Assembly (NCBI GenBank): GCA_965248835.1 | Contig: CBDFLJ010000001.1 | Coordinates: forward strand, 96,001-160,000 | Source of the DNA: Alphaproteobacteria bacterium | Lineage (GTDB): Bacteria > Pseudomonadota > Alphaproteobacteria > MPNO01 | Length of the DNA stretch: 64,000 nt | Reading direction: 5' to 3' | In this document: positions 1 through 64,000 of the stretch, piece after piece | How the letters are laid out: each line of letters opens with the position of its first letter | Position numbering within the stretch: the first letter of the stretch is position 1 | The notes under the pieces: generated by a model | Told to the model about the DNA's origin: nothing | The model's database searches: none | The model's input: only the letters and a program-made list of their open reading frames with translations | Translations under genes and position numbers: made by a program

Positions 1-2
1 AG

Positions 3-539
3 ATGATGTGGCACACCGACACCATGTACGTGCCCAACCCGCACAAGGCGACGACGCTGTTTGCCGTCGAGATCCCCTCGCGGGGCGGCAACACCAGGTT
101 CTCGAACCAGTACATGGTCTATGACGCGTTGCCCCCGGCGCTGAAACAGAGGCTGCGCGGCGCCATGGCGATGAACTGCTACGAATACGGCACCACGGTC
201 AAATCGATTGCGCGCTACGACCGGGCGAGCGTGCCGCACCACCCCCATCCGGTCTTTCGCCGGCACCCCGAGACGGGGCGGACGGCGGTCTATGTCTGCC
301 CGCTGATGACCGAGGAGATCGTCGGGGTGGACGCGGACGAGAGCGCGGCTGTCCTGGCTGAGATCTACCGGATCCAGCGGCGCGCGGAATTCGTCTTCGA
401 ACATGTCTGGCGCCTCGGCGACATGGTGATGTGGGACAACCGGTGCCTGCTGCATTCCCGCGCCGACTTCCCGCGCGAGGAGCGCCGGCTGCTGCGCCGG
501 GTGACGATCAGCGACGAGAGCGCGGTGCTCGCCGCCTGA
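3..539 (+). CDS. TauD/TfdA family Fe(II)/2-oxoglutarate dioxygenase (5' partial)
   Basis: WHTD (HxD) motif, GGNTRF, HPVFRRHPETGR and WDNRCLLHSR motifs; gene runs off the window start. Confidence 0.9.
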   Translation: MMWHTDTMYVPNPHKATTLFAVEIPSRGGNTRFSNQYMVYDALPPALKQRLRGAMAMNCYEYGTTVKSIARYDRASVPHHPHPVFRRHPETGRTAVYVCPLMTEEIVGVDADESAAVLAEIYRIQRRAEFVFEHVWRLGDMVMWDNRCLLHSRADFPREERRLLRRVTISDESAVLAA

Positions 540-541
540 TC

Positions 542-1114
542 TCAGATGTCGCGACCGCGAAGCTTGTCGCGCAGCGCGCGGATATGGGAGTCCGCTCCGG
601 CCATGTTGGGATGGATCTCGAGTGCGCGGTCGAAGGCGGCGAGCGCGCTTTCCTCCTCCTCCAACGCCAGGTGCACCAGGCCGAGCCCGGACAGCGCCCC
701 GAAATGGCGCGGCTCGAGCGCGAGCGTCCGCTCGATGTCGGCCTTGGAGTCCGCGAAGCGGCCCATCAGGTAGTAGAGCGTCGCCCGCTTGTTCCAGCCC
801 TCGGCGAAGTCCGGCGCGCGCTTGACGATCGCATCGAAGGCGATCAGCGCCCGGGCAAAATCGCGCCCGGCCATCGCGTGCAGACCGACCGCCATGATGC
901 GGTCGATCTCCTCGGCGCCGGAGAGGTGCCAGATCGCCCAGATAGCCTGCTCCGGCTCGACCGCCGCTTCCGCGCTGGGCGCGGCCTTGAGGCGATCGAA
1001 CAGGTCCGGCAGGCGCGGATCGTTCTGGGCCGCAAGACCGATGGTCGCGAAGCTCAGCGTCGCCGCGGTGGCGATCCACGAGAACACGCGTTTCAAGGGG
1101 TCATCCCCGTCCAT
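542..1114 (-). CDS. Tetratricopeptide repeat protein, probably exported
   Basis: TPR-like PDFAEGWNKRATLYYLMG and LEPRHFGALSGLG; hydrophobic signal-like N-terminus; start chosen at ATG 1114, overlapping the glcF stop. Confidence 0.8.
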   Translation of the reverse strand: MDGDDPLKRVFSWIATAATLSFATIGLAAQNDPRLPDLFDRLKAAPSAEAAVEPEQAIWAIWHLSGAEEIDRIMAVGLHAMAGRDFARALIAFDAIVKRAPDFAEGWNKRATLYYLMGRFADSKADIERTLALEPRHFGALSGLGLVHLALEEEESALAAFDRALEIHPNMAGADSHIRALRDKLRGRDI

Positions 1115-2411
1115 CGTCCGTCTCCGCCAATTCGACCGGGCGCGGCCCGCCGTCGGCCCAATCGAGCAGCGCCACAGTATGGACCACCGGGAGCCTGGTC
1201 GCCTTGGCAATCTGGGACATGCAGCCGATATTGCCTGCCGCGATCACGTCGGGGGCCAGCGCCTCGAGATGGCCGGCCTTGCGCGCCCCGAGCGCATCGG
1301 CGAGCGCCGGCTGCAAAATGTTATAGGTCCCGGCCGAGCCGCAGCACAGATGGCCTTCCTGCGGCAGGACAACCTCGAACCCGGCACGGCGCAGCAGGTC
1401 CACCGGCGCGGCGTGGATCTTCTGGCCATGCTGCAAGGCGCATGCCGAATGGTAGGCCACCTTGATCCCGCGCGGCGGCGAGTCCGATCGCGGAACGCCG
1501 ATCCGGACCAGGAATTCGCTGATGTCGCAGGCAAGGTCCGAGATCCGTGCGGCGTCCCGCGCCGAATCCCGGTGATCGCGGAACAGGTGAGCGTAGTCGC
1601 GGACCATCACGCCGCAGCCCGAGGCGTTGACGACCACGGCGTCGAGTCCGGCGCCGTCGATCTCAGCCCGCCAGGCCGTGAGGTTGGCCCGCGCGGCGGC
1701 AAGCGCGCCGGCGTGGTCACCCAGATGGTGGGCGATCGCGCCGCAACAGCCGGCGCCGCGGGCCAGCACGACCTCACAGCCGTTGCGGGTCAGCAGACCG
1801 ATGGTCGCGGCGTTGATCCCGGCGTCCATCACCTGTTGGACGCATCCGGCGAGCAGCGCCACCCGGTAGCGCCGCACACCGGCCGCGCGGTGCACCTCGC
1901 CGGCCGAAGATACCGGGCTGCCGCGCGCGCCGCGCGGGGCGAGCCGGGCCATGCGGCCCAGCGCGCCAGGGAAGCGCCGGGCCAGCGGGCCGGCGAGCCT
2001 GGCCAGCCCCAGCGCCGCCCGGAACCGGCGCGGCGAGGGCAGGATCGCCGCCAGCGCACGGCGCAGCACGCGCTCCGCCACCGGCCGGCGGAAGGTTTCC
2101 TCGATCCGCCGGCGGGCGAGGTCGACCAGATGCATGTAGTTAACGCCCGACGGGCAGGTCGTCATGCAGGACAGGCAGGACAGGCAACGGTCGATATGGC
2201 CGACAACCTTTCGGGTCGGCGCAGCCCCGGTCTCCAGAATTTCCTTCATCAGGTAAATGCGCCCGCGCGGGCTGTCGAGCTCGTCGCCGAGCAGCACGTA
2301 TGTCGGACACGTCGCTTGGCAGAACCCGCAATGGACACATGCCCGCAGGATCGATTCCGCATCGGCGGTATCGGGATCGGCAAGCTGCGCGGCGGTGAAA
2401 CGGGTCTGCAT
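1101..2411 (-). CDS. glcF: Glycolate oxidase iron-sulfur subunit
   Basis: MQTRF start, CVHCGFCQATCPT and CLSCLSCMTTCP ferredoxin motifs, two CCG domains; downstream of glcDE. Confidence 0.95.
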   Translation of the reverse strand: MQTRFTAAQLADPDTADAESILRACVHCGFCQATCPTYVLLGDELDSPRGRIYLMKEILETGAAPTRKVVGHIDRCLSCLSCMTTCPSGVNYMHLVDLARRRIEETFRRPVAERVLRRALAAILPSPRRFRAALGLARLAGPLARRFPGALGRMARLAPRGARGSPVSSAGEVHRAAGVRRYRVALLAGCVQQVMDAGINAATIGLLTRNGCEVVLARGAGCCGAIAHHLGDHAGALAAARANLTAWRAEIDGAGLDAVVVNASGCGVMVRDYAHLFRDHRDSARDAARISDLACDISEFLVRIGVPRSDSPPRGIKVAYHSACALQHGQKIHAAPVDLLRRAGFEVVLPQEGHLCCGSAGTYNILQPALADALGARKAGHLEALAPDVIAAGNIGCMSQIAKATRLPVVHTVALLDWADGGPRPVELAETDDGRG

Positions 2412-2419
2412 CGGGCCTC

Positions 2420-3642
2420 TCAAATCCCGTCATACATACGGCCGGGGTTTAGGATCGCCTTGGGGTCGAAGGCCTCCTTGATACGCGCGCTGAGTGCGGC
2501 GCGGCCGGCCGGCTGCGGGTGGAAGACCGGAACCGCCCGACGCGCGCTTCGGGCGCGCGGATCAGGCTGGCATGGCCGCCGGCGCGGTCGACCGCATCCC
2601 GAACCGCCGGCGCGCCGGCCGCCTCTGTATCGCCCGCCAGCGCCAGCCAGACCAGCCCGCCGCCCCAGTCATAGAACGCCTCGGCGGGCACACTGCTGCG
2701 GATCGCCGCGACGGTCGCCGCACCCTCGGAAGGCGGCACCGACAGCCGCCAGACCAGCATGTCGGAGGGAGAAGCGAAATACGCGACCCCACCGACCTCG
2801 CGCCACAGCGCGGCGGAGTTGCGACCGTGCAGCTCATCGACGTGATGCCCGGGCTCGAACAGCGCGCGCAGCGCCTCGCAGCGGACCAGCACCGACGGCT
2901 CCGGCCCCTCGATCCTGAGCGCGGTGACCGCCCCACCCAGCCCCCTCACCCGCTCGATCGAGGACGCCGCGGCGATGGATGCGGGCAGGTGCGCGGCGGC
3001 GGAGACGTCGTGCTGTCCGGACAGCGCGCGGGACAGCGCGGCGGTGCCCGCCTTGTCATCGAGCCCGCCGATCAGGACGGTACGCAGCTTCTCGGCTGCC
3101 GGCAGCACCTTGACGGTGATCTCGGTCATCACGGCCAGCGTGCCGTAGGAACCGGCCATAAGCTTGGGCAGGTCGTAGCCGGTGACGTTCTTGACCACCC
3201 GCCCACCGGACTTGAAGATTTCGGCCCGCCCGCTGACCGCCTTCACGCCCAGGAAATGATCGCGCACGGCACCGGCCTTGGGCCGGCGCGGTCCCGACAA
3301 ATTGGTTGCGACCACCCCGCCCAGCGTCGCGCCATCGGCCGCACCGCCCAGCAGCGGTCCGAGATCGGGCGGCTCGAAGGCCAAGCACTGGCCGTGCTGG
3401 GCAAGCCGGTCGGTGATCTCCCGCAGGCTGGTGCCGGGCGCCGCCGTGAGCACCAGCTCCTCGGGCTCGTAAAGCGAAATTCCGGCAACCCCCGCCAGGT
3501 CGAGCACCGCATCGGCTGGGCCGGGCCGACCGAGTCCGCGCTTGGTGCCGCCGGAGACCACATCGAGCGGCCGTCCCGCCGACAGCGCCCAGGCGACCGC
3601 CTCGCGAACCTCGTCCTCGGTGGTCGGCCGCAGCACCTCCAC
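2420..3642 (-). CDS. glcE: Glycolate oxidase FAD-binding subunit, with a frameshift near 2540
   Basis: YEPEELVLT and GGRVVKNVTGYDLPKLM motifs; the canonical C-terminus (VPVFHPQP...KEAFDPKAILNPGRMY) is in another frame, ending at TGA 2420-2422. Confidence 0.9.
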
Positions 3643-3649
3643 GGCGCGC

Positions 3650-5137
3650 TCAGAACCGCGGCAGGTCGGGAAAGCGCGTCTCGCCCCGATGGACGTGGAC
3701 CCGGCCGAGTTCGGCGCAGCGGTGCAGCACGGGAAAGACCTTGCCGGGGTTGAGCAGCAGCGCCGGATCGAAGGCGCATTTCAGGCGCTGCTGTTGCTTG
3801 AGGTCGTCCTCGGAGAACATCGTGCCCATCAGGTCGCGCTTTTCCACGCCGACGCCATGCTCGCCGGTGAGCACGCCGCCGACCTCGACGCACAACTTCA
3901 GGATCGCCTCGCCGAACGCCTCGGCCCTGTCCAGCTCGCCCGGACGGTTCGCGTCATAGAGGATCAGGGGATGGAGGTTGCCGTCGCCGGCGTGAAAGAC
4001 GTTGGCGACCCGCAGACCGAAGGTCTCCGACATCTCGGCCATCCGGGACAGGACCTGCGGCAGGCGGTGGCGCGGGATGGTGCCGTCCATGCAGTAGTAA
4101 TCGGGCGAGATCCGCCCGACGGCGGGGAAGGCCGACTTGCGGCCGGCCCAGAACCGGACCCGCTCGTCCTCGTTCTCGCTGATCCGGAGCGAGGTCGCGC
4201 CATGCGCCCGCGCGAGGGCCTGGACCCGCTCGACCAGATGCTCGACCTCGGCGTCCGGACCGTCGAGCTCGACGATCAGCAGTGCGGCCGCATCGCGTGG
4301 ATAGCCGGCGGCGACGAAGTCCTCCGCGGCGTTGATCGCCAGACCGTCCATCATCTCCATGCCGCCGGGAATGATGCCGGCCCCGATCACCGCGGCCACG
4401 CAATTGCCGGCCGCTTCGCTGGACGGGAAGCCGATCAGAAGCGCGCGCGCCGACGGCACCTTGGGCAGGATGCGCACCGTGATCTCGGTGATCACCCCGA
4501 GCAGGCCTTCCGAGCCGGTGATCACGCCCAACAGATCGTAGCCTTCCGAATCCAGGTGCCGGCCGCCGATCCGCACGACCTCGCCGTCCATCAGCACGAT
4601 TTCGAGCCCGAGCACGTTGTTGGTGGTCAGTCCGTATTTGAGGCAATGCACGCCGCCGGCGTTCTCCGCGACGTTGCCGCCGATCGAGCACGCGATCTGG
4701 CTGGAGGGATCGGGCGCGTAGTAGAAGCCCGCCCCGTCGACCGCCTGGCTGATCGCGAGGTTGGTCACGCCGGGCTGGACGACCGCGCAGCGGTTGGCGT
4801 AGTCGATCTCCAGCACGCGGTTGAACTTGCCGAGCCCGACCAGCACCCCGTCGGCCAGCGGCAGCGCGCCGCCGGACAGCGAGGTCCCCGACCCGCGCGG
4901 CACGACCTTGATTCCCTGCGTGTGGCAATATCCCAGGATCGCGGTGACCTGGTCCACCGTCTCCGGCAGCACGGCGACCATGGGCGGCTGGCGATAGGCG
5001 GTCAGGCCGTCGCTCTCGTAAGCCCGCAGCGATGGCCCGTCCTCGATCACGCCCTCGCCCGGGACGATCGCGCGCAATGCACGCACGATCTCAGCGCGGC
5101 GCGCGATCACGCCGGCATCGGGTTCTGGCATCTTCAT
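3650..5137 (-). CDS. glcD: Glycolate oxidase subunit GlcD (FAD-linked oxidase)
   Basis: PRGSGTSLSGG, YAPDPSSQIACSIGGNVAENAGG, HAGDGNLHP and GEHGVG motifs. Confidence 0.95.
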   Translation of the reverse strand: MKMPEPDAGVIARRAEIVRALRAIVPGEGVIEDGPSLRAYESDGLTAYRQPPMVAVLPETVDQVTAILGYCHTQGIKVVPRGSGTSLSGGALPLADGVLVGLGKFNRVLEIDYANRCAVVQPGVTNLAISQAVDGAGFYYAPDPSSQIACSIGGNVAENAGGVHCLKYGLTTNNVLGLEIVLMDGEVVRIGGRHLDSEGYDLLGVITGSEGLLGVITEITVRILPKVPSARALLIGFPSSEAAGNCVAAVIGAGIIPGGMEMMDGLAINAAEDFVAAGYPRDAAALLIVELDGPDAEVEHLVERVQALARAHGATSLRISENEDERVRFWAGRKSAFPAVGRISPDYYCMDGTIPRHRLPQVLSRMAEMSETFGLRVANVFHAGDGNLHPLILYDANRPGELDRAEAFGEAILKLCVEVGGVLTGEHGVGVEKRDLMGTMFSEDDLKQQQRLKCAFDPALLLNPGKVFPVLHRCAELGRVHVHRGETRFPDLPRF

Positions 5138-5221
5138 CGCTGCCCGCCTCGGCCCGGTGTCACCAGGCCGATTCTAGGACGGATCGCGCCGCGCCGCCAC
5201 CGCGTCGGGACGAGCGCCGGC

Positions 5222-5347
5222 TCAGCCCTGGCGAGCCTTGAAGCGCGGGTTCTTCTTGTTGATTACATAGACCCGGCCCCGGCGGCGGACGACGCGGCAT
5301 GCGCGGTCGCGCTTCTTGGCTGATTTGAGCGAGTTGATGACTTTCAT
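5222..5347 (-). CDS. rpmJ: 50S ribosomal protein L36, type B (zinc-ribbon-less)
   Basis: Hand translation [41 protein letters not shown] (41 aa); below the ORF-track size cutoff. Confidence 0.97.
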
Positions 5348-5397
5348 GACGGCACAACCCGGCGCGGCCGGTTTTCCAAGTTTCCGAGGCGGGCCGG

Positions 5398-5426
5398 ACA
5401 CTAGTCGCGGGGCGCGGTTCTGTCAA
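5398..5426 (-). promoter_or_regulatory. Sigma70-type promoter for rpmJ
   Basis: On the minus strand, TTGACA-17 nt-TAGTGT about 50 nt upstream of the rpmJ ATG. Confidence 0.6.
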
Positions 5427-5601
5427 CGCGCTGTCCTGGTTCAGGACATACCCACCGGGCGTGTAGACGCTTCCGGAACGAGGGTCTAACGTTTCGCGTC
5501 GCGCTTCGGTCCGACCTGCCTGTCCGGCTGGCCCGCGATTGCGGCGCCGGCCCCGCGCGGTGCCCACAGGGGTTGCGCGGGAGCGATCATCGGGAGGTTC
5601 C

Positions 5602-6240
5602 ATGCAGCTCTACACGTTTTTCAGATCATCGGCGGCGTACCGCATGCGCATCGCCCTCAACCTCAAGGGGCTCGCCTACGAGCCGGTCGCGGTCAGCCTG
5701 CCCAGGATGGAGCACCGCGAGCCGGAATTCGCGGCGGTCAATCCCCAGCGCCTGGTGCCCGCGCTGGTCGACGGCCCGGTCACGCTGATCCAATCGGTCG
5801 CGATGATGGAGTATCTCGAAGAGACCCATCCCGAGCCGCCGCTGCTTCCGGCCGACCCCGTCGAGCGGGCCTATGTCCGGGCGCTCACCCAGGTTATCGC
5901 CTGCGACATCCACCCGCTGAACAATGTCCGGGTCCTGATATACCTGAAGGATCAGCTCGATCACGACGAACAGACGCGCAACCGGTGGTACGCCCATTGG
6001 ATTGCGGAGGGGTTCGCCGCCCTGGAAGGACTGCTGCAAAGCCAGGGCAAAGCCGGCCGCTTCTGCCACGGCGACCGGGTCAGCATGGCCGATGTCTGCC
6101 TGGTGCCCCAGGTCTTCAATGCCAAACGATTCGAGTGCCCGACCGATCCTTACCCCACCGTGATGCGCATCTTCGAGGCGTGCCAGGCGCTGGAAGCCTT
6201 CACCCAGGCCGCGCCGGCGCGCCAACCCGATGCGACCTAA
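5602..6240 (+). CDS. maiA: Maleylacetoacetate isomerase (zeta-class GST)
   Basis: MQLYTFFRSSAAYRMRIALNLKGL, NPQRLVPAL and ACDIHPLNN motifs; GGAGG RBS. Confidence 0.92.
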   Translation: MQLYTFFRSSAAYRMRIALNLKGLAYEPVAVSLPRMEHREPEFAAVNPQRLVPALVDGPVTLIQSVAMMEYLEETHPEPPLLPADPVERAYVRALTQVIACDIHPLNNVRVLIYLKDQLDHDEQTRNRWYAHWIAEGFAALEGLLQSQGKAGRFCHGDRVSMADVCLVPQVFNAKRFECPTDPYPTVMRIFEACQALEAFTQAAPARQPDAT

Positions 6241-6266
6241 GGCATGCTGCAAGCGGTGAGGCGGCG

Positions 6267-7625
6267 ATGCGGACGGCTTTCACCGCCGGGCAGCTCGCAG
6301 TGCCGGCAATCGCGGATGCGGACCGGATTCTGAAGGACTGCGTCCATTACGGGTTCTGCATCGCGGTCTGCCCGACCTATGTGCTGCTCGGCGACGAGCT
6401 GGACGCGCCGCGCGGGCGCATAGACCTGATCCGCGCGATGCTGGAGTCCGGCGCCCCGCCGCCGGCGCGCACGGTGGGCTATATCGACCGGTGCCTGTCA
6501 TGCAACGCCTGCATGACGACGTGTGCGGCCAGCGTCGATTACATGCATCTTGCCGACATCGCCCGCGCCTACATCGAAGACACCTACCGGCGGCCCGTGT
6601 TCGACCGGCTGTTCCGCTGGCTCATCGCGCGGACCGTCCCGGACGCCGGGATATTCCGGGCCGCGGTGCGCCTGGCCCGCTTCGCCGGCCCGGCCCGGTG
6701 GCTGCTCCCGGCCCGGCTCGCCAATCTTCTGGCGCTGGCACCGCGGGACCTGCCGCCGTCCGGCGAGCTGGTGGCGGCCGGCCTCTATCCCGCGGCCGGC
6801 GCCACGCGGAAACGGGTGCTGCTGCTCGCGGGCTGCGTCCAGAAGGCGCTGGCACCGCGGATCAACCGCGCGAGCATCAGCGTGTTGACCCGTCACGGCT
6901 GCGAGGTCGTCGTCGCCGGCGAGGCGGCGTGTTGCGGCGCATTCACCCTGCACATGGGGCGCCAGGCCCAGGCCAAGGCCAGTGCGCGGGCGACGATCGA
7001 GGCCTGGCACGAAATCCTCGAACGCGGCCGCATCGACGCGGTGGTCGTCAATGCTTCGGGCTGCGGCACGACGGTCAAGGACTACGGCCGGATCTTCGCC
7101 CACGACGCGGACATCGTGGACAAGGCCCGGCGCATCGCCGGGATGACGCTCGACATCAGCGAGCTCCTCAGCGAGCTCGAGCTCACCCCGCCGAAAGCCG
7201 CCATCCCGCTCGCGGTCGCCTATCACGATGCCTGCTCGCTCCAACACGCCCAGAAGGTGCGCCTTGGCCCGCGCCAGCTACTGCGGGCGGCGGGTTTCGT
7301 GGTCCGCGACGTGCCAGAGGGGCATTTCTGCTGCGGCTCGGCCGGAGCCTACAACATGCTGCAGCCGGCCATCGCGCGTGCACTGGGCGAGCGCAAGGCC
7401 GCGCATATCGAGAGCACCGGCGCCGCGGTCCTGGCCGCGGGCAACCTGGGCTGCCTCACCCAGCTCGAGCTCTATACCGGCCTGCCGGCGCTGCACACGG
7501 TCGAGCTGCTCGATTGGGCCACCGGCGGTCCGATGCCGGCCGCGCTCGACGGCGTTGCGCTTCCTGCGGCGGCGGCGGGCGCACAAATATCGGCGCCACC
7601 GGCTGCGGGCGCGGGGATATGGTAG
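6267..7625 (+). CDS. glcF: Second GlcF-like iron-sulfur subunit
   Basis: Full-length paralog of 1101-2411; the first ferredoxin motif reads CVHYGFCIAVCP. Confidence 0.85.
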   Translation: MRTAFTAGQLAVPAIADADRILKDCVHYGFCIAVCPTYVLLGDELDAPRGRIDLIRAMLESGAPPPARTVGYIDRCLSCNACMTTCAASVDYMHLADIARAYIEDTYRRPVFDRLFRWLIARTVPDAGIFRAAVRLARFAGPARWLLPARLANLLALAPRDLPPSGELVAAGLYPAAGATRKRVLLLAGCVQKALAPRINRASISVLTRHGCEVVVAGEAACCGAFTLHMGRQAQAKASARATIEAWHEILERGRIDAVVVNASGCGTTVKDYGRIFAHDADIVDKARRIAGMTLDISELLSELELTPPKAAIPLAVAYHDACSLQHAQKVRLGPRQLLRAAGFVVRDVPEGHFCCGSAGAYNMLQPAIARALGERKAAHIESTGAAVLAAGNLGCLTQLELYTGLPALHTVELLDWATGGPMPAALDGVALPAAAAGAQISAPPAAGAGIW

Positions 7626-7641
7626 CGCCCCGGCGGAGGGC

Positions 7642-8703
7642 TCAAGACGAAGCGGCCTTCTGTTCCTCGCCGTGGAGCCGGCGGATCGTCCGGCGCATCT
7701 GGAGGAGCGGCTCGTCGGCCGGCAGGGTGCCGCGCGGGTTGACGTCGGCGCCTTTGGTCTCGGGGTCGAGGTCTATGGCGCGCTGCTGGGCCTCGTAGAC
7801 CGCGAGGTCCTCCCGGATGACCATCTTCATCTGCTCGGTGAACAGCGCCTGCTTGTCCGGCGGCACCATCGTGCGGCGGCTGGCCACGGCCCAGAACTGA
7901 TGGGTCGTGGTCGCGGTCTCCGGCGTCATCGCGTGGTGGACGATGAAGCCCCAATGTCCCTGGCTCCGGGGGCGTTCTTCCTGGGCGAGCCCGTCGCCGG
8001 CCCTGGTCGAGCCGTTGCAGATGTCGATATAGGCCGGCGGCAGCCAGGTCGAGACCTGCCAGCGGTCGATCGGCCCGTCATAGGCGGCGTACTGGACGAA
8101 GGCGCTGGCCGGCGCGATGGCCGGCATCCAGCGCGTGACCCGGACGTGTTCGTCCGCCGTCTCGGTGATCAGATCGGCCGATTCCGCGACCGCCCGGTTG
8201 CCGGTCGTCGAGGAATGGACGTAGGACAGGTGCGACAGGTCCAAGAGGTTGTCGAGCACCAGGCGGTAGCCGCCCTTGACCCGCGCCTGGCCGGTGACCG
8301 AGAACCAGTCCGGGTCGGCGATGCGCGCGTGATAGTCCGGCACGTCGGCCGGATCGGCGCGTTCGGGATCGCCCATCCAGATGAACACCCAGCGGTCGCG
8401 TTCAATCACCGGATAGCGGCGCACGCGCGCCCAGCCCGGCACGTCCGCCTGGCCCGGAACATGAGTGCACGCGCCCTGGCAATCGAAGACCAGCCCGTGA
8501 TAGCCGCACTCGATACTGTCTTCGACGAGGCGGCCTTCGGACAGCGGCAGGTTGCGGTGCGGACAGCGGTTCTCGAGCGCTACCGGCGTGCCGTCCTGCT
8601 TGCGGAACAGGACCACGGACTCGCCGAGCAGCACCAGACCGGTCATCGCGCGACCGAGATCCTCGCTCCAGGCCGCGACATACCAGTGGTTTCTCAGGAA
8701 CAT
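7642..8703 (-). CDS. Rieske non-heme iron oxygenase alpha subunit (VanA-like O/N-demethylase family)
   Basis: MFLRNHWY start, Rieske CPHR...CGYHG, mononuclear Fe site DNLLDLSHLSYVH. Confidence 0.92.
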   Translation of the reverse strand: MFLRNHWYVAAWSEDLGRAMTGLVLLGESVVLFRKQDGTPVALENRCPHRNLPLSEGRLVEDSIECGYHGLVFDCQGACTHVPGQADVPGWARVRRYPVIERDRWVFIWMGDPERADPADVPDYHARIADPDWFSVTGQARVKGGYRLVLDNLLDLSHLSYVHSSTTGNRAVAESADLITETADEHVRVTRWMPAIAPASAFVQYAAYDGPIDRWQVSTWLPPAYIDICNGSTRAGDGLAQEERPRSQGHWGFIVHHAMTPETATTTHQFWAVASRRTMVPPDKQALFTEQMKMVIREDLAVYEAQQRAIDLDPETKGADVNPRGTLPADEPLLQMRRTIRRLHGEEQKAASS

Positions 8704-8827
8704 CGTGACCTCCCTCCGGCGGCCGGACCGTATGGCACCGCCGGATCGGGTGTCAACACACACCGATTGATCCCCATGCCGCCAAGGGTCTAGTCTCGCC
8801 CCGACGACAAGCCGGCAAACGCAGGAG

Positions 8828-9208
8828 ATGACGATGTCACTGGTGGCACTGGCAACGAAGGGCAACTACTTCCACGTCTACGACTTCAGGGTGAAGCCGG
8901 GGCGCGGCGACGAGTTCATCGAGAAGTTCGACACGTTCGACTATTCCGATGACAACCCGATGCACAAATCGTCGGCGCAGGTCAAGGACGGCGTGCTGTG
9001 CCGCGACACCGAGGACCCCGACCATTTCTACCTGATCGGCGAATGGTCCGATATCGAGATCCACGCCAGGATCCGCCAGGAACTGGCCGGGATGGGGCTG
9101 GACTTCGTCACCCTGATCGAGGACCTCGACAAGGGTGCGTTCGTGCCGACCTATGCCGAGATCGTCTCGAGCACGCCGCAGAGCGTCCTGGACGCCGCCG
9201 CGCAGTAG
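8828..9208 (+). CDS. Antibiotic-biosynthesis-monooxygenase (ABM)-like small protein
   Basis: FRVKPGRGDEF...DPDHFYLIGEWSD pattern; AGGAG RBS. Confidence 0.7.
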   Translation: MTMSLVALATKGNYFHVYDFRVKPGRGDEFIEKFDTFDYSDDNPMHKSSAQVKDGVLCRDTEDPDHFYLIGEWSDIEIHARIRQELAGMGLDFVTLIEDLDKGAFVPTYAEIVSSTPQSVLDAAAQ

Positions 9209-9267
9209 AGACCCGAGCACCGGGCCGGCGGTCCCCCGTGCAGCGGCCCACAGTAAGGACGGCAGCC

Positions 9268-10701
9268 ATGGCCAGGTCACGCATCGACATCCCGCCGGCA
9301 CCGGAGCCGCGCGAGGACCGCAACTTCGTCCTCGACAAGGACCTGCGCGGCCATTTGGAAACCCACACCGACATCGTGACCGTGGTGCGAAAGCCGGTCA
9401 GCATCGCGCATATCGGCGCGCTGTCGGCGAAGTCGGAACGGCCGATCCTGTTCGAGAACATCATCGAGAAGCCGGGCTTCCGGGTGCTCGACATCATGCT
9501 CAAGCACCGCCCCCTCCAGGCGCGCGCGCTGGGGGTGGCGGAAAAGGACTATCTGAAGACCCTGGCCTTCCGGCTGCGCCAGCCGCCCAGGCCGCACACC
9601 TATGTCGATACCGGGCCGGTCAAGGAGGTCATCCTGACCGGCGCCGACATCGACCTCCGCGCCCTGCCGATCGCGCAACATTCGACCGCCGCCCCGGGAC
9701 CGCAAATCGGCTGCATGAACATCCTCAAAGACCCCGAGACCGGGTTCTACAACGCGATGCACGCGCTGACGACACCGACCGGGCCGGACACCGCCGTCAG
9801 TCTGTTCATCACCCCGCACAGCACGCAGATCATCCGCAAATACATCGATATGGGCCTGGCGGAGATGCCGATCGCGTATGTCATCGGCACCCCGCCAGCC
9901 TACGAGATCATGACGAATTTTTCCGGTCTGCACATGGATTCCTGGGGCGAGGTGGACATGTTCGGCACCATCATGGACCAGGATATCGAGATGGTGCGGG
10001 CGGAGACCGTGGACCTCTACGTCCCCGCCAACGCGGAGATCGTCATCGAGGGCATCGTCAAGGTCAAAAACATGGTCGATGCCGACGGCGGGCCGAACCC
10101 GCTGATGTATTCGATCCCGCGGATGATCCCGCAGCCGGTGGTCAACATCACCGCGATCACCATGCGGGCCGACAGGCCGATCTACCGCAACTTCCAGACC
10201 ACGCCGGAGACCGACCACCAGGTGATCCCGCGGCTGTGCCACGAGGCGGTGCTCTACAACCGGCTGACCGAGATGGGGGTCCGGGTCAAGGACGTGCGGT
10301 TCCCGACCTGGGGCGGGGCGATGTCCTGCATCCTGCAGACCGAGGGCATCGCGCGCGAGGGGCTGATGACCGATGCGCTGCTCATGATGATGAGCTGCCC
10401 GTGGAACAACGCCAAGCTGTCGGTGGCGATCTCCGAGGATACCGACATCGACGACCCGGGCGCGGTCTATCACGCGATGGCCACGCGCTGCGATCCGGAG
10501 CTCGATGCCGTGCGCATCAAGCGCTCGCGCGGCTCGGCATGGGACCCCTCGGCGCGCCCGATCGCGGGCGAGGTGATCCACCGAGTGGTCGGAAAGCTCG
10601 GCCTGGATGCGACCATCAAGGACCGCCACGATCCCACCGACTTCGAATACGCCTGGCCGATCGGCTGGGACGATGTCCGGCTCGAAGACGTCATCGATTG
10701 A
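9268..10701 (+). CDS. UbiD family (prFMN-type) decarboxylase-like protein with atypical active site
   Basis: DLRGHL, ILFENI, GPVKEVILTGADIDL, VPANAEIVIEG, EDTDIDD...AMATR and KLGLDAT motifs. Confidence 0.85.
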   Translation: MARSRIDIPPAPEPREDRNFVLDKDLRGHLETHTDIVTVVRKPVSIAHIGALSAKSERPILFENIIEKPGFRVLDIMLKHRPLQARALGVAEKDYLKTLAFRLRQPPRPHTYVDTGPVKEVILTGADIDLRALPIAQHSTAAPGPQIGCMNILKDPETGFYNAMHALTTPTGPDTAVSLFITPHSTQIIRKYIDMGLAEMPIAYVIGTPPAYEIMTNFSGLHMDSWGEVDMFGTIMDQDIEMVRAETVDLYVPANAEIVIEGIVKVKNMVDADGGPNPLMYSIPRMIPQPVVNITAITMRADRPIYRNFQTTPETDHQVIPRLCHEAVLYNRLTEMGVRVKDVRFPTWGGAMSCILQTEGIAREGLMTDALLMMMSCPWNNAKLSVAISEDTDIDDPGAVYHAMATRCDPELDAVRIKRSRGSAWDPSARPIAGEVIHRVVGKLGLDATIKDRHDPTDFEYAWPIGWDDVRLEDVID

Positions 10702-10710
10702 GGCCCTGCC

Positions 10711-11208
10711 ATGCCGATCGGACGGCTCGCGGCGCTCCTGATCGCCTGTTTTCTTCCGGCCGGCGCCGGCGCCGATGAGGTCGGCTCGGTCGATACCGCC
10801 TTCAAGCTGCTCGGCGCCAACCACAAGATCGTCGTCGAGGCCTTCGACGATCCCAAGGTCGAGGGCGTGACCTGTTTCGTGTCGATGGCGCGAAAGGGCG
10901 GGATCTCGGGCAGCCTGGGCCTTGCCGAGGACACCTCCGATGCCTCGATCGCCTGCCGCCAGGTCGGGCCGATCCAGTTTGCCGCCCCGATCAGCGGCGC
11001 GCCCGGGGGCGAGCGCGTCTTCAAGGCCCGGCGGTCGGCGCTGTTCAAGCGGCTTCAGGTGATGCGGTTCCTCGACCATCGGCGCAACGCGCTGGTTTAT
11101 CTGGTGTTCAGCGACAAGTTGATCGACGGCTCGCCCAAGAACGCGGTCTCCGCGGTGGCCTTGATGCCGTGGGGCGACCAGCCGCCGGGCAAGCCGATCC
11201 TGCGCTAA
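10711..11208 (+). CDS. creA: CreA family protein
   Basis: Signal peptide; [32 protein letters not shown] and [10 protein letters not shown]. Confidence 0.92.
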
Positions 11209-11304
11209 GCCGGCTGCCCCCCTGACGGCAGCGGGCGGGCTCGGCTATTTTGCGCGCGGACTGTGAATTGGGAGAGGCGGGGTGCAACCGACCCGCGGAT
11301 CGAC

Positions 11305-13638
11305 ATGACGGCGAGGGTTCTCGGCCAGCCGGTCCCGCGCCTCGAAGACCCGGCGCTGCTGCGCGGCCGGGCGTGCTTCGTCGACGATCTGCATTTCTCC
11401 GACCTGCTGCACGGCTCGTTCGTGCGCAGCGGCGAGGCCCACGCGCGCCTGCGCGGGATCGACGCCGCCGAGGCGCTGGCCGCGCCGGGCGTCCAGGCGG
11501 TGCTGACGCTGGACGACATACGGCCGCACGTGACCAACGTGCGGATGCCGCTGGGCCAGCCCTCGGCCGCGATCCGCCATGCGCTCGACCCACCGATTCT
11601 GGCGGACGGCGAGGTCCGCTATGTCGGCGAGCCGGTGGCGCTAGTGATCGCCGATCACCCCTATCGCGCCGAGGACGCCGCGGGGTTGGTGGCGATCGAC
11701 TACGGCACCCTGCCGGCGGCGATCGATTGCCGCGATGCGCTCGCCCCCGGCGCGGCGCCGGCCCATGCGGGGCTGGCCGACAATCTCGTCGCTCGGCTCG
11801 ACATCGGCTACGGCGACTGCGAGGCGGCGTTCGCGCAGGCCGCCCATGTCGTCGGTGCGGCGATGCACCAGAACAAGGGGCTCGGCCACGCCATCGAATG
11901 CCGCGGCGTTCTGGCCCGGCCCGATCCGAATGACGGCAGGCTCACCGTCTGGTCCGGCACCCAGATGCCCCATCGCGGCCACGCGGTGCTGTGCGACTTG
12001 CTGGGCTGCGCAGAGGATGCGCTGCGGGTTGTCGCGCCCGACGTCGGCGGCGGGTTCGGGCCCAAGTTCGTCTTCTATGCCGAAGAGGCCGCGGTGGCGG
12101 TCGCCGCGCGGATTACCGCACGGCCGGTCAAGTGGATCGAGGATCGGCGCGAGCACTTCATCGCGACCACCCAGGAGCGGGACCAGTTCTGGGACATGGA
12201 GATGGCGCTGGATGCCGACGGACGAATGCTGGCGGTGCGCGGCAGCCTGATCCACGACCACGGCGCCTATACGCCCTACGGGGTGAACCTGCCCCACAAC
12301 GGGGCGACCAACCTGCTGGGCCCCTATGTGCTGCCCAACTTCTCGCTTCAGGTCTCGATCGCCGCCACCAACAAGGTGCCGGTCACCCCGGTGCGCGGCG
12401 CCGGGCGGCCGCAGGGCACGTTCGTCATGGAGCGGCTGCTCGACCGCGCCGCGGCCAGGCTCTGCATCGACCGGGCCGAAATCCGCCGGCGCAACCTGAT
12501 CCAGCCCGCCTCCATGCCCTATCCGATCCCGGTCAAGAACCGCGACGGCAAGTTCATGACCTATGACAGCGGCGATTATCCGGCCGCGCTTGCCATGGCG
12601 CTGGAAGCGGCCGGCTATGACGGCTTCGCCGCCCGCCAGGAAGCAGCCCGTGCAGACGGCAGGTTCATCGGCATCGGCATCGCCAACTATGTCGAGGGCA
12701 CCGGCCGCGGCCCGTTCGAGTCCGCCCGGGTCAAGATCGGCCCGTCCGGCCGCATCAGCGTTGCCACCGGCGCGACCAGCCAGGGCCAGGGGCTCAAGAC
12801 CGCGCTCGCCCAGGTCTGCGCCGAGGCGCTGGGCGTCGATGTCGCCGACGTCGGGGTCACCGCGGGCGATACCGATGCGGTGACCTTGGGGCTTGGCGCC
12901 TTCGCCAGCCGTCAGGCGGTCACCGCCGGATCCTCGGTCCACCTCGCGAGCATGGAACTGCGCGAAAAAGCGCTCACCGTCGCGGCTCAGGTCCTGGAGG
13001 CCGCGCGCGAGGACCTCGAAATCGTCGCCGGGCGGGTCAGGGTGTGCGGCGTGCCCGATCTGTCGATCAGCCTGGGCGAGATCTCCCGTGGGCTTGCCGG
13101 CCAGCCGGGCTTCGCCCTGCCGGGCGGGGTGGGGCCGGGGATGGAGGCGCTTGCGAGCTTCGAGCCGGAGACGGTCACCTTCTGCAACGGCTGCCACGTC
13201 GCCGAGGTCGAAATCGACATCGACACCGGCGCCGTCACCGTCGCGGCGTATACCGTGATCCACGATTGCGGCCGGATGATCAACCCGATGGTGGTCGAAG
13301 GCCAGATCGTCGGCGGGGCGGTCCACGGGCTGGGCAGCGCGCTGTTCGAGCGCATGGTCTTTGACCAAACGGGTCAGCCGCAGACCACCAATCTGGGCGA
13401 GTACGTGATGCCGAGCGCGCCCGAATGCCCGCGGCTGTGCATCGCGCACATGGAATCGCCGAGCCCGCTCAACCCACTGGGCGTCAAGGGCGCGGGCGAA
13501 GGCGGGGTGATCCCGGTGCCGGCCGCCATCGCCGCCGCGATCGAGGACGCGCTGGCGCCCTACGGCGTTGCCATCAACGACGTGCCCATGACGCCCGAAA
13601 GGCTGGTCCGACTGATCCGAAGCGCGCAGGACGCCTGA
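11305..13638 (+). CDS. Xanthine dehydrogenase family molybdopterin-binding large subunit (CoxL-like)
   Basis: RLEDPALLRG, VGGGFGPK, RGAGRPQG, QGQG and KGAGEGG motifs. Confidence 0.92.
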   Translation: MTARVLGQPVPRLEDPALLRGRACFVDDLHFSDLLHGSFVRSGEAHARLRGIDAAEALAAPGVQAVLTLDDIRPHVTNVRMPLGQPSAAIRHALDPPILADGEVRYVGEPVALVIADHPYRAEDAAGLVAIDYGTLPAAIDCRDALAPGAAPAHAGLADNLVARLDIGYGDCEAAFAQAAHVVGAAMHQNKGLGHAIECRGVLARPDPNDGRLTVWSGTQMPHRGHAVLCDLLGCAEDALRVVAPDVGGGFGPKFVFYAEEAAVAVAARITARPVKWIEDRREHFIATTQERDQFWDMEMALDADGRMLAVRGSLIHDHGAYTPYGVNLPHNGATNLLGPYVLPNFSLQVSIAATNKVPVTPVRGAGRPQGTFVMERLLDRAAARLCIDRAEIRRRNLIQPASMPYPIPVKNRDGKFMTYDSGDYPAALAMALEAAGYDGFAARQEAARADGRFIGIGIANYVEGTGRGPFESARVKIGPSGRISVATGATSQGQGLKTALAQVCAEALGVDVADVGVTAGDTDAVTLGLGAFASRQAVTAGSSVHLASMELREKALTVAAQVLEAAREDLEIVAGRVRVCGVPDLSISLGEISRGLAGQPGFALPGGVGPGMEALASFEPETVTFCNGCHVAEVEIDIDTGAVTVAAYTVIHDCGRMINPMVVEGQIVGGAVHGLGSALFERMVFDQTGQPQTTNLGEYVMPSAPECPRLCIAHMESPSPLNPLGVKGAGEGGVIPVPAAIAAAIEDALAPYGVAINDVPMTPERLVRLIRSAQDA

Positions 13639-13691
13639 TGGCGGTCGCGATCACCGCCGGTCCCGGTGCAAGGGCGGTGATGGGACGGCGC

Positions 13692-13718
13692 CCGGACGGG
13701 CGGCGCGCGCCTGTCCGG
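13692..13718. terminator. GC-rich hairpin between convergent genes
   Basis: CCGGACGGGCG...CGCCTGTCCGG inverted repeat; no U-tract. Confidence 0.4.
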
Positions 13719-13726
13719 ACCGCGCC

Positions 13727-14710
13727 CTAGATGTTCACCGTCGGCATCTGGCCCTTCGGATAGCGGTCGCCGGCGGTGAAGTCAGGCGGCGCGGCGGCAT
13801 CCAACGCGGCGATCTCGCCTTGCGTCAGGCCGATCTCGGCCGCGGCGATGTTGTCGACCAGATGTTCGCGCCGTTTGGTTCCGGGGATCGGCACGACGGT
13901 GTCGGACTTGGCCATGGTCCAGGCGAGCGCGAGCTGCGCCGGGCTGCAGCCCTTGGCCGACGCGATTTCCTCGACCGGGTCCAACAGGGCGGTGTTGTGG
14001 GCGATGTTCTCGGCGGTGAAGCGTGGGTGGTCGCGCCGCCGGTCGCTCTCGCCCAGGTCACCGAGCGCGCGCACCGCGCCGGTCAGGAAACCGCGGCCGA
14101 GCGGCGCGTAGGCCACGAAGGTCGTGCCAAGTGCGGCACATGTCGGCAGCAGATCGTCCTCGGCAAACCGCGTCCACAGGGAGTATTCGGTCTGCAGGGC
14201 AGAGATCGGATGGACCGCGTGCGCCCGCCGCAGCGTTCCCGCGGCGGCCTCCGACAGGCCGAGCGCCCTCGCCTTGCCCTGTTCGACCAGACGCGCCATC
14301 GCGCCCACGGTGTCCTCGATCGGCACGTCGGGATCGACCCGGTGCTGGTAGTAGAGGTCGATGGTCTCCACCCCCAGCCGCTTGAGGCTCGCCTCGCAAG
14401 CCGCGATGACATAGTCCGGGCGGCCGTCGGCGCCGGGCTTGCCGTCGGGCTTGCGCACGTTGCCGAACTTGGTTGCCAACACCACCTTGTCGCGCCGGCC
14501 GGCGACGGCCCGGCCGACCAGCTCTTCGTTGCTGCCGTTGCCGTAGGCATCGGACGTATCGATGAAATCGAGTCCGGCGTCGACCGCCCGGTGGATGGTC
14601 GCGATCGACTCCGCGTCCTCGGCCGCGCCGTAGAGCCCGGTCATGGTCATGCATCCAAGCCCGATGGCGGAGATCTCGATCGACGAATTGCCCAGCCTGC
14701 GGTGTTTCAT
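13727..14710 (-). CDS. Aldo/keto reductase
   Basis: [30 protein letters not shown] and PIPGTK motifs. Confidence 0.95.
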
Positions 14711-14877
14711 GTTTCCCGATCCTCGTCGTTCAGCCCGCCCGACCTCGCCCGGAGTCTGGCACGCCACACCGCGCCGGCCAAATCGGCCGCTGCGGTGTGG
14801 CGCGATAGCCGGTTGTGTTAGCGACACCATGGCGTCACTTTATACACACGGAAATCAAAGACGGGAGGGTGGGAGAC

Positions 14878-15963
14878 ATGAGACCCCTGCACGAATTCTG
14901 GCTTGGCACGGCCGCGATGGCCGCCGGTGCCGTCATTGCCGCCGGCGCGGCGGCGGCGGCGCCCAAGACAATCGCCATCACTGCGGTCGACGGCTACCCG
15001 CCAAAGGCGCTGCAGGTGCGGACCTTCATCAACTATTTCATCCCGGAGGCCGACAAGCGCCTGGCGAAGTCCGGCAAATACAAGATCCGCTGGAACCAGG
15101 CCTTCGCCGGCCAGATCGTCAAGGTGCGCAACGTCATCACCGGCATGCAGAAGGGGCTGGGCGACATCGGCGTCGTGACCAGCGTGTTCCACCAGGACAA
15201 GGTGCCGATGCAGGCCGTCGCCTATGTGACGCCGTTCGTGACCGCCGACCCGGTGCTTCTGTCGCGCACCGTCGACGCGCTCGCCGAGAAGTTCCCGGCG
15301 ATGAAGGACGCCTGGAAGAAATACAACCAGGTGCTCCTGACCAGCTTCTCGGTGATCGACGGCTACCAGATGTTTTTCAGGAAGAAAGTCACCAGCCTGG
15401 ATGACTTCAAGGGCCTGAAGATCGCCGGCGCCGGCATCAACATGCGCTACCTGACCGGCACCGGCGCGACACCGGTGATCGGATCGATGGTCCACTACTA
15501 CAACAAGTTCAAGACCGGGGCGATCGACGGCTCGATGCTGTGGACCGACGCAGCCGTTGCCTTCAAGCTGGTCGACGGCGGCGCGAAGTTCATGTTCAAG
15601 GCCGACATCGGCACCGCCAATTCCAAGGCGCTGACGATGAACGCCGATTCCTACAAGCGGCTGCCGGCGGAAGTCCGCGCCGTGATCCATGAAGTGGCCC
15701 GCGACTACCGCGACCACACCGCGCAAGCGGCGATCGACGACGCCGGCAAGGCGTTCGACAACTTCAGGAAGCGGGGCGGCCAGATCTTCCAGATGTCCGG
15801 CGAAGCCCGTGCGCGCTGGGCCAAAACCATGCCGAATATCGCCAAGCAATGGGCCAGCGGCCTCGACAAGCAGGGCCTCCCCGGCACCAAGCTGCTGAGC
15901 GCCTATATGGACAGGATGCGGGCGGCAAACCAGCCGATCATGCGGCAGTGGGACAAGGAGTAG
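14878..15963 (+). CDS. TRAP transporter substrate-binding protein (DctP family)
   Basis: Signal peptide, SLDDFKGLKI motif; first gene of a dctPQM cluster. Confidence 0.9.
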   Translation: MRPLHEFWLGTAAMAAGAVIAAGAAAAAPKTIAITAVDGYPPKALQVRTFINYFIPEADKRLAKSGKYKIRWNQAFAGQIVKVRNVITGMQKGLGDIGVVTSVFHQDKVPMQAVAYVTPFVTADPVLLSRTVDALAEKFPAMKDAWKKYNQVLLTSFSVIDGYQMFFRKKVTSLDDFKGLKIAGAGINMRYLTGTGATPVIGSMVHYYNKFKTGAIDGSMLWTDAAVAFKLVDGGAKFMFKADIGTANSKALTMNADSYKRLPAEVRAVIHEVARDYRDHTAQAAIDDAGKAFDNFRKRGGQIFQMSGEARARWAKTMPNIAKQWASGLDKQGLPGTKLLSAYMDRMRAANQPIMRQWDKE

Positions 15964-15969
15964 CCGCGT

Positions 15970-16518
15970 TTGCCCGATAACCGGCCCGTAGGCGGGACGG
16001 GGTTGCAAGAAGCCGCCCCGCTCCGCTTTTTCGGGCGAATCGTCGGCGGCATGAACGCGGCGGGATCCTGCTGGATCGTGGTCCTCATGCTGCTGATCAA
16101 CACCGAGGCGATCGGACGGTCGGCGTTCAACCAGCCGATCATCGGCGTCATCGAGATGATCGAGATCTCGATCGTCGGGATCGTGTTCATGCAGCTCGCC
16201 GACTCGTTGCGCCGCGGCGTGCTGACCCGCTCCGACGGGCTGTTCAACCAGGTCATGGCGCGCCGGCGCAAGGCCGGTCACGTCATGGGCGCCCTCACCA
16301 TGCTGCTGGGCGCGGTCTTCATGTGCCTGATCCTCTGGGGGATGGTGCCGTTCCTGATCGATGCCTGGCGGAACGACCACTATATCGGCGTCGAGGGCAT
16401 GTTCACCGCACCGGTCTGGCCGGTCGCCCTGATCATCGTCGTCGCCATCGCGGTGACGATGATCCAGTTCCTGATAAACCTCGCCGGGTACATCCGGCCG
16501 CTCGCACCGCACCGCTAG
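15970..16518 (+). CDS. TRAP transporter small permease (DctQ)
   Basis: Four TM segments, GRSAFNQPIIGVIEMIE. Confidence 0.9.
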   Translation: MPDNRPVGGTGLQEAAPLRFFGRIVGGMNAAGSCWIVVLMLLINTEAIGRSAFNQPIIGVIEMIEISIVGIVFMQLADSLRRGVLTRSDGLFNQVMARRRKAGHVMGALTMLLGAVFMCLILWGMVPFLIDAWRNDHYIGVEGMFTAPVWPVALIIVVAIAVTMIQFLINLAGYIRPLAPHR

Positions 16519-16532
16519 GGCGCGTAACGATC

Positions 16533-17852
16533 GTGGTCGGTGTCGAGATCGGAATCGTATCGGTCTTCCTGATCCTGTTGCTGATCTATGGCGGCATCCA
16601 TGTCGCGGTGGCGCTCGGGCTGGTCTCGTTCGTCGGCGTCTGGGTCTATCGCGGCTCGATCGATATCGCGATCAGCCTGCTGGCCGAAGCGACCCATGAC
16701 ACCATCGCCCACGAGGTGTTTGCCAACGTGCCGCTGTTCGCGTTGATGGGCATCGTCGCCAGCGAGATCGGGCTCGGCGCGGACGTCTACCGGATCGCCG
16801 ACCGGGTCTTTCACCGCATCCGCGGCGGGCTGGGCATGGCGACCGTGGCGGCCAACGCCCTGTTCGCTTCGATCACCGGGTCCTCGATCGCCTCGGCCTC
16901 GGTGTTCACCCGGATCGCGGTGCCCGAGATGCTGGCCTACGGCTACACCCGCCCGTTCTCGGTCGGGGTGGTGGCCGGCAGCTCGGTGCTGGGCATGCTG
17001 ATCCCGCCGTCGGCGATGTTGATCATCTATGCGATCGTCGCCGAGCAATCGGTCGGCGAGATGTTCATCGCCGGCTTCATCCCGGGTATCGTGCTGGCGA
17101 TCGCCTACGTGCTCGGCATCCTGGCGATGTCCTATCTCGCGCCCCGCTTCATCGGCGGGTCGATGGACCGGCCGGCTGGCGAGGCGCTACCGGATCTGGG
17201 CGCCTGGGAGGTCGTGAAGCTTCTCACCCCGGTCGCGTTCCTGGTGATCGTCGTGCTCGGCGGCATCTATTCGGGCTGGTTCTCGCCGGAAGAGGCCGGT
17301 GCCGCGGGTTCGGCCGGGGCGCTTGCGATCGGCGTCCTGAAGCGCCGGCTGACCTGGCAGGGGCTGTGGCGCGTCCTGGTTGAGACCGGCCACATCACGG
17401 CGGCCATTCTGTTCCTGATCATCTCCGCGTCGATGTACAGCCGGATGCTGGGCGTCGCCGCCCTGCCGACCCTGTTCAGCGAATGGCTGACCGGCATGGA
17501 CCTGGGGCTGAACGGCATGATGGCGATCTACGTCGTGCTGATGGTGCTCCTCGGCACGATCATCGAGACCGCATCGATCATCCTGATCGTGGTGCCGCTG
17601 TTCCTGAGCTCGGTCGAGGCGCTGGGGGGCAACATCGTCTGGTTCGGCATCGTCACCGTGATCGGCGCGGAGATCGGCCTGCTCACCCCGCCGCTCGGGA
17701 TTTCGTGCTTCACCATCAAGAGCACGATCCGCGACCCGTCGATCACACTGTCGCACATCTTCATGGGCGCCTTCCCGTTCGCCTGCATCATGCTGGTCGT
17801 GCTGATCGCGGTGATCGCCTTCCCCTGGCTCAGCCTGGCGTTGCTGATCTAG
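16533..17852 (+). CDS. TRAP transporter large permease (DctM)
   Basis: VPLFALMG, FASITGSSIA, LGMLIPPS and GLLTPPLG motifs; GTG start inferred. Confidence 0.92.
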   Translation: MVGVEIGIVSVFLILLLIYGGIHVAVALGLVSFVGVWVYRGSIDIAISLLAEATHDTIAHEVFANVPLFALMGIVASEIGLGADVYRIADRVFHRIRGGLGMATVAANALFASITGSSIASASVFTRIAVPEMLAYGYTRPFSVGVVAGSSVLGMLIPPSAMLIIYAIVAEQSVGEMFIAGFIPGIVLAIAYVLGILAMSYLAPRFIGGSMDRPAGEALPDLGAWEVVKLLTPVAFLVIVVLGGIYSGWFSPEEAGAAGSAGALAIGVLKRRLTWQGLWRVLVETGHITAAILFLIISASMYSRMLGVAALPTLFSEWLTGMDLGLNGMMAIYVVLMVLLGTIIETASIILIVVPLFLSSVEALGGNIVWFGIVTVIGAEIGLLTPPLGISCFTIKSTIRDPSITLSHIFMGAFPFACIMLVVLIAVIAFPWLSLALLI

Positions 17853-17970
17853 CAGGATGTGGCGCTTGCGGCCCGTGACCTTCTTGCCCGCGTCATAGCC
17901 CTGCGGGTCGAACGAGGCCCCCCTTTTTGTGCCGCCAAAGCGCCCCGGCTGGCCGCCCGTATTGCGCGGC

Positions 17971-19041
17971 TAGAGCACTTCAAGTTTACTTGGCCCCATA
18001 GCCGGCGTTGAGGAAGAAGTTTCGGCATTCGGTTGGATCGAACAGGTCGATTGCTTCGGCGATGGCTTGCCAGAGCGCCTCCTTGGATCGGGCGGCGGCC
18101 TTTCGGAGCAGCGCCTTGAGCTTGGCAAAGGCCTGTTCGATGGGGTTGAGCTCGGGTGAGTAGGCCGGCAGATAGAGCAGGAACGCGCCGCGCGCCTTGA
18201 TGGCCTGACGCACGCCCGCGACCTTGTGGGCCGACAGGTTGTCCATGACGACGACATCACCTGGCCGCAGGCAAGGCGCCAGGATCTGTTCGACGTAGGT
18301 TCTGAAGGCGTCGCCGTCCATGGCGCCGTCGAGCACCATGGGAGCGTGCAAGCCATCCAGGCGCAGCCCGGCGACGAAGGTGGTGGTCTTCCAGTGGCCC
18401 CAGGGCAGGGCGGCGTTCAGGCGTTGGCCGCGGGGACAGCGCCCGCGCAGCCGGGCCATGTTGGTCTTGGCTCCGGTCTCATCCACGAACACCAGCCGCT
18501 CCGGTCTCAGCCAGTGCTGCCAGCGGCGCCAGTGGCGGCGCTTAACGGCAATGTCGGGACGGTGATCATCCTCGATGGTCCGCGGCCGCCCCCTGTTCGA
18601 AGTTTTTTTAAAGCTGTAGTCCTCAGCGCCCTGAGCTGAGTGTCTCATTGATCGCCTGCAACGAGATCGCGACCGCCTTCTCGGCGGCCAGCCGGCCTTG
18701 CAGCTCCGCCAGCGTGATGTCCGGCTGCTCCCGCATGACCGCATGCAGCCAGTCCTCATGACCGGCAAGCTTGCGCTTGCGTCCGTCGCCCGGCTTGACC
18801 GGGGCGTAATCCCCGCTCCGCCGCCAACGCCGCACCAGCTTGATCACGCTCGACGCACTGACATCGAAACGCTCCGCCGTTGCCCGACACGATGCGCCGC
18901 TCGCCACCGCAGCCAACATCCGCCGACGCAGATCCAAGGAATGAGCATGGCCCATAGCGTGTTGCCACGGTCGCTAACCACAACATCTTGTGAAACTCCG
19001 AACCACAAACCTACGATTCCGCGCAAGCTTGAACCGCTCTA
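17971..19041 (-). mobile_element. IS630-family insertion sequence (two-ORF type, degenerate)
   Basis: Imperfect terminal IRs TAGAGCACTTCAAG / TAGAGCGGTTCAAG in CTAG context; HTH orfA plus DDE orfB. Confidence 0.9.
17986..18955 (-). pseudogene. IS630 transposase (orfA 18623-18955 HTH, orfB 17986-~18600 DDE), disrupted at the junction
   Basis: FVDETG, VMDNLSAHK and LPAYSPELNPIE motifs; premature stop after a CTCAG duplication just before the A7 frameshift run. Confidence 0.85.
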
Positions 19042-19500
19042 GGCGGTCCGCTTCAGCAAGCGATCGACTTCGCACAGAAAAGGGCCGGGCTGCTCGGCGT
19101 GCACCCGGTGGCCGGCGTCCGATATTTCGGCGAATTCCGCCCGCGGAAAACAGCATTCGATGTTCGGGCGGTGGCCAAGGCGGATATCGTCCGATTGCGC
19201 TCCGGCGATAAACAAGGTCGGGCCGTCGAACACACCGGGCGAGGCGATTTGCGGGAAATCCCATAGCGCGGACCGTGAGGATGGGATCGCATCCAGCTTG
19301 ATCCACCAGACGTAGCGACCGTCACGCGGCACCAAGTTCTGCAACAGCAGCCCGCGCCATCGTCCACCCGCTGGGCCAGCATCTCATCGGCATCGGACCG
19401 CCGCGACACCGCCTCCAGATCGACCGTCTATAACGCATCGATCAAGGGCGCGAAGCCGTGTTCGTAGCGCACCGGCGCGATGCCTGCCAATCCCTGTGCC
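19039..19500 (-). pseudogene. Alpha/beta hydrolase (YbfF-like esterase) remnant
   Basis: Fragments IAPVRYEH...SRRSDAD...LLQNL...PTLFIAG...AGHRVHAEQP with an in-frame TAG at 19428-19430 and frameshifts; N-terminus missing. Confidence 0.75.
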
Positions 19501-19837
19501 GACGCTCGAAGGCGCGAACTCCCCAAGGGGCATCCACCGCGGCCACCGGCCGGGGCACGGGTCCCCCCAAGTGCTCTCACGGCGCGGGGGGCGAATGGTT
19601 GCTCCCGGCCAGTTAGCCCAGCTCACCGACATACCGGCGAAGCGCCAAAAAAGGTACAGGGACGCCTGGAAGCGCGTGAGTTGGAACGAAACCGCTTTCG
19701 GTTTGATTATAAATTTCCAGATCGGTTGAAGGACAGATCATCAAGTTGGCATAATTATAGCGTATTATCAGTGAGATGAGCGAGATTCAGGAAGAAACGG
19801 CCATGCTAATTGTTCCTGCTGAGAAGGAAGGAAGGCC

Positions 19838-20695
19838 ATGGAAGACGATCGGCCCGACCGGCGCCCGTGGCGCTGGCCCGGCGATGCGCGGATCGCGGTC
19901 TCGATCGGCCTCGCCTTCGAGGCGTTCGAGGCGCGCTCTCAGTTCGTCACCTCGGTCGCATCCTCGGAGGTCAACCAGTTCTCGCTGTCCTATGGCGATT
20001 ACGGCTGGAAGGCCGGTGCTTGGCGCCTGCTGGACCTGCTCGACGCCTACGGCATCAAGGGCCAAGTCTATACCAACGGGCTCGCCGCTTCGGGGCATCC
20101 CGAGGTCGTCGCGGCGCTCGCCGGGGCGGGGCACGAGATCGTCGGCCATGGCTGGGCGAACGATCGTCCGATGCACGGGCGGGCGCCCGATGATGTCCGC
20201 GCCGAGATCCGACGCTGCACCGAGGCGCTGAGCGAGGCGGCGGGCACCCGCCCGGTCGGCTGGCTGAGCCCGGGCTATACCGGCACCGCGGAGTCCGACG
20301 CGATCCTCGCTTCGGAGGGCTATCTGTGGGCCGGCGATGATGCCTCCGACGATCTTCCCTTCGTTGCCCGGACCGACGGCGGGCCGATCGTGATCATCCC
20401 GACCCCGGGCCTCGCCACCAACGATCTGACCAATTGGCTCGCCCCGCGCAACGCGCCCTCCGTCGTCCGGGACGGCTTCGAGGACACGTTCGATCTGCTC
20501 TACGAAGAGGGCGGCCGGGGCAGCCCGAAATGGATCGAGCTCGTGCTGCACTGCCACGTCGCGGGCCGGCCCACCCTGATCCCCGCGATCAGGCGCTGTC
20601 TGGACCATGCCCGCGCCCACGACGACGTTCTGTTCATACGGCGCTGCGATCTTGCCGCATGGACCAGGGAACAGCATGAAGGGACAGACCGATAA
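19838..20695 (+). CDS. Polysaccharide deacetylase family protein (PuuE-like)
   Basis: WPGDARIAV, YGDYGWKAGAWRLL, GHEIVGHG and RPVGWLSP motifs. Confidence 0.88.
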   Translation: MEDDRPDRRPWRWPGDARIAVSIGLAFEAFEARSQFVTSVASSEVNQFSLSYGDYGWKAGAWRLLDLLDAYGIKGQVYTNGLAASGHPEVVAALAGAGHEIVGHGWANDRPMHGRAPDDVRAEIRRCTEALSEAAGTRPVGWLSPGYTGTAESDAILASEGYLWAGDDASDDLPFVARTDGGPIVIIPTPGLATNDLTNWLAPRNAPSVVRDGFEDTFDLLYEEGGRGSPKWIELVLHCHVAGRPTLIPAIRRCLDHARAHDDVLFIRRCDLAAWTREQHEGTDR

Positions 20696-20825
20696 CGCCG
20701 TGCGCGAGCCCGCCGTCCTCTTCCTGGTTGAGGCACGCGGTCGGGCAGGCCTCCGATAGGCGCGGCAAACCCTCGGTCTTCTCGCCCGAACGCGGCGGTC
20801 GGAACCGGCCGTGGACGCCGTCGCG

Positions 20826-21608
20826 TCAGCCGAACGCCGGGATGCCGATGCCCTTGCGGGCGGTCTCCAACAGGCTGTAGGCGGTGAGCGCGGAGGTCTT
20901 GGGGTTGGTCGGCGAGGCGAGGGCGAGAATCTCGAAGCGGAAGGTGCCGAAGGCGCCCTCGGCCTCGATCACCCCCAGCGGGTCGGCGACCCGGCGCGAG
21001 GAGACCAGCCGGACCTCGGTGTCCTCGAAGCCGAGCCCGGCGATGGCCACGGCAGCCGAGACGTTGGCGTTCTGCGGGTAGTCGCTGGCGGCCGTGCGCG
21101 CCGAGCCGGTGAAGAACACCACCTCCGCTTCGGCATGGTCGAGGTCGATCGCCGCCTCGGCCGGCGTGCCGCGCCAGGCGTGCGGCGGCTTGTAGGAGGT
21201 GTAGACCACCCTCGACAGGCCGGCGGTCCGGGCGGCGATCAGCCCGTCGAGCCCGGCGATCGCCCCCGGCGGTACGATCGCCCGCCCGCCGCCGGATTGC
21301 GCCGTCTCCAGCCGCCTTGCCATGTCCCGGTCGGCCAGCGCGCCCACCGCGGCGATGACGAGATCGGTGCCGTTCTCGAGGATGGTGGGCCCGTAGACCG
21401 CCACCGCACCGTGGCCGGCCGCCTCGATCACGATGTCGGGGCTGGTCCGCAGCAGCCCGTCGAGGTCGCGGAAGACCGCAACGCCGGGATCGGCGGCCGG
21501 ATCGGAGCGGACCAGGATACCGGCAAGGCTTGCCAGTGCGCCTTCGGCTTGCAGGCGTTCGACGATCGCCTGCCCGATGGCGCCGTGGCCGATCATCCCC
21601 AGTCGCAT
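20826..21608 (-). CDS. nadX: L-aspartate dehydrogenase-like protein (NadX family)
   Basis: IGHGAIG Rossmann motif, EAAGH, GAIAGLD, YPQNANV and NPKTSALTAYS motifs. Confidence 0.85.
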   Translation of the reverse strand: MRLGMIGHGAIGQAIVERLQAEGALASLAGILVRSDPAADPGVAVFRDLDGLLRTSPDIVIEAAGHGAVAVYGPTILENGTDLVIAAVGALADRDMARRLETAQSGGGRAIVPPGAIAGLDGLIAARTAGLSRVVYTSYKPPHAWRGTPAEAAIDLDHAEAEVVFFTGSARTAASDYPQNANVSAAVAIAGLGFEDTEVRLVSSRRVADPLGVIEAEGAFGTFRFEILALASPTNPKTSALTAYSLLETARKGIGIPAFG

Positions 21609-21646
21609 GGGGGCTGGCCGTTATCGGAAAGAATCCAGGACAAGCC

Positions 21647-23345
21647 CTAATCGGCGACCGCGACGTTGAGGATGGCGGTCCTTCCGTCCGCCACCGCGGC
21701 GCGCGCGGCCTCCAGCGCGCCCGGCAGCGCCCCGGGGTCCTCGATTCTTTCGCCGTGCCCGTCGAACGGGCGGACAAGCTCGGCATAGTCGAGGTCGGTG
21801 ATCAGGTTGCCGTAGAACAGGTCGCGCTCGGCCGCGACGCCATCGGGATAGAACCGCTTGTGCTCGCGTCCCATCGCGCGATAGCCGTTGTTGTTGACCA
21901 CCACGATCAGGATCGGCAGGTCCTCGTGCTTGGACAGCGCAAGGCTCTGGATGACCGGGTTGTACATGAACGAGCCGTCGCCGAGGACGGAGACGACCAT
22001 ACGCTCGGGTGCGGCCATCTTCAGCCCGAGCGCGACGCCGAGCCCCTGGCCGAGCCCGCCGGCCACCCGGAAATAGCTCTGCGGGCCCTTGTAGGGCCGG
22101 TGGCGCATCAGCCGGCCGCGGTGGGTGATGGTTTCATCGGCATAGATCGCGTCATCGGGCATCGCATCGCCGAGGGCCGCGAACAGCGCGATGGGGTCGA
22201 TCTGACGTTTTGGCCCGTGCCGCGGCCACGATCGCCTTGTCGGCGCGGGCCAGTTCGGCGTGGGCGCCGGCCCAGCCGGCCGCGCGGTCCGCGATCCGCC
22301 CGGCATCCGGCTTGGCGGCGCGCACCGCCTCGGCCAGGAGCTCCAGCGTCGCGGTGCAGTCGCCCTCCAGGTAGTCGTCGGCCTGGAGGTTCTGATGGAC
22401 CATATCGGGGCGGAACGGCGTCTCGTCGATCGCCACGATCCGCGCCTTCGCGGGGCGGTTGCCGGGCGGCGACCACGGCGCACGGCAGCGCAGCATCAGG
22501 ATCAGATCGGCGTCGTCCAGCAAATCCGGTTGGCCGATACCCTGGTAGAGGTCGTGATCGGCCGGGAAGTTGGCGTAGTCCGCGCGCGCCGCATCGACGA
22601 CCGGGATCGCCAGCAGCTCGGCCAGCGCGATCAGCGCGTGATAGCCCGCGGCCTCGCGTCCGGAGGCATCGGCGAGGATCGCGGGGGACTTCGCGGCCAC
22701 CAGCAGATCGGCGATGCGCTCGATCTCGGCCGCCGCGGGCCGCGGCTTGGGCGCCGGCGGCACGTCGCGGATCTCACGCGGCGGCGTCCAGGCGTGGAGC
22801 TGCGTCTCGATCGGCACGGTCATGAAGACCGGTCCGGCAGGCGAACGCTGGGCCATCTCGCCGGCGCGGACGAGCTGTTCGAACAGGGTCGCCGGGCTCG
22901 AAGCCTGGGACGACCACTTGACCAGCGGCTCGGCAAGCCGGTGGGGACCGCCTACGCTGCTCAGCGTCGACAGCCATTGCCCGCCGGGATCGAAACCCTC
23001 CTGCTCGCCGTAGGTCACCGACTCGCCGGCGAGCACCACCATCGGGATGGCCTGGCGCAGGGCGGCATCGATCCCCATCGATCCCTGCAGCAGCCCGACC
23101 CCGGTATGCAGCATCACCGCCTGCATGCGCCGGGTGATCTCGCTGTAGCCGATGGCCAGATCGACCGCCAAGGTCTCGTGCGCGCAGCTGAAGTATTTCG
23201 GCCCCGGCGCGTTGGCGAGGTCCTGGCGGGTGAACGCCTCCCAGACCGCACCCCATTCGGAGCCCGGCGAGGCCATCACGTAGTCGCATCCGAGCGACCG
23301 GAAGGCCTGGACGATCGCCTCGCCGCAATCGAGCGTGTTCTTCAT
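21647..23345 (-). CDS. Thiamine-pyrophosphate-dependent enzyme (ALS/benzoylformate decarboxylase superfamily), with a +1 frameshift at ~22210
   Basis: PGSEW and HETLAV in the N-terminal frame; GDGSFMYN...VVNNNGY TPP motif in the C-terminal frame; extra base in the T run at 22208-22211. Confidence 0.85.
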
Positions 23346-23821
23346 GGCCGGCTCCTGCTTTCCTCGGCCGCCCGGGCCTTGCGGAACTCGGGCAGGGTCA
23401 CGGCGCCGGCATAGATCTCGAAGCAGATGCCGTTGGGATCGTTGAAAAAGATCGCGTAGCTGCCGCTGCCGCCGTCGATGCCGCCGCCCTCCGGGCCCTG
23501 GACATAGGGACCGTCGATCGCAATGCCGTGCGCCTGGAGTTTCCGGTGCCAGGCCTGGACGTCCTCGCGGGTCTCGGCGGGCATCGCGATATGATGGACG
23601 CCGGTGCGCTCGGCCTTGGAATTGCCGCTGGGCAGCGGCGCGCCGTCCTCGAACAAAGCGAGGCTGTGGTGGCGCACCCCGTCGAGGCTGACGAAGGCGA
23701 TCCGGCCCACCGGCGCCCGGTCGATGCAAGTCACCTCGGCTCCCAGCAACTCGAGAAAGGCGATCTCTTCTTCGAGATCGCGCACATGAAGCCCGACATG
23801 ACCGATCGAAAGCGGTTCCAT
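23342..23821 (-). CDS. VOC/glyoxalase family protein
   Basis: IGHVGLHVRDL, HHSLAL, GVHHIAM and FFNDPNGICFEI motifs; stop overlaps the TPP gene start. Confidence 0.88.
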   Translation of the reverse strand: MEPLSIGHVGLHVRDLEEEIAFLELLGAEVTCIDRAPVGRIAFVSLDGVRHHSLALFEDGAPLPSGNSKAERTGVHHIAMPAETREDVQAWHRKLQAHGIAIDGPYVQGPEGGGIDGGSGSYAIFFNDPNGICFEIYAGAVTLPEFRKARAAEESRSRP

Positions 23822-23885
23822 CAAACGATCCTCCCTGCCTGGGCCCACCAGCCTAGCCGCATCTCGGGCCGATGTCTCGCGAAGA

Positions 23886-25094
23886 TCAGCCGCCGGCCTG
23901 CAGGGTCTTGCGCAGGGCATCCAGGAGGTTGATCACCGCATATTCGCGCACCCGGTCGCGGTCGCCGGGAAGCGCCACCCGGCGGGCGGTCGCGGCCTGC
24001 GCGCTGGCGATGCCCATATGGACGGTGCCGGGCGGGGCGTCCTCGCCCGGCGCGGGGCCAAAGGCGGAGATGCCGAAATCGGCTCCCAGCGCCGCGCGGA
24101 TCGCCGACGCGGCATGGCGGGCGCGGTCCGGCCCCGACGACGGGGTGTCGGCGGCGGCGGTCCAGGCACCGGTGCGGCCGCCCAGGAAAGTCTCCATCGC
24201 CGGGTCCACAGCGCTCAGCCTCGCGGCGAGGAGGCCGCCGGTCAGCATCTCGGACACCGCAAGCGTCTTGCCCGCCATGCGCAGCATCTCCAGGACAACG
24301 ACTTCCATCGACTGGTCGTCGATGCCGAAGACCACATCGCCCAGCAGGCCCCGGACCAACGCCTCCTCGGCGTCGATCACCCGTGCAGCCTCGGCCTCGC
24401 TGCCTGCCTTGGCGGTGATCCGCACCTTGAGGCCTTCCATGCCGCTGGCCTGGAACGCAAGGGTCGGATTGCCGAGCCCGTCGAGCGCCTGGATTCGGTC
24501 GGCCAGGATCTCGGCTAGGCCCGACTCGCTCTGCCCCCAGGTGCGCAGGACCCGGCTGCGGATCACCGATTGGGTGCCCGAGCGGCGGCGCAAATCGGGC
24601 AGCACGCTACCCGCCAGCATCTCGCGCATCTCGGAAGGGACGCCCGGGACGGCGTAGATCACCTTCTCGCCGACCGGGCATACCAGGCCCGAGGCGGTGC
24701 CCGGCATCTCAGGGATCGGCGCCGCGCCCAGGGGGATGTCGGCCTGGCGCCGGTTGTTCTCGGTCATCACCCGGCCGCGCCGGGCGAACAGGTTGACGAT
24801 CTTCTGTTCGATCACCGGGTCGCGGCGCAACGCGACCCCCATGACCTCGGCGATGACCTCGCGGGTGATGTCGTCCTGGGTCGGCCCCAGCCCGCCGCAG
24901 CAGATCACCGCCTCGGCCCGGTCCAGCGCCTGGCGGATGCAGTAAGCCATCCGTTCGGCGTTGTCGCCCACCTTGACCTGGAAGTGCGAGTCGATGCCGA
25001 TCAGCGCGAGCTGCTCGCCGATCCAGGACGAGTTGGTGTCGGTGATCTGTCCGAGCAGCAGCTCGGTGCCGATGGCAACCACTTCGCAGCGCAA
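23886..25094 (-). CDS. cinA: Competence/damage-inducible protein A (NMN deamidase-related)
   Basis: IGTELLLGQITDTNS, GGLGPTQDDIT and PGVPSEM motifs. Confidence 0.92.
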   Translation of the reverse strand: MRCEVVAIGTELLLGQITDTNSSWIGEQLALIGIDSHFQVKVGDNAERMAYCIRQALDRAEAVICCGGLGPTQDDITREVIAEVMGVALRRDPVIEQKIVNLFARRGRVMTENNRRQADIPLGAAPIPEMPGTASGLVCPVGEKVIYAVPGVPSEMREMLAGSVLPDLRRRSGTQSVIRSRVLRTWGQSESGLAEILADRIQALDGLGNPTLAFQASGMEGLKVRITAKAGSEAEAARVIDAEEALVRGLLGDVVFGIDDQSMEVVVLEMLRMAGKTLAVSEMLTGGLLAARLSAVDPAMETFLGGRTGAWTAAADTPSSGPDRARHAASAIRAALGADFGISAFGPAPGEDAPPGTVHMGIASAQAATARRVALPGDRDRVREYAVINLLDALRKTLQAGG

Positions 25095-25232
25095 GGGCGG
25101 TCCCCTCTCTTCAGGTTCGCGCCGTTTTACCCCAGCCGCCCAGGATTGACATCCGGGTGTTGCCGGGCACCGGTCTTCCGATCCTCGGCCCGGCGCAGCT
25201 TATCGGTGGACGGGACGTGCGGAAACCGTGCC

Positions 25233-25871
25233 TCAGGCCGGGTTCGGGGCGTCTCCCAGCCGGCCCGGCGAGATCGAGCACTGGCCGCGGTCGGGGTTGG
25301 GCTCGACCGGGCCGTCGATGATCTCCGCCAGCGCGTCCGCCCCGCCGACATAGTGGGCATCGATCCAGATCTGCGGCACGGTGATCGGCGTCTTGGGTCC
25401 GACGATCGGCTTGACCCGGGCCAGCATCTCGTAGAGCGCGGCCGGCTCGCGGACCACGTCGTGATAGGCGTAGTCGATCCCCGCTCGGTCGAGATAGGCC
25501 TTGGCGCGCACGCAGTGCGGACAGGTCTCCTTGCCGAAGACGTGGTTGCCGGTGATCGCGGTGCGTGCGGTGTGCGCGGCGATCACCGCCTGGGTCAGCA
25601 CGCCCCGGTTGAGCGCCGCTCCCTGGCTGATCACCTTGCCCTCGACCATGACGATCGGCGCGTGCCAGCCGCCCTTGGGCAGCGGGCGCCACCACTCGGT
25701 CAGCCAGTCGCAGATGTCCAACGCGACGGGAACACCGTCGAGCTCGACCGCCATCGTGTCGGCGATCACGTCCTTGGTCAGCGAACATTCGCCGCACGGA
25801 ATCTTGACCTTGAACGGCCCCCACTGGCCCGCCCAGCGATACAGCGTGATCTTGACCGGCTCCATCGCCAA
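25233..25871 (-). CDS. Two-domain glutaredoxin-like protein
   Basis: N-terminal CGEC thioredoxin-like domain; C-terminal CPHC...TVPQIWI...VGGAD glutaredoxin domain. Confidence 0.82.
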   Translation of the reverse strand: MAMEPVKITLYRWAGQWGPFKVKIPCGECSLTKDVIADTMAVELDGVPVALDICDWLTEWWRPLPKGGWHAPIVMVEGKVISQGAALNRGVLTQAVIAAHTARTAITGNHVFGKETCPHCVRAKAYLDRAGIDYAYHDVVREPAALYEMLARVKPIVGPKTPITVPQIWIDAHYVGGADALAEIIDGPVEPNPDRGQCSISPGRLGDAPNPA

Positions 25872-26029
25872 CCCCGTCGACTTGCCTCCGTCGCCTCACC
25901 ACAGATGGGGGCGCAAAGCCGCGAATGCGACCCCATCGATCATCAGATGTTCGTGAATGCGCCGCCGCCCTTCGCATGCACCCCGATCCCGGCTAGACTG
26001 CTCGGGCCGCGCCGGAGGAGGGACACGCC

Positions 26030-26278
26030 GTGCTGAACGCGGTCGCGATCGCTCTCGATCAGATCTACGTCCCGGTCAAGCGCCGTCAGACCCTCGACGA
26101 GGCCAAGGTCGAGGCGCTGGCCGGAGACATCATCGACAACGGGCTGAAGATCCCGATCCAGGTCCGCCGCGACAAGGAGCGCTACGTGCTGCTCGAAGGT
26201 CTGCACCGGCTGGAGGCCGCGCGCGCGTTGGGCGAGGTGACGATCGAGGCCCTCATCGTCAGCGTCCGTCAGCACTGA
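26030..26278 (+). CDS. Small ParB/sulfiredoxin N-terminal-domain protein
   Basis: GLKIPIQV...YVLLEGLHRLEAARALG; GGAGGAGG RBS. Confidence 0.82.
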   Translation: MLNAVAIALDQIYVPVKRRQTLDEAKVEALAGDIIDNGLKIPIQVRRDKERYVLLEGLHRLEAARALGEVTIEALIVSVRQH

Positions 26279-26371
26279 TCGAGGCGGCACCGGTCGTGGT
26301 TGCGCCGCGGCTTGCCGCGGCCCCGCCCCGCCGATAGCGTTCGCACCTGCGCGGGGTGTTGGGGGAAGGCG

Positions 26372-27233
26372 ATGCATTGGACCGAACGGCGGCGGCGGTT
26401 CCGCGCCCTGATCGCGGGCGAACGCTGCGTGCATCCGGGCTCGGTCTTCGATCCGATCTCGGCGCGGATCGCCGAGGATCTGGGCTTCGAGGCCGGCATG
26501 TTCGCAGGCTCGACCGCCTCGCTCGCCGTGCTGGGCGCGCCGGACCTGATCGTGCTCACCCTGGGCGAGTTCGCTCGGCAGGCCCACCGGATCTGCCGGG
26601 CCGGCGACCTCGCCCTCCTGGTCGACGCCGATCACGGCTACGGCAACGCGCTGAACGTCATGCGCACGGTCGACGCGCTGGAGACCGCCGGCGTCTGCGC
26701 GCTGACCATCGAGGATACCGACCTGCCCCGGCCGTTCGCCACCGATGCGCCACGGCTGATCCCGCTCGAGGAGGGGATCGGCAAGATGAAAGCCGCCCTC
26801 GCTGCGCGCCAGGACCCGGACCTGGTGATCGCCGCACGCCACCGGCGCGCTCACGATCACCGGGCTCGACGATGCCATCCGGCGGATCCGGGCCTACCAG
26901 GCGGCCGGTGTCGATGCGGTGTTCCTGACCGGTGTGCGCACGCCGGACCAGATCGAGGCGATTGCCGATGCGGTCGATATCCCGGTCTTCCTCGGGGCGG
27001 CGGGCCCGGACATCATGGACCTCGCCTATCTCGGCGCCCACGGGATCAGGATTTGCCTGCAGGGCCACCAGCCGTTCGTGGCCGCTGTCCAGGCGGTGCA
27101 TGCGACGCTCAAAGCGCTGCGCGAGGGCGCCGACCCGTCCGACCTCAAGGGCCTCGCAGCGCCCGAACTGATGAAATCCCTGACGCGAGAGTCCGACTAC
27201 CGGCGCTGGACCGCGGATTTCCTCGACGGCTAG
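26372..27233 (+). CDS. Isocitrate lyase/PEP mutase family protein (oxaloacetate decarboxylase-like), with a +1 frameshift at ~26840
   Basis: [26 protein letters not shown] and TIED motifs; extra C at 26840 moves the C-terminus to another frame. Confidence 0.85.
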
Positions 27234-27280
27234 CGCTTGTTCCAATCGACCGCGTCGGTCCGTTCCGTTCCGGTCGAGGT

Positions 27281-28255
27281 CTAGCGCCGCCAGATGCCGG
27301 CCTCCTTGTAGAATTTGACGGCGCCGGGGTGATAGGGCAGGTCGGGGCCGTGGTCCTTGGCCATGTTGGCCGACCTGTGGCTGCGCCACAGCGGGCTGGT
27401 CTCCTTCAGCGCGGCCTCGTTGGCGTACATCGCCTTGGCGACCTGGTAGACCACCTCGTCCTTCAGGCCGGCATGAGTCCAGATCGAATAGTCGTAGGAC
27501 AGCGCCTGGAGCGGCTTGTCGAAGCCGACCAGCTTCTTGTTGGGCGGGATCGGCTCGATCCACGACTTGGGATAGAGCTTGTTGAGCCGCGCCAGGGCCT
27601 CCGGCGAGGGATCGAGCGAGACGAAGCGGACCCCGCCGGAGATGCTGGCGTTGAGGTCCTTGACGATGGCCGAGCCGATCGCCGCGGTGGCGACCTGGAT
27701 CTTGCCCTGCTTCATCGCGTTCCAGTGCTGACGCAGCGCGACGGCGGGGACCGGCTTGATCTCGTCCTGGCCGATACCGGCATTGGCGAGAAAACACCGC
27801 ATCAGCAGACCGATCACCGGCGAGGCCTTGAAGCCCACCGGATAGGTCTTGCCCCTGATATCGTCCAGGGATTGGATGTTGGCGCTGCTTGCGGTCAGGA
27901 CGCCGACCTGGAACTTCATCATGCTGGCGACGAGCCTGAGGTTCTTGTGCGGCCGCTTGGAGATGCCGAAGCCTTCCACGCCCATCGTGTATTGCGGGAT
28001 GTTGGACAGCCCGAAATCAAGCTCGCCGGCGTTGACGATCGGAAAATACTGCTGAGTGCCGCCCATCGGCTGGGGCCGCATGCTCAGTGCGGAATTGCGG
28101 GTCACCACCTTGGCGATGGCGGCCGAGATCTGCGCAAGCGCACCGCCTTTGGTGGTCCCGATTCCGACGCTCTGAGCCTGCGCCGCGGCGGCGGCGATCA
28201 CCATCGCAGCCGCGCCCGCCATTGCTGCCAAATGTTTCATCGTCAGACGTTTCAT
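27281..28255 (-). CDS. TAXI family TRAP solute-binding protein
   Basis: Signal peptide, SVGIGT motif, C-terminal [14 protein letters not shown]. Confidence 0.9.
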
Positions 28256-28397
28256 AGAATGACTCCGTGTTGCGCCAATGCCCTTCGCACCCGTGTGCGT
28301 TGGTCGGTTTGCGGGCGAAGAGTAGCACCGATCGCCCCGGCCGATCGATCTTGGCGCATCGTTACCGCGTCCGGTCATCGATGATAGTCTCGCTCGC

Positions 28398-29543
28398 ATG
28401 GGCACGGGCAAACGCCACGCCGAGATCGCCGGAGCGGGCTTCGCGGGCTTGGTCGCCGGGATCGCGCTGTCCCGGCGCGGCTGGTCGGTGCGCATCCATG
28501 AACGCGCCCCGATGCTGCGGGCCTTCGGCGCCGGGATCTTCATCTGGGAGAACGGGCTCCGGGTGCTCAAGGCGATCGGCGCCTACGAGGATGTCATCGC
28601 CGGCGCGCACGAGAGCGTGGTCTACGAGGTCCGCGAGCGCTGGAAGGTGGTCGCGCGGACTTCGTTCTCGGCCGGCACGAACGACCGCATGCTGACCATG
28701 ACGCGCCAGTCGCTCTATTCAGCGATCCTGGCCGCGGCCGACCGTGAAGGGATCGAGGTGCGGACCGGTTCCGAAGTGGTCGGCGCCGAGCAGGCGGGCG
28801 TTCTGCTGACCGCCGATGGCGGGCGGTTCCAGGCCGACTTGGTGGTCGGGGCCGACGGCATCCGTTCCCGCGTGCGCGACTCGCTGGGCCTGCGGAAGGA
28901 GCATCACAAGGCCCCGCTCGGCCTGCTGCGGGTCCTGGCGCCGCGCTGTCTGGACGCGCTGGGCGAGGGGCCATGGAACTGGGTGATCGACATCTTCAAC
29001 CTGCCCAACCGCTCGTTGCGGATCCTGTACGTGCCGTGCAACGCCGAGGAGCTGTACCTGGCGATGATGGCGCGGGCCGATGATCCGGAGGCCACCGCCG
29101 TCCCGGTGCGGGCCGACATCTGGGTTCCCGCCTTCCCCGAGCTCGAACCGGCGATCCGCCGGGCCGCCGCCGACGGCCGCTACGATGCCTATGAGACCTG
29201 CAAGCTGACGCGCTGGGCGGCGGGCCGGGTCGCCGTGGTCGGCGATGCGGCGCACGCCATGGTGCCCTCGCTCGGCCAGGGCGCCGGGCTTGCGATGGCC
29301 AACGCGCTGGCGCTCGCCGTGGCGCTGGACGAGACCCCGGAGATCGGCGCTGCGCTCGCCCGCTGGGAATCCCGCGAGCGTCCGATGACCGAATACACCC
29401 AGGACTGGTCCGCCAAGGTCGCCCGCGACCGGATGCGGAACGGCGGCCGGATCTGGTCCGAAGACTCGATCGCGCCCGCACGGTCCATCCCCACCGGGAC
29501 CGAACACCTGCCCCGCATCCTCGATGAGAGGCCGCACGGGTAG
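28398..29543 (+). CDS. FAD-dependent monooxygenase, MHPCO-like (2-methyl-3-hydroxypyridine-5-carboxylate oxygenase family)
   Basis: AEIAGAGFAGL, LRAFGAGIFIWENGLRVL, VGADG, RILYVPCNAEELYL and GDAAHAM motifs. Confidence 0.8.
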   Translation: MGTGKRHAEIAGAGFAGLVAGIALSRRGWSVRIHERAPMLRAFGAGIFIWENGLRVLKAIGAYEDVIAGAHESVVYEVRERWKVVARTSFSAGTNDRMLTMTRQSLYSAILAAADREGIEVRTGSEVVGAEQAGVLLTADGGRFQADLVVGADGIRSRVRDSLGLRKEHHKAPLGLLRVLAPRCLDALGEGPWNWVIDIFNLPNRSLRILYVPCNAEELYLAMMARADDPEATAVPVRADIWVPAFPELEPAIRRAAADGRYDAYETCKLTRWAAGRVAVVGDAAHAMVPSLGQGAGLAMANALALAVALDETPEIGAALARWESRERPMTEYTQDWSAKVARDRMRNGGRIWSEDSIAPARSIPTGTEHLPRILDERPHG

Positions 29544-29608
29544 GCGGGCGTCTGAAGGGGGTGCGGGTATGCCGGCCGGCCGGCCATAAAGGACTGTAGC
29601 CGCCAATC

Positions 29609-30795
29609 TAGTCACCCGAATCTAAAGTTGGTGGCATAAGTTTTGATCGACGCGGAGGCAGAAGCGTTTGACGGCGGCGAGGATGTCGTCGGCTGATTTG
29701 GTCCATTTGAAGGGCTTGGGGTCTTCGTTGTGTTTTTCGATGAAGGCGCGGATGTCGGCTTCGAGCTGCTTCGTCGAGGTATGAACGCCGCGTCGCAGTT
29801 GCTTGCGCGTCAATTCGGCGAACCAGCGCTCGACCTGGTTGATCCAGGAGGCCGAGGTCGGCGTGAAGTGGACATGATAGTGCGGCCGCCGCGCCAGCCA
29901 GGCTCTGATCGCGGCGGTCTTGTGGGTGGCGTAGTTGTCCATGACGATGTGGATGTCGAGATCCTCGGGGACGCGGGCGTCGATCTGCTTCAGAAAGTCG
30001 AGGAACTCCCTGGCCCGGTGGCGCCTGTAGCACTTGCCGATGACGAAGCCCGTGGCGACATCGAGGGCGGCGAACAGCGAGGTCGTCCCGTGCCGGACGT
30101 AATTGTACGTCCGCCGCTCGGCCATGCCCGGCATCATCGGCAACACCGGCTGTTCGCGGTCGAGGGCCTGGATCTGGCTCTTTTCATCGACACAGAGCAC
30201 CAGCGCGCGGTCCGGCGGCGACAGATAGAGCCCGACGATGTCGCGGACCTTGTCGACGAACAGCGGATCGCTCGACAGTTTGAAGGTCTGCGAGCGGTGC
30301 GGCTGCAACCCGAAGGCCGTCCAGATGCGCCGGATCGTCGTGTGCGACAGCCCGGTCTCCCGGGCCATCGAGCGGAGCGACCAATGGGTCGCATCCGCCG
30401 GCGTCGCGTTGAGCGTCCGTTCAATGACCTGTGCCACTTGATCATCCTCGATGGTCCGCGGCCGCCCCGGCCGAGGCTCATCCGACAGTCCGTCGATGCG
30501 GTCCTTCAGGAAGCGGCGGCGCCACTTGCCGACCGTGTGCTCGTGCACGCCGAGCTCGGCAGCGACCGCCTTGTTGGTCAGACCAGCCGCGCAACGCAGG
30601 ATCATGCGGCAGCGGTCCGACACCGCGCGCGCGATCTGGCGACGGCGGAGCTGACGCTCGAGATACGACCGTTCTGCATCGCTCAGAACCAAAGCCGCAA
30701 CCGGCCGGCCAACGCCACGCACCATCGCAAACACCTCCAAAGCCCAACGACGATGGCCATCATATAGTGCAATTTACTTCAGTTCCAGGTGACTA
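29609..30795 (-). mobile_element. IS630-family insertion sequence
   Basis: IRs TAGTCACCCGAATCTAAAGT / TAGTCACCTGGAACTGAAGT with CTAG at both ends. Confidence 0.93.
29622..30725 (-). CDS. IS630 transposase (intact, single ORF)
   Basis: CVDEKSQIQALDR, VMDNYATHK and HFTPTSASWINQVERWF motifs. Confidence 0.95.
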   Translation of the reverse strand: MVRGVGRPVAALVLSDAERSYLERQLRRRQIARAVSDRCRMILRCAAGLTNKAVAAELGVHEHTVGKWRRRFLKDRIDGLSDEPRPGRPRTIEDDQVAQVIERTLNATPADATHWSLRSMARETGLSHTTIRRIWTAFGLQPHRSQTFKLSSDPLFVDKVRDIVGLYLSPPDRALVLCVDEKSQIQALDREQPVLPMMPGMAERRTYNYVRHGTTSLFAALDVATGFVIGKCYRRHRAREFLDFLKQIDARVPEDLDIHIVMDNYATHKTAAIRAWLARRPHYHVHFTPTSASWINQVERWFAELTRKQLRRGVHTSTKQLEADIRAFIEKHNEDPKPFKWTKSADDILAAVKRFCLRVDQNLCHQL

Positions 30796-31971
30796 GTGCA
30801 CTGATGCATTGAAGGGATTCACAGGAGGTGTGGGCTGTGCGAATCTCGTTGGATGGCTCAAGATGTTTGCGTTCTGGTGAATGCCGAGGACCGCGTGCGG
30901 CTTGCCGCGATCTCCGGCGATCGAAGCCGCCCGCACAAGCACGTTCTGCGGGCCCGGATCATCCTTCATTCCGCCGATCGGCTGCCGGTTCAGGAGGTGG
31001 CGCGGCGGGCTGGCGTCAGCCGCCCGTCGGTGTGGCGCTGGCAACGCCGTTTCGCGGCGTTGGGCGTCGACGGGCTGTTGCGCGAGAAGTCGCGCGTTCC
31101 AGGCAAGGCGCCCGTGCCTGGCGAGACGGTGGAGCGGGTGGTGGCGCTGACCTGCTCGGAGCCGCCGGGCGAAGCTACGCACTGGACCGGCCGGGCAATG
31201 GCCGCGGCCGTGGGCATCGGGCTCAGCTCGGTCCAACGCATCTGGCGGGCGCACGGCTTGCAGCCCCATCGGGTGCGCACCTTCAAGCGCTCGAAGGACC
31301 CGGAGTTCGCCGCCAAGCTGCGCGACATCGTCGGGCTCTACATGGAGCCGCCGGCCCACGCGATCGTGCTGTCGATCGACGAAAGTGAGCATGCGAACGC
31401 CATTGGTCCGAGAGAGCATGCGAACCAGATCCAGGCGCTCGACCGCAGCCAGCCGGGGCTGCCGCTGAAGCCCGGCAAGTGCGGCACCATAACCCACGAT
31501 TACAAACGCCACGGCACCACAACCCTGTTCGCCGCGCTCAACGTGCTCGACGGCACGGTGTTCGGCCGCTGCATGCAGCGCCACCGGCACCAAGAGTTCC
31601 TCCGCTTCCTGGGCGCCATCGAGCGCGAGGTTCCGGCCGGCAAGCTCATCCACGTCGTGCTCGACAACGTCGCAACGCACAAGAAGCCCGAGGTCATGCG
31701 CTGGCTCACCCGGCGTCCCCGCTGGGTGTTCCACTTCACGCCGACCTCCGGCTCCTGGCTCAACGCCGTGGAGACCTTCTTCTCGGCGCTGACACGCCGC
31801 CGCCTGCGGCGCGGCGTGTTCCGCTCCGTCGCCGACCTGCAGGCCGCCATAAACCGCTACCTCAAGGAGCACAACAATGACCCCAACCCCTTCGTCTGGA
31901 CCAAATCCGCCGACAACATCCTCGCAAAAACCTGTCGCCTCCCTGAACCTTCTCAATGAATCGGTGCACTA
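30794..31971 (+). mobile_element. IS630-family insertion sequence sharing a CTAG with the previous element
   Basis: IRs TAGTGCACTGATGCATTGA / TAGTGCACCGATTCATTGA. Confidence 0.93.
30853..31959 (+). CDS. IS630 transposase with a 12-aa in-frame insertion after the first catalytic Asp
   Basis: LSIDE-[SEHANAIGPREHAN]-QIQALDR, LDNVATHK and HFTPTSGSWLNAVE motifs. Confidence 0.9.
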   Translation: MAQDVCVLVNAEDRVRLAAISGDRSRPHKHVLRARIILHSADRLPVQEVARRAGVSRPSVWRWQRRFAALGVDGLLREKSRVPGKAPVPGETVERVVALTCSEPPGEATHWTGRAMAAAVGIGLSSVQRIWRAHGLQPHRVRTFKRSKDPEFAAKLRDIVGLYMEPPAHAIVLSIDESEHANAIGPREHANQIQALDRSQPGLPLKPGKCGTITHDYKRHGTTTLFAALNVLDGTVFGRCMQRHRHQEFLRFLGAIEREVPAGKLIHVVLDNVATHKKPEVMRWLTRRPRWVFHFTPTSGSWLNAVETFFSALTRRRLRRGVFRSVADLQAAINRYLKEHNNDPNPFVWTKSADNILAKTCRLPEPSQ

Positions 31972-32002
31972 GGGTAAATTCCTTTGGCTCAAACGTGTAC
32001 AT

Positions 32003-32716
32003 TTGCATCGGGGAGAAAGGCTCTTGGTCGGACGCCGCGGGCGGACGAACGATTACCGCGAAATCCCCGCCTATACGGTCTGGGAGGTGGCGCATTACCT
32101 CACCGTGCCCGCGGCGACCATTCGCTATTGGTCGGTGGGTCGGGACGACTATGCGCCACTGATCGAAGTGCCCGAACGCTCCCCGACGCTTCTGTCGTTC
32201 CTCAATCTCGTGGAGCTTCACGTTCTTGCCGCCATCCGGCGCAAGCACGAGGTGAAGATGCCAAGCTTCCGAAGGGCGATCCAATACCTGGCGGAGCACG
32301 CGCGACGACCGGCCGACAAGCGGCATCCACTGATCAGCCGGGAGCTGGAAACGGACGACCTCGACCTGTTCACCGAGCAGTACGGGCAGCTGATCGCTAT
32401 CAGTCGCGAGGGTCAGACGGCCATGCGGAAAATCATCAGCGCGGCGCAGCGCCGCATTGACCGCGATCCGGAAGGCGTTCCGATCAAGCTATATCCGTTT
32501 ACCCGAACCGACATGGGTGAGGCGCCTGCAATGGTCGTCATCGACCCGGCGCTCTCCGCTGGACGGCCCGTCATCGCTGGCACCGGACTCGCCACCCAGC
32601 TCATTGCCGAGCGCTACAAGGCCGGTGAATCGGTCTGCGAATTGGCGCGGGACTATGCGCGCGAAAATGCGGAAATTGAAGAAGCGATCCGGTGTGAGCT
32701 CCAAGCCGCCGCTTGA
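32003..32716 (+). CDS. DUF433-domain antitoxin (VapB45-like), with no cognate toxin downstream
   Basis: PAYTVWEVAHYL, LSFLNLVE and IDPALSAGRPVIAGTG...AGES..ELARDY motifs; start uncertain. Confidence 0.85.
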   Translation: MHRGERLLVGRRGRTNDYREIPAYTVWEVAHYLTVPAATIRYWSVGRDDYAPLIEVPERSPTLLSFLNLVELHVLAAIRRKHEVKMPSFRRAIQYLAEHARRPADKRHPLISRELETDDLDLFTEQYGQLIAISREGQTAMRKIISAAQRRIDRDPEGVPIKLYPFTRTDMGEAPAMVVIDPALSAGRPVIAGTGLATQLIAERYKAGESVCELARDYARENAEIEEAIRCELQAAA

Positions 32717-33400
32717 AGCGCCGGACACCCTGGCAAGCGTTCCGGGACGGCTTGCCAGCCACCGACAAGCCAAGAAAAATGAAACAGGAGGAGAAATGAA
32801 AAGCCGATTAATCACCCCCCCACGCGCACGCGTGGAAACGGGGCGGTAGTGTCAGGTGATTACCCTCTCTGTGCATTCAGGCAGGCACTAATTAGCAATT
32901 TCAAAAATCGGCAGTGCAAATCGAGCAAGTGCGGTTAGATCGCGATGCCTTTTAATTTGCGATAGAGATCGAGTGCAAATCGGTCTGTCATTCCCGAAAT
33001 GAAGTCGGTTACTCGCAACCAAGATTCGTACCGGCTAGTTACGCCTAAAAATCGATCGGGGATAAGACGAGCCAGCATTTGGGACGGACCTGATAATTTG
33101 TTAACATCCCATCCTGCATGTTCTATGTCGACGACAACGGGAAGGAATAACTCCAAAAGGCCAGAAAGTATTTCCGAACCAGCTATCTCTATCACTGTCT
33201 TTCGTTCTGAGTGGTAAATTTTTTCTCTCGCAATTGATTTCGCCTCTTCGATATTCTTCTTGTACTGAGTATCGGCAATTAGCTCCTTTGTGTATGTCCC
33301 ACCTAATAATGCCTTTTCATTGTCTCGAAATGCCTCAGATGCCGAGTCGACGAGTTCGCCAATTGCGACAGCACGGAGCTTAGCTATAATTTCCGGCTTA

Positions 33401-34342
33401 GAGCCCTTCCGGAAAGTTCTTGAATCGGAAGAATCGTTTGTGATTCTGTGCTGGGCATCCGGTTTACAGGAGGAAGCCCGATGTGGACTGCGGAACACCG
33501 CCGCGCGGCGGAGCGTCGCGGACTTCGCTATCCGAGTGATCTGACCGACGCCGAGTGGGCGCTGATCGCGCCAATGATCCCGCCTGCCAAGCGCGGCGGG
33601 CGCAAGCGCTCAGTCGACGTGCGCGAGGTTCTGAACGGCATCTTCACCGTGCTGTCCACGGGCTGCCAGTGGAATGCACTGCCCAAGGATCTGCCGCCGA
33701 AGTCGACGGTGTACGACTATTTCGATCTATGGGAGTGGGATGGCACGCTGGAGCGGATCCATCATGAACTCTACGTCGCGGTGCGCGATGAGGAAGGACG
33801 CGAAGCCAGCCCGTCGGCCGCGGTCATCGACAGCCAGAGCGCCAAGGCGGCGCAAAAAGGGGGGCGTCGATCGACGATCAAGGCTTCGATGCGGGCAAGA
33901 AGGTCACCGGTCGCAAGCGGCACATCATGGTCGACACGCTCGGCCTGATGCTGGGCATCGTGGTGCATTCCGGCGACGTTCAGGATCGCGACGGTGCCCA
34001 CGAGCTCTTGCGCCGCACCCGGCGACGGTTCCCATTCATCGAGGTGATCTACGCCGACGGCGGCTATCAGGGACCGAAGATGGCCGCGACTGTCGCCAAG
34101 ACCGGGGGGTGGCGGCTCGAGATCGTCAAGCGCAACGACGTGCCCCGCTTCGAGGTGCTGCCAAAGCGTTGGATTGTCGAACGCACCTTCGCCTGGATCA
34201 GCCGCAACAGGCGCCTCGCTCGCGACTTCGAACGTCACGTTCGATCCGTCGTCGCCTTCATCCGACTCGCCATGATCCGCATCATGCTGCGCAGACTCGC
34301 CGCAACCCACTCACCATAGATTCAAACTTTCCGGATCGGCTC
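33401..34342 (+). mobile_element. IS5-family (IS1031-type) element, copy 1
   Basis: 942 bp; IRs GAGCCCTTCCGGAAAGTT / AACTTTCCGGATCGGCTC; TTA on both sides. Confidence 0.95.
33481..34319 (+). CDS. IS5 transposase expressed through a -1 frameshift
   Basis: YPSDLTDAEW and VIDSQS in orfA; A5G6 run at ~33854-33864; orf[20 protein letters not shown] and [10 protein letters not shown]. Confidence 0.9.
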
Positions 34343-34345
34343 TTA

Positions 34346-35287
34346 GAGCCCTTCCGGAAAGTTCTTGAATCGGAAGAATCGTTTGTGATTCTGTGCTGGG
34401 CATCCGGTTTACAGGAGGAAGCCCGATGTGGACTGCGGAACACCGCCGCGCGGCGGAGCGTCGCGGACTTCGCTATCCGAGTGATCTGACCGACGCCGAG
34501 TGGGCGCTGATCGCGCCAATGATCCCGCCTGCCAAGCGCGGCGGGCGCAAGCGCTCAGTCGACGTGCGCGAGGTTCTGAACGGCATCTTCACCGTGCTGT
34601 CCACGGGCTGCCAGTGGAATGCACTGCCCAAGGATCTGCCGCCGAAGTCGACGGTGTACGACTATTTCGATCTATGGGAGTGGGATGGCACGCTGGAGCG
34701 GATCCATCATGAACTCTACGTCGCGGTGCGCGATGAGGAAGGACGCGAAGCCAGCCCGTCGGCCGCGGTCATCGACAGCCAGAGCGCCAAGGCGGCGCAA
34801 AAAGGGGGGCGTCGATCGACGATCAAGGCTTCGATGCGGGCAAGAAGGTCACCGGTCGCAAGCGGCACATCATGGTCGACACGCTCGGCCTGATGCTGGG
34901 CATCGTGGTGCATTCCGGCGACGTTCAGGATCGCGACGGTGCCCACGAGCTCTGCGCCGCACCCGGCGACGGTTCCCATTCATCGAGGTGATCTACGCCG
35001 ACGGCGGCTATCAGGGACCGAAGATGGCCGCGACTGTCGTCAAGACCGGGGGTTGGCGGCTCGAGATCGTCAAGCGCAACGACGTGCCCCGCTTCGATTC
35101 GGCTGCCAAAGCGTTGGATTGTCGAACGCACCTTCGCCTGGATCAGCCGCAACAGGCGCCTCGCTCGCGACTTCGAACGTCACGTTCGATCCGTCGTCGC
35201 CTTCATCCGACTCGCCATGATCCGCATCATGCTGCGCAGACTCGCCGCAACCCACTCACCATAGATTCAAACTTTCCGGATCGGCTC
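34346..35287 (+). mobile_element. IS5-family (IS1031-type) element, tandem copy 2
   Basis: 942 bp near-identical direct copy, separated from copy 1 by TTA and followed by TTA. Confidence 0.93.
34426..35264 (+). pseudogene. IS5 transposase copy 2 with indels
   Basis: 1-bp deletion near 34953 (GAGCTCTGC vs GAGCTCTTGC) and altered segment near 35097 (CTTCGATTCGGCTG vs CTTCGAGGTGCTG). Confidence 0.75.
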
Positions 35288-36254
35288 TTAGACATATCAG
35301 ACGATGAATTTGTCTCTTTCGCAATAGGACACAACAAATTTTTTGCTTCTTCAAAAGTGAGATACCCAAGCGCAAAACCATCTTCTATGTCGATAATCGC
35401 GTAGCAAATGTCGTCCGCCGCCTCCACGAGAAACGCGAGCGGATGACGGCACCAGTAATGCAGTTGCCTGTTACGCTCTATTAGACCCACCCCGGAAGCA
35501 ACCTGTTCGAAATAGCCTCGTTCAGAGTCAAAGAAACCAATCTTCTTCCCGCCTACATACGAATCATTGGGGATCGGATGGATCACAGATGAGCGAGGGT
35601 ATTTCGCAAATGTACCAAGTACGGCGTAGGTCAATTGCAGACCACCAGACCAACGGCAATTTTCGAGCTGCGTCAGAATACGAAAGCCTTGAGCATTGCC
35701 TTCAAAATATTTTAAATCATTCTTTTCAACATCTTCCATATCGAGCCCAAATATCTCCGACGATCGCTCTGGAGAATTAAACCATCTGCGTATTGTATCT
35801 TCCCCACTATGGCCGAATGGAGGGTTGCCGATGTCGTGGGCGAGGCAGGCTGCTTGCACGATGTACCCGAACGTATCGGCGGTAACCTGGGGATCGTTCA
35901 GGCTATCCGCGATCTGCGAGCCAACCATCGTACCCAAAGACCTGCCAACCGATGCGACCTCGATACTGTGGGTGAGTCTCGTGTGAACGTGATCGTTGTC
36001 GGATAGAGGGTGTACCTGTGTCTTGTGAGCAAGCCGTCTAAACGCAGCGGAGAAGACTATGCGGTCGAGATCCTGTTGGAACGGGCTGCGCCCCGGCTGT
36101 GATCGGCATCTGGACGCATCTGGACGCTCTAGTCGTTGTTCCCCGAGTAAGGTTTTCCAATCCATCATTAGCTCCTCCCTACAGTCTGCCAGCATGTCTA
36201 TCTATATAAGTAGCCACCGCTGTCCAAGATAATCGTAAGTGTGCACAGGTTTGC

Positions 36255-36412
36255 ATCGTCGCCGTCGAGTGATTGAATCCCAAGGCAACCGAAGATCGCC
36301 CGATCCGTGAGCTTCGTCCCCCGCTGAATCCAACAGGATGGACAAATCCGATAGATGAATGATCAAGGACGCGCGAGAGGAATGTGCACGCCTTGCGAAT
36401 GAGGCCGCGTAG
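36255..36412 (+). pseudogene. Possible C-terminal relic of a GIY-YIG-type nuclease
   Basis: Fragments IVAVE*LNPKATEDRPIRELRPPLNPTGW and MIKDAREECARLANEAA*; E..IRELRPPLN resembles GIY-YIG C-termini. Confidence 0.35.
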
Positions 36413-36453
36413 AGAGCCGAGGGAATTGAGGACTTGCACACCGGCACGATCAC

Positions 36454-36720
36454 GGGGCCGCCTGTAGGCTGACGCCGAAAACGGCTGAAGACCTCGACGG
36501 AATCTATGAGTGCACGATCGTGAATTTTGGATTGGAGCAGGCGCAAGATTGCCTGAACGGTCTGCACCGGCGTTTCGGGGACCTCGCGGGGCTGACGGGC
36601 TCGTGCCGGGGTTGAGGCGTTACCCGTATCGACCCCACGCTGTGTTCTAGATGCCGGAGGACAAAGGTGTGCTGATCGCGCGCGTGCTGCACGAGAGCAT
36701 GGATGCGCCGAGGCATTTCG
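36454..36720 (+). pseudogene. RelE/ParE family toxin remnant
   Basis: CRLTPKTAEDLDGIYECTIVNFGLEQAQDCL, frameshift, then PGLRRYPYRPHAVF*MPEDKGVLIARVLHESMDAPRHF; start codon lost. Confidence 0.8.
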
Positions 36721-36822
36721 TTTCCACCGACCGATCGTCTCTGGCACGACCGCCGGAGGGCACGATGGCCACGAACTACTATCGCGGCAGTCCCGCGGTG
36801 GCGATGGTGCATTAAGGGCCAC

Positions 36823-36848
36823 GAACAACGGTTGTGAACAACGGTTGT
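36823..36848. repeat. Tandem 13-bp direct repeat with palindromic core
   Basis: GAACAACGGTTGT twice; core ACAAC-G-GTTGT. Confidence 0.8.
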
Positions 36849-37087
36849 AACGTCGGTTACATGCCCAATCGCAAGGAAACAGCGGCGCAACGCCGGACAA
36901 GTCGGATCGGCCGGAGGATTGGTGCGAACAGATCAGAGCCGACCTCGCCGCCCAAGTGGAAGCCGGGGGAACGCTCTACGGCGTCCGGCGGGACGGAGCC
37001 TATATCGCGCGGACCAGAAACGGAGACCGGGTTATCAGGCGGCCCGTCCACAAGACCGCCTGAATTGGCCTGCCGGCGCTTTCGGCC

Positions 37088-37623
37088 ATGCGACGCTTTT
37101 CGTTGTCGCCGGGCCGAACGGATGCGGCAAGTCGACCCTGTCGCGCACCACGTGGTTCGATAGGGTGGAGGTGATCGATCCCGATGCGATCGCACGCGGC
37201 CTGGTGCCCGGTACTCCCGACCAGGCGGCACGCGAAGCAGTGCGGCGACGCTGGCCGGCGATCGACGCGGGCAGGACGCTCGTGGTGGAAACCACAATCG
37301 CCGGCCATGGCATTCTCCACCTCATGGAGGCCGCGCGGACAGCCGGCTACCGGATCGAACTGCACTACGTGTCGGTGGATTCGCCCGACCTTGCACTCGA
37401 CCGCATCCGGAACCGGACGTGCGGCGGCGGTTTGTCCGGTCGCTGGACCGCCTGCCGGCCGCAATTGCACGGTCCGACGAGGCCCGTCTCTACGACAACA
37501 CCGACCCCGACCATCCCCACCGCGAGGTTGCGATCCTCACAACCGATACTACGGTGGACCGCGGAGCGTCTTCCGGGCTGGGTGATCGCGGCAATCGCAC
37601 GTATCGCGTCGCTGCGCCGCTGA
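37088..37623 (+). pseudogene. Zeta-toxin-like P-loop kinase/ATPase remnant
   Basis: LFVVAGPNGCGKST, VVETT and GYRIELHYV; the GGH segment is absent and VRRRFVRSL...LYDN continues in another frame. Confidence 0.8.
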
Positions 37624-37908
37624 TGCGGCCCCGGGATGCTCGACAGGCCCCGGCAATCAACACGGCGTCACGGTGCAAAACCTTCCATAAAATCTGAAGG
37701 TTGCAACGGATCAGATCGCAATTACGAGCGAATGTCGATCCCGATGGTTACGCGGGGGCGCGCGACCATCGGGCGGTTGTATATTTGGGCCGGCGGGACC
37801 ATGTTGGCTGTGGGATGGGCGCATCGAAACCTGAACGGCGGCACGCCGAACGCGATGCGACGGACGGGACCGGGCCAGGAGCTAACCGATAAGGAGGATT
37901 CCAAGACG

Positions 37909-38769
37909 ATGCGAAACACGGGCCTCATCGCCGCGGGCGCGCTTGCGGCAACCATGCTTGCCGGCTGCAACGGCTTTGAGCTGCGCAACGCCCAATCGCT
38001 CGCCGCGCCGGGCGAGACGTTCGACAGGAGCCTGTTTGCCGGCTACATAAGCTTGGCGACGTCCGAATATGAAGAGGGCGACTACCGCGATTCGGACAAA
38101 TTCGCCGTCCGTGCCGCGAAGGTTTCCGACGGCCGGATCGTTGCCCCGGAAGAGATCGCCATGCGCGCGTTGCCCAAGGACAAGCTGGGCGCGATGACCG
38201 ATGCGCGCAAACGCCTCGTCGCCGCCCTGGTTTCGGGCGCGCGGGAAAAGGCCCCGGCGACCGCGGCCAACGCCCAGATCCGGTTCGATTGCTGGATGCA
38301 GGAGCAGGAGGAGAACTTCCAGCCCGACCACATCGCGTACTGCCGGGATGGTTTCCTGTCCGCGATGGCCAGGATCGAAGCGGCAATGACGCCGCCGCCG
38401 AAGCCGGTCGCGGCCAAGCCGGCGCCGAAGCCGGCCAAGCAGGTTTTCGTCGTCTACTTCCCCTTCGACAGCGACCAGATCACGCCGGCGGCCAAGCGCC
38501 TCATCCTCGACGCCATCGATGCCGCGAAGACGATGGGCCCGACGCGGATCGCGGTCTTCGGCCATACCGACACCGCCGGTCCGAGACGCTACAACGCCGT
38601 GCTGGCCGAGGCGCGCATGCGGGTCGTTGCCAAGGAGCTCGCCAACGCCGGCTTCGCCGAGGGCCGCATGAACCTGGGCTCGTTCGGCGAGATGCTGCCG
38701 GCGGTGGCGACCGGCGACGGCGTGCGCTCGCAGAAGAACCGCCGCGCGGTGATCGAGATCTCCCGCTAG
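37909..38769 (+). CDS. OmpA-family lipoprotein
   Basis: LAGC lipobox, FDCWMQEQEEN, C-terminal VYFPFDS/GHTD/NRRAVI; AAGGAGG RBS. Confidence 0.9.
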   Translation: MRNTGLIAAGALAATMLAGCNGFELRNAQSLAAPGETFDRSLFAGYISLATSEYEEGDYRDSDKFAVRAAKVSDGRIVAPEEIAMRALPKDKLGAMTDARKRLVAALVSGAREKAPATAANAQIRFDCWMQEQEENFQPDHIAYCRDGFLSAMARIEAAMTPPPKPVAAKPAPKPAKQVFVVYFPFDSDQITPAAKRLILDAIDAAKTMGPTRIAVFGHTDTAGPRRYNAVLAEARMRVVAKELANAGFAEGRMNLGSFGEMLPAVATGDGVRSQKNRRAVIEISR

Positions 38770-38880
38770 CCGGCGCGCAGCGCCGCCAAGGAATTTGATG
38801 CGCCCGGTGCCGCATGGCGGTAAGCTTGGTCCTCGTCCCAGAGGCGACCAGACAATGCAAATCAAATCGAAGGGAGAAGT

Positions 38881-39873
38881 TTGGTGACACATCTCGGCAG
38901 AATTGCCGCCGCGGGCGCGGTGTTGGTCCTCGGCTTGGGCGGCGGCGCGGTCGCGACGAGCTCCGATGCGGCTGCTGCATGGAAGCCGCGCAAGCCGATC
39001 GAATTCGTCATCATGGCCGGCAAGGGCGGCGGTGCGGACCGCCTGGCACGGTTCATCCAGGGGATTGTCAAGAAGCACAACCTGTCCGCACTGCCGCTGG
39101 TGCCCAAGAACAAGGGCGGCGGCTCCGGCGCCGAGGCGCTGCGTTACCTCAAGGACCGGCAAGGCGACGCGCATGTCATCATGGCGACGCTGAACAGCTA
39201 CTACACCACCCCGCTGCGCAACCCGAGCCTCGGCGTGGACATCGAGCAGTTCACCCCGATCGCCCGGATGGCCGAGGATACCTTCCAGCTTTGGGTCCAC
39301 TCCGACAGCGATATCAAGTCTGTCGACGACTATGCCGCCGCCGTCAAGAAGGCGGGGATGGCGTGGAAGATGGGCGGCACCGGCAAGGGCCAGGAAGATT
39401 CGCTGGTCACCGCGATGCTCGAGAAGGCCTATGGCATCAAGGTCACCTACGTGCCCTTCAAGGGCGGCGGAACCGTCGCCAAGCAGCTTATCGGCAAGCA
39501 CATCGACTCCACGGTCAACAACCCGTCCGAGCAGATGGGCTTCTTCCAGGCCGGCAAGTCGCGCCCGCTTGCGACCTTCACGCCGAGCCGGTTGAAGGTC
39601 TTCCCCAACCTCCCGACCTTCCGCGAGCTCGGCCAGGACATGGTCTATTTCATGCAGCGTTCGGTGGTCGCCCCGGGCGGCATCCCCGACGAGGCGACGG
39701 CCTACTATGTCGCGCTGTTCGAGAAGGTCTATCAGTCGAAGGAATGGCAGGACTATCTGTCCAAGAAGGGGCTGCTGCCGGGCTGGCTGACCGGCGCGAA
39801 GCTGCAGGCGTATTTCAGCGCCGAGCGCGAGGCCCATCGCACGCTGCTGACCGCGATGGGAGAGATCAAATAG
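38881..39873 (+). CDS. tctC: Tripartite tricarboxylate transporter substrate-binding protein
   Basis: WKPRKPIEFVIMAGKGGGAD, NKGGGSG and YVPFKGGG motifs. Confidence 0.9.
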   Translation: MVTHLGRIAAAGAVLVLGLGGGAVATSSDAAAAWKPRKPIEFVIMAGKGGGADRLARFIQGIVKKHNLSALPLVPKNKGGGSGAEALRYLKDRQGDAHVIMATLNSYYTTPLRNPSLGVDIEQFTPIARMAEDTFQLWVHSDSDIKSVDDYAAAVKKAGMAWKMGGTGKGQEDSLVTAMLEKAYGIKVTYVPFKGGGTVAKQLIGKHIDSTVNNPSEQMGFFQAGKSRPLATFTPSRLKVFPNLPTFRELGQDMVYFMQRSVVAPGGIPDEATAYYVALFEKVYQSKEWQDYLSKKGLLPGWLTGAKLQAYFSAEREAHRTLLTAMGEIK

Positions 39874-39887
39874 TCTGAGCCGTCGGA

Positions 39888-39925
39888 CGGCGCCGATCCC
39901 GGACCCGGTTCCGGGATCGGCGCCG
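39888..39925 (+). repeat. Perfect 16-bp stem-loop between tctC and tctB
   Basis: CGGCGCCGATCCCGGA-6 nt-TCCGGGATCGGCGCCG. Confidence 0.8.
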
Positions 39926-39964
39926 GCGCATTCCCGCCAACGCTGAGCGCAGGAGACCGCCGCC

Positions 39965-40462
39965 ATGCGGCGTGCCGAGTTCGTCATGGCGGCGGTCATG
40001 GCGCTGTTCTCGCTCTATATCATGTGGAAAGCGACCGAGCTTCCGATCGGCTGGATCGAAGGCGCGGGCCCGGGCGGCGGCGCCTTCCCGTTCTGGCTGG
40101 CCGTCGGGATGCTGGTGTGCTGCGGCTGGATCATGCTGCGCTGGTTCCGCCGGCAGAGCGCGCCGGCGCGCTCCGCCGAGCCCTATATGGACGGCCGCGG
40201 GCTCAAGCTGTTCGCGGTCGGCGCCGGATCGCTGGTCGTCATGATCGGGCTGATCCATCTGGTCGGCGTCTATGTCGTGGTGCCGCTCTACCTGATCTTC
40301 TACATGCGCCTGCTCGGCCGGCACCGCTGGTCGGTGACCGTGCCGCTGGCGGTCGCGATGCCGGTTGCGACGTTCTTCTTTTTCGAGATCGCGCTCAAGA
40401 TCACCCTGCCCAAGGGCCTCACCGAGCCCGCGTTCTACCCGCTCTACGAGATGTTTTTCTGA
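39965..40462 (+). CDS. tctB: Tripartite tricarboxylate transporter TctB
   Basis: GPGGGAFPFW motif, TM helices, LKITLPKG. Confidence 0.9.
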   Translation: MRRAEFVMAAVMALFSLYIMWKATELPIGWIEGAGPGGGAFPFWLAVGMLVCCGWIMLRWFRRQSAPARSAEPYMDGRGLKLFAVGAGSLVVMIGLIHLVGVYVVVPLYLIFYMRLLGRHRWSVTVPLAVAMPVATFFFFEIALKITLPKGLTEPAFYPLYEMFF

Positions 40463-40474
40463 GGCGGCCGGCCG

Positions 40475-41992
40475 ATGGAGATCCTCAACCTCCTCCTCGA
40501 CGGGTTTGCCGTCGCCCTTCAGCCCCTCAATCTGGGGCTGATCGTCGCCGGCTGCATCGCCGGGCTGTTCATCGGCGCGATGCCCGGGCTGGGCTCGGTC
40601 AACGGCGTGGCGATCCTGCTGCCGATGACGTTCCTGGTGCCGCCGACCTCGGCGATGATCTTCCTGGGATCGCTCTATTACGGGGCGATGTATGGCGGGG
40701 CGATCTCCTCGATCATGCTGGGCATCCCCGGCGCCTCCACCGCGGTGGCGACCACGTTCGACGGCCGGCCGATGGCCCTTGCCGGGATGGCCGACAAGGC
40801 GCTGGTCGCCGCGGCGACCGCTTCGTTCACCGGCGGGACGATCTCGGTGATCCTGTTCACCTTGTTCGCACCGCCCTTGGCCGAAGTGGCGCTCGCCTTC
40901 GGCCCGCCGGAGGAGTTCGCGCTCTTGATGCTCGCGTTCGCCACCTTCATCGGGCTGGGCGGCGACGACATTCCCAAGACCTTCTTTTCGATCTTCGTCG
41001 GCCTGGTGCTGAGCGCCGTCGGGCTCGACGTGGTCAGCGGCCAGCCGCGGCTGATCTTTGGCGATATCACCGGCTTCTATCACGGCATCAACTTCCTGGT
41101 CCTGGCGATCGGGATCTACGGGATCGGCGAGATCCTGTGGACCGTCGAATCGACCAAGGGCGAGATGGTCGTCTCGCGCGTGGCGGTGAGCTTCCGCGGA
41201 ATCTTGCGCGCCCTGGCCGCCCTGCGCGGCAGCGTCCGCACCATGGTGATGGGCTCGCTGCTGGGCTATTTCGTCGGCATCCTGCCGGCGGCCGGCGCGA
41301 CGCCCGGCTCGCTGATGGCCTATGGCGTCGCCAAGACGATCTCCAAGGACCCGGAGTCCTTCGGCAAGGGCAATGTCGAGGGGGTCGTCGCACCCGAGGC
41401 GGCCAACAACGCCGCCAGCACCGGCTCGATGCTGCCCATGTTGACGCTCGGCATCCCCGGCTCGCCGACCACCGCGATCCTGTTGGGCGGCATGGTGATC
41501 TGGGGCCTCGAGCCCGGCCCGTTGCTGTTCGTCGAGCACAAGGAGTTCGTCTGGGGGCTGATCGCAAGCCTCTACGCCGCGAACCTGTTTGCCCTGCTGA
41601 TCAACATCGCCTTCATCCCGGCCTTCCTGATGGTGCTGAGGATGCCGTTTACGGTGCTGGCGCCGATCATCTTCATCCTGTGCGTCGTCGGCGGCTATGC
41701 GCCCACCCAGGATATGCACGACATCTGGCTGATGCTGATCTTCGGCGTCGTCGGCTACCTGATGCGCAAGCTCGACTACCCGCTGGCGCCGGTGGTGCTG
41801 GCGATCGTGCTGGGTCCGCTTGCCGAGGCCTCCTTGCGCCAGTCGCTGATCATGGCGCAGGGCTCGTTCGGCATCTTTTTCGACCGCCCGGTCTCTGCGA
41901 CCATCATGGTCGTAGCCATCGGCCTGTTCGTCTGGCCGCTGGTCGTCGTCGTCCGGGCCAGGGCGCGCGCGCGAGGGGGGCAGAAGAGATGA
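40475..41992 (+). CDS. tctA: Tripartite tricarboxylate transporter TctA
   Basis: GAMPGLG, YYGAMYGG, PEAANNA and LTLGIPGS motifs. Confidence 0.95.
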   Translation: MEILNLLLDGFAVALQPLNLGLIVAGCIAGLFIGAMPGLGSVNGVAILLPMTFLVPPTSAMIFLGSLYYGAMYGGAISSIMLGIPGASTAVATTFDGRPMALAGMADKALVAAATASFTGGTISVILFTLFAPPLAEVALAFGPPEEFALLMLAFATFIGLGGDDIPKTFFSIFVGLVLSAVGLDVVSGQPRLIFGDITGFYHGINFLVLAIGIYGIGEILWTVESTKGEMVVSRVAVSFRGILRALAALRGSVRTMVMGSLLGYFVGILPAAGATPGSLMAYGVAKTISKDPESFGKGNVEGVVAPEAANNAASTGSMLPMLTLGIPGSPTTAILLGGMVIWGLEPGPLLFVEHKEFVWGLIASLYAANLFALLINIAFIPAFLMVLRMPFTVLAPIIFILCVVGGYAPTQDMHDIWLMLIFGVVGYLMRKLDYPLAPVVLAIVLGPLAEASLRQSLIMAQGSFGIFFDRPVSATIMVVAIGLFVWPLVVVVRARARARGGQKR

Positions 41993-43023
41993 CCGGACCA
42001 TTGTTCGAACGGCTGGAGATCGGGCTCTACAGCGTCTCCTCGACCGCGGACAACCGCGCCGTTGCCGAGAAGGCCGAGGCGCGGGGCATCCGGCGGCTGT
42101 GGCTCGCCGAGGACCACCACAGCCGGGATATCTTCGTCCAGGCGACCGCGATCGCCGTGGCCACCGAGTCGATCGAAATCGGGCTCGGCATCGTCAATCC
42201 CTACACCCGGCACCCGGCGCAGATCGCCATGGCGGTGGCCGATCTGGAGGAGCTGGCCGGGCCGCGCTTCGTCCTGGGACTCGGCGCCGGCTGGTCGGCG
42301 ATCGCCGCCCATGGCGTGGCGAACCCACGCCCCATCACCGCGCTGAAGGAGACCGCCGCGATATGCCGGGGAATGCTGCGCGGCGAGCGCGTGGCCTTCG
42401 AGGGCGCGCTCTACCGCCTGCCCGCACCCGGTGCGCGGCTCACCTTCCCGCCGGCGCGGCCCGACGTGCCGCTCTATTTCGGCACCATGGGGCCGCGGAC
42501 CCTGAGGATGGCCACCCCGATCGCCGACGGCGTTTTCTTCAGCGTCTTCACCAGCCCGTCCTTCGCCGGGCATTGCCTCGACCATGCCCGCGCGGCGCTC
42601 GCCGGCACCGGCCGCACGATCGCCGACATCGATGTCGCCTGCTACATCATCTTCTCGGTCGACGAGGACGGCGATGCCGCGCGGCAAGCGGCCAAGCCGT
42701 TGATCGCCCACTATCTCAGACGGATCCCGGACATCATCCGCTTCGAATACGCCGGGCTCGACGTTTCGCGCATGCAGGCGCTGCAGGCCGGGCTCAAGGA
42801 AGCGTTCGCCGAGGACCGGTTCGGCCAGGCGGTCGATGCCCTGCCGGATGACATCGTGGCCGCGCTCGCGGTCGCCGGCACCCCGGATGAATGCATCGAA
42901 GGCCTCAAGCCTTACGCCGCCGCCGGGCTCAAGACCCCGGTGCTCTACCAGGTCCTCGGCCCGAACCGCATGGATTCGATCGATCTGATCGCAGACCGCA
43001 TCCGGCCGGCGCTGGTCGGCTGA
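41989..43023 (+). CDS. LLM-class (luciferase-like/Mer-like) oxidoreductase
   Basis: WLAEDHH, IVNPYTRHP, RFVLGLGAG and AVAGTPDEC motifs; ATGA overlap with tctA. Confidence 0.88.
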   Translation: MTGPLFERLEIGLYSVSSTADNRAVAEKAEARGIRRLWLAEDHHSRDIFVQATAIAVATESIEIGLGIVNPYTRHPAQIAMAVADLEELAGPRFVLGLGAGWSAIAAHGVANPRPITALKETAAICRGMLRGERVAFEGALYRLPAPGARLTFPPARPDVPLYFGTMGPRTLRMATPIADGVFFSVFTSPSFAGHCLDHARAALAGTGRTIADIDVACYIIFSVDEDGDAARQAAKPLIAHYLRRIPDIIRFEYAGLDVSRMQALQAGLKEAFAEDRFGQAVDALPDDIVAALAVAGTPDECIEGLKPYAAAGLKTPVLYQVLGPNRMDSIDLIADRIRPALVG

Positions 43024-43035
43024 GGCGCTGCCGGT

Positions 43036-44073
43036 CTATTCCGCCGCCGCCGCGCGCCGCGCAGGCGCGGCGGTGAGCACGCGGTCGTGCAGCGCGCGGC
43101 CGGCGATCTGGCCGGCGTCGGCGTTGACATCGATCTTCCACGGCTCCGGGCTGCCCAGCATCGATTGCTGCTGGGCCTCCAGAGCGATGAAGTCCTCGCC
43201 ATAAGCGGCGTCGACGGCGGCCTTGATCCGCCGGCTGGTTTCCGCGTCGTCCTTGCGGTAGTTGCGCGCGAACACCCAGGCATAGAGCGAGGTCGTCTCG
43301 TCGACCGGGGTCAGCGTGATCGCGAGCCGGGCCGCGATCGGGTCGACCCGGCTTCCTTGCGGCGCGCCGGTGCCGGTCGCCGCCACGCCGATGTCGAAGA
43401 AGGTGTGCGACGGCGGCCTGTAGGTGGTGATCTGCCAGCGGTCGCAGCCCGCGTTCCGGCCGATCGCCTCGGCCCAGAACGGTCCGGGGTCGACATCGAT
43501 CATCCAGCGCTCGACCGTCACGCTGTCCGCGCGCCTGGTTACGGTGATCGGGTTGTCGGTGATCGCCTCGGCACCCAGCGTGGAGGCGTGGACGTAAGGC
43601 AGGTGCGTCAGATCGAGCAGGTTGTCGATCGACAGCATGTAGTGGCACCTGACCTCGGCCGCGCCGCCGACCGCCGGCCAGTCCGGATCGCTGTTCCAGT
43701 GGTAGTCGGGGATCGCCGCCGGATCGGCCAGGGCAGGATCGCCCATCCAGATCCAGATGAACAGGTCGCGCTCGACCACCGGATAGGCCTTCACCGCTGC
43801 GCCGGGCGGGATCCTCGACTGCCCGGGCACCGCGACACAGGCTCCGGTCGCATCGAACTCGAGCCCGTGATAGCCGCATTGCAGGCGGTCCCCGATCAAC
43901 CGGCCGAGCGACAGCGGCAGACCGCGGTGGCAGCAGCGGTCGGTCAGCGCGGCCGGGGTGCCCGCGGCGGTGCGGAACAGGACGACCGGGTCCTTGCAGA
44001 TCGTCCGGGCGAGCAGGGCCCGGCCGAGATCCTCGGCGAGCGCGGCGGCGTACCAGGCATTGCGCAGAAACAT
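43036..44073 (-). CDS. Rieske oxygenase alpha subunit (VanA-like)
   Basis: MFLRNAWY start, CCHR...CGYHG and DNLLDLTHLPYVH motifs. Confidence 0.92.
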   Translation of the reverse strand: MFLRNAWYAAALAEDLGRALLARTICKDPVVLFRTAAGTPAALTDRCCHRGLPLSLGRLIGDRLQCGYHGLEFDATGACVAVPGQSRIPPGAAVKAYPVVERDLFIWIWMGDPALADPAAIPDYHWNSDPDWPAVGGAAEVRCHYMLSIDNLLDLTHLPYVHASTLGAEAITDNPITVTRRADSVTVERWMIDVDPGPFWAEAIGRNAGCDRWQITTYRPPSHTFFDIGVAATGTGAPQGSRVDPIAARLAITLTPVDETTSLYAWVFARNYRKDDAETSRRIKAAVDAAYGEDFIALEAQQQSMLGSPEPWKIDVNADAGQIAGRALHDRVLTAAPARRAAAAE

Positions 44074-44156
44074 CGGCGCTCTCCATACTGGGCGGTCGCG
44101 GCGATTCTGGCCCCGGAATCCGGGCGGGCGCAAGCTATTTGACGGGGAGGCGATCG

Positions 44157-45839
44157 GTGTCCGAGCACGACCTGGTCCTCTACAACGGACGCATCATCAC
44201 GTTGGACGGCGCTTCGCGCATCGCCCGGGCGGTCGGCGTGCACGAGGGCCGCATCGCCGCGGTCGGCGAGGACGCGCCGATCCTGGCGGACGCGGGCCCG
44301 CACACAAGGCACGTCGATCTCGCCGGCGCGGCGGTCACGCCCGGCATCTTCGACGCCCATCCCCATATGGATCGCGAAGGGCTGAAGCGCCGGGGCGGGC
44401 ATCCGATCCGGGGGTTGGGCTCGGTGGCCGAGATCTGCGAGGCGGTGCGCGCCGCCGCGGCGCGGACACCGGCCGGCGAATGGATCCTCACCATGCCGAT
44501 GGAGCTCGAGCCCGAAGACGGCATGCCGCGCTATGTCAGCGCGCCGGACGACCTGGCCGAGGGCCGATTCCCCGACCGCCGCGACCTCGACCGCGCCGCA
44601 CCGGACCACCCGGTCCTGATCCGCGGCGTCTGGGGCTGGTGGTCCAAGCCGCCCTTCCCGAGCGTGGCCAATTCACGGGCCCTGGCGCTTGCCGGGATCG
44701 ATCGGGACACAAACGCGCCCTATCGGAGCGAGATCCTCAAGGATGCGGCGGGCGAGCCGACCGGGGTGATGCTGGAGACCAACCGCGCGCCGATCCTCGA
44801 ATACACGCTGCTGGGGTGCGTGCCCCGCTTCACCTTCGAGGACCGGATTGCCGCGGCGCGCATCGGCCCCAAGCTCTACAACGCCGTGGGGACCACTGCG
44901 GGGTACGAGGGCCACGGGCTGACCCCTGCCCTGATCGAGGCCTATCGCCGGGCCGCGGAGTCGGGCGACCTGTCGGTCCGGCTCACCACGACCCTGAGCG
45001 TGCCGTCCGCGGTGATGAACGATGCCAGGGTCGCGGACTTGCTCCATCAATGGGCCGGGCGCATCGCGGCGCCGGGCAGGCGCGAGGGCAATCTGGTCAC
45101 CGACGGCATCTGCCTCGACTTCGGCGATCCCGACGTCGCGCGGATCATTGCCGCCGGCTACCCCTACGAGGCCTGGGCCGGCCATTTCAGCCAGTCGGTC
45201 GCGCCCGGGCGGTTGGTCGCCGTCGCGACGCTGGCCGCGCGGCTGGGCATCCGTTTGGCGTGCATCTGCTATGACATCGAGGCCTTGCTCCAGGCCTACG
45301 AGGCGGTCGACCGAGAGGTGCCGATCAGAGACCGCCGCTGGGTGATGATGCACCTGACCCGGGCAAGCGATGACCAGATCCGCCGGATCAAGGCGCTCGG
45401 CGTGATCGTGACGATGACGCCCAACTTCATGTATCACGCGACCACGCGGCTGGGCCTGGCCGAGCTTGGCGCCGAAGGCACGCCGATCCGCCGGGTGATC
45501 GATGCCGGAATCCCCGTCGCGCTGTCTTCGGACAACGTACCGGTCTCGATGTTCTGGGCGATGTGGTCGGCGCTGACCCGCTATTCCGGGGACCTCGGCG
45601 AGCGGCTGGGCGAGTCCGGCCTGGAGCGCGAGGAGGTGCTGCGGCTGATCGCCCAGACCGGCCACGTCCTGACCTGGGACGAGCACCGGCGCGGCGCGAT
45701 CGCGCCGGGCATGGACGCCGATCTCGCCGTGCTCGACCGCGACCCGCTTGCCTGCCCCGAGGACGAGATCAAGGACATCACGGCCTCGCGCACCTTCCTC
45801 GCCGGGCGCGAGGTCACTGGTTCGCGATCACCGCCTTGA
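44157..45839 (+). CDS. Amidohydrolase family 3 (YtcJ-like)
   Basis: NGRIITLD, PGIFDAHPH, ANSRALALAGI and GAIAPGMDADLAVLD motifs. Confidence 0.88.
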   Translation: MSEHDLVLYNGRIITLDGASRIARAVGVHEGRIAAVGEDAPILADAGPHTRHVDLAGAAVTPGIFDAHPHMDREGLKRRGGHPIRGLGSVAEICEAVRAAAARTPAGEWILTMPMELEPEDGMPRYVSAPDDLAEGRFPDRRDLDRAAPDHPVLIRGVWGWWSKPPFPSVANSRALALAGIDRDTNAPYRSEILKDAAGEPTGVMLETNRAPILEYTLLGCVPRFTFEDRIAAARIGPKLYNAVGTTAGYEGHGLTPALIEAYRRAAESGDLSVRLTTTLSVPSAVMNDARVADLLHQWAGRIAAPGRREGNLVTDGICLDFGDPDVARIIAAGYPYEAWAGHFSQSVAPGRLVAVATLAARLGIRLACICYDIEALLQAYEAVDREVPIRDRRWVMMHLTRASDDQIRRIKALGVIVTMTPNFMYHATTRLGLAELGAEGTPIRRVIDAGIPVALSSDNVPVSMFWAMWSALTRYSGDLGERLGESGLEREEVLRLIAQTGHVLTWDEHRRGAIAPGMDADLAVLDRDPLACPEDEIKDITASRTFLAGREVTGSRSPP

Positions 45840-46110
45840 CGATGTCGCGCCCGACGACCATGGCAGCCGTGTCCTCGCGATAGGCGGCCATGTAGTCGGT
45901 CTGCATGTGATGGTCGACCGCCGCCTGGTCGTCATAGACCTCGTAGAGCCGGACGACGTCGGACGTCCCATCGGGGACAACGATGTCGAACCGCTGGCAG
46001 CCCGGCTCGTTCTTCAGGACCCGCTCGCGGTGCTGCCTTCCACGTGCGATGAAGCCATCACGCTGGCCTTCGGCGATCTTCAATTCGACTAGTAGGACGA
46101 CGGCGCTCAT
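45814..46110 (-). CDS. Putative quinol monooxygenase (YgiN/LsrG-like ABM)
   Basis: EPGCQRFD and LYEVYDDQAAVDHH motifs. Confidence 0.85.
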   Translation of the reverse strand: MSAVVLLVELKIAEGQRDGFIARGRQHRERVLKNEPGCQRFDIVVPDGTSDVVRLYEVYDDQAAVDHHMQTDYMAAYREDTAAMVVGRDIVKAVIANQ

Positions 46111-46251
46111 CCGGCCCCTCCCTTTGTCCGTTGGTTCCCGCACCCAGTCTATTCACCGGGCGCCGGCTTGCCCAACACCTGCTTTGCGGTCACGCACGGT
46201 GCAAGAGATTCTACTTGCCCGCTTGCGGGTGCACCTTAGAGGGGGGAGACG

Positions 46252-47271
46252 ATGTCGCGAGGCGCAATCGCAACCGCCGCATGCATCGCCCTGGCCGCGA
46301 CGACGGCCGGGGCGGTATCGGCCAAGACCTGCAAGCTGTCGGCGTTCACGCCCAGGGGCCAAGTGATGTGGGACCAGTACCCGGCCCAGTTCTCCAAGAA
46401 GATCGCGCTGGTTACCGACGGCCAGATCAAGGTCAAGCCCTATCCCTGGGGCGCGCTGGCCAGTGGGTTCGATGGCCACAAGGCGGTCATGGACGGCCGC
46501 GCGGACATGGCCTACCACTACGGCGCCTTCGAGGTGAACCAGAACCCCGAGGCGGTGTTCATCGGCGACATCCCCGGCGGCATGGGGCCGGAGGCCAAGC
46601 TCCAGTGGCTGTTCGAAGGCGGCGGCGAGCAGCTGTGGGTGGAATACCGCCATTCGCGCGGCCAGCACGGCATGTTCTGCGACATCATGGGCTCGGAGCT
46701 GTTCTCCAACTCGCACAAGCGGGTCCAGACCCTGGCGGACTTCAAGGGCTACAAGTACCGCACCGCCGGCGCCACCACCGCGGTGATGCGGGCGCTCGGC
46801 GCGGCGCCGAACCTGGTGCCGGGACCCGAGGTCTTTACCATGCTGGAGCGCAAGGCGATCGACGGGACCGAATACCTGACGCCGTTCGGCAACATCCAGC
46901 CCGGCTTCGTCAAGGTCGCCAAATGCGTGATCTATCCCGGCATCCACGCGCCGTCGGCGCTCCAGGAGCTGATCATGTCGAAGAAGACCTGGGACGGCAT
47001 CTCCAAGACCAACCAGGAGAAGATCCGGCTGGTCCGCGATTCGATCATCGTCCGCGCGCACGCCCACATCACCCACCGCGACATGATGGCCATGAAGAAG
47101 GTCAGGGACGCCGGAGGCAACGAGATGGTCGAGCTCGACTCGTCGGTGATCAAGGCCTTCCACAAGGCCGGCCGCGACTGGGCCGAGGCGAAGAGCAAGG
47201 AGCAGAACGCCAAGGGCAATCCGTGGATGGAGCGCTTCGCCAAGAGCTTCTACGGCTACATGGACACCTGA
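46252..47271 (+). CDS. TRAP substrate-binding protein (DctP family)
   Basis: Signal peptide, TDGQIKVK and DFKGYKYRTAG motifs. Confidence 0.88.
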   Translation: MSRGAIATAACIALAATTAGAVSAKTCKLSAFTPRGQVMWDQYPAQFSKKIALVTDGQIKVKPYPWGALASGFDGHKAVMDGRADMAYHYGAFEVNQNPEAVFIGDIPGGMGPEAKLQWLFEGGGEQLWVEYRHSRGQHGMFCDIMGSELFSNSHKRVQTLADFKGYKYRTAGATTAVMRALGAAPNLVPGPEVFTMLERKAIDGTEYLTPFGNIQPGFVKVAKCVIYPGIHAPSALQELIMSKKTWDGISKTNQEKIRLVRDSIIVRAHAHITHRDMMAMKKVRDAGGNEMVELDSSVIKAFHKAGRDWAEAKSKEQNAKGNPWMERFAKSFYGYMDT

Positions 47272-47372
47272 CGCGGAATTCGCGCCACCGCGTGAGCGAC
47301 TACGAGTAGACGCGGAACAAGCGGGCGGGACTTGCGGGTCCCGCCCCGTCCATCGGCCTTGAAAGCCGGCCC

Positions 47373-47550
47373 ATGGTTCTTCGTGCCTGCGCCTGGATCG
47401 ACCGGATCACCCGCATCGTCGCCGTCGCGGCAATGTCGCTGTTCCTCGCGCTGACCTCGGTGTCGATGTGCGGGGTGTTCGCGGCGACCACCGGGATCGT
47501 CGGTGCGGTGGAGAGCGTCGTCGGCATGATGGCGATCCTGCCGATGGACC
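47373..47550 (+). pseudogene. Fused remnants of dctQ (N-terminus) and dctM (internal part)
   Basis: WIDRITRIVAVAAMSLFLALT (DctQ TM1-like) joined directly to VFAATTGIVGAVESVVGMMAILPM (DctM motif). Confidence 0.6.
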
Positions 47551-47822
47551 GGGACGAGATCCAGGCCCGGCTCGCCGACAAGCTGATCACGACCGCGACC
47601 GCGCTGGCAAGGCTGCCGGGCACCGGGGCCTTGACCGCGCACAATCCCCGGCATATCTGCCAGGGTGCCCACCAGGGCTTGGTGTGGGTCCTCAATCCGG
47701 TCGAGAGACACGATGATCAATCACCGCAGCGCGCCGATCGAAGGCATGGCGCCGGCACCGTGGCCGAATGCGCCGGTGCGATCGGACGCGGCGCGCGACA
47801 TGAGGCCTTAGCCATTTCCGTC

Positions 47823-48836
47823 ATGGTCTTGCAGGGCAATGCGCCGCGCCGCGTAACCGCGGCCTGGCTCTATGGCTGTGCCGCGATGGTCTTCGCGATG
47901 GTCGTCCTGGGCGGGCTGACGCGGCTCACCGGCTCGGGCCTGTCGATGGTCGACTGGCAGCCGGTCGCCGGGATCCTGCCGCCGATGGATGCGGCGGCCT
48001 GGCAGGCCCTGTTCGACCAGTACAAGACCTCGCCCGAATTCCGGAGGGTCAACTTCTGGATGACGGTCGATGACTTCCGCTCGATCTTCTGGCTGGAGTT
48101 CCTCCACCGGCTGTGGGGCCGGCTGATCGGCCTGGTCTTCGGCCTGCCGCTGGTCTATTTCCTGATCCGCGGCTGGATCGGCTGGGCGCTCGGGCTCCGG
48201 CTGGTCGTGCTGTTCGTCCTGGGCGGCGCGCAGGGGCTGCTCGGCTGGTACATGGTCAAGAGCGGCCTGGTCGACCGGCCGGATGTGAGCCAGTACAGGC
48301 TTGCGGCACATTTGATGCTGGCGGTCGCGCTTTACGGATACCTGCTGTGGACCGCGCTCGGCATCGGTGCCCGTCGTGCCCGCCGGCCGCAATACCGCTT
48401 CCATCTCGGCCTGGTGATCACCGCGATCGCGCTGACCATGACCTGGGGCGCGCTTGTCGCCGGGCTCGACGCCGGCCACATCTACCCCACCTTTCCGCTG
48501 ATGGACGGAAGAGTCGTCCCCGCCGAGATCCTGACGATATCGCCCTGGCCGGCCGACCTGACCGAGAACGCCGCGACGGTCCAGTTCCTCCACCGTGTTC
48601 TCGCTATCACGCTGGTGGTCTTGGTGCTGGCGCTGTGGTGGCGGGGCCGCGGGGCCGAGTACCGCCGCACGCGCAGTCTGGACTGGCTCGCCGCCGTCGC
48701 GCTGATCCAGGCCGGGCTCGGGGTTGCGACGCTGCTCGCCGGCGTGCCGGCGGTGCTGGCGGTTGCCCATCAGGCCGGCGGGCTGGTGCTTTTGAGCATC
48801 GCGGTCCACGCCAACCACGTCTGGCAACGCGCTTGA
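47823..48836 (+). CDS. ctaA: Heme A synthase (COX15/CtaA)
   Basis: GGLTRLTGSGLSMVDW, EFLHRLWGR, GWYMVKSGL, YRLAAHL and QFLHR motifs. Confidence 0.95.
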   Translation: MVLQGNAPRRVTAAWLYGCAAMVFAMVVLGGLTRLTGSGLSMVDWQPVAGILPPMDAAAWQALFDQYKTSPEFRRVNFWMTVDDFRSIFWLEFLHRLWGRLIGLVFGLPLVYFLIRGWIGWALGLRLVVLFVLGGAQGLLGWYMVKSGLVDRPDVSQYRLAAHLMLAVALYGYLLWTALGIGARRARRPQYRFHLGLVITAIALTMTWGALVAGLDAGHIYPTFPLMDGRVVPAEILTISPWPADLTENAATVQFLHRVLAITLVVLVLALWWRGRGAEYRRTRSLDWLAAVALIQAGLGVATLLAGVPAVLAVAHQAGGLVLLSIAVHANHVWQRA

Positions 48837-48861
48837 CGCCGCCCCTGGGATCGTAAAGACT
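48833..48861 (+). promoter_or_regulatory. Putative sigma70 promoter for the riboswitch-metZ transcript
   Basis: TTGACG-17 nt-AAGACT just upstream of the riboswitch. Confidence 0.4.
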
Positions 48862-48868
48862 GCGTCCA

Positions 48869-48925
48869 CGTGGTGATTTGGCCCGATCGGCTTGCGGCCA
48901 CGAAAAACAATCCGCTAAAAGGTCG
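48869..48925 (+). ncRNA. SAM-II (SAM-alpha) riboswitch
   Basis: CGTGGTGATTTG...GCTTGCGGCCACG AAAAACAA TCCGCTAAA matches the SAM-II consensus; lies upstream of metZ. Confidence 0.9.
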
Positions 48926-48935
48926 GAGGACTCGC

Positions 48936-48968
48936 AAACCCGCCGACCGTCCGGTCGGGGGGTTTTTT
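48936..48968 (+). terminator. Intrinsic terminator in the metZ leader
   Basis: AAACCCGCCGACCG...CGGTCGGGGGG followed by TTTTTT. Confidence 0.8.
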
Positions 48969-48995
48969 GTTATGTGCGCGGAAGGAAAGGACCGG

Positions 48996-50201
48996 ATGAT
49001 GGATGGGAATGCCGCGGGCGCTAGGCGGTGGCGGCGCCAGACGGAGATGGTGCGCGGCGGTCTGCTCAGGTCCCAGCACGGCGAGACCTCCGAGGCGATC
49101 TACGCGACCTCGGGTTATGTCTACGGCGCGGCCGAGGAAGCCGAGGATGCCTTCGCCAACCGCACCGAGCGGTTCATCTACTCGCGCTATGCCAACCCGA
49201 CCGTGGAGATGTTCCAGGAGCGCCTGCGCCTGGCCGAGAACGCGCCGGCGTGCTGGGCGACCGCATCGGGCATGTCGGCGGTCTTCGCTGCGATCATGTC
49301 GATGGTCAAGGCGGGCGATCACGTGGTCGGCGCGCGCGCGCTGTTCGGCTCCTGCCTCTACATCCTGACCGAAATCCTGCCGCGGATCGGGGTGGAGACG
49401 ACGATCGTCGAGGGGCCCGACCTCGAAGGCTGGGAGCGGGCGCTCGCCCGGCCGACGCGCTGCGTGTTCATCGAGACGCCGTCCAACCCGGGGCTCGACA
49501 TCTTCGACATCGCCGCGATCTCCGATCTTGCCCACCAGGCCGGCGCGCTGGTGATCATCGACAACGTCTTCGCCACCCCGGTCCTGCAGCGCCCGCTGGA
49601 GGCCGGCGCCGATATCGTGGTCTATTCCGCGACCAAGCACATCGACGGCCAGGGGCGCTGCCTCGGCGGGGCGATCCTGGGCAGCGAGGAATACTGCACC
49701 GAGATCGTCAAGCCGTTCCTGCGCCATACCGGCCCCTCGCTCAGCCCGTTCAACGCCTGGATCCTGCTCAAGGGCCTGGAGACGCTGGACCTGCGCATCC
49801 GCCAGCATTGCCGCAACGCGCGCCAGATCGCTGCTTTCCTGGAGGGCCAGAAGGGGCTCTCCAGGGTCCTCTATCCGGGCCTGGAGAGCCATCCCCAACA
49901 CGCGCTGGCGAAGAAGCAGATGAGCGATTTCGGCAGCGTGGTCACCATCGAGCTTGCCGGCGGCAAGGAGCGCGCGTTCCGATTCGTCAACGCGTTGTCG
50001 CTGATCGATATCTCCAACAATCTGGGCGATGCCAAGTCTCTGGTCACCCACCCGGCGACCACGACCCACCAGCGGCTGTCGCCGGCCGAGCGTGCCGGGC
50101 TCGGCATCACCGACGGGGTGGTGCGCATTTCGGTCGGGCTCGAGGATCCCGAGGACATCAAGGAAGACATAGAGGCCGCGCTGAAGGCGGCCGGGGCGTG
50201 A
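48996..50201 (+). CDS. metZ: O-succinylhomoserine sulfhydrylase
   Basis: ETSEA, YSRYANPTV, YSATKHIDGQGR and NNLGDAKSL motifs. Confidence 0.95.
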   Translation: MMDGNAAGARRWRRQTEMVRGGLLRSQHGETSEAIYATSGYVYGAAEEAEDAFANRTERFIYSRYANPTVEMFQERLRLAENAPACWATASGMSAVFAAIMSMVKAGDHVVGARALFGSCLYILTEILPRIGVETTIVEGPDLEGWERALARPTRCVFIETPSNPGLDIFDIAAISDLAHQAGALVIIDNVFATPVLQRPLEAGADIVVYSATKHIDGQGRCLGGAILGSEEYCTEIVKPFLRHTGPSLSPFNAWILLKGLETLDLRIRQHCRNARQIAAFLEGQKGLSRVLYPGLESHPQHALAKKQMSDFGSVVTIELAGGKERAFRFVNALSLIDISNNLGDAKSLVTHPATTTHQRLSPAERAGLGITDGVVRISVGLEDPEDIKEDIEAALKAAGA

Positions 50202-50275
50202 GCGTCCGGTGCTTTTACGGCCCGGGCAATGCCTTTAATATCCGTCGGCACCGATGCAAGCGTTGAGGAGCGCCC

Positions 50276-50668
50276 ATGTACACGGCCAAGACCAGGGAGA
50301 TCCGAGTTTCGGTCGAGCCCGCATATCTCGATGAGCAGTCCTCGCCGATCGATGGCCACTTCGTCTGGGCCTATCACGTCAAGATCGACAACGAGGGCGC
50401 CCGGACCGTCCAGCTTCTGAGCCGACACTGGAAGATCACCGACGGCATGGGCCGGATCCAGGAGGTGCGCGGCGCCGGCGTGATCGGCGAGCAGCCGGTC
50501 TTGCAGCCGGGCGAGAGCTTCGAATACACCTCCGGCACGCCGCTTCCGACGCCGTCGGGGATCATGCGCGGCACCTACGGCATGCAGGCGCTTGACGGCG
50601 AGCGGTTCGATATCGAAATTCCGGCGTTCTCGCTGGACAGCCCGCACGAGGCCCGGCGGGTCAACTGA
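50276..50668 (+). CDS. apaG: ApaG protein
   Basis: [21 protein letters not shown] and YTSGTPL motifs. Confidence 0.95.
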
Positions 50669-50726
50669 GGACGGCCGTTCGAGGCATGATCCGGGCCAGC
50701 ACCCAACCAGAGGGAAGCGTCGCAAA

Positions 50727-51365
50727 GTGTCGTTCAAGCAAGTCAAGCTGTCGTCCCTCGTAACCGCCGAGAACCGTCCGAGCCTCGAAGAGGCCCGCGA
50801 GGCCGTGCGGACCCTGATCCGCTGGGCCGGCGACGACCCTGCCCGTGAGGGGCTGATGGACACGCCAGACCGGGTTGCGAGGGCCTATGGCGAATGGTTC
50901 TCGGGCTATTTCGAGGACCCTGAGGAAATCCTCGCCAAGACCTTCGAGGAGACCGAGGGCTACGACGAGATGGTGGTGCTGCGCAACGTGCGCTTCAACT
51001 CCCATTGCGAGCACCATATGGCGCCGATCATCGGCATTGCCCATGTCGGCTATTTGCCGCGTCGCCGCGTCGTGGGCATCTCCAAGCTTGCCCGGCTGGT
51101 GGAGGTCTATGCCAAGCGGCTGCAGATCCAGGAGAAGATGACCGCCCAGATCGCGCAGGCCGTCATGCATGTCCTCCAGCCCGAAGGGGTCGGCGTGGTA
51201 ATCGAGGCCACGCACGAGTGCATGTCGACCCGCGGCGTCGACAAGCCGGGCGCCACGCTGATCACCAGCCAGATGACCGGCCCGTTCCGCGAAGATCCCT
51301 CGACGCGGCGCGAGTTCCTGGCGGCGATCGGCAACCCCCGGATGGGCCAGTCCTTCTCGGCGTAA
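50727..51365 (+). CDS. folE: GTP cyclohydrolase I
   Basis: TPDRVA, SHCEHH, GISKLAR, RLQIQE and HECMSTRG motifs. Confidence 0.95.
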
Positions 51366-51410
51366 GCCGTCGAGGACGCCGGCCTGCGCCAGGATGGGCA
51401 GGGCCATAGG

Positions 51411-52859
51411 GTGCTCGACTTTCGTCCGATCATCTTCGTCATGGGGATCCTGCTGACCACCCTGGCGCTGGCCATGTGCGTGCCGATGGCGGCCGATCTG
51501 GCCGACGGCAACCCCGACTGGACGGTCTTTGCCGGCTCGAGCGGGCTGACCCTGTTCATCGGCGTGGCCATGGTGCTGACCGCGCGCAGCCCGCGCTTTC
51601 AACTCAACATCCGCCAGGCGTTCCTGTTGACGACGGGGTCCTGGCTGGTGCTGACGATGTTCGCGGCCCTGCCGTTCACCTTCGCGTCGATCGGGCTGTC
51701 CTATACCGACGCCTTTTTCGAGGCGATGTCGGGCATCACGACCACCGGCTCGACGGTGATCACGGATCTGGATAGCGCGCCGGCCGGAATCCTTTTGTGG
51801 CGGGCGCTGCTGCAATGGCTGGGCGGCATCGGCATCATCGTTATGGCGGTCGCCGTCCTGCCGCTGCTGCAGATCGGCGGGATGCAGCTCTTCCGCACCG
51901 AGTCCTCGGACCGCTCGGACAAGGTGCTGCCCCGGGTCACCCAGATCGCCGCCGGTATCGGCCTGACCTATCTCGGCCTGACGGTTCTCTGCGCGCTGCT
52001 GCTGCTGGCCGTCGGCGTGACCGGCTTCGATGCCGTGGCGCACGCGATGACCACGATCGCAACCGGTGGCTTCTCGACCTCCGATGCCTCGGTCGCGGTG
52101 TTCGCCAACCCGACCGCGGAGGTGATCATCACCGTGTTCATGCTGTGCGGCGCGCTGCCTTTCGTCCTTTACCTCCAGGCGGTGCGCGGCGATTTGGGCG
52201 CGATCGCGCGCGACAGCCAGGTCCGCACCTTCATCGCGATCGTCGTGTGCGTGGTCGTCGCGATGACGCTCTGGCGGGTGCTTGCCGCCGGGGTGCCGGT
52301 GCTCCAGGCGCTGCGCCAGGTCGCCTTCAACGTGGTTTCGATCATCACCGGCACCGGCTATGCCACGGCCGATTACGACGGCTGGGGCAACTTCGCGATC
52401 GCGGTGTTCTTTTTCATCATGTTCATCGGCGGCTGCGCCGGGTCGACGACATGCGGGATCAAGGTCTTCCGGTTCCAGGTCCTCTATGTGACCGCCGAAG
52501 CGCAGATCCACCGCCTGATCCAACCCCACGGCGTGTTCGTGCCCCATTTCAACCAGCGCCCGATCGAGCACGACGTGGCAAGCTCGGTGATGAGCTTCTT
52601 CTTCCTGTTCGCCGCCAGCTACGCGGTGCTGGCGCTGCTGCTCGGCGCGCTCGGGCTCGACTTCGTCACCGCGATGTCGGGCGCGGCGACCGCGATCTGC
52701 AATGTCGGCCCTGCGCTGGGCCCGGTCATCGGACCGAGCGGCACCTTCGCGCCGCTGCCCGATGCTGCCAAGTGGGTGCTGTCGGCCGGCATGCTGCTCG
52801 GCCGGCTGGAGCTGTTCACCGTCCTGGTCCTGCTGACCCCGTCATTCTGGAGAGGCTAG
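51411..52859 (+). CDS. trkH: Trk potassium uptake membrane protein
   Basis: FEAMSGITTTG, QWLGGIGII, ATGGFS, IGGCAGST and LGRLE motifs. Confidence 0.95.
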   Translation: MLDFRPIIFVMGILLTTLALAMCVPMAADLADGNPDWTVFAGSSGLTLFIGVAMVLTARSPRFQLNIRQAFLLTTGSWLVLTMFAALPFTFASIGLSYTDAFFEAMSGITTTGSTVITDLDSAPAGILLWRALLQWLGGIGIIVMAVAVLPLLQIGGMQLFRTESSDRSDKVLPRVTQIAAGIGLTYLGLTVLCALLLLAVGVTGFDAVAHAMTTIATGGFSTSDASVAVFANPTAEVIITVFMLCGALPFVLYLQAVRGDLGAIARDSQVRTFIAIVVCVVVAMTLWRVLAAGVPVLQALRQVAFNVVSIITGTGYATADYDGWGNFAIAVFFFIMFIGGCAGSTTCGIKVFRFQVLYVTAEAQIHRLIQPHGVFVPHFNQRPIEHDVASSVMSFFFLFAASYAVLALLLGALGLDFVTAMSGAATAICNVGPALGPVIGPSGTFAPLPDAAKWVLSAGMLLGRLELFTVLVLLTPSFWRG

Positions 52860-52979
52860 GGAAACCACGCGAACGATCGATTCGCAGGTGCGTTTTCCGA
52901 GCCATGGTCCATTCGTGGCACAAGACACCGCCGTCATCCTTCGCGCGGCGACCCTCGGCGGGCGTCGTCTGAATTTGTG

Positions 52980-53120
52980 AAGGAAAAGGACCTTCCGAAG
53001 GTCGCTTGGTCGGCGCCCGCATGAGGGGTCGTCGGAGATTGCAGGATCCGACAAGCCGAGGAGTTCGACGCAGGAGTACCGGCTAACGGAGAAAGGGCGG
53101 GTCGCCATCACGCTTATCGC
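52980..53120 (+). pseudogene. Relic of a Fic-like C-terminal wHTH domain
   Basis: SDKPRSSTQEYRLTEKGR resembles the PDKPxSxxQxYRLTxKG tail of Fic/ATPase proteins; no intact upstream ORF. Confidence 0.5.
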
Positions 53121-53122
53121 GC

Positions 53123-53171
53123 AATTGGGCTCGGGGTCCATTTTCCCGAAAAATGGACCCCGAGCCCAATT
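53123..53171. repeat. Perfect 22-bp inverted repeat just downstream of tRNA-Glu
   Basis: AATTGGGCTCGGGGTCCATTTT-CCCGA-AAAATGGACCCCGAGCCCAATT. Confidence 0.9.
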
Positions 53172-53176
53172 ACCGG

Positions 53177-53252
53177 TGGCGTCCCCTAGGGGACTCGAAC
53201 CCCTGTTTTCGGCGTGAGAGGCCGATGTCCTAGGCCACTAGACGAAGGGGAC
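53177..53252 (-). tRNA. tRNA-Glu (CTC)
   Basis: 76-nt cloverleaf GTCCCCTTCGTCTAGTGGCCTAGGACATCGGCCTCTCACGCCGA...GGTTCGAGTCC...CCA. Confidence 0.97.
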
Positions 53253-53294
53253 ATCGTGGCGTTCGGCCAGTCTTAGCGCGGTCTGTCGCAAGGA

Positions 53295-53609
53295 TCAAGG
53301 GTGGCGCGCCGGGGCGGGTTGCCTGGCGGTCTCGATCGGGAAGGTCCCGATCCGCCGGCCATGGGCGAGGTCGTAGACGTGGATCGCCATCGTGCCGTCG
53401 GGCAGGCGCAGCCTGAGGGCGATGCGCTCACCCTCGAGGTCGGTCTCGAGGATTTCCGCACCGGCGGGGATAACCAGCGGCCCCGCGGTCCCGGCCGGTC
53501 CGGCCGGCTCGCTTGTGCCGACACGGGTGGCGATGGTGACCGCGACGACGGCGAGGCCGGCGATGATCAGCACCCCCATGCCGATGACGAGAGCCTTGAG
53601 CGCTCCCAC
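53295..53609 (-). CDS. Small conserved membrane protein divergent from rluD
   Basis: LKALVIGMGVLIIAG TM segment; typical position in alphaproteobacteria. Confidence 0.75.
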   Translation of the reverse strand: MGALKALVIGMGVLIIAGLAVVAVTIATRVGTSEPAGPAGTAGPLVIPAGAEILETDLEGERIALRLRLPDGTMAIHVYDLAHGRRIGTFPIETARQPAPARHP

Positions 53610-53630
53610 CGATTGTGCTCACTCTCTCCT

Positions 53631-54647
53631 ATGGAAGACCGATCGGACGACCCCGGCCGCGACCGCCGCCACCTTGTCCCGGCGCCCTGCGGTGCCGCCG
53701 GCGCCCGGCTGGACCGGGTCTTGGCCGGCGCGCTGCCGTCGCTGTCCCGGACCCGGCTGAAGGCGCTGATCGAGGCCGGGCATGTCAGCCTCACCGCCGC
53801 TGCGAACAGCGACGCGCGGACGATAAGCGAGCCGTCCCATCGGGTCAAATCCGGTCAAATTTTCGCCGTTTTCGTGCCCGAGACTGTTCCGCCCGAGCCG
53901 GCGGGCGAGGCGATCCCGCTGGCCATCGTTCATGAGGACGAGCATTTGGTGGTGGTGGATAAGCAAGCCGGTCTGGTCGTCCATCCGGCGCCCGGCAACG
54001 CGACGGGAACGCTGGTCAACGCGCTCATCGCCCATTGCGGGGCGGACCTGTCGGGGATCGGCGGCGTGCGCCGGCCGGGGATCGTCCACCGGCTGGACAA
54101 GCTCACCAGCGGGCTGATGGTGATCGCCAAGACCGACGGCAGCCACGCGTCTTTGGCGGCCCAGTTCAAGGCGCGCACCATCGAGCGCGCCTATACCGCT
54201 CTGGTCTGGGGCCGCCCGCGCCAGGCCCAGGGCACGATCGAGGCCAATATCGGGCGCAGCCCGCGCAACCGCAAGAAGATGGCGGTGCTGGCTCGCGGCG
54301 GACGCCCGGCGCTGACCCGCTGGCGGCGGTTGCGCGCGCCGGGCCGTGCGGCCAGCGTGCTCGAATGCAGGCTCGCGACGGGAAGGACCCACCAGATTCG
54401 TGTCCATCTCGCGCATCTGGGCCTGCCGGTGATCGGCGATGCGACCTATGGCGGCGGGTTGACGCCGGCCCGGCGCGCCCTGATCGGCGACGATGACGGC
54501 TTGCGCATGCTGGCGACGCTGGGAAGACAGGCGCTGCATGCCCACCATCTGGGCTTCATCCACCCGGTGACCGGCCGCAGGATGCAATTTGATGCCGATA
54601 TACCTTTTGAATTGAAAGAATTAGAGAATGTTCTGGACAAGGTGTAG
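53631..54647 (+). CDS. rluD: RluA/RluD family pseudouridine synthase
   Basis: S4 domain RLD, GIVHRLDKLTSG, TGRTHQIRVH and RQALHA motifs. Confidence 0.93.
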   Translation: MEDRSDDPGRDRRHLVPAPCGAAGARLDRVLAGALPSLSRTRLKALIEAGHVSLTAAANSDARTISEPSHRVKSGQIFAVFVPETVPPEPAGEAIPLAIVHEDEHLVVVDKQAGLVVHPAPGNATGTLVNALIAHCGADLSGIGGVRRPGIVHRLDKLTSGLMVIAKTDGSHASLAAQFKARTIERAYTALVWGRPRQAQGTIEANIGRSPRNRKKMAVLARGGRPALTRWRRLRAPGRAASVLECRLATGRTHQIRVHLAHLGLPVIGDATYGGGLTPARRALIGDDDGLRMLATLGRQALHAHHLGFIHPVTGRRMQFDADIPFELKELENVLDKV

Positions 54648-54767
54648 AAAGGTGGGCGGCGCCATACCATCTCCTGCTTCAGGTGAGTGTCGGTGGAGGG
54701 TTCGCATCCGCAAACTCCCGGCGGGGAGCGCGAGATGAGCCGGAGCGACCCGAAAAAGGATGCGCCT

Positions 54768-55655
54768 ATGACCGCGAGCCTGCCCAGCGTCCCGCAGCTC
54801 GACCCGCAGAGCAACCTGTCGCGCTACCTGCAGGACATCCGCAAGTTCCCGCTGCTGGAGCCGGACGAGGAGTTCATGCTGGCCAAGCGCTGGCGTGAGC
54901 ATGGCGACACCGAGGCGGCGCACCGGCTGGTGACCAGCCATCTGCGCCTGGTCGCCAAGATCGCCATCGGCTACCGCGGCTACGGCCTGCCGATGGGTGA
55001 GCTGATCTCCGAGGGCAATGTCGGCATGATGCAGGCCGTCAAGCGCTTCGACCCCGACCGGGGCTTCCGCCTGGCGACCTATGCGATGTGGTGGATCCGG
55101 GCGGCGATCCAGGAGTATGTCCTGCATTCCTGGTCTCTGGTGAAGATCGGCACCACCGCGGCCCAAAAGAAGCTGTTCTTCAACCTGCGCCGCATCAAGG
55201 GTGAGATCCAGGCGATCGAGGAAGGCGACCTCGACCCGGACAACGTCACCCTGATCGCTCAGCGGCTCAACGTCTCCGAAGACGATGTCGTCCAGATGAA
55301 CCGGCGCATGGCCGCGCCCGACAACTCGCTCAACGCGCCCTTGCGAGCCGACGGCGACGGCGAGTGGCTGGACTGGCTGGTCGACGATTCCGACTCCCAG
55401 GAGACGAAGCTGGCCGAGGCCGAGGAGTTGGAGCGCCGGCGCGAGCTCCTTGGCAAGGCGCTGCAGCAGCTCAACGAACGTGAGCGGCGGATCCTGACGA
55501 TGCGCCGGCTGAGCGAGGAGCCGGCGACGCTGGAGGCGCTTAGCGGCGAGTTCGGCGTCTCGCGCGAGCGAATCCGCCAAATCGAGGTGCGCGCCTTCGA
55601 GAAGATCCAAAAGGCGATCCGCGCCGCGGCCATCGAGCAGCGGCTGCCGACCTAG
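54768..55655 (+). CDS. rpoH: RNA polymerase sigma-32 factor
   Basis: SHLRLVAKIA, RLATYAMWWIRA and RpoH box QKKLFFNLR; follows rluD. Confidence 0.97.
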   Translation: MTASLPSVPQLDPQSNLSRYLQDIRKFPLLEPDEEFMLAKRWREHGDTEAAHRLVTSHLRLVAKIAIGYRGYGLPMGELISEGNVGMMQAVKRFDPDRGFRLATYAMWWIRAAIQEYVLHSWSLVKIGTTAAQKKLFFNLRRIKGEIQAIEEGDLDPDNVTLIAQRLNVSEDDVVQMNRRMAAPDNSLNAPLRADGDGEWLDWLVDDSDSQETKLAEAEELERRRELLGKALQQLNERERRILTMRRLSEEPATLEALSGEFGVSRERIRQIEVRAFEKIQKAIRAAAIEQRLPT

Positions 55656-55714
55656 CGCCTGTCCGCCTGGACGGATGCGGTCCGGGTTCGACAAGGCTGC
55701 GATCATGTCCCCTC

Positions 55715-57007
55715 TCAGGTGGCGAAGGGATCGCGCACCATGATCGTGTCCTCCCGCTCCGGGCTGGTCGACAGCAGCGCCACCGGCGCCTCGATCAGCT
55801 CTTCGATGCGCCGGATATACTTGACCGCGGTTGCCGGAAGCTCCGCCCAGCTCCGCGCCCCGAAAGTGCTGTCCGTCCAGCCTTCGAGTCTCTCGTAGAC
55901 CGGCTTCAGCGCCGCCTGGTCGCGGCCCAACGCCGGCAGATGGCCAAGCCGGCCTTCCGGGCCGTCATAGGCGGTGCACACCATCAGCGATTGGATCCCG
56001 TCGAGCACGTCGAGCTTGGTCAGCGCGATTCCGTCGATCCCCGCGATCTTGATCGCCTGGCGGACCATTACCGCGTCGAACCAGCCGCAGCGGCGCCTGC
56101 GCCCGGTCACGGTACCGAACTCGCGGCCGCGCTCTCCCAGCGTACGGCCGATCTCGTTGTCCTGCTCGGTGGGGAAAGGCCCGCTGCCGACACGCGTGGT
56201 GTAGGCCTTGGTGATGCCCAGCACATAGCCGATCGAGCGGGCGCCGATGCCGCTGCCGGCCGCAGCCTGGCCGGCCAGCGTGTTGGACGAGGTCACGTAA
56301 GGGTAGGTGCCGTGATCGAGGTCGAGCATCGCACCCTGGGCGCCTTCGAACAGGATCCGCTTGCCGGCGCGGCGGGCCTGGTCGAGCCGCTGCCAGACCG
56401 GTGCGGCATAGGGCAGGATGCGGGGTGCGATCTCGAGCAGCGGATCGAGCACGTCGGCCCGGCCGAGCTGATCGGCGCCCAGACCGCGGAGCAGGGCGTT
56501 GTGGTGGGTGAGCAGATTTTCCACCCGCTCGACCAGCCCCTCCGTGTCGGCAAGGTCGCACACCCGGATGGCGCGGCGGGCGGCTTTGTCCTCGTAGGCC
56601 GGTCCGATCCCCCGCCCGGTGGTGCCGATCCGGTTGCGGCCTCGCGCGGCCTCGCGCGCGCGGTCGACCAGCGGGTGCATGGGCAGGATCAGGCAGGCGT
56701 TGTCGGCCACGCACAGATTTTCCGGCGTGATGTCCACCCCCATCGCACCGATCGTGTCGATCTCCTCCAGCAGCGCCCACGGATCGACCACAACGCCGTT
56801 GCCGATCACCGAGAGCTTGTTCTGGCGCACCACGCCGGAGGGCAGCAGGCTGAGCTTGTATGTCTTGCCGTCGATCACCAGCGTGTGGCCGGCATTGTGG
56901 CCGCCTTGAAACCGCACCACCACGTCGGCGCGCTGCGACAGCCAGTCGACGATCTTGCCCTTTCCTTCGTCGCCCCACTGGGCGCCGACCACGGTGACGT
57001 TACCCAT
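55715..57007 (-). CDS. purA: Adenylosuccinate synthetase
   Basis: [25 protein letters not shown] and EFGTVTGR motifs. Confidence 0.98.
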
Positions 57008-57019
57008 CTGCGCCCCCGG

Positions 57020-58177
57020 TCATGGAACCGGTCGGACTCTGCCGGCCTCGAACAGGTGGCTGCAGCCGAGCCGCGCGGCCTCCGAACCCGAATCCGCCTC
57101 CGTCAGCCCGGCGAGCGTGACCCAGCCTTCGGCGCGCAGTGCGCGGCCGATCTTCGGTGCGGTGCCCACGGGCAGATAGACCCGCTGGCCGGCGCCGGGC
57201 TCGGCAAGCACCCGAAGGATCGTATCGACGTAATGGGTGATCCCGGTCGCCGGCTCGGCGGTCGTCTCGTCCGCGCCGTTGGCGCCGGCCAGGTAGCGCC
57301 CGCCGCTGGCGAGCTCGCCGCGCACGTCCCGCGGAAAGATCGTGAAGCAGATCCCGGTATGGTATTCGAACCCCCGGTTCTCCACCGGATCGGCGGTCAG
57401 GATGAGCTGGGGTGCCGCGGCACGGATCTCCGCAACCACCGTGGCCAGGCGCTCGCGCTCGCGCGCTGCGGCGTCAGGCAAATCGAGCCTGCGCAGGCAC
57501 TCCAGGCAGCGCTCGGCCGTGCCGCAGGCTGCCAGCACGTCGCACAGGACCCCGGCCAGCGGGCCGGCATGGGCGGCAATCGCCGCGGCGTCCTTGTGGT
57601 CCAACGCCTCGCGCAGGTCGCGGTTGTGCTCCAGCGCCAGACCGTTTGCCGCGCAAAGCGCCGGAACCAGGGGGGGCAGGGTCAGATCTACCGTGATGTC
57701 GGCAACGCCGACCGCTGCCAGCGCTTCGGCGGCGAGCACGATCAGCTCCGCGTCCGCGCGCGCGGACGCGGAGCCGATCAATTCCATCCCCACCTGGGCG
57801 AACTGGCGTTCGGGGCGGAGCTGGGTGCCGGTTACTCTCAGGACTTCACCGGCGTAGCACAGCCGGACAGGACGCGGCAGATCACCCAGGCGGGTGGCCG
57901 CGATGCGGGCGATCTGCGGGGTGATGTCGGACCTGAACCCCATCATGCGCTGGGACAGCGGATCCATCAGGCGGAAGGTTTCCGCGGCCATCGCCGCCCC
58001 GGCACCGCTCAGCAGGCTGTCCTCGAATTCGACCAGCGGCGCCTTGACGCGGTCGTATCCGTTGGCGGCGAAATGGGCGATCAGCCGTTCGACGACCTCT
58101 GCCTCCTGTGCCGCGTGCGGCGGCAGGAGGTCCCGCAGTCCGGCCGGAAGCAGCGCCTTGCGTTCCAGATCGGTCAT
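57020..58177 (-). CDS. hisZ: ATP phosphoribosyltransferase regulatory subunit
   Basis: LPAGLRD, RSDITPQIAR, RLCYAG and RGFEYHTG motifs. Confidence 0.93.
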   Translation of the reverse strand: MTDLERKALLPAGLRDLLPPHAAQEAEVVERLIAHFAANGYDRVKAPLVEFEDSLLSGAGAAMAAETFRLMDPLSQRMMGFRSDITPQIARIAATRLGDLPRPVRLCYAGEVLRVTGTQLRPERQFAQVGMELIGSASARADAELIVLAAEALAAVGVADITVDLTLPPLVPALCAANGLALEHNRDLREALDHKDAAAIAAHAGPLAGVLCDVLAACGTAERCLECLRRLDLPDAAARERERLATVVAEIRAAAPQLILTADPVENRGFEYHTGICFTIFPRDVRGELASGGRYLAGANGADETTAEPATGITHYVDTILRVLAEPGAGQRVYLPVGTAPKIGRALRAEGWVTLAGLTEADSGSEAARLGCSHLFEAGRVRPVP

Positions 58178-58196
58178 CGCGCGCGTCCCGGCGGCC

Positions 58197-59774
58197 TCAG
58201 AACCTAAGCGCGCGGGCCTGGACGACGCCCGGCAACGCGCGGACCTCGGCCAGGACCTCCAGCGGAATCGCGCCGTCCAGGGCCAACAGCGCGACCGCGT
58301 CGCCGCCCGGCCCGCTGCGGCCAAGGTGAAAGGTCGCGATATTGACCCCGGCGTCGGCGAGCGTCGAGCCCAGCCGGCCGATATAGCCCGGCTCGTCGCG
58401 GTTGACCGTGAACAGCATATGCGGACACAGCTCGGCTTCCAGCGGGATGCCGTTCAGCTCGATGATCCTGGGTTTGTTGGCCGCGAACAGCGTTCCCGAC
58501 ACCGACCGGGTGCGGCGCTCGGTCGTCGCGGTCAGGCGGACCAGCGACTGATAGTCCGAGCGGCGGTCGTGCTTTGCCTCGGTGACGCGGATATTGCGCT
58601 CGCGCGCCAGGACCGGTGCGTTGACGAAGTTGACCGAGTCCAGGATGGGCGAGAGAAGCCCGTGCAGCAGCGAGGTCGATATCGGCTGGGTGTTGAGCCC
58701 GGCGACGGCGCCCTCGTATTCGATGACGATCGTTCCAATGCTGGTCTCGGCGACCTGGCCGGCCAAGCTGCCGATCTGCATTGCGAGCTTCATATAGGGC
58801 GCGAGCTGGGTCGCTTCCTCGCTGCTGAGGGAGGGAACGTTGACGGCATTGACCACCGCCCCGTCGAGCAGATAGTCCGCCATCTGCTCGGCGACCTGCA
58901 CGGCGACCTTTTCCTGGGCCTCGATGGTCGAGGCGCCCAGATGCGGTGTCGCGATCACGGCGTCCAGGCCGAACAGCGCGTACGCGCCGGGCGGCTCCTC
59001 GGGGTAGACATCCACCGCGACGCCGCCGATAAGGCCGCTTGTGATGCCCTCGCGCATGGCCGCGGTATCGATCAGCTCACCGCGCGCGCAGTTTATGATC
59101 CGCATACCGGGCTTCATCGCCGCAATCGCCGCGCCGTCTATCATGCCCCGGGTCTCATCGGTCAACGGCGTGTGCAGGGTGATCACGTCGGCCCGCGCCA
59201 ACAGGGTCGCGAAATCGACCTTGTCGACGCCAAGCTGCTGGACGCGCTCCGGCGTCAGGAACGGGTCGAATGCGATGACCTTCATCTTCAGACCCCGCGC
59301 CCGGTCGGCCACGATCGAGCCGACATTGCCGCATCCGATGATGCCCAGGGTCTTGCCGGTGAGCTCCATGCCGACGAACTTCGAGCGCTCCCATTTCCGC
59401 GCCTGGGTGGAGCGGTCGGCGGCGGGAATCTGGCGGGCGAGCGCGAACATCATCGCGATCGCGTGCTCGGCCGTGGTCACCGCGTTGCCCAGCGGCGTGT
59501 TCATGACCACGATGCCGCGGGCCGAAGCTGCGTCGACATCGATGTTGTCGACGCCGATCCCGGCGCGCCCGATCACCTTGAGATTGGTCCCGGCCCGGAC
59601 CAGCGCATCGGTGACCTTGGTTGCGGAGCGCACCGCGAGCCCGTCATAGAGGTCGATCCGATCGAGCAGCGCCTGCGGCTCGATCCCGATCTCGACATCG
59701 ACCGCGATGCCGCGTTCCTTGAAGACCTCGACCGCCTGCTGGCTCAGTTTGTCCGATATGAGGACGCGGACCAT
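58197..59774 (-). CDS. serA: D-3-phosphoglycerate dehydrogenase
   Basis: GRAGIGVDN, GCGNVG and TPHLGAST motifs; C-terminal ACT domain. Confidence 0.96.
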   Translation of the reverse strand: MVRVLISDKLSQQAVEVFKERGIAVDVEIGIEPQALLDRIDLYDGLAVRSATKVTDALVRAGTNLKVIGRAGIGVDNIDVDAASARGIVVMNTPLGNAVTTAEHAIAMMFALARQIPAADRSTQARKWERSKFVGMELTGKTLGIIGCGNVGSIVADRARGLKMKVIAFDPFLTPERVQQLGVDKVDFATLLARADVITLHTPLTDETRGMIDGAAIAAMKPGMRIINCARGELIDTAAMREGITSGLIGGVAVDVYPEEPPGAYALFGLDAVIATPHLGASTIEAQEKVAVQVAEQMADYLLDGAVVNAVNVPSLSSEEATQLAPYMKLAMQIGSLAGQVAETSIGTIVIEYEGAVAGLNTQPISTSLLHGLLSPILDSVNFVNAPVLARERNIRVTEAKHDRRSDYQSLVRLTATTERRTRSVSGTLFAANKPRIIELNGIPLEAELCPHMLFTVNRDEPGYIGRLGSTLADAGVNIATFHLGRSGPGGDAVALLALDGAIPLEVLAEVRALPGVVQARALRF

Positions 59775-59787
59775 TTCCGAACTCCGT

Positions 59788-60963
59788 TCACGCGGCCGCG
59801 GCCACGTCCTCCTTGACCACCGCATAGGCCCAGTCGAGCCAAGCCAACAGCGCTTCCAGGTCGGCCGTCTCCACCGTCGCGCCGGCCCACAACCGCAGCC
59901 CGGGCGGGGCCGCCCGGTATCCGTTGATGTCGTAGGCCACCGATTCGCGCTCGAGCAGCGCCTCGATCTTCCGCGGCACCGCGGCCTTCGCATCTCCGGA
60001 CAGCGCTTCGAACCAGGGATCGACGATCTTCAGGCAGACCGAGGTGGGCGAGCGCGTGGCGGGCACCGCGGCCAGGAACGCGATCCAGTCGGATTGCGCG
60101 ACCCAGATGGCGATCGCTTGCATATTGGTCCGGGTGCGCGCGATCAGAGTGTCGAGGCCGCCGATCTCCTCGGCCCATTTCAGACCGTCCAAGGCATCTT
60201 CGACGCACAGCAGGGAGGGCGTGTTGATCGTCTCGCCGCGGAAGATGCCCTCGATGAGCTCGCCCTTGGCGGTCAGCCGGAAGATTTTCGGCATCGGCCA
60301 CGGCGGGGTGTAGGACTCCAGCCTGGCGACCGCGCGCGGGGACAGGATCAACACGCCGTGGGCGGCCTCGCCGCCCATCACCTTCTGCCAGGAATAGGTC
60401 GCGACATCCAGGCGGTCCCAGGGCAGGTCCAGCGCGAAGACCGCAGAGGTCGCATCGCAGATCGCAAGCCCCTTGCGATCAACCGGGATCCAGTTGCCGT
60501 CGGGCACCCGGACCCCTGATGTGGTGCCGTTCCAAGTGAAGACCACGTCGCGCTCGAAATCGACCGACGACAGGTCGGGCAGCGCGCCGTACGCCGCGCC
60601 GATCACGCGGACATCGTCCAGGCGAAGCTGTTGGGCGATGTCCTCGACCCAGCCGGCGCCGAAGCTCTCCCACGCCAGCACGTCGATGCCGCGCGGGCCG
60701 AGCAGCGACCACAGCGCGATCTCGACCGCGCCGGTGTCCGATGCAGGAACGATGCCGATCCGGTAGCTCTCCGGCACCCGCAGGATCGCGCGGGTCCGAT
60801 CGATGACTTCCTTCAGCCGGGCCTTGCCGGGCCCCGACCGGTGCGATCGGCCGACCAGCGCCTCGGACAACGCCTGCGGCGACCAGCCGGGCCGCTTGGC
60901 GCACGGCCCGGAGGAGAAGCACGGGTTGCGTGGTCGAACGCTCGGCATGGCCGGTCGAGCCAT
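59788..60963 (-). CDS. serC: Phosphoserine aminotransferase
   Basis: [24 protein letters not shown] and SWQK motifs; upstream of serA. Confidence 0.95.
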
Positions 60964-61182
60964 GATCTCTTCGTCCTCATCGGGGTTCGATGCGAAAATC
61001 CGGATCGCGCAATCGGCCGGCGGCTCCCCGAGCCCCGGCTTCGGCGACACCCTAGAAATCAAGCCGGGCATCGTCAATTGGCAAATGCGCCTTTGTTGTC
61101 AATAATTTCCGGTCGATTGGCCCGGCATGGAAGACGTGGTATTGCTCGGGCGCGAACACCGAAGCGGACGCGGGAGCCGGAC

Positions 61183-61875
61183 GTGACGATCACCCTCTAT
61201 GAGCTGTGCGGGCGCGACGACCGCAGGTTCAGCCCCTATTGCTGGCGGACCCGGCTGGCGCTCGCGCACAAGGGCCTCGACTACGAGACCGTGCCGGTGC
61301 GTTTCACGGCAAAGGAGGTCATCGCCTTCAGCAATCAGGACCGTGTGCCGGTAATTCGCGACGGCGAGACGGTGGTCAACGATTCCTGGTCGATCGCCTG
61401 CTACCTCGAGGACGCCTACCCCGACCGGCCGTCGCTGTTCGGGGGCGAGGACGGCCGTGCGATGACCCTGTTCTTCAACGCATGGACGGATTCCCAAATC
61501 AACTCCAGGATCGTCTCGCTGGTCGTCAGAGACGTCTACGAGCTGACCGATGAGGCCGACCGGGACTATTTCCTGGAGACGCGCGAGCAGCGCTTCGGCA
61601 TCAGCCTGGATGCGCTGCACGCGGCCCGGGACGAAACGCGCGCCGCGGTTCGGGCCGCTTTCGCGCCCGCCCGCACGGTGCTGGCCAGCCGCGCGTTCTT
61701 CGCCGGTGCCGCGCCGGGCTATGCCGACTACATCCTGATGGGGACGCTCCAATGGCTGCGTATGGTCAGCGGCTACCGGGTCCTCGAGCAGGATGATCCG
61801 ATCATCGCCTGGCGCGCGCGCATGTTCGATCAATTGGGCAAGGTCCTGCTGGACGCGCCGGCCTTCGATCCCTGA
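61183..61875 (+). CDS. Glutathione S-transferase, LigE/beta-etherase-like subfamily
   Basis: LYELCG..RRFSPYCWR, RVPVIRDG and DSWSIACYLEDAYPDRPSLF motifs. Confidence 0.88.
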   Translation: MTITLYELCGRDDRRFSPYCWRTRLALAHKGLDYETVPVRFTAKEVIAFSNQDRVPVIRDGETVVNDSWSIACYLEDAYPDRPSLFGGEDGRAMTLFFNAWTDSQINSRIVSLVVRDVYELTDEADRDYFLETREQRFGISLDALHAARDETRAAVRAAFAPARTVLASRAFFAGAAPGYADYILMGTLQWLRMVSGYRVLEQDDPIIAWRARMFDQLGKVLLDAPAFDP

Positions 61876-62000
61876 GGCGGCGCGTTTCTCGGCGGTGATA
61901 CCCGTCTACGCACACTCCCGCAGACTTGCCTGATCGCCATCGGGCTGGAGTCCACTCCGGCGGGCGGCGCAAGGGCGAGGCTCCACGTCCCGGTGTGATC

Positions 62001-62336
62001 TCAGAACAGCCGGCCGCCGTCGGGGACCTTCAAGTCGGTCCCGACCAGGCAGACCGCGCCGTTCTCGTCGGGAAAGCCGAGCACCAGGACCTCGGACATG
62101 AACGGCCCGATCTGCCTGGGCGGAAAGTTCACCACTGCCGCGACCTGCCGGCCGAGGAGGTCGGCCGGGGTGTAGTGCACGGTGAGCTGGGCGGACGAGC
62201 GCTGGAGCCCGACCTCCGGGCCGAAGTCGATGGTCAACTTGAGTGCCGGCTTGCGCGCCTCGGGGAACGAATCGACCGCGGTGACGGTTCCGATCCGGAT
62301 GTCGATTTTGGCGAAATCCTCGTAGTCGATGGGCAC
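62001..62336 (-). CDS. csaA: tRNA-binding/export chaperone CsaA
   Basis: DFAKIDIRIG, SSAQLT and VNFPPRQIGPFMSEVL motifs. Confidence 0.92.
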   Translation of the reverse strand: MPIDYEDFAKIDIRIGTVTAVDSFPEARKPALKLTIDFGPEVGLQRSSAQLTVHYTPADLLGRQVAAVVNFPPRQIGPFMSEVLVLGFPDENGAVCLVGTDLKVPDGGRLF

Positions 62337-62959
62337 TAGGTCGCCGGGTCCGCGCTCGCCGTTGCTCGGCCCCGGCGCCAATCGAACGGACGCAGCCGCG
62401 ACATCATCGCGTCGGCCCGGCCAAGCGCGCGGTCGAGCCTGGCCATCGTGCGGGCGAGATCGGTGCTGTCGTCACGCAGGAACACCATCAGCGTTGCCAG
62501 ATAGATCGCCGCGAGCCCCTTGACCCTCAGGCGGCCGAGCGGACCCGAGGTGCCGATCCCGGCCGCCTCCAGCGACCAGGACATCGTGCGCATCAGGCGG
62601 CACCCGGCCGCAAGGCCGGCCTCGGGCGCCAGCAAGGCGTCGCAGACGATCGAGCCCAGCGCGGAGCGATGCGGCCGCAGCGCTTCGAAGCGGCGCACCA
62701 GGATGTCGAACAGCCGGTCGCGCACCGGCTCGGCCAGCGCTTCGGCATCGGTGCCGGCGATCACCTGGGCGTCGATCCGGTCGGTGAAAGCGGTAACGAT
62801 CGCGCCCTTGCTGCGGAACATGCCGTGCAGGCCGTCGAGGCCGATACCGGCGGCCTCGGCGATGTCGCGCATGCTCACCTCGCGCCAGCGCCGCTCGGCG
62901 GCAAGCCGCATCGCGGCGTCGATCACGCGGTCCGGGTTGGGTCGTCGAGGTGCGGCCAT
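62336..62959 (-). CDS. TetR-like transcriptional regulator
   Basis: N-terminal HTH (AAMRLAAE...MRDIAEAAG), RDRLFD and TMARLDRAL motifs. Confidence 0.85.
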   Translation of the reverse strand: MAAPRRPNPDRVIDAAMRLAAERRWREVSMRDIAEAAGIGLDGLHGMFRSKGAIVTAFTDRIDAQVIAGTDAEALAEPVRDRLFDILVRRFEALRPHRSALGSIVCDALLAPEAGLAAGCRLMRTMSWSLEAAGIGTSGPLGRLRVKGLAAIYLATLMVFLRDDSTDLARTMARLDRALGRADAMMSRLRPFDWRRGRATASADPAT

Positions 62960-63103
62960 CGTCTTCGATCCACTGCCGTTCCTGCCGGGACAAGTCTAGA
63001 TCGAAGGCGGACGTTTCGGAAGCCTCGCTTTGGCCGGGGCCGCCGCCGCGTATTGCCCCGGGGCGTCCGCCATGCGAATGTGCCGCCTGCGGACCCCGTC
63101 GGG

Positions 63104-63844
63104 ATGTGGAGCCTTCTCGTCATGGGACTCGGTGTCGGTCGGCCCGCGCGGGCGCCGCGGGACATAGCGTTGAGCCGCGAGGAAGAGATCGATCTCGCCG
63201 CCCGGACCGCGGCGGGCGACCGGCTGGCCGCGACACGCCTGGTCCGCGCCCATCAGCGCTTCGTCGTCTATCTCGCCAAGCGTCACCGGCGCTACGGGAT
63301 ACCGTTCGCCGATCTGATACAGGAAGGCATGGTCGGGCTTCTGGAGGCGATCCGGCGGTTCAATCCGGAACGCAACGCGCGGCTTTCGACCTACGCGGTG
63401 TGGTGGATCCGGGCCGCCATCCAGGACCATATCGTCAAATCGGTGCCGCTGGCGCGGCTCGGATCGAGCGCTGCCCGACGGGCGCAGCTCTTCGGAGCCA
63501 GGCGAGACCAAGCGCAGGCCGAGCCGCAGCGCGAGGCGATCGTGCCCGTGGACTCGCTGCCGTCTGCCGAGCCCTCGCCCGAGGAGCGGCTCATGAGCGT
63601 CCGCCAGTGGGCTCAGCCGCTGCGGCTGCTCCCCGGAGCGCTCAAGTCGCTGTCGCCCCGCGAACGGCTGATCATCGTGCGGCGCTTCCTCAACCAGCCC
63701 GCGCGCAGCCGCGCCGCGATCGGCCGGGAGCTCGGGTTGTCCAAGGAACGGGTGCGTCAGCTCGAGATCCGGGCGCTTGCCCGGCTCCGGGCGGTGATTC
63801 AGCCTGGTCCGGCTCGCTCGGAACAGGCCCCGGAGCCGGGTTAA
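63104..63844 (+). CDS. Short RpoH-like sigma-70 family factor
   Basis: DLIQEGMVGL, RLSTYAVWWIRA and LGLSKERVRQLE motifs; start uncertain. Confidence 0.85.
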   Translation: MWSLLVMGLGVGRPARAPRDIALSREEEIDLAARTAAGDRLAATRLVRAHQRFVVYLAKRHRRYGIPFADLIQEGMVGLLEAIRRFNPERNARLSTYAVWWIRAAIQDHIVKSVPLARLGSSAARRAQLFGARRDQAQAEPQREAIVPVDSLPSAEPSPEERLMSVRQWAQPLRLLPGALKSLSPRERLIIVRRFLNQPARSRAAIGRELGLSKERVRQLEIRALARLRAVIQPGPARSEQAPEPG

Positions 63845-64000
63845 CGCAGGCGGATCAGCCGGCCCGGCGACGGGTCGCGCCGGGCGCTCTCGGCAAGGAC
63901 GCGCAGCTCGCGCCTGAGCACCTTGCCGGCCGCATTGCGCGGCAGCGATTCGAGGAACAGATAGCCCCGCGGCCGCTTATAGCCGGCAAGCGCGCTGTCC
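63841..64000 (-). CDS. AMP-dependent acyl-CoA synthetase, C-terminal part (5' end outside window)
   Basis: LAGYKRPR...LPRNAAGKVLRRELR (A10 motif). Confidence 0.85.
   Translation of the reverse strand, partial: DSALAGYKRPRGYLFLESLPRNAAGKVLRRELRVLAESARRDPSPGRLIRLR

Follow-up and report, generated by a model that had tools for sequence, protein, structure and literature searches.

A conserved clade of UbiD-fold proteins without the Glu-Arg-Glu triad, and its setting in an alphaproteobacterial locus

UbiD family decarboxylases are reported to conserve an E(D)-R-E ionic network beside the cofactor (PMC5818171; PMC8988006). A UbiD-like protein without this network is encoded in the stretch of alphaproteobacterial DNA analysed here (the window; 64,000 nucleotides, C1:96001-160000 of the genome), which raises the question of what such a protein does. 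Our leading answer, a tentative one drawn from sequence comparison, is that it may be a catalytically active prFMN enzyme with a remodelled active site, serving the catabolism of aromatic or heteroaromatic acids.

The features of the locus are listed in Table 1. The open reading frame of the Rieske gene extends to 8865, and MFLRNHWY is its likely start. The likely start of the ABM gene is Met3 at 8834, which is invariant across 11 orthologs and is preceded by GGAG at 8823-8826. The ABM and UbiD-like genes are on the same strand with 59 nt between them, and the latter has the ribosome binding site AAGGA at 9255-9259. A longer UbiD-like frame from 8998 was rejected as the start, since it overlaps the ABM gene. 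The CreA gene begins 9 nt 3' of the UbiD-like gene, and the two are probably on one transcript. No match to a sigma-70-like consensus was found between 7400 and 14000.

Table 1. Genes and sequence features of the locus (positions in the window)
Feature	Position	Strand	Details
Rieske/VanA_C oxygenase, VanA-type, non-haem iron	7642-8706	-	354 aa from MFLRNHWY; Pfam Rieske and VanA_C
Rieske/ABM divergent intergenic region	8707-8833		Sequence read
ABM-fold protein (dimeric alpha+beta barrel)	8834-9208	+	124 aa from conserved Met; ORF from 8828
UbiD-fold protein	9268-10701	+	477 aa; Pfam UbiD and UbiD_C
APGPQ	9691-9705	+	Exact by sequence read
NAMHAL, residues 162-167	9751-9768	+	N162, kept metal-ligand Asn; L167, family Arg position
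HMDSWGE, residues 222-228	9931-9951	+	Clade-specific insertion, runs into kept metal-ligand Glu E228
VDADGGPNPLMYSIP, residues 270-284	10075-10119	+	Loop in place of canonical EGPFGE; without Glu
QTTPETDHQVIPRLCHEA, residues 310-327	10195-10248	+	Clade signature
CreA-family protein	10711-11208	+	Pfam CreA, 187.9 bits
Molybdenum hydroxylase large subunit (xanthine dehydrogenase/CoxL type)	11263-13638	+	Pfam Ald_Xan_dh_C, MoCoBD_1, MoCoBD_2

Fold and active site of the UbiD-like protein

The UbiD scaffold recognised in the original prediction was confirmed by both Pfam domains and the predicted fold. The UbiD (PF01977) and UbiD_C (PF20696) domains scored 99.2 bits (cut-off, 23.3) and 58 bits (cut-off, 24.2), respectively. 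The AF2 model (pLDDT, 84.1; pTM, 0.85) has the three-domain architecture and in Foldseek matched HmfF at TM 0.79 to 0.87, followed by Fdc, AroY and Pcd, with every entry listed being a UbiD-family protein. All seven NCBIfam UbiD-type models scored under their own cut-offs; for TIGR00148 ("UbiD family decarboxylase") the score was 130 bits against a cut-off of 244.85, under which the main-clade member L083 likewise fell (159.8 bits).

In alignments with HmfF and Fdc, N162, H184 and E228 match an Asn, a His and a Glu. The corresponding residues of Fdc1, N168, H191 and E233, we take to coordinate the metal ions that anchor the flavin phosphate, and the aligned residues are presumed to be kept metal/phosphate ligands of the flavin site. 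N162 and E228 were invariant in alignment A1 (30 sequences) and at least 90% conserved in alignment A3 (relatives at 27 to 56% identity), while the H184 position is His or Asp across the clade, as in canonical paralogs.

The absence of the triad, first suspected from three motifs read by eye, is real. The motifs were exact, with NAMHAL and APGPQ at the positions in Table 1 and DGGPNPLMY within the VDADGGPNPLMYSIP loop, and alignment to HmfF, Fdc, paralogs and distant relatives recovered neither the Arg nor a loop Glu. The family Arg (Arg173 in A. niger Fdc1, as reported in PMC5818171) fell on Leu167 in alignments with solved HmfF and T. atroviride Fdc, with 36 paralogs from the same genome and with 29 distant relatives. 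The EGPFGE loop took three registers in three alignments, placing Glu1 on D271, A272 or D273 and Glu2 on P276, N277 or P278; there is no Glu at all between residues 262 and 313. Of the checks suggested with the original prediction, structural modelling gave the UbiD fold, and sequence alignment showed an Arg/Glu/Glu triad that is not intact.

Among the 37 full-length UbiD paralogs of the source genome, the Arg is kept in 36, and the Glu2 position is Glu in 34, Asp in 1 and without either in 2 (the UbiD-like protein and C2_871986). Glu2 is absent from all relatives, both those from genomes (78/78) and those from metagenomes (29/29). The Arg is absent from all 78 genome relatives and from 27 of the 29 metagenome relatives, the exceptions being P0014 (71% identity) and P0015 (68% identity).

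New polar motifs, HxDxWGE and TDHQxxPRLCHEA, are among the 96 invariant columns of A1. In the HxDxWGE insertion, H222, D224, W226 and G227 were invariant in A1 and in 78/78 genome members; of the 36 other paralogs of the source genome, 35 lack this insertion and one, the sister paralog C2_871986, shares it. P278, Y281 and P284 are invariant in the VDADGGPNPLMYSIP loop. Within QTTPETDHQVIPRLCHEA, residues T311, P313, T315, D316, H317, Q318, P321, R322, L323, C324, H325, E326 and A327 were invariant in A1, and the segment is conserved in all 78 genome members with few substitutions, in its first three residues only. In the alignment, the invariant H317 corresponds to H297, the substrate-specificity His of HmfF, which is described as key to furan specificity (PMC7976604). 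Confidence in the model is lowest in the loops bearing the new invariant residues, with blocks at pLDDT 53 to 74 and values below 50 for residues 316 to 321 (the D316-P321 loop).

Extent and neighbourhoods of the clade

Relatives of the protein were encoded by 204 of 219 candidate stretches from a search of 185,579 species-representative genomes, and the best 120 database matches were full length and 58 to 100% identical. The clade is tight, with 55 to 90% identity across families. The gene is carried by 14 of 20 relatives of the source genome, and beyond this lineage clade members are found in further alphaproteobacteria and in MAGs of Burkholderiales, within catabolic operons of their own. 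Phylogenetically, the clade groups among HmfF-like paralogs of the source genome, inside the HmfF-like branch. Its sister groups (C2_871986, P0126, P0132 and P0134) keep the Arg but have already lost Glu2, and Glu2 also varies in neighbouring lineages (Asn in 3/29 and Asp in 2/29 relatives). In these sequences, the loss is stepwise and fixed. A decayed gene copy was ruled out by the tight conservation of the clade, the invariable replacement of the catalytic Glu and the invariance of the new motifs. Because the catalytic Glu has been lost from all the genome and metagenome relatives without exception, the altered mechanism proposed in the original prediction is a fair inference. A literature search found no paper on such a triad-less UbiD clade, which is apparently large and unstudied and whose chemistry may differ from that of known UbiD family members.

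Gene neighbourhoods were counted in 79 related loci. The commonest partner of the clade, a CMD/AhpD-like CxxC protein with a GCAYCTAH motif (49/79), is encoded directly downstream, often 0 to 20 nt from the stop codon. It is missing from the window and from the nearest sub-clade of the query, except for L014 and L016. Genes for MarR (48/79), branched-chain-type ABC permeases (35/79), HpaB (14/79), OYE (13/79), EthD (12/79) and DUF2848 (10/79) recur near the clade, as does DUF2390/TIGR02444 (6/79; none in the window), and a Mo-hydroxylase is rare (2/79). A second UbiD gene lies alongside in two loci and in none of the other 77; the tandem of three UbiD-type genes in L032 includes one canonical copy. 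On the window's contig, the nearest other PF01977 match is at C1:452838, about 350 kb off, with no adjacent second subunit. Together with VanA-type Rieske genes (8/79), the recurrent MarR, permease, HpaB, OYE, EthD and DUF2848 neighbours point to aromatic-acid catabolism.

Cofactor, candidate function and genomic partners

The original prediction noted correctly that the window has no ubiX. The only PF02441 matches in the genome lie outside it, at C2:1889389-1889877 in a UbiX-sized frame and at C1:1828295-1828804 within a 406-aa, CoaBC-sized frame. UbiX was encoded just upstream of clade members in 9 of the 79 loci, on the same strand in 8, and this clade-adjacent UbiX passed the NCBIfam model NF004685 (265.2 bits; cut-off, 188). 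Because a true UbiX adjoins clade members in these loci, prFMN use by the UbiD-like protein is likely, and the different cofactor envisaged earlier is the less likely option. The nine loci carry the same motifs as the clade; they all belong to one sub-clade with about three arrangements, so the linkage represents few independent events. UbiX is absent from the other 70 loci. In the source genome, one UbiX accompanies the 37 full-length UbiD paralogs, and most canonical UbiD genes have no adjacent UbiX.

For A. niger Fdc1, it is reported that no network substitution except Glu-to-Asp leaves the enzyme active and that cofactor maturation suffers severely in R173A (PMC5818171). By this precedent, the UbiD-like protein would be expected either to lack activity or to be incapable of maturing prFMN on its own. 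The reading that we favour is that the protein would nevertheless be a catalytically active enzyme with the UbiD fold, still binding prFMN supplied by the single UbiX of the genome. The acid-base Glu and its Arg and Glu partners would be replaced by clade-invariant His, Asp and Cys residues, the candidates being H222 and D224 (HxDxWGE), D316 and H317 (TDHQ), and C324 and H325 (PRLCHE). The pocket would be in the same place, since the HmfF specificity His is kept. The substrate may be a hydroxylated carboxylate, aromatic or heteroaromatic, and the reaction a (de)carboxylation-type step in a route of aerobic catabolism alongside oxygenases.

The foremost alternative, an unlikely one, keeps prFMN or a flavin as cofactor but has the enzyme catalyse something other than decarboxylation (isomerisation, hydration/dehydration, C-C or C-heteroatom chemistry, or redox). 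His, Cys and Asp would act with the cofactor, and the adjacent CMD/AhpD CxxC protein would be involved in most relatives. Every member has a substitution at the residue responsible for protonating the decarboxylated intermediate, the clade has gained an invariant Cys-His pair and an HxD motif, and Glu2 is variable in neighbouring lineages, all of which would suit such chemistry, as would the GCAYCTAH protein downstream in most loci. However, the literature search turned up no non-(de)carboxylating UbiD-family enzyme, the contexts with HpaB, Rieske, OYE, MarR and uptake genes equally fit an ordinary decarboxylate-then-hydroxylate route, and the CxxC partner is missing from the window and from most of the nearest sub-clade.

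Somewhat more doubtful is a UbiD scaffold working without prFMN, in which the new His, Asp and Cys would bind a divalent metal, after the model of the amidohydrolase-family enzymes that decarboxylate non-oxidatively with a metal, or in which no cofactor is used. The loss of the Arg and Glu2, the failed curated UbiD model, the presence of six or more new invariant residues of metal-ligand type and the 70 loci in which UbiX is not adjacent are consistent with this possibility. Against it, the residues aligned to metal/phosphate ligand positions in the flavin site, N162 and E228, stay invariant, the nine UbiX-linked loci carry the same motifs, and the canonical UbiD genes of the genome mostly lack a neighbouring UbiX too.

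A non-catalytic role appears less probable again. The protein would then bind or sense a ligand, carry or store prFMN for some 36 other UbiD paralogs, or serve as a structural subunit of a hetero-oligomeric carboxylase. The missing triad and the inactivity of Fdc1 network variants other than Glu-to-Asp (PMC5818171) would fit this role. So would the tandem in L032 and the abundance of UbiD genes in the lineage, where 18 of 20 relatives have 27 to 39 each and cofactor handling could be needed. The non-catalytic subunit considered in the original prediction is made unlikely by the high identity within the clade, which exceeds the need of a mere scaffold, by the new invariant polar residues and by the scarcity of a second UbiD gene nearby. 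The invariant residues are concentrated in active-site loops and include the substrate-specificity His, and clade members in other lineages have catabolic operons of their own.

The term "ABM-type" for the protein encoded upstream holds at the level of the fold. The Pfam ABM score was 24.5 bits (cut-off, 23.1), with no single stretch passing. The AF2 model (pLDDT, 85.5) has a ferredoxin-like beta-alpha-beta fold and in Foldseek matched ABM proteins best (4zos, 4dn9 and 3gz7, with 9lmm and SnoaB also among the top matches; E, 9e-5 to 1.5e-3), and a PDB profile search with the sequence gave no match below E 0.99. In the Atlas, the protein scores 0.97 to ABM clusters that carry the automatic name "putative quinol monooxygenase." Its 11 orthologs are 59 to 90% identical, with NPMHKSxAQVxDGVLC nearly invariant. 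The ABM-UbiD pairing, whose conservation the original prediction had made a check, was found in only 1 of 79 related loci, a same-genus one. Nine other genomes carry ABM orthologs, none with a UbiD-like gene within about 8 kb; instead, the orthologs are near a Rieske alpha/beta oxygenase in six and near a Mo-hydroxylase in seven, directly upstream of the latter in L106. G309 has the ABM and UbiD-like genes on different contigs. The ABM gene belongs to the Rieske/Mo-hydroxylase module and not to the UbiD-like enzyme. A dedicated helper, for example an oxygen-dependent prFMN maturase offsetting the missing Arg, is therefore very improbable. In its favour, the genes are close and co-oriented, the same-genus relative retains the pair, some ABM proteins (SnoaB for one, by PDB entry titles) are oxygenases that use no cofactor, and accessory prFMN maturases or chaperones exist (PhdC, PMC13040415; LpdD, PMC10865409). 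Neither PhdC nor LpdD, however, is described as ABM-type, and PhdC is an HpaC-like flavin reductase (PMC13040415).

The Rieske gene had been called divergent, which is true of its transcription relative to the ABM gene and not of the enzyme itself. The protein has the features of a VanA-type (class IA) oxygenase, with Pfam Rieske and VanA_C scores of 79 and 123.2 bits and intact CPH...CGYH and DLSHLSYVH (D-x2-H-x4-H) ligand motifs, and no VanB-type reductase partner was seen among the window ORFs. The proposal that the UbiD-like enzyme acts on the Rieske product is weakly supported by the recurrence of a VanA-type Rieske gene in 8 of 79 loci (L011 and seven others, with homologues at 32 to 44% identity), in 4 of them directly upstream on the same strand. 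In the same-genus L011, the Rieske ortholog is 84% identical, CreA has the same position (84% identity) and the Mo-hydroxylase is 86% identical. Rieske (minus strand) and ABM, UbiD-like, CreA and Mo-hydroxylase genes form a lineage-specific five-gene block in the genus.

Comparison with known systems

Among solved structures, the best match is the 2,5-furandicarboxylate decarboxylase HmfF from Pelotomaculum thermopropionicum (6h6v, 6h6x), with E 3.3e-36 to 6h6x by sequence and 28 to 29% identity over about 465 columns in Foldseek. The two proteins have in common the three-domain fold, the aligned Asn, His and Glu ligands and the specificity His. Where HmfF has NVSIHR and EGPFGE, the UbiD-like protein has NAMHAL and DADGGPNP, and its PRLCHE motif and HxDxWGE insertion also set it apart from HmfF. 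The 56 window ORFs scanned include no hmf or furan-pathway genes and no UbiX/HmfG. Orthology to HmfF was rejected on the low identity, the lack of hmf context and the lost triad. The label "2,5-furandicarboxylate decarboxylase 1" on relatives is an automatic name.

The enzyme on which the mechanism of the UbiD family is modelled, Fdc1 (A. niger, T. atroviride), has the same fold (Foldseek E about 1e-33 to 1e-31; TM, 0.72 to 0.79) and aligned flavin-phosphate ligand positions, but only 20 to 24% sequence identity. Efficient catalysis by Fdc1 is reported to depend on the Glu277-Arg173-Glu282 network, and cofactor maturation on Arg173 (PMC5818171); these positions are Asp/Ala, Leu and Pro/Asn, respectively, in the UbiD-like protein. 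Some UbiD enzymes are described as needing a separate protein for mature prFMN, either a maturase (PhdC; PMC13040415) or a chaperone (LpdD; PMC10865409). By analogy, the Arg-less UbiD-like protein might need such a helper, but the recurrent neighbours of the clade are the CMD/AhpD-like CxxC protein and DUF2390/TIGR02444, not PhdC or LpdD. A hetero-oligomer of the phenylphosphate carboxylase type was rejected, as no UbiD-like subunit gene is adjacent and a second UbiD gene occurs in so few related loci.

The sister lineages (C2:871986-873467, P0126, P0132 and P0134), also uncharacterised, are 38 to 43% identical to the UbiD-like protein. A D-G-P-x-P pattern replaces EGPFGE in them, (S/T)DHQ is shared with the UbiD-like protein, and so, in C2_871986 and P0132, is the insertion before the metal-ligand Glu. 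They differ in keeping the Arg (NFSFTR, NTAIVR, NAMFPR) and in lacking the full PRLCHE signature.

XCDC (LA1_0150) of Cupriavidus sp. LA-1, compared here by its published description, is reported to be a xanthine-carboxylate decarboxylase that works with UbiX, K+ and Mn2+ in an N-heterocycle pathway including a molybdenum dehydrogenase (PMC12391406). Clade loci seldom hold a Mo-hydroxylase (2/79), whereas in the window this gene lies two genes downstream of the UbiD-like gene, a likeness to the XCDC pathway.

The UbiD-like gene and its missing Glu-Arg-Glu network

The window (G000:C1:96001-160000 in the source genome, G000) is high-GC alphaproteobacterial DNA (GC, 0.67). The genes flanking the block that contains the UbiD-like gene are glcDEF-like genes and genes for a GST, a CCG/4Fe-4S protein, an aldo-keto reductase and a TRAP transporter. 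A 567-aa ORF starting at 8998 was rejected as the true UbiD-like gene: part of it lies over the ABM gene, and nothing in the relatives corresponds to its first 90 residues. The start was therefore placed at 9268. The GC contents of the ABM gene (0.62) and the UbiD-like gene (0.65) are somewhat below that of the window. Prediction around the locus returned no promoter-like sites and three terminator-like sites (2.2 expected), all intragenic. A search for sequencing runs turned up no RNA data. Farther along, the GC content dips to 0.58 (versus 0.67) at 32001-36000, which hints at mobile or newly acquired DNA downstream of the locus. The window also contains four transposase genes.

Features of the window, of the source genome (contig C2) and of loci in related genomes (L handles)
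Feature	Position	Strand	Remarks
glcDEF-like glycolate oxidase set	1101-5137	-	
Second GlcF-like CCG/4Fe-4S gene	5985-7625	+	Stops 17 nt from end of Rieske gene
VanA-type Rieske oxygenase	7642-8706	-	Pfam Rieske 79 bits, VanA_C 123 bits
ABM-type gene	ORF 8828-9208, conserved Met at 8834	+	Pfam ABM, fold
UbiD-like gene, 477 aa	9268-10701	+	RBS AAGGA at 9255-9259
CreA-family gene	10711-11208	+	9-nt gap after UbiD-like gene
Molybdenum-hydroxylase large subunit	11263-13638	+	54-nt gap after CreA-family gene
Transposase genes (DDE_3 x3, DDE_Tnp_1 x1)	17986-18768, 29622-30740, 30853-31959, 33927-34319		
TctCBA transporter	38881-41992		Just upstream of second Rieske/Amidohydro_3 pair
Second VanA-type Rieske oxygenase	43036-44133	-	VanA_C 141.7 bits; divergent from Amidohydro_3 gene
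Amidohydro_3 gene	44139-45839	+	
Own-genome sister paralog	C2:871986-873467		
UbiX-sized PF02441 gene	C2:1889389-1889877		
Tandem UbiD copies (examples)	C2:606046-608195, C2:2501313-2507008		
CMD/AhpD-like protein	L014:7380-7985, L036:7371-8018, L083:7405-8049, 46 other loci		Directly downstream of UbiD-like gene
UbiX-linked DUF2390/TIGR02444 loci	L083:4788-5894, L063:5044-5854, L075:4740-5874		

The original prediction had read the motifs of the UbiD-like protein by eye as NAMHAL (9751-9768), DGGPNPLMY (within 10075-10119) and APGPQ (9691-9705), and these readings were exact. Its claim that the catalytic triad (Glu1, Arg and Glu2) is missing was also confirmed, since alignments to HmfF, Fdc and the paralogs placed the Arg on Leu167 and the loop carried no Glu. 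The best solved relative was HmfF of Pelotomaculum (6h6x; E = 3.3e-36), which aligned with NVSIHR over NAMHAL and EGPFGE over DADGGP. In the alignment to T. atroviride Fdc, the Arg fell again on Leu167 and the EGPFGE loop was moved by two residues. In MAFFT alignments with the UbiD paralogs of the genome, Glu2 fell on P278 in one and on N277 in another. The loss stands in every alignment register, since Glu is missing throughout residues 262-313. Residues N162, H184 and E228 are kept; in the alignments they correspond to the Asn, His and Glu that, in Fdc1, hold the metal ions of the flavin phosphate.

The AF2 model (pLDDT 84.1; pTM 0.85) matched HmfF in Foldseek with TM values of 0.79-0.87; Fdc, AroY, phthaloyl-CoA decarboxylase and others came next. 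The UbiD fold is regarded as certain. The confidence of the model is lowest in the loops with new invariant residues (pLDDT 53-74, and <50 for residues 316-321); these residues would face the flavin.

In the genome (4.9 Mb), 38 PF01977 matches were found, 37 of them full length. The UbiD-like protein is the only one of these 37 that has lost the Arg, and only two, the UbiD-like protein and the paralog C2_871986, lack Glu or Asp at the Glu2 position. The expansion of UbiD genes, several of which are tandem copies, extends to same-order relatives, with 27 to 39 matches in 18 of 20 and 9 in each of the other two. The predicted absence of ubiX from the window held: the genome has a sole UbiX-sized PF02441 gene, on contig C2, and one CoaBC-sized gene.

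Conservation and origin of the clade

As judged from its sequence, the UbiD-like protein is a member of a conserved clade and not a decayed copy. The possibility of a pseudogene was rejected, the frame being intact, the length being that of the relatives (470-482 aa), GC3 being 0.84 and conservation being high. A database search gave 2,091 proteins with E <= 1e-10 among 7,999 scored, and the best 120 of these matches were 58-100% identical and 450-490 aa long. Relatives were encoded by 204 of 219 candidate stretches from species-representative genomes, and the gene was present in 14 of 20 close relatives of the source genome at 55-90% identity. The clade is mostly alphaproteobacterial; its presence was confirmed in about 200 species genomes, and metagenomes supply many further proteins. 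The 79 loci retained, all from MAGs, belong mostly to Alphaproteobacteria (Rhodospirillaceae, Xanthobacteraceae, Hyphomicrobiales and Defluviicoccus) and in a few cases to Burkholderiales.

None of the 78 aligned genome members has Arg at N+5, where L, G, M, Y or A is found instead, and none has Glu2; nearly all of them keep P278, Y281 and P284. Two metagenome relatives, P0014 (71% identity) and P0015 (68%), keep the Arg (NTMHPR), indicating that the loss of Glu2, and not of the Arg, is fixed in the clade. An insertion that immediately precedes E228 carries H222, D224, W226 and G227, all invariant across 30 sequences, as were T311, P313, T315, D316, H317, Q318, P321, R322, L323, C324, H325, E326 and A327. 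H317 aligns with H297 of HmfF, a His that the HudA paper describes as key to furan-type substrate specificity (PMC7976604).

In a FastTree phylogeny of the 37 own-genome paralogs and 24 clade members, the clade nested in the HmfF-like branch, with C2_871986 (39% identity) as its own-genome sister. This paralog keeps the Arg (NFSFTR), yet DDGPGPSQ replaces EGPFGE. An exhaustive search of 50%-identity representatives gave 2,133 matches with E <= 0.001, 78 of them with E <= 1e-30, and 29 full-length relatives were compared. P0124 (56% identity) is a clade member. P0126, P0132 and P0134 (38-43%) keep the Arg and have a D-G-P-x-P loop. Among the remaining full-length relatives, 18 have Glu, 2 have Asp and 3 have Asn at the Glu2 position. 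This gradient among paralogs and relatives points to a stepwise dismantling of the network and to a branch that tolerates change at the acid-base position. In the three relatives with Asn for the catalytic Glu2 (P0142, P0148 and P0149; 32-34% identity), both the Arg and EGPFG are retained. A separate, unrelated-looking pair, P0199 and P0201 (28%), also lacks the Arg (NTFFSM and ATFQTM) and the EGPFGE loop (EPYLHLS and EPYLHQS), and the region of its DGG loop is extended by a long insertion.

A UbiD clade without the Glu-Arg-Glu network was not found described in the literature searched, which lay largely outside subscription journals. Relatives carry labels such as "2,5-furandicarboxylate decarboxylase" or "UbiD family decarboxylase" despite failing the defining motif, which calls for caution with automatic annotation.

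Gene neighborhoods of the clade and of the ABM gene

ORFs were called and clustered in the 79 loci around clade members. The upstream neighbor of the UbiD-like gene varied greatly among loci, and the proposed conserved ABM-UbiD module was not borne out: an ABM homologue was present in 1 of 79 loci, L011, from the same genus. This locus retains the whole block (identities: Rieske, 84%; ABM, 90%; UbiD-like, 90%; CreA, 84%; Mo-hydroxylase, 86%). The ABM, UbiD and Rieske grouping is a genus-specific mosaic and not a conserved system. A more general tie to dimeric alpha+beta barrel proteins (ABM, 1; EthD, 12; NIPSNAP, 3; together in 14/79 loci) was rejected as too weak, as the families differ and their positions vary. 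The suggested link to Rieske oxygenases was weak but recurrent, with a VanA-type Rieske gene in 8 of 79 loci, directly upstream on the same strand in L014, L016, L054 and L071.

The most frequent partner, directly downstream in 49 of 79 loci and often overlapping or <=20 nt from the stop, encodes a CMD/AhpD-like protein, some 213 aa long, that carries the motif GCAYCTAH (CxxC...H). Its match to CMD is weak (21-26 bits), its score on TIGR01926, "peroxidase-related enzyme," is 61-66 bits (cutoff, 81.8), and it is a candidate maturation partner of most clade members. The gene is absent from the window, and only a weak homologue was found elsewhere in the genome (E = 3.8e-12). Other neighbors include MarR (48 of 79 loci), branched-chain-type ABC permeases (35), HpaB-type hydroxylases (14), OYE (13), EthD (12), DUF2848 (10) and Cupin_7 (10). 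A second UbiD gene stood alongside in L032 and L034 only.

UbiX was found near clade members in 9 of 79 loci; the scanned representative, in L083, scored 265.2 bits on NF004685 (cutoff, 188). The nine loci belong to one sub-clade (motif FYNSCHAGTY) with about three arrangements, so the linkage represents few independent events. The UbiX-linked members carry the same noncanonical motifs as the window protein. In six loci, a DUF2390/TIGR02444 gene (93.6 bits; cutoff, 48.3) lies between UbiX and the UbiD-like gene, and the operon continues with a CMD-like protein, MarR, DUF2848, Cupin_7 and two HpaB genes. No link of UbiD to CMD/AhpD or DUF2390 partners was found in the literature, again searched largely outside subscription papers.

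The ABM label of the window gene holds, with a marginal Pfam score (24.5 bits versus 23.1), ABM proteins as the best structural matches of its AF2 model (pLDDT 85.5) and agreement from the Atlas; by sequence, the PDB gave nothing better than E = 0.99. A sample of 400 other alphaproteobacterial genomes yielded orthologs with 57-74% identity in 10. Nine contexts of roughly +/-8 kb, some ending at contig ends, contained no UbiD-like gene, and in one genome, G309, the ABM and UbiD-like orthologs lie on separate contigs. A homologue of the window-type Mo-hydroxylase large subunit was found in seven of the nine contexts (in L106 directly downstream of ABM), ring-hydroxylating Rieske alpha and/or beta subunits in six, and MarR in three. 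The conserved partners of ABM are thus a Rieske oxygenase and a Mo-hydroxylase, a combination that suggests N-heteroaromatic catabolism. In the genus of the window, the UbiD-like and CreA genes stand between the ABM and Mo-hydroxylase genes. Where neighboring ORFs were scanned in the ABM contexts, CoxM/CoxS/CoxG-type subunits accompanied the Mo-hydroxylase homologues, in contrast to the window, where FAD and [2Fe-2S] subunit genes do not adjoin the large subunit. The motif NPMHKSxAQV.DGVLC is invariant in the ABM proteins of L102-L110, and in L107 and L108 one 972-aa frame joins the Rieske alpha subunit to a Rieske ferredoxin and a pyridine-nucleotide-disulphide reductase.

These contexts also bear on whether the ABM protein could be a dedicated maturase of the UbiD-like protein. 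Separate accessory proteins have precedents: LpdD is reportedly a separate chaperone of a UbiD system, and PhdC has been described as a separate prFMN maturase (PMC13040415). A complex prediction for the ABM and UbiD-like proteins from two alignments scored 0.00 (mark, 0.32), a "no answer" that is evidence neither way. With the two genes so rarely found together, such a role is highly improbable.

Possible function of the UbiD-like protein

Catalysis by prFMN is currently explained through one Glu-Arg-Glu network, which serves acid-base chemistry, substrate and CO2 binding and cofactor maturation. To our knowledge, every UbiD-family enzyme is taken to have this network and to need it. According to two papers (PMC5818171; PMC8988006), prFMN adjoins a conserved E(D)-R-E network, the activity of A. 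niger Fdc1 survives Glu-to-Asp changes only, and Glu282 is the likely acid-base; in the R173A variant, oxidative maturation was severely impaired and a prFMN radical was trapped.

By the Fdc1 precedent, the window protein would be expected to be inactive. This expectation is countered by strong purifying selection, by new invariant polar residues on active-site loops and by the kept specificity His and phosphate-metal ligands, as well as by the linkage of some clade members to UbiX and by operons resembling those for uptake and degradation of aromatic acids. On these grounds, we tentatively favor, at a little under even chances, a prFMN enzyme that is active and whose active site has been rewired. 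Its substrate would be a hydroxylated acid, aromatic or heteroaromatic, and the step one of (de)carboxylation type.

A prFMN enzyme whose reaction is other than decarboxylation is considered unlikely. An enzyme that keeps the UbiD scaffold but depends on a metal or on no cofactor would accommodate the lost network and the new His, Asp and Cys residues; beside the UbiX-linked members with the same motifs, it appears quite unlikely. A noncatalytic binder, carrier or subunit would agree with the Fdc1 precedent and is improbable in view of the conserved active-site loops.

A broader reading is possible but rather doubtful as a whole. The clade, which lacks the Glu-Arg-Glu network, would still use prFMN, with a His/Asp/Cys site that supports a new mode of (de)carboxylation or a new prFMN reaction, and the CMD/AhpD-family CxxC protein would be a redox or maturation partner in most members. 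The partnerless window copy would have been recruited to the Rieske/ABM/Mo-hydroxylase block for an N-heteroaromatic or methoxy-aromatic acid.

The result for the window itself is more modest than that for the clade. The observation of a missing triad is confirmed, extends to a large conserved clade and would be of interest to the prFMN-enzyme field. The clade could point to another catalytic solution, or to a prFMN reaction that is new, which would be relevant to C-H carboxylation biocatalysis. A strongly conserved natural clade without the network, sometimes adjacent to UbiX, offers a ready test of which parts of the mechanism are indispensable.

Follow-up and report, generated by a model that had tools for sequence, protein, structure and literature searches.

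Stand-alone dGTPases can defend against phages through depletion of dGTP (bioRxiv 10.1101/2021.04.26.441389; PMC13519002), and homologues of the Sp-dGTPase at less than 45% identity are reported to have a defence gene next to them in only 10% of cases (Tal et al., bioRxiv 10.1101/2021.04.26.441389). Anti-phage activity has also been shown experimentally for two further dGTPases, the Clover enzyme CloA and Vdg, an octamer from Vibrio (PMC12265719, PMC13519002). In Clover, the CloA dNTPase is described as being restrained by a partner nucleotidyltransferase, and the account of CloA and Dgt in the same source assigns the roles of the metal-binding H...HD...D residues and of the H..E catalytic dyad (PMC12265719). 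The characterised dGTPase of Leeuwenhoekiella blandensis (7tu0) is described as hexameric and activated by dATP (PMC9257424).

The window analysed here, a stretch of 64,000 nucleotides from an alphaproteobacterial contig, contains a minus-strand dGTPase gene that is split by a pair of insertion sequences (IS; 32935..36168). The break lies after codon 293, where two tandem 942-bp elements of the IS5 family are inserted. The N-terminal part (35290..36168, 293 codons) carries the HD domain and all catalytic motifs; in its present state the reading frame continues into the IS, giving 312-322 aa with a foreign tail of 19 aa. The C-terminal part (32935..33399) carries the HD_assoc domain on 154 codons (33399 down to 32938) followed by the stop codon (32935-32937). 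The start is the MMDW at 36168; homologues begin MMDW or MDW, and a Shine-Dalgarno-like GGAGGAG can be read 4 nt upstream on the same strand (36172..36178). The trinucleotide TTA flanks both IS copies and separates copy 1 from copy 2, with repeats at 33398..33400 (within a CTTAG site), 34343..34345 and 35288..35290; the last is spanned by a read contig of run X4 (35263-35879) with zero differences.

Removal of both IS copies and two of the TTAs by script yielded an open frame of 1344 nt (447 aa, including SSDMSKPEIIAKL), the in-frame reconstitution that the initial annotation had proposed. Among 277 relatives, 69 columns show at least 97% conservation, and the rejoined protein retains every one of them, including the metal-binding residues and the H..E dyad (H67, H111-D112, H120, E123, D252-D253). 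With an open frame and no conserved residue lost, the break looks recent, in agreement with the recent inactivation first suggested; as an event it is an ordinary case of gene decay. The initial annotation was right that the HD motifs are intact, but its further claim that the gene has no other lesion did not hold. Residues S19-R20-C21 form an insertion absent from 25/25 close full-length homologues, and I95V and G299A are substitutions at columns invariant among the same 25. Sequence, homologues and read contigs together place the insertion in a 10-bp tandem repeat (GCATCTGGAC twice; 36106..36125, codons 17-24) with a net gain of 9 nt, which are missing in contigs of runs X4 and X6.

Judging from profile scores, the split dGTPase is an enzyme of the NF002205/PRK01096 type and not of the validated anti-phage type. 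NF002205 was the best model for both halves, with 373.6 bits for the N-terminal part (profile positions 1-279 of 444) and 97.0 bits for the C-terminal part (295-442 of 444); the halves were scored separately, so that their total of 470.6 bits is only a rough sum to set against the whole-protein cut-off of 439. Membership in the dGTPase superfamily is indicated by the N-terminal part alone (TIGR01353, 279 bits; cut-off 152), and PF01966 (HD, 31 bits), PF13286 (HD_assoc, 36 bits) and the broad dGTPase model of PADLOC (202 and 35 bits on the halves) were also matched. The halves stayed below the cut-offs of the anti-phage model NF041026 (162.4 + 25.3 bits versus 400) and of NF003701 (146 + 20 bits versus 383), and the gene lies outside the limits taken here to define an anti-phage dGTPase (minimum: 400 bits with NF041026, or 45% identity to Sp-dGTPase). 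Of the solved structures, 2pgs came closest at 291 bits, followed by the L. blandensis enzyme (7tu0, 246 bits), and identity to chromosomal genes of Pseudomonas and Halomonas is ~50%. Against 9p8w, the defensive enzyme of Shewanella, phmmer gave only a weak match (85 bits, residues 22-127), and Vdg (9vwa/9vwc) reached only 56-60 bits. If intact, the HD-domain, SAMHD1-like enzyme would be expected to cleave dGTP to deoxyguanosine and triphosphate.

IS copy 1 (33401..34342, plus strand) encodes its transposase in two frames (DUF4096, DDE_Tnp_1) linked by a -1 slippery run, CAAAAAGGGGGG, read from the sequence at 33853-33864. The frames scored 123.6 and 109.9 bits with NF033580 (cut-off 110), and the terminal inverted repeats are 18 bp long with 16/18 positions matching. 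The DDE transposase, inverted repeats, short target duplication and presence in several copies place the element in the IS5 family, presumably in an IS427/IS1031-like subgroup. Copy 1 is 100% identical to three further genomic copies, and the genome contains 12 full-length copies at identities of at least 99.3%; the plasmid collection gave no match at megablast level. Copy 2 (34346..35287, plus strand) is not identical to its neighbour. Seven positions differ between the two; among the changes in copy 2 are a -1 indel behind 34952 and a +1 indel at 35098, through which ~48 codons of the DDE domain are displaced. None of the variants private to copy 2 matches another genomic copy or was seen in the read contigs, though these collapse IS copies. 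Conversion from diverged IS relatives (82-87%) was considered as their source and rejected, as the variants do not match those relatives.

Insertions of this element are preceded by C in 12/12 cases and followed by G in 11/12, with matching TNA repeats in 10/12. The element thus enters C-TNA-G sites, duplicating 3 bp, and each insertion restores CTNAG at both IS ends (GAGCC...GGCTC). Because the target is rebuilt in this way, the second copy most likely landed in one of the flanking TTAs, producing the arrangement IS-TTA-IS. The 12 near-identical copies, the CTNAG target and the target-recreating ends explain the tandem pair and mark the IS, whose insertion inactivated the dGTPase gene, as currently active and multiplying in the genome. 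With its many near-identical copies and clear target, the IS is of practical note whatever the role of the dGTPase.

Four runs of one sample contain the dGTPase gene, and their read contigs were compared over 34310-36400. Both outer gene-IS junctions are present in the runs, and among the contigs and loose ends listed for the four runs none joins the N-terminal part directly to the C-terminal part. One contig (X6, X7) has 5-6 differences over 35316-35457 and unlike sequence further leftward; it was considered as an empty-site allele and is read instead as coming from some other organism of the sample that carries a different, uninterrupted homologue. The suggestion that the locus is polymorphic in the population therefore found no support in the contigs listed, which merge repeated copies and drop rare variants and so can miss rare alleles. 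Restoration by precise excision, also suggested initially, would not be easy: reversal in the cell would take a rare 1,890-bp deletion between the outer 3-bp TTA repeats, and spontaneous precise excision of the IS pair should be very rare.

Horizontal acquisition of the gene is well supported by its composition and distribution, as is the initial observation that it is richer in AT than the host background. The GC content is 0.446 in the C-terminal part and 0.506 in the N-terminal part, compared with 0.632 in the IS and 0.672 in the window, and the GC3 of the rejoined gene is 0.49. The gene was found in 0/2 genus-mates; matches were obtained in 1/19 genomes of the family (41% identity) and in 25/400 other genomes of the class (at most 61% identity; the unpublished genome G080 counted). 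The surrounding island (29625..37623, ~8 kb, GC 0.53-0.63) was delimited by GC, domain scans and genus-mate comparison. It contains two IS630-type transposase genes (29625-30740, minus strand; 30853-31956, plus strand), a DUF433/HTH gene (32003-32716, plus strand), a ParE-like toxin pseudogene (~36437-36725, plus strand) and a zeta-toxin/AAA_33-like gene (36919-37623, plus strand). Nothing in the complete genome of one genus-mate (G002) matches the island, and its flanks map there to separate places. An odd-looking set of long ORFs that overlap one another at 38.8-42 kb proved to be TctC/TctA transporter genes. Relatives on viral contigs are just four (at most 49% identity) and therefore give no sign of phage carriage. 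The separate housekeeping dgt that was to be looked for is found on contig 2 as a 412-aa gene (NF002328, 527 bits), present in 27/40 relatives and in 2/2 genus-mates at 85% and 81% identity. This resident dgt is vertically inherited and the split dGTPase is a second copy in the genome. The gene would thus have arrived on a low-GC island rich in transposase and toxin-antitoxin remnants while the host kept its own dgt.

The evidence for and against a role in phage defence comes largely from relatives. Homologues at 83-85% identity exist, with an intact one at 85%, and the matches listed for two scans, of genomes and of metagenomes, contain one close locus each, at 78% (L009) and 75% (L089). Breaks at other positions were seen in six close relatives. 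Readable context was available for two close relatives. The one at 75% identity, which falls with the split gene in a clade of 95% support, lies directly beside a class II pAgo (733 bits) with its REase partner (383 bits), and a TIR-TM gene lies two genes away from the other (L090, 61% identity); both are low-GC genes amid higher-GC neighbours. Of six plasmid regions examined that carry family members, three have annotated defence genes nearby: Druantia DruA, an anti-phage dCTP deaminase, or TIR/WYL/ThiF-multiubiquitin genes. Chromosomal contexts of the NF002205/PRK01096 type (L196, L198, L199) had a PADLOC neighbour in 0/3 cases. In the window itself the search for defence genes met only toxin-antitoxin remnants, and PADLOC found 0/7 convincing defence neighbours, with two P-loop-only matches at E of about 1e-3. 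The initial annotation of a candidate anti-phage gene is thus upheld in part: the neighbours of the two close relatives and of the plasmid copies and the breaks in six close relatives speak for it, but the anti-phage model scores, the weak match to the Shewanella enzyme, the lack of a convincing PADLOC neighbour among the seven tested in the window, the rarity of defence neighbours among Sp-dGTPase homologues below 45% identity and the frequent occurrence of the type as the sole dGTPase of a genome speak against it. Overall, the gene may have had a role in phage defence.

The reading preferred here, to which we give an even chance, is that a foreign second dGTPase, once an accessory phage defence, was recently lost to a multiplying IS5-family element. 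The intact gene would most likely have acted by nucleotide depletion, and its loss may have been neutral, or selected for on account of the cost of an additional dGTPase. Somewhat less probable, though to be taken seriously, is that the gene was a redundant passenger: an ordinary dNTP-pool dGTPase of a moderate-GC alphaproteobacterium, carried on the island, never defensive, duplicating the resident dgt and decaying neutrally. This would fit the 19/24 genomes of the class carrying the NF002205/PRK01096 type in which it is the sole dGTPase-family gene, the host-like GC, conserved synteny and lack of PADLOC neighbours of the nearest genome-borne relatives (G135 and G299, 60-61% identity), the failure of the anti-phage models to reach their cut-offs, and the discussion of characterised relatives as pool regulators (PMC9257424; Caulobacter Dgt, PMC12186491). 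It accounts less well for a clade that is patchy and repeatedly broken, for the defence genes and higher-GC surroundings of the two low-GC relatives, and for the plasmid copies in defence regions. A bolder proposal, which we hold only tentatively and consider rather unlikely, is that the clade at 75-85% identity arose by recruitment from the housekeeping PRK01096 type and forms a fourth, unrecognised mobile lineage of anti-phage dGTPases in addition to Sp-dGTPase, CloA and Vdg. Its members would hop as a low-GC cassette into high-GC hosts, sometimes beside pAgo, and would be switched off repeatedly by IS or frameshift because of their cost to a host in which the dGTP pool is already under the control of a resident dgt.

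Two further explanations concern the reality and the ancestry of the locus. The IS tandem, the copy 2 variants and the extra 9 nt could be long-read consensus errors at a real locus with a single IS. In favour of this, the copy 2 variants, indels among them, recur nowhere else in the genome, the read contigs show no IS letters other than those of the master sequence, the 9 nt are missing from two runs and no contig among those listed bridges the IS-TTA-IS joint; however, contigs that collapse repeats and drop rare variants cannot demonstrate absence. Both outer junctions are present in the runs, and the dGTPase is interrupted at this site either way. Such a partial artefact is considered improbable. 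It is very doubtful indeed that the gene is the remnant of a Clover-like two-gene system, a CloA-like dNTPase whose nucleotidyltransferase partner was lost. Among relatives with experimentally shown defence, the CloA structures (9p8s-9p8v) come nearest (158-166 bits, residues 2-275), but 2pgs and the L. blandensis enzyme match far more strongly, and no nucleotidyltransferase was found beside the gene in the window, beside the two close relatives with readable context or beside the six plasmid copies. Should the preferred reading of an accessory defence be true, curated anti-phage dGTPase models miss a mobile PRK01096-type branch, and the locus shows in nature how a host with a housekeeping dgt can gain a nucleotide-depletion defence gene and lose it to an IS; should it be wrong, the locus is a foreign, redundant gene that has become an ordinary pseudogene.

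Compared with the NF002205/PRK01096 enzymes of Pseudomonas syringae (2PGS) and L. blandensis (7TU0-7TU8), the split dGTPase has the same length of ~444 aa, the HD motif and the H..E dyad, but differs in being extra, foreign and broken. With the defensive Sp-dGTPase family (Tal et al.; NF041026/NF003701) it shares the superfamily, the chemistry and the stand-alone organisation, whereas its scores far under the curated cut-offs place it outside the Sp-dGTPase clade. The IS resembles IS5-family elements with a TNA target duplication (NF033580 type) in its 942-bp length, 16/18 matching repeats, two-frame DDE transposase and 3-bp TNA duplication. As in the IS inactivation of defence genes such as cas genes (PMC10359306), an active IS has disabled a costly or dispensable accessory gene; here, unlike in the cas examples, the target is a putative defence gene and the insertion consists of two IS copies in tandem, with the 3-bp target repeat in common.

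The dGTPase gene (32935-36168, minus strand) starts with MMDW at 36168, has GGAGGAG just upstream and shares its first residues with close homologues; past codon 293 its frame enters foreign DNA. From the N-terminal part onwards, the interruption consists of a TTA (35288-35290), IS copy 2 (34346-35287), a TTA between the copies (34343-34345), IS copy 1 (33401-34342) and a third TTA (33398-33400) at the edge of the C-terminal part, which occupies 32935-33399 on the minus strand with 154 codons and a stop; both IS5-family copies are 942 bp long. The initial annotation of an IS-split dGTPase was confirmed with two small corrections, and joining the halves by coordinates with a script reproduced its in-frame product of 1344 nt and 447 aa, in which SSDMS is followed by KPEIIAKL. 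The split takes the C-terminal 154 residues (the HD_assoc domain and seven conserved columns) out of frame, and a 19-aa IS-encoded tail stands in for them. The truncated product is presumably inactive, and the intact enzyme would have hydrolysed dGTP.

Compared with 277 family members, the dGTPase keeps all 69 columns conserved at a level of at least 97%, including the metal ligands and the H..E dyad (H67, H111-D112, H120, E123, D252-D253). The earlier statement that the gene carries no other lesion is nearly but not fully right, since a three-residue insertion, S19-R20-C21, is private to this protein relative to 25 full-length close homologues (seven of them with 81-85% identity), alongside two conservative changes, I95V and G299A, at columns otherwise invariant in that set. 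The insertion lies at 36106-36125, where GCATCTGGAC occurs twice as a 10-bp tandem repeat, with a net gain of 9 nt. Because contigs of two of the four sequencing runs that hold the gene (X4 and X6) lack exactly those 9 nt and are otherwise identical, the gain is either a polymorphism or an assembly consensus error; we read the letters as a 10-bp duplication with a 1-nt loss just downstream restoring the frame, unless they reflect such an error.

The four runs come from one sample and contain 0.76-0.92 of the sampled words of the gene; their data take the form of contigs. One X4 contig (35263-35879) starts 25 nt within the right end of the IS and continues across TTA into the gene with zero differences, and X4, X5 and X7 each have a contig linking the C-terminal flank of the dGTPase to an IS left end. 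Because contigs cross both gene-IS junctions, the interrupted allele is real in the run data, in runs that may share their sample with the assembly. The listed contigs contain no IS-TTA-IS bridge, copy 2 variants or empty site; since contig building merges repeated copies and loses rare variants, these absences are no evidence. The word depth of the IS contigs (34310-35289) is 27-50 times that of the gene (35290-36400), which exceeds the expectation from 12 copies, so the IS may also occur in other genomes of the sample, contig depths being poor measures.

Each IS encodes a DUF4096/DDE_Tnp_1 transposase of the NF033580 (IS5) type, split over two frames that, as read from the sequence, are linked by a -1 frameshift at CAAAAAGGGGGG; between the 18-bp ends, 16 of 18 positions agree. 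In the genome there are 12 full-length copies with an identity of no less than 99.3%, along with fragments and 71-87% relatives. The preceding base is C at all 12, the following base is G at 11, and matching TNA repeats flank 10, so the target is C-TNA-G with a 3-bp duplication. Unmatched triplets at two copies on contig 2 (TAA/TTA at C2:852647-853588 and TAA/TCA at C2:794504-795445) suggest rearrangement by recombination between IS copies. Since the IS ends are GAGCC...GGCTC, CTNAG is restored at either end with each insertion, and the observed IS-TTA-IS is exactly what would result if another copy entered one of the flanking TTAs. The genome has 5,106 CTNAG sites; by rough estimate, an IS junction would be struck by chance with a probability of a few per cent, so there may be some preference for IS ends or a different route to dimers. 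Copy 1 has three identical counterparts elsewhere in the genome. Copy 2 is probably the older of the pair and now defective because it carries seven differences of its own, among them a -1 and a +1 indel in the DDE region, unless these are assembly errors; derivation from the diverged IS relatives was rejected, as the differences match none of them.

The gene is reconstitutable on paper, as first proposed, in that the joined frame is open, but it is unlikely to act as a switch, since precise IS excision is in general host-mediated and should be very rare. Restoration in the cell takes a 1,890-bp deletion between 3-bp repeats; one alternative is tandem collapse by recombination and then precise loss of one IS. 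Recent inactivation of the dGTPase is supported.

Horizontal acquisition, also claimed at the outset, is well supported. The gene is AT-richer than the host background, as had been noted (GC 0.446 and 0.506 in its two parts, with GC3 0.49, versus 0.672 for the whole window; the IS has 0.632), it was found in neither of two genus-mates, and the low-GC island that carries it (~29.6-37.8 kb) is missing from the complete genus-mate genome G002. Within the family, a match came from one genome of 19, with a gene of another type at 41% identity, and within the class from 25 of 400 others, at identities of at most 61% (the unpublished genome G080 being counted). Relative to G002, the island lies at a break in synteny, where the left flank (23100-29500) maps to ~1.81 and 2.55 Mb and the right flank (37900-52000) to ~1.39 Mb. 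Two divergent, side-by-side IS630-type (DDE_3) transposase genes (29625-31956) lie at its left edge, and it also contains a DUF433/HTH gene, a zeta-toxin/AAA_33-like gene and a plus-strand toxin pseudogene (36437-36725) with a frameshift and an in-frame TAG, the N-terminal part lying in one frame, the C-terminal part (…VLIARVLHESMD) in another and the TAG between them; we take it to be ParE/RelE-like, by eye from a sequence motif.

A separate housekeeping dgt was looked for and found on contig 2. This 412-aa gene (527 bits on NF002328) is present in 27 of 40 relatives, 15 of 16 genera and both genus-mates (85% and 81% identity), and because of this spread its pattern is that of a vertically inherited housekeeping gene. 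At E <= 1e-40, none of 12 genomes of genus g6 (G007-G019; same family) has this PRK01286-type dgt, and one g6 genome, G011, has a 494-aa dGTPase of another type.

Both halves of the broken gene are best matched by NF002205/PRK01096 (373.6 and 97.0 bits, scored separately, the cut-off of 439 applying to the whole protein), with the profile covered end to end. Matches to solved structures comprise 2pgs from Pseudomonas syringae (291 bits), the L. blandensis dGTPase (3bg2 and 7tu0-7tu8; 231-249 bits), CloA of Clover (9p8s-9p8v; 158-166 bits), E. coli Dgt (122 bits), the Shewanella defensive enzyme (9p8w; 85 bits) and octameric Vdg (9vwa and 9vwc; 56-60 bits); PMC9257424 describes the L. blandensis enzyme as a hexameric dGTPase with dATP as activator. 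Trees (FastTree, 286 rows; IQ-TREE quick, 52 rows) group the dGTPase with 75-85% homologues of metagenomic origin in a clade that has 95-98% support. This clade is nested in a larger group, of which the few members with names are Rhodospirillaceae, Rhodospirillales and Alphaproteobacteria MAGs and same-class genomes; the trees do not resolve the family backbone.

The proposed anti-phage role draws evidence on both sides. The anti-phage models NF041026 (162 + 25 bits versus a cut-off of 400) and NF003701 (146 + 20 bits versus 383) were far from reached, and the gene falls outside the validated anti-phage dGTPase family; the single broad dGTPase model of PADLOC matches the halves at 202 + 35 bits. 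A gene of this type is the only TIGR01353 gene in 19 of the 24 class genomes that have one (G080 left out), and the nearest genome-borne relatives (60-61% identity) show host GC, conserved synteny and no PADLOC neighbours; neighbours of the dGTPase in the window likewise gave no convincing PADLOC match. For defence, however, a 75%-identical homologue in the same 10-row clade (locus L089) has low GC within a contig of 0.69 GC, and immediately after it come a class II pAgo (733 bits) and its helical-REase partner (383 bits). A 61% homologue (L090), a 0.45-GC gene, has a TIR-TM protein (81 bits) two genes off, and a 50% homologue (L085) lies near a SoFic gene. Three of six plasmid contexts examined, among 43 plasmid records, are defence-like: one has Druantia DruA and toxins, another adjoins an anti-phage dCTP deaminase, and the third has WYL/RecB-like/ThiF-multiubiquitin/TIR genes. 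Six close relatives, 78-96% identical to the homologue P0002, are broken elsewhere with unrelated heads or tails (P0005, P0014, P0058, P0080, P0087 and the pair P0122+P0124 on one contig), the P0005 break being only three codons ahead of that in the window; these may be independent pseudogenes or, for some, assembly frameshifts. According to Tal et al. (bioRxiv 10.1101/2021.04.26.441389), 53% of Sp-dGTPase homologues of at least 45% identity adjoin defence genes, whereas only 10% of more distant ones do, and these authors leave open that other dGTPase families may defend. A defence role is thus plausible but unproven, with the chances about evenly divided. At L089, the dGTPase and its pAgo pair are closely preceded on the upstream side by thymidylate-kinase-like and radical-SAM/B12-binding genes (2878-5000), which may be part of the same island.

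An extra dGTPase alongside the resident one would be costly; PMC12265719 describes nucleotide depletion as toxic. Accessory dGTPases and IS knock-outs of accessory genes are both of known kinds, to which this locus adds one more member.
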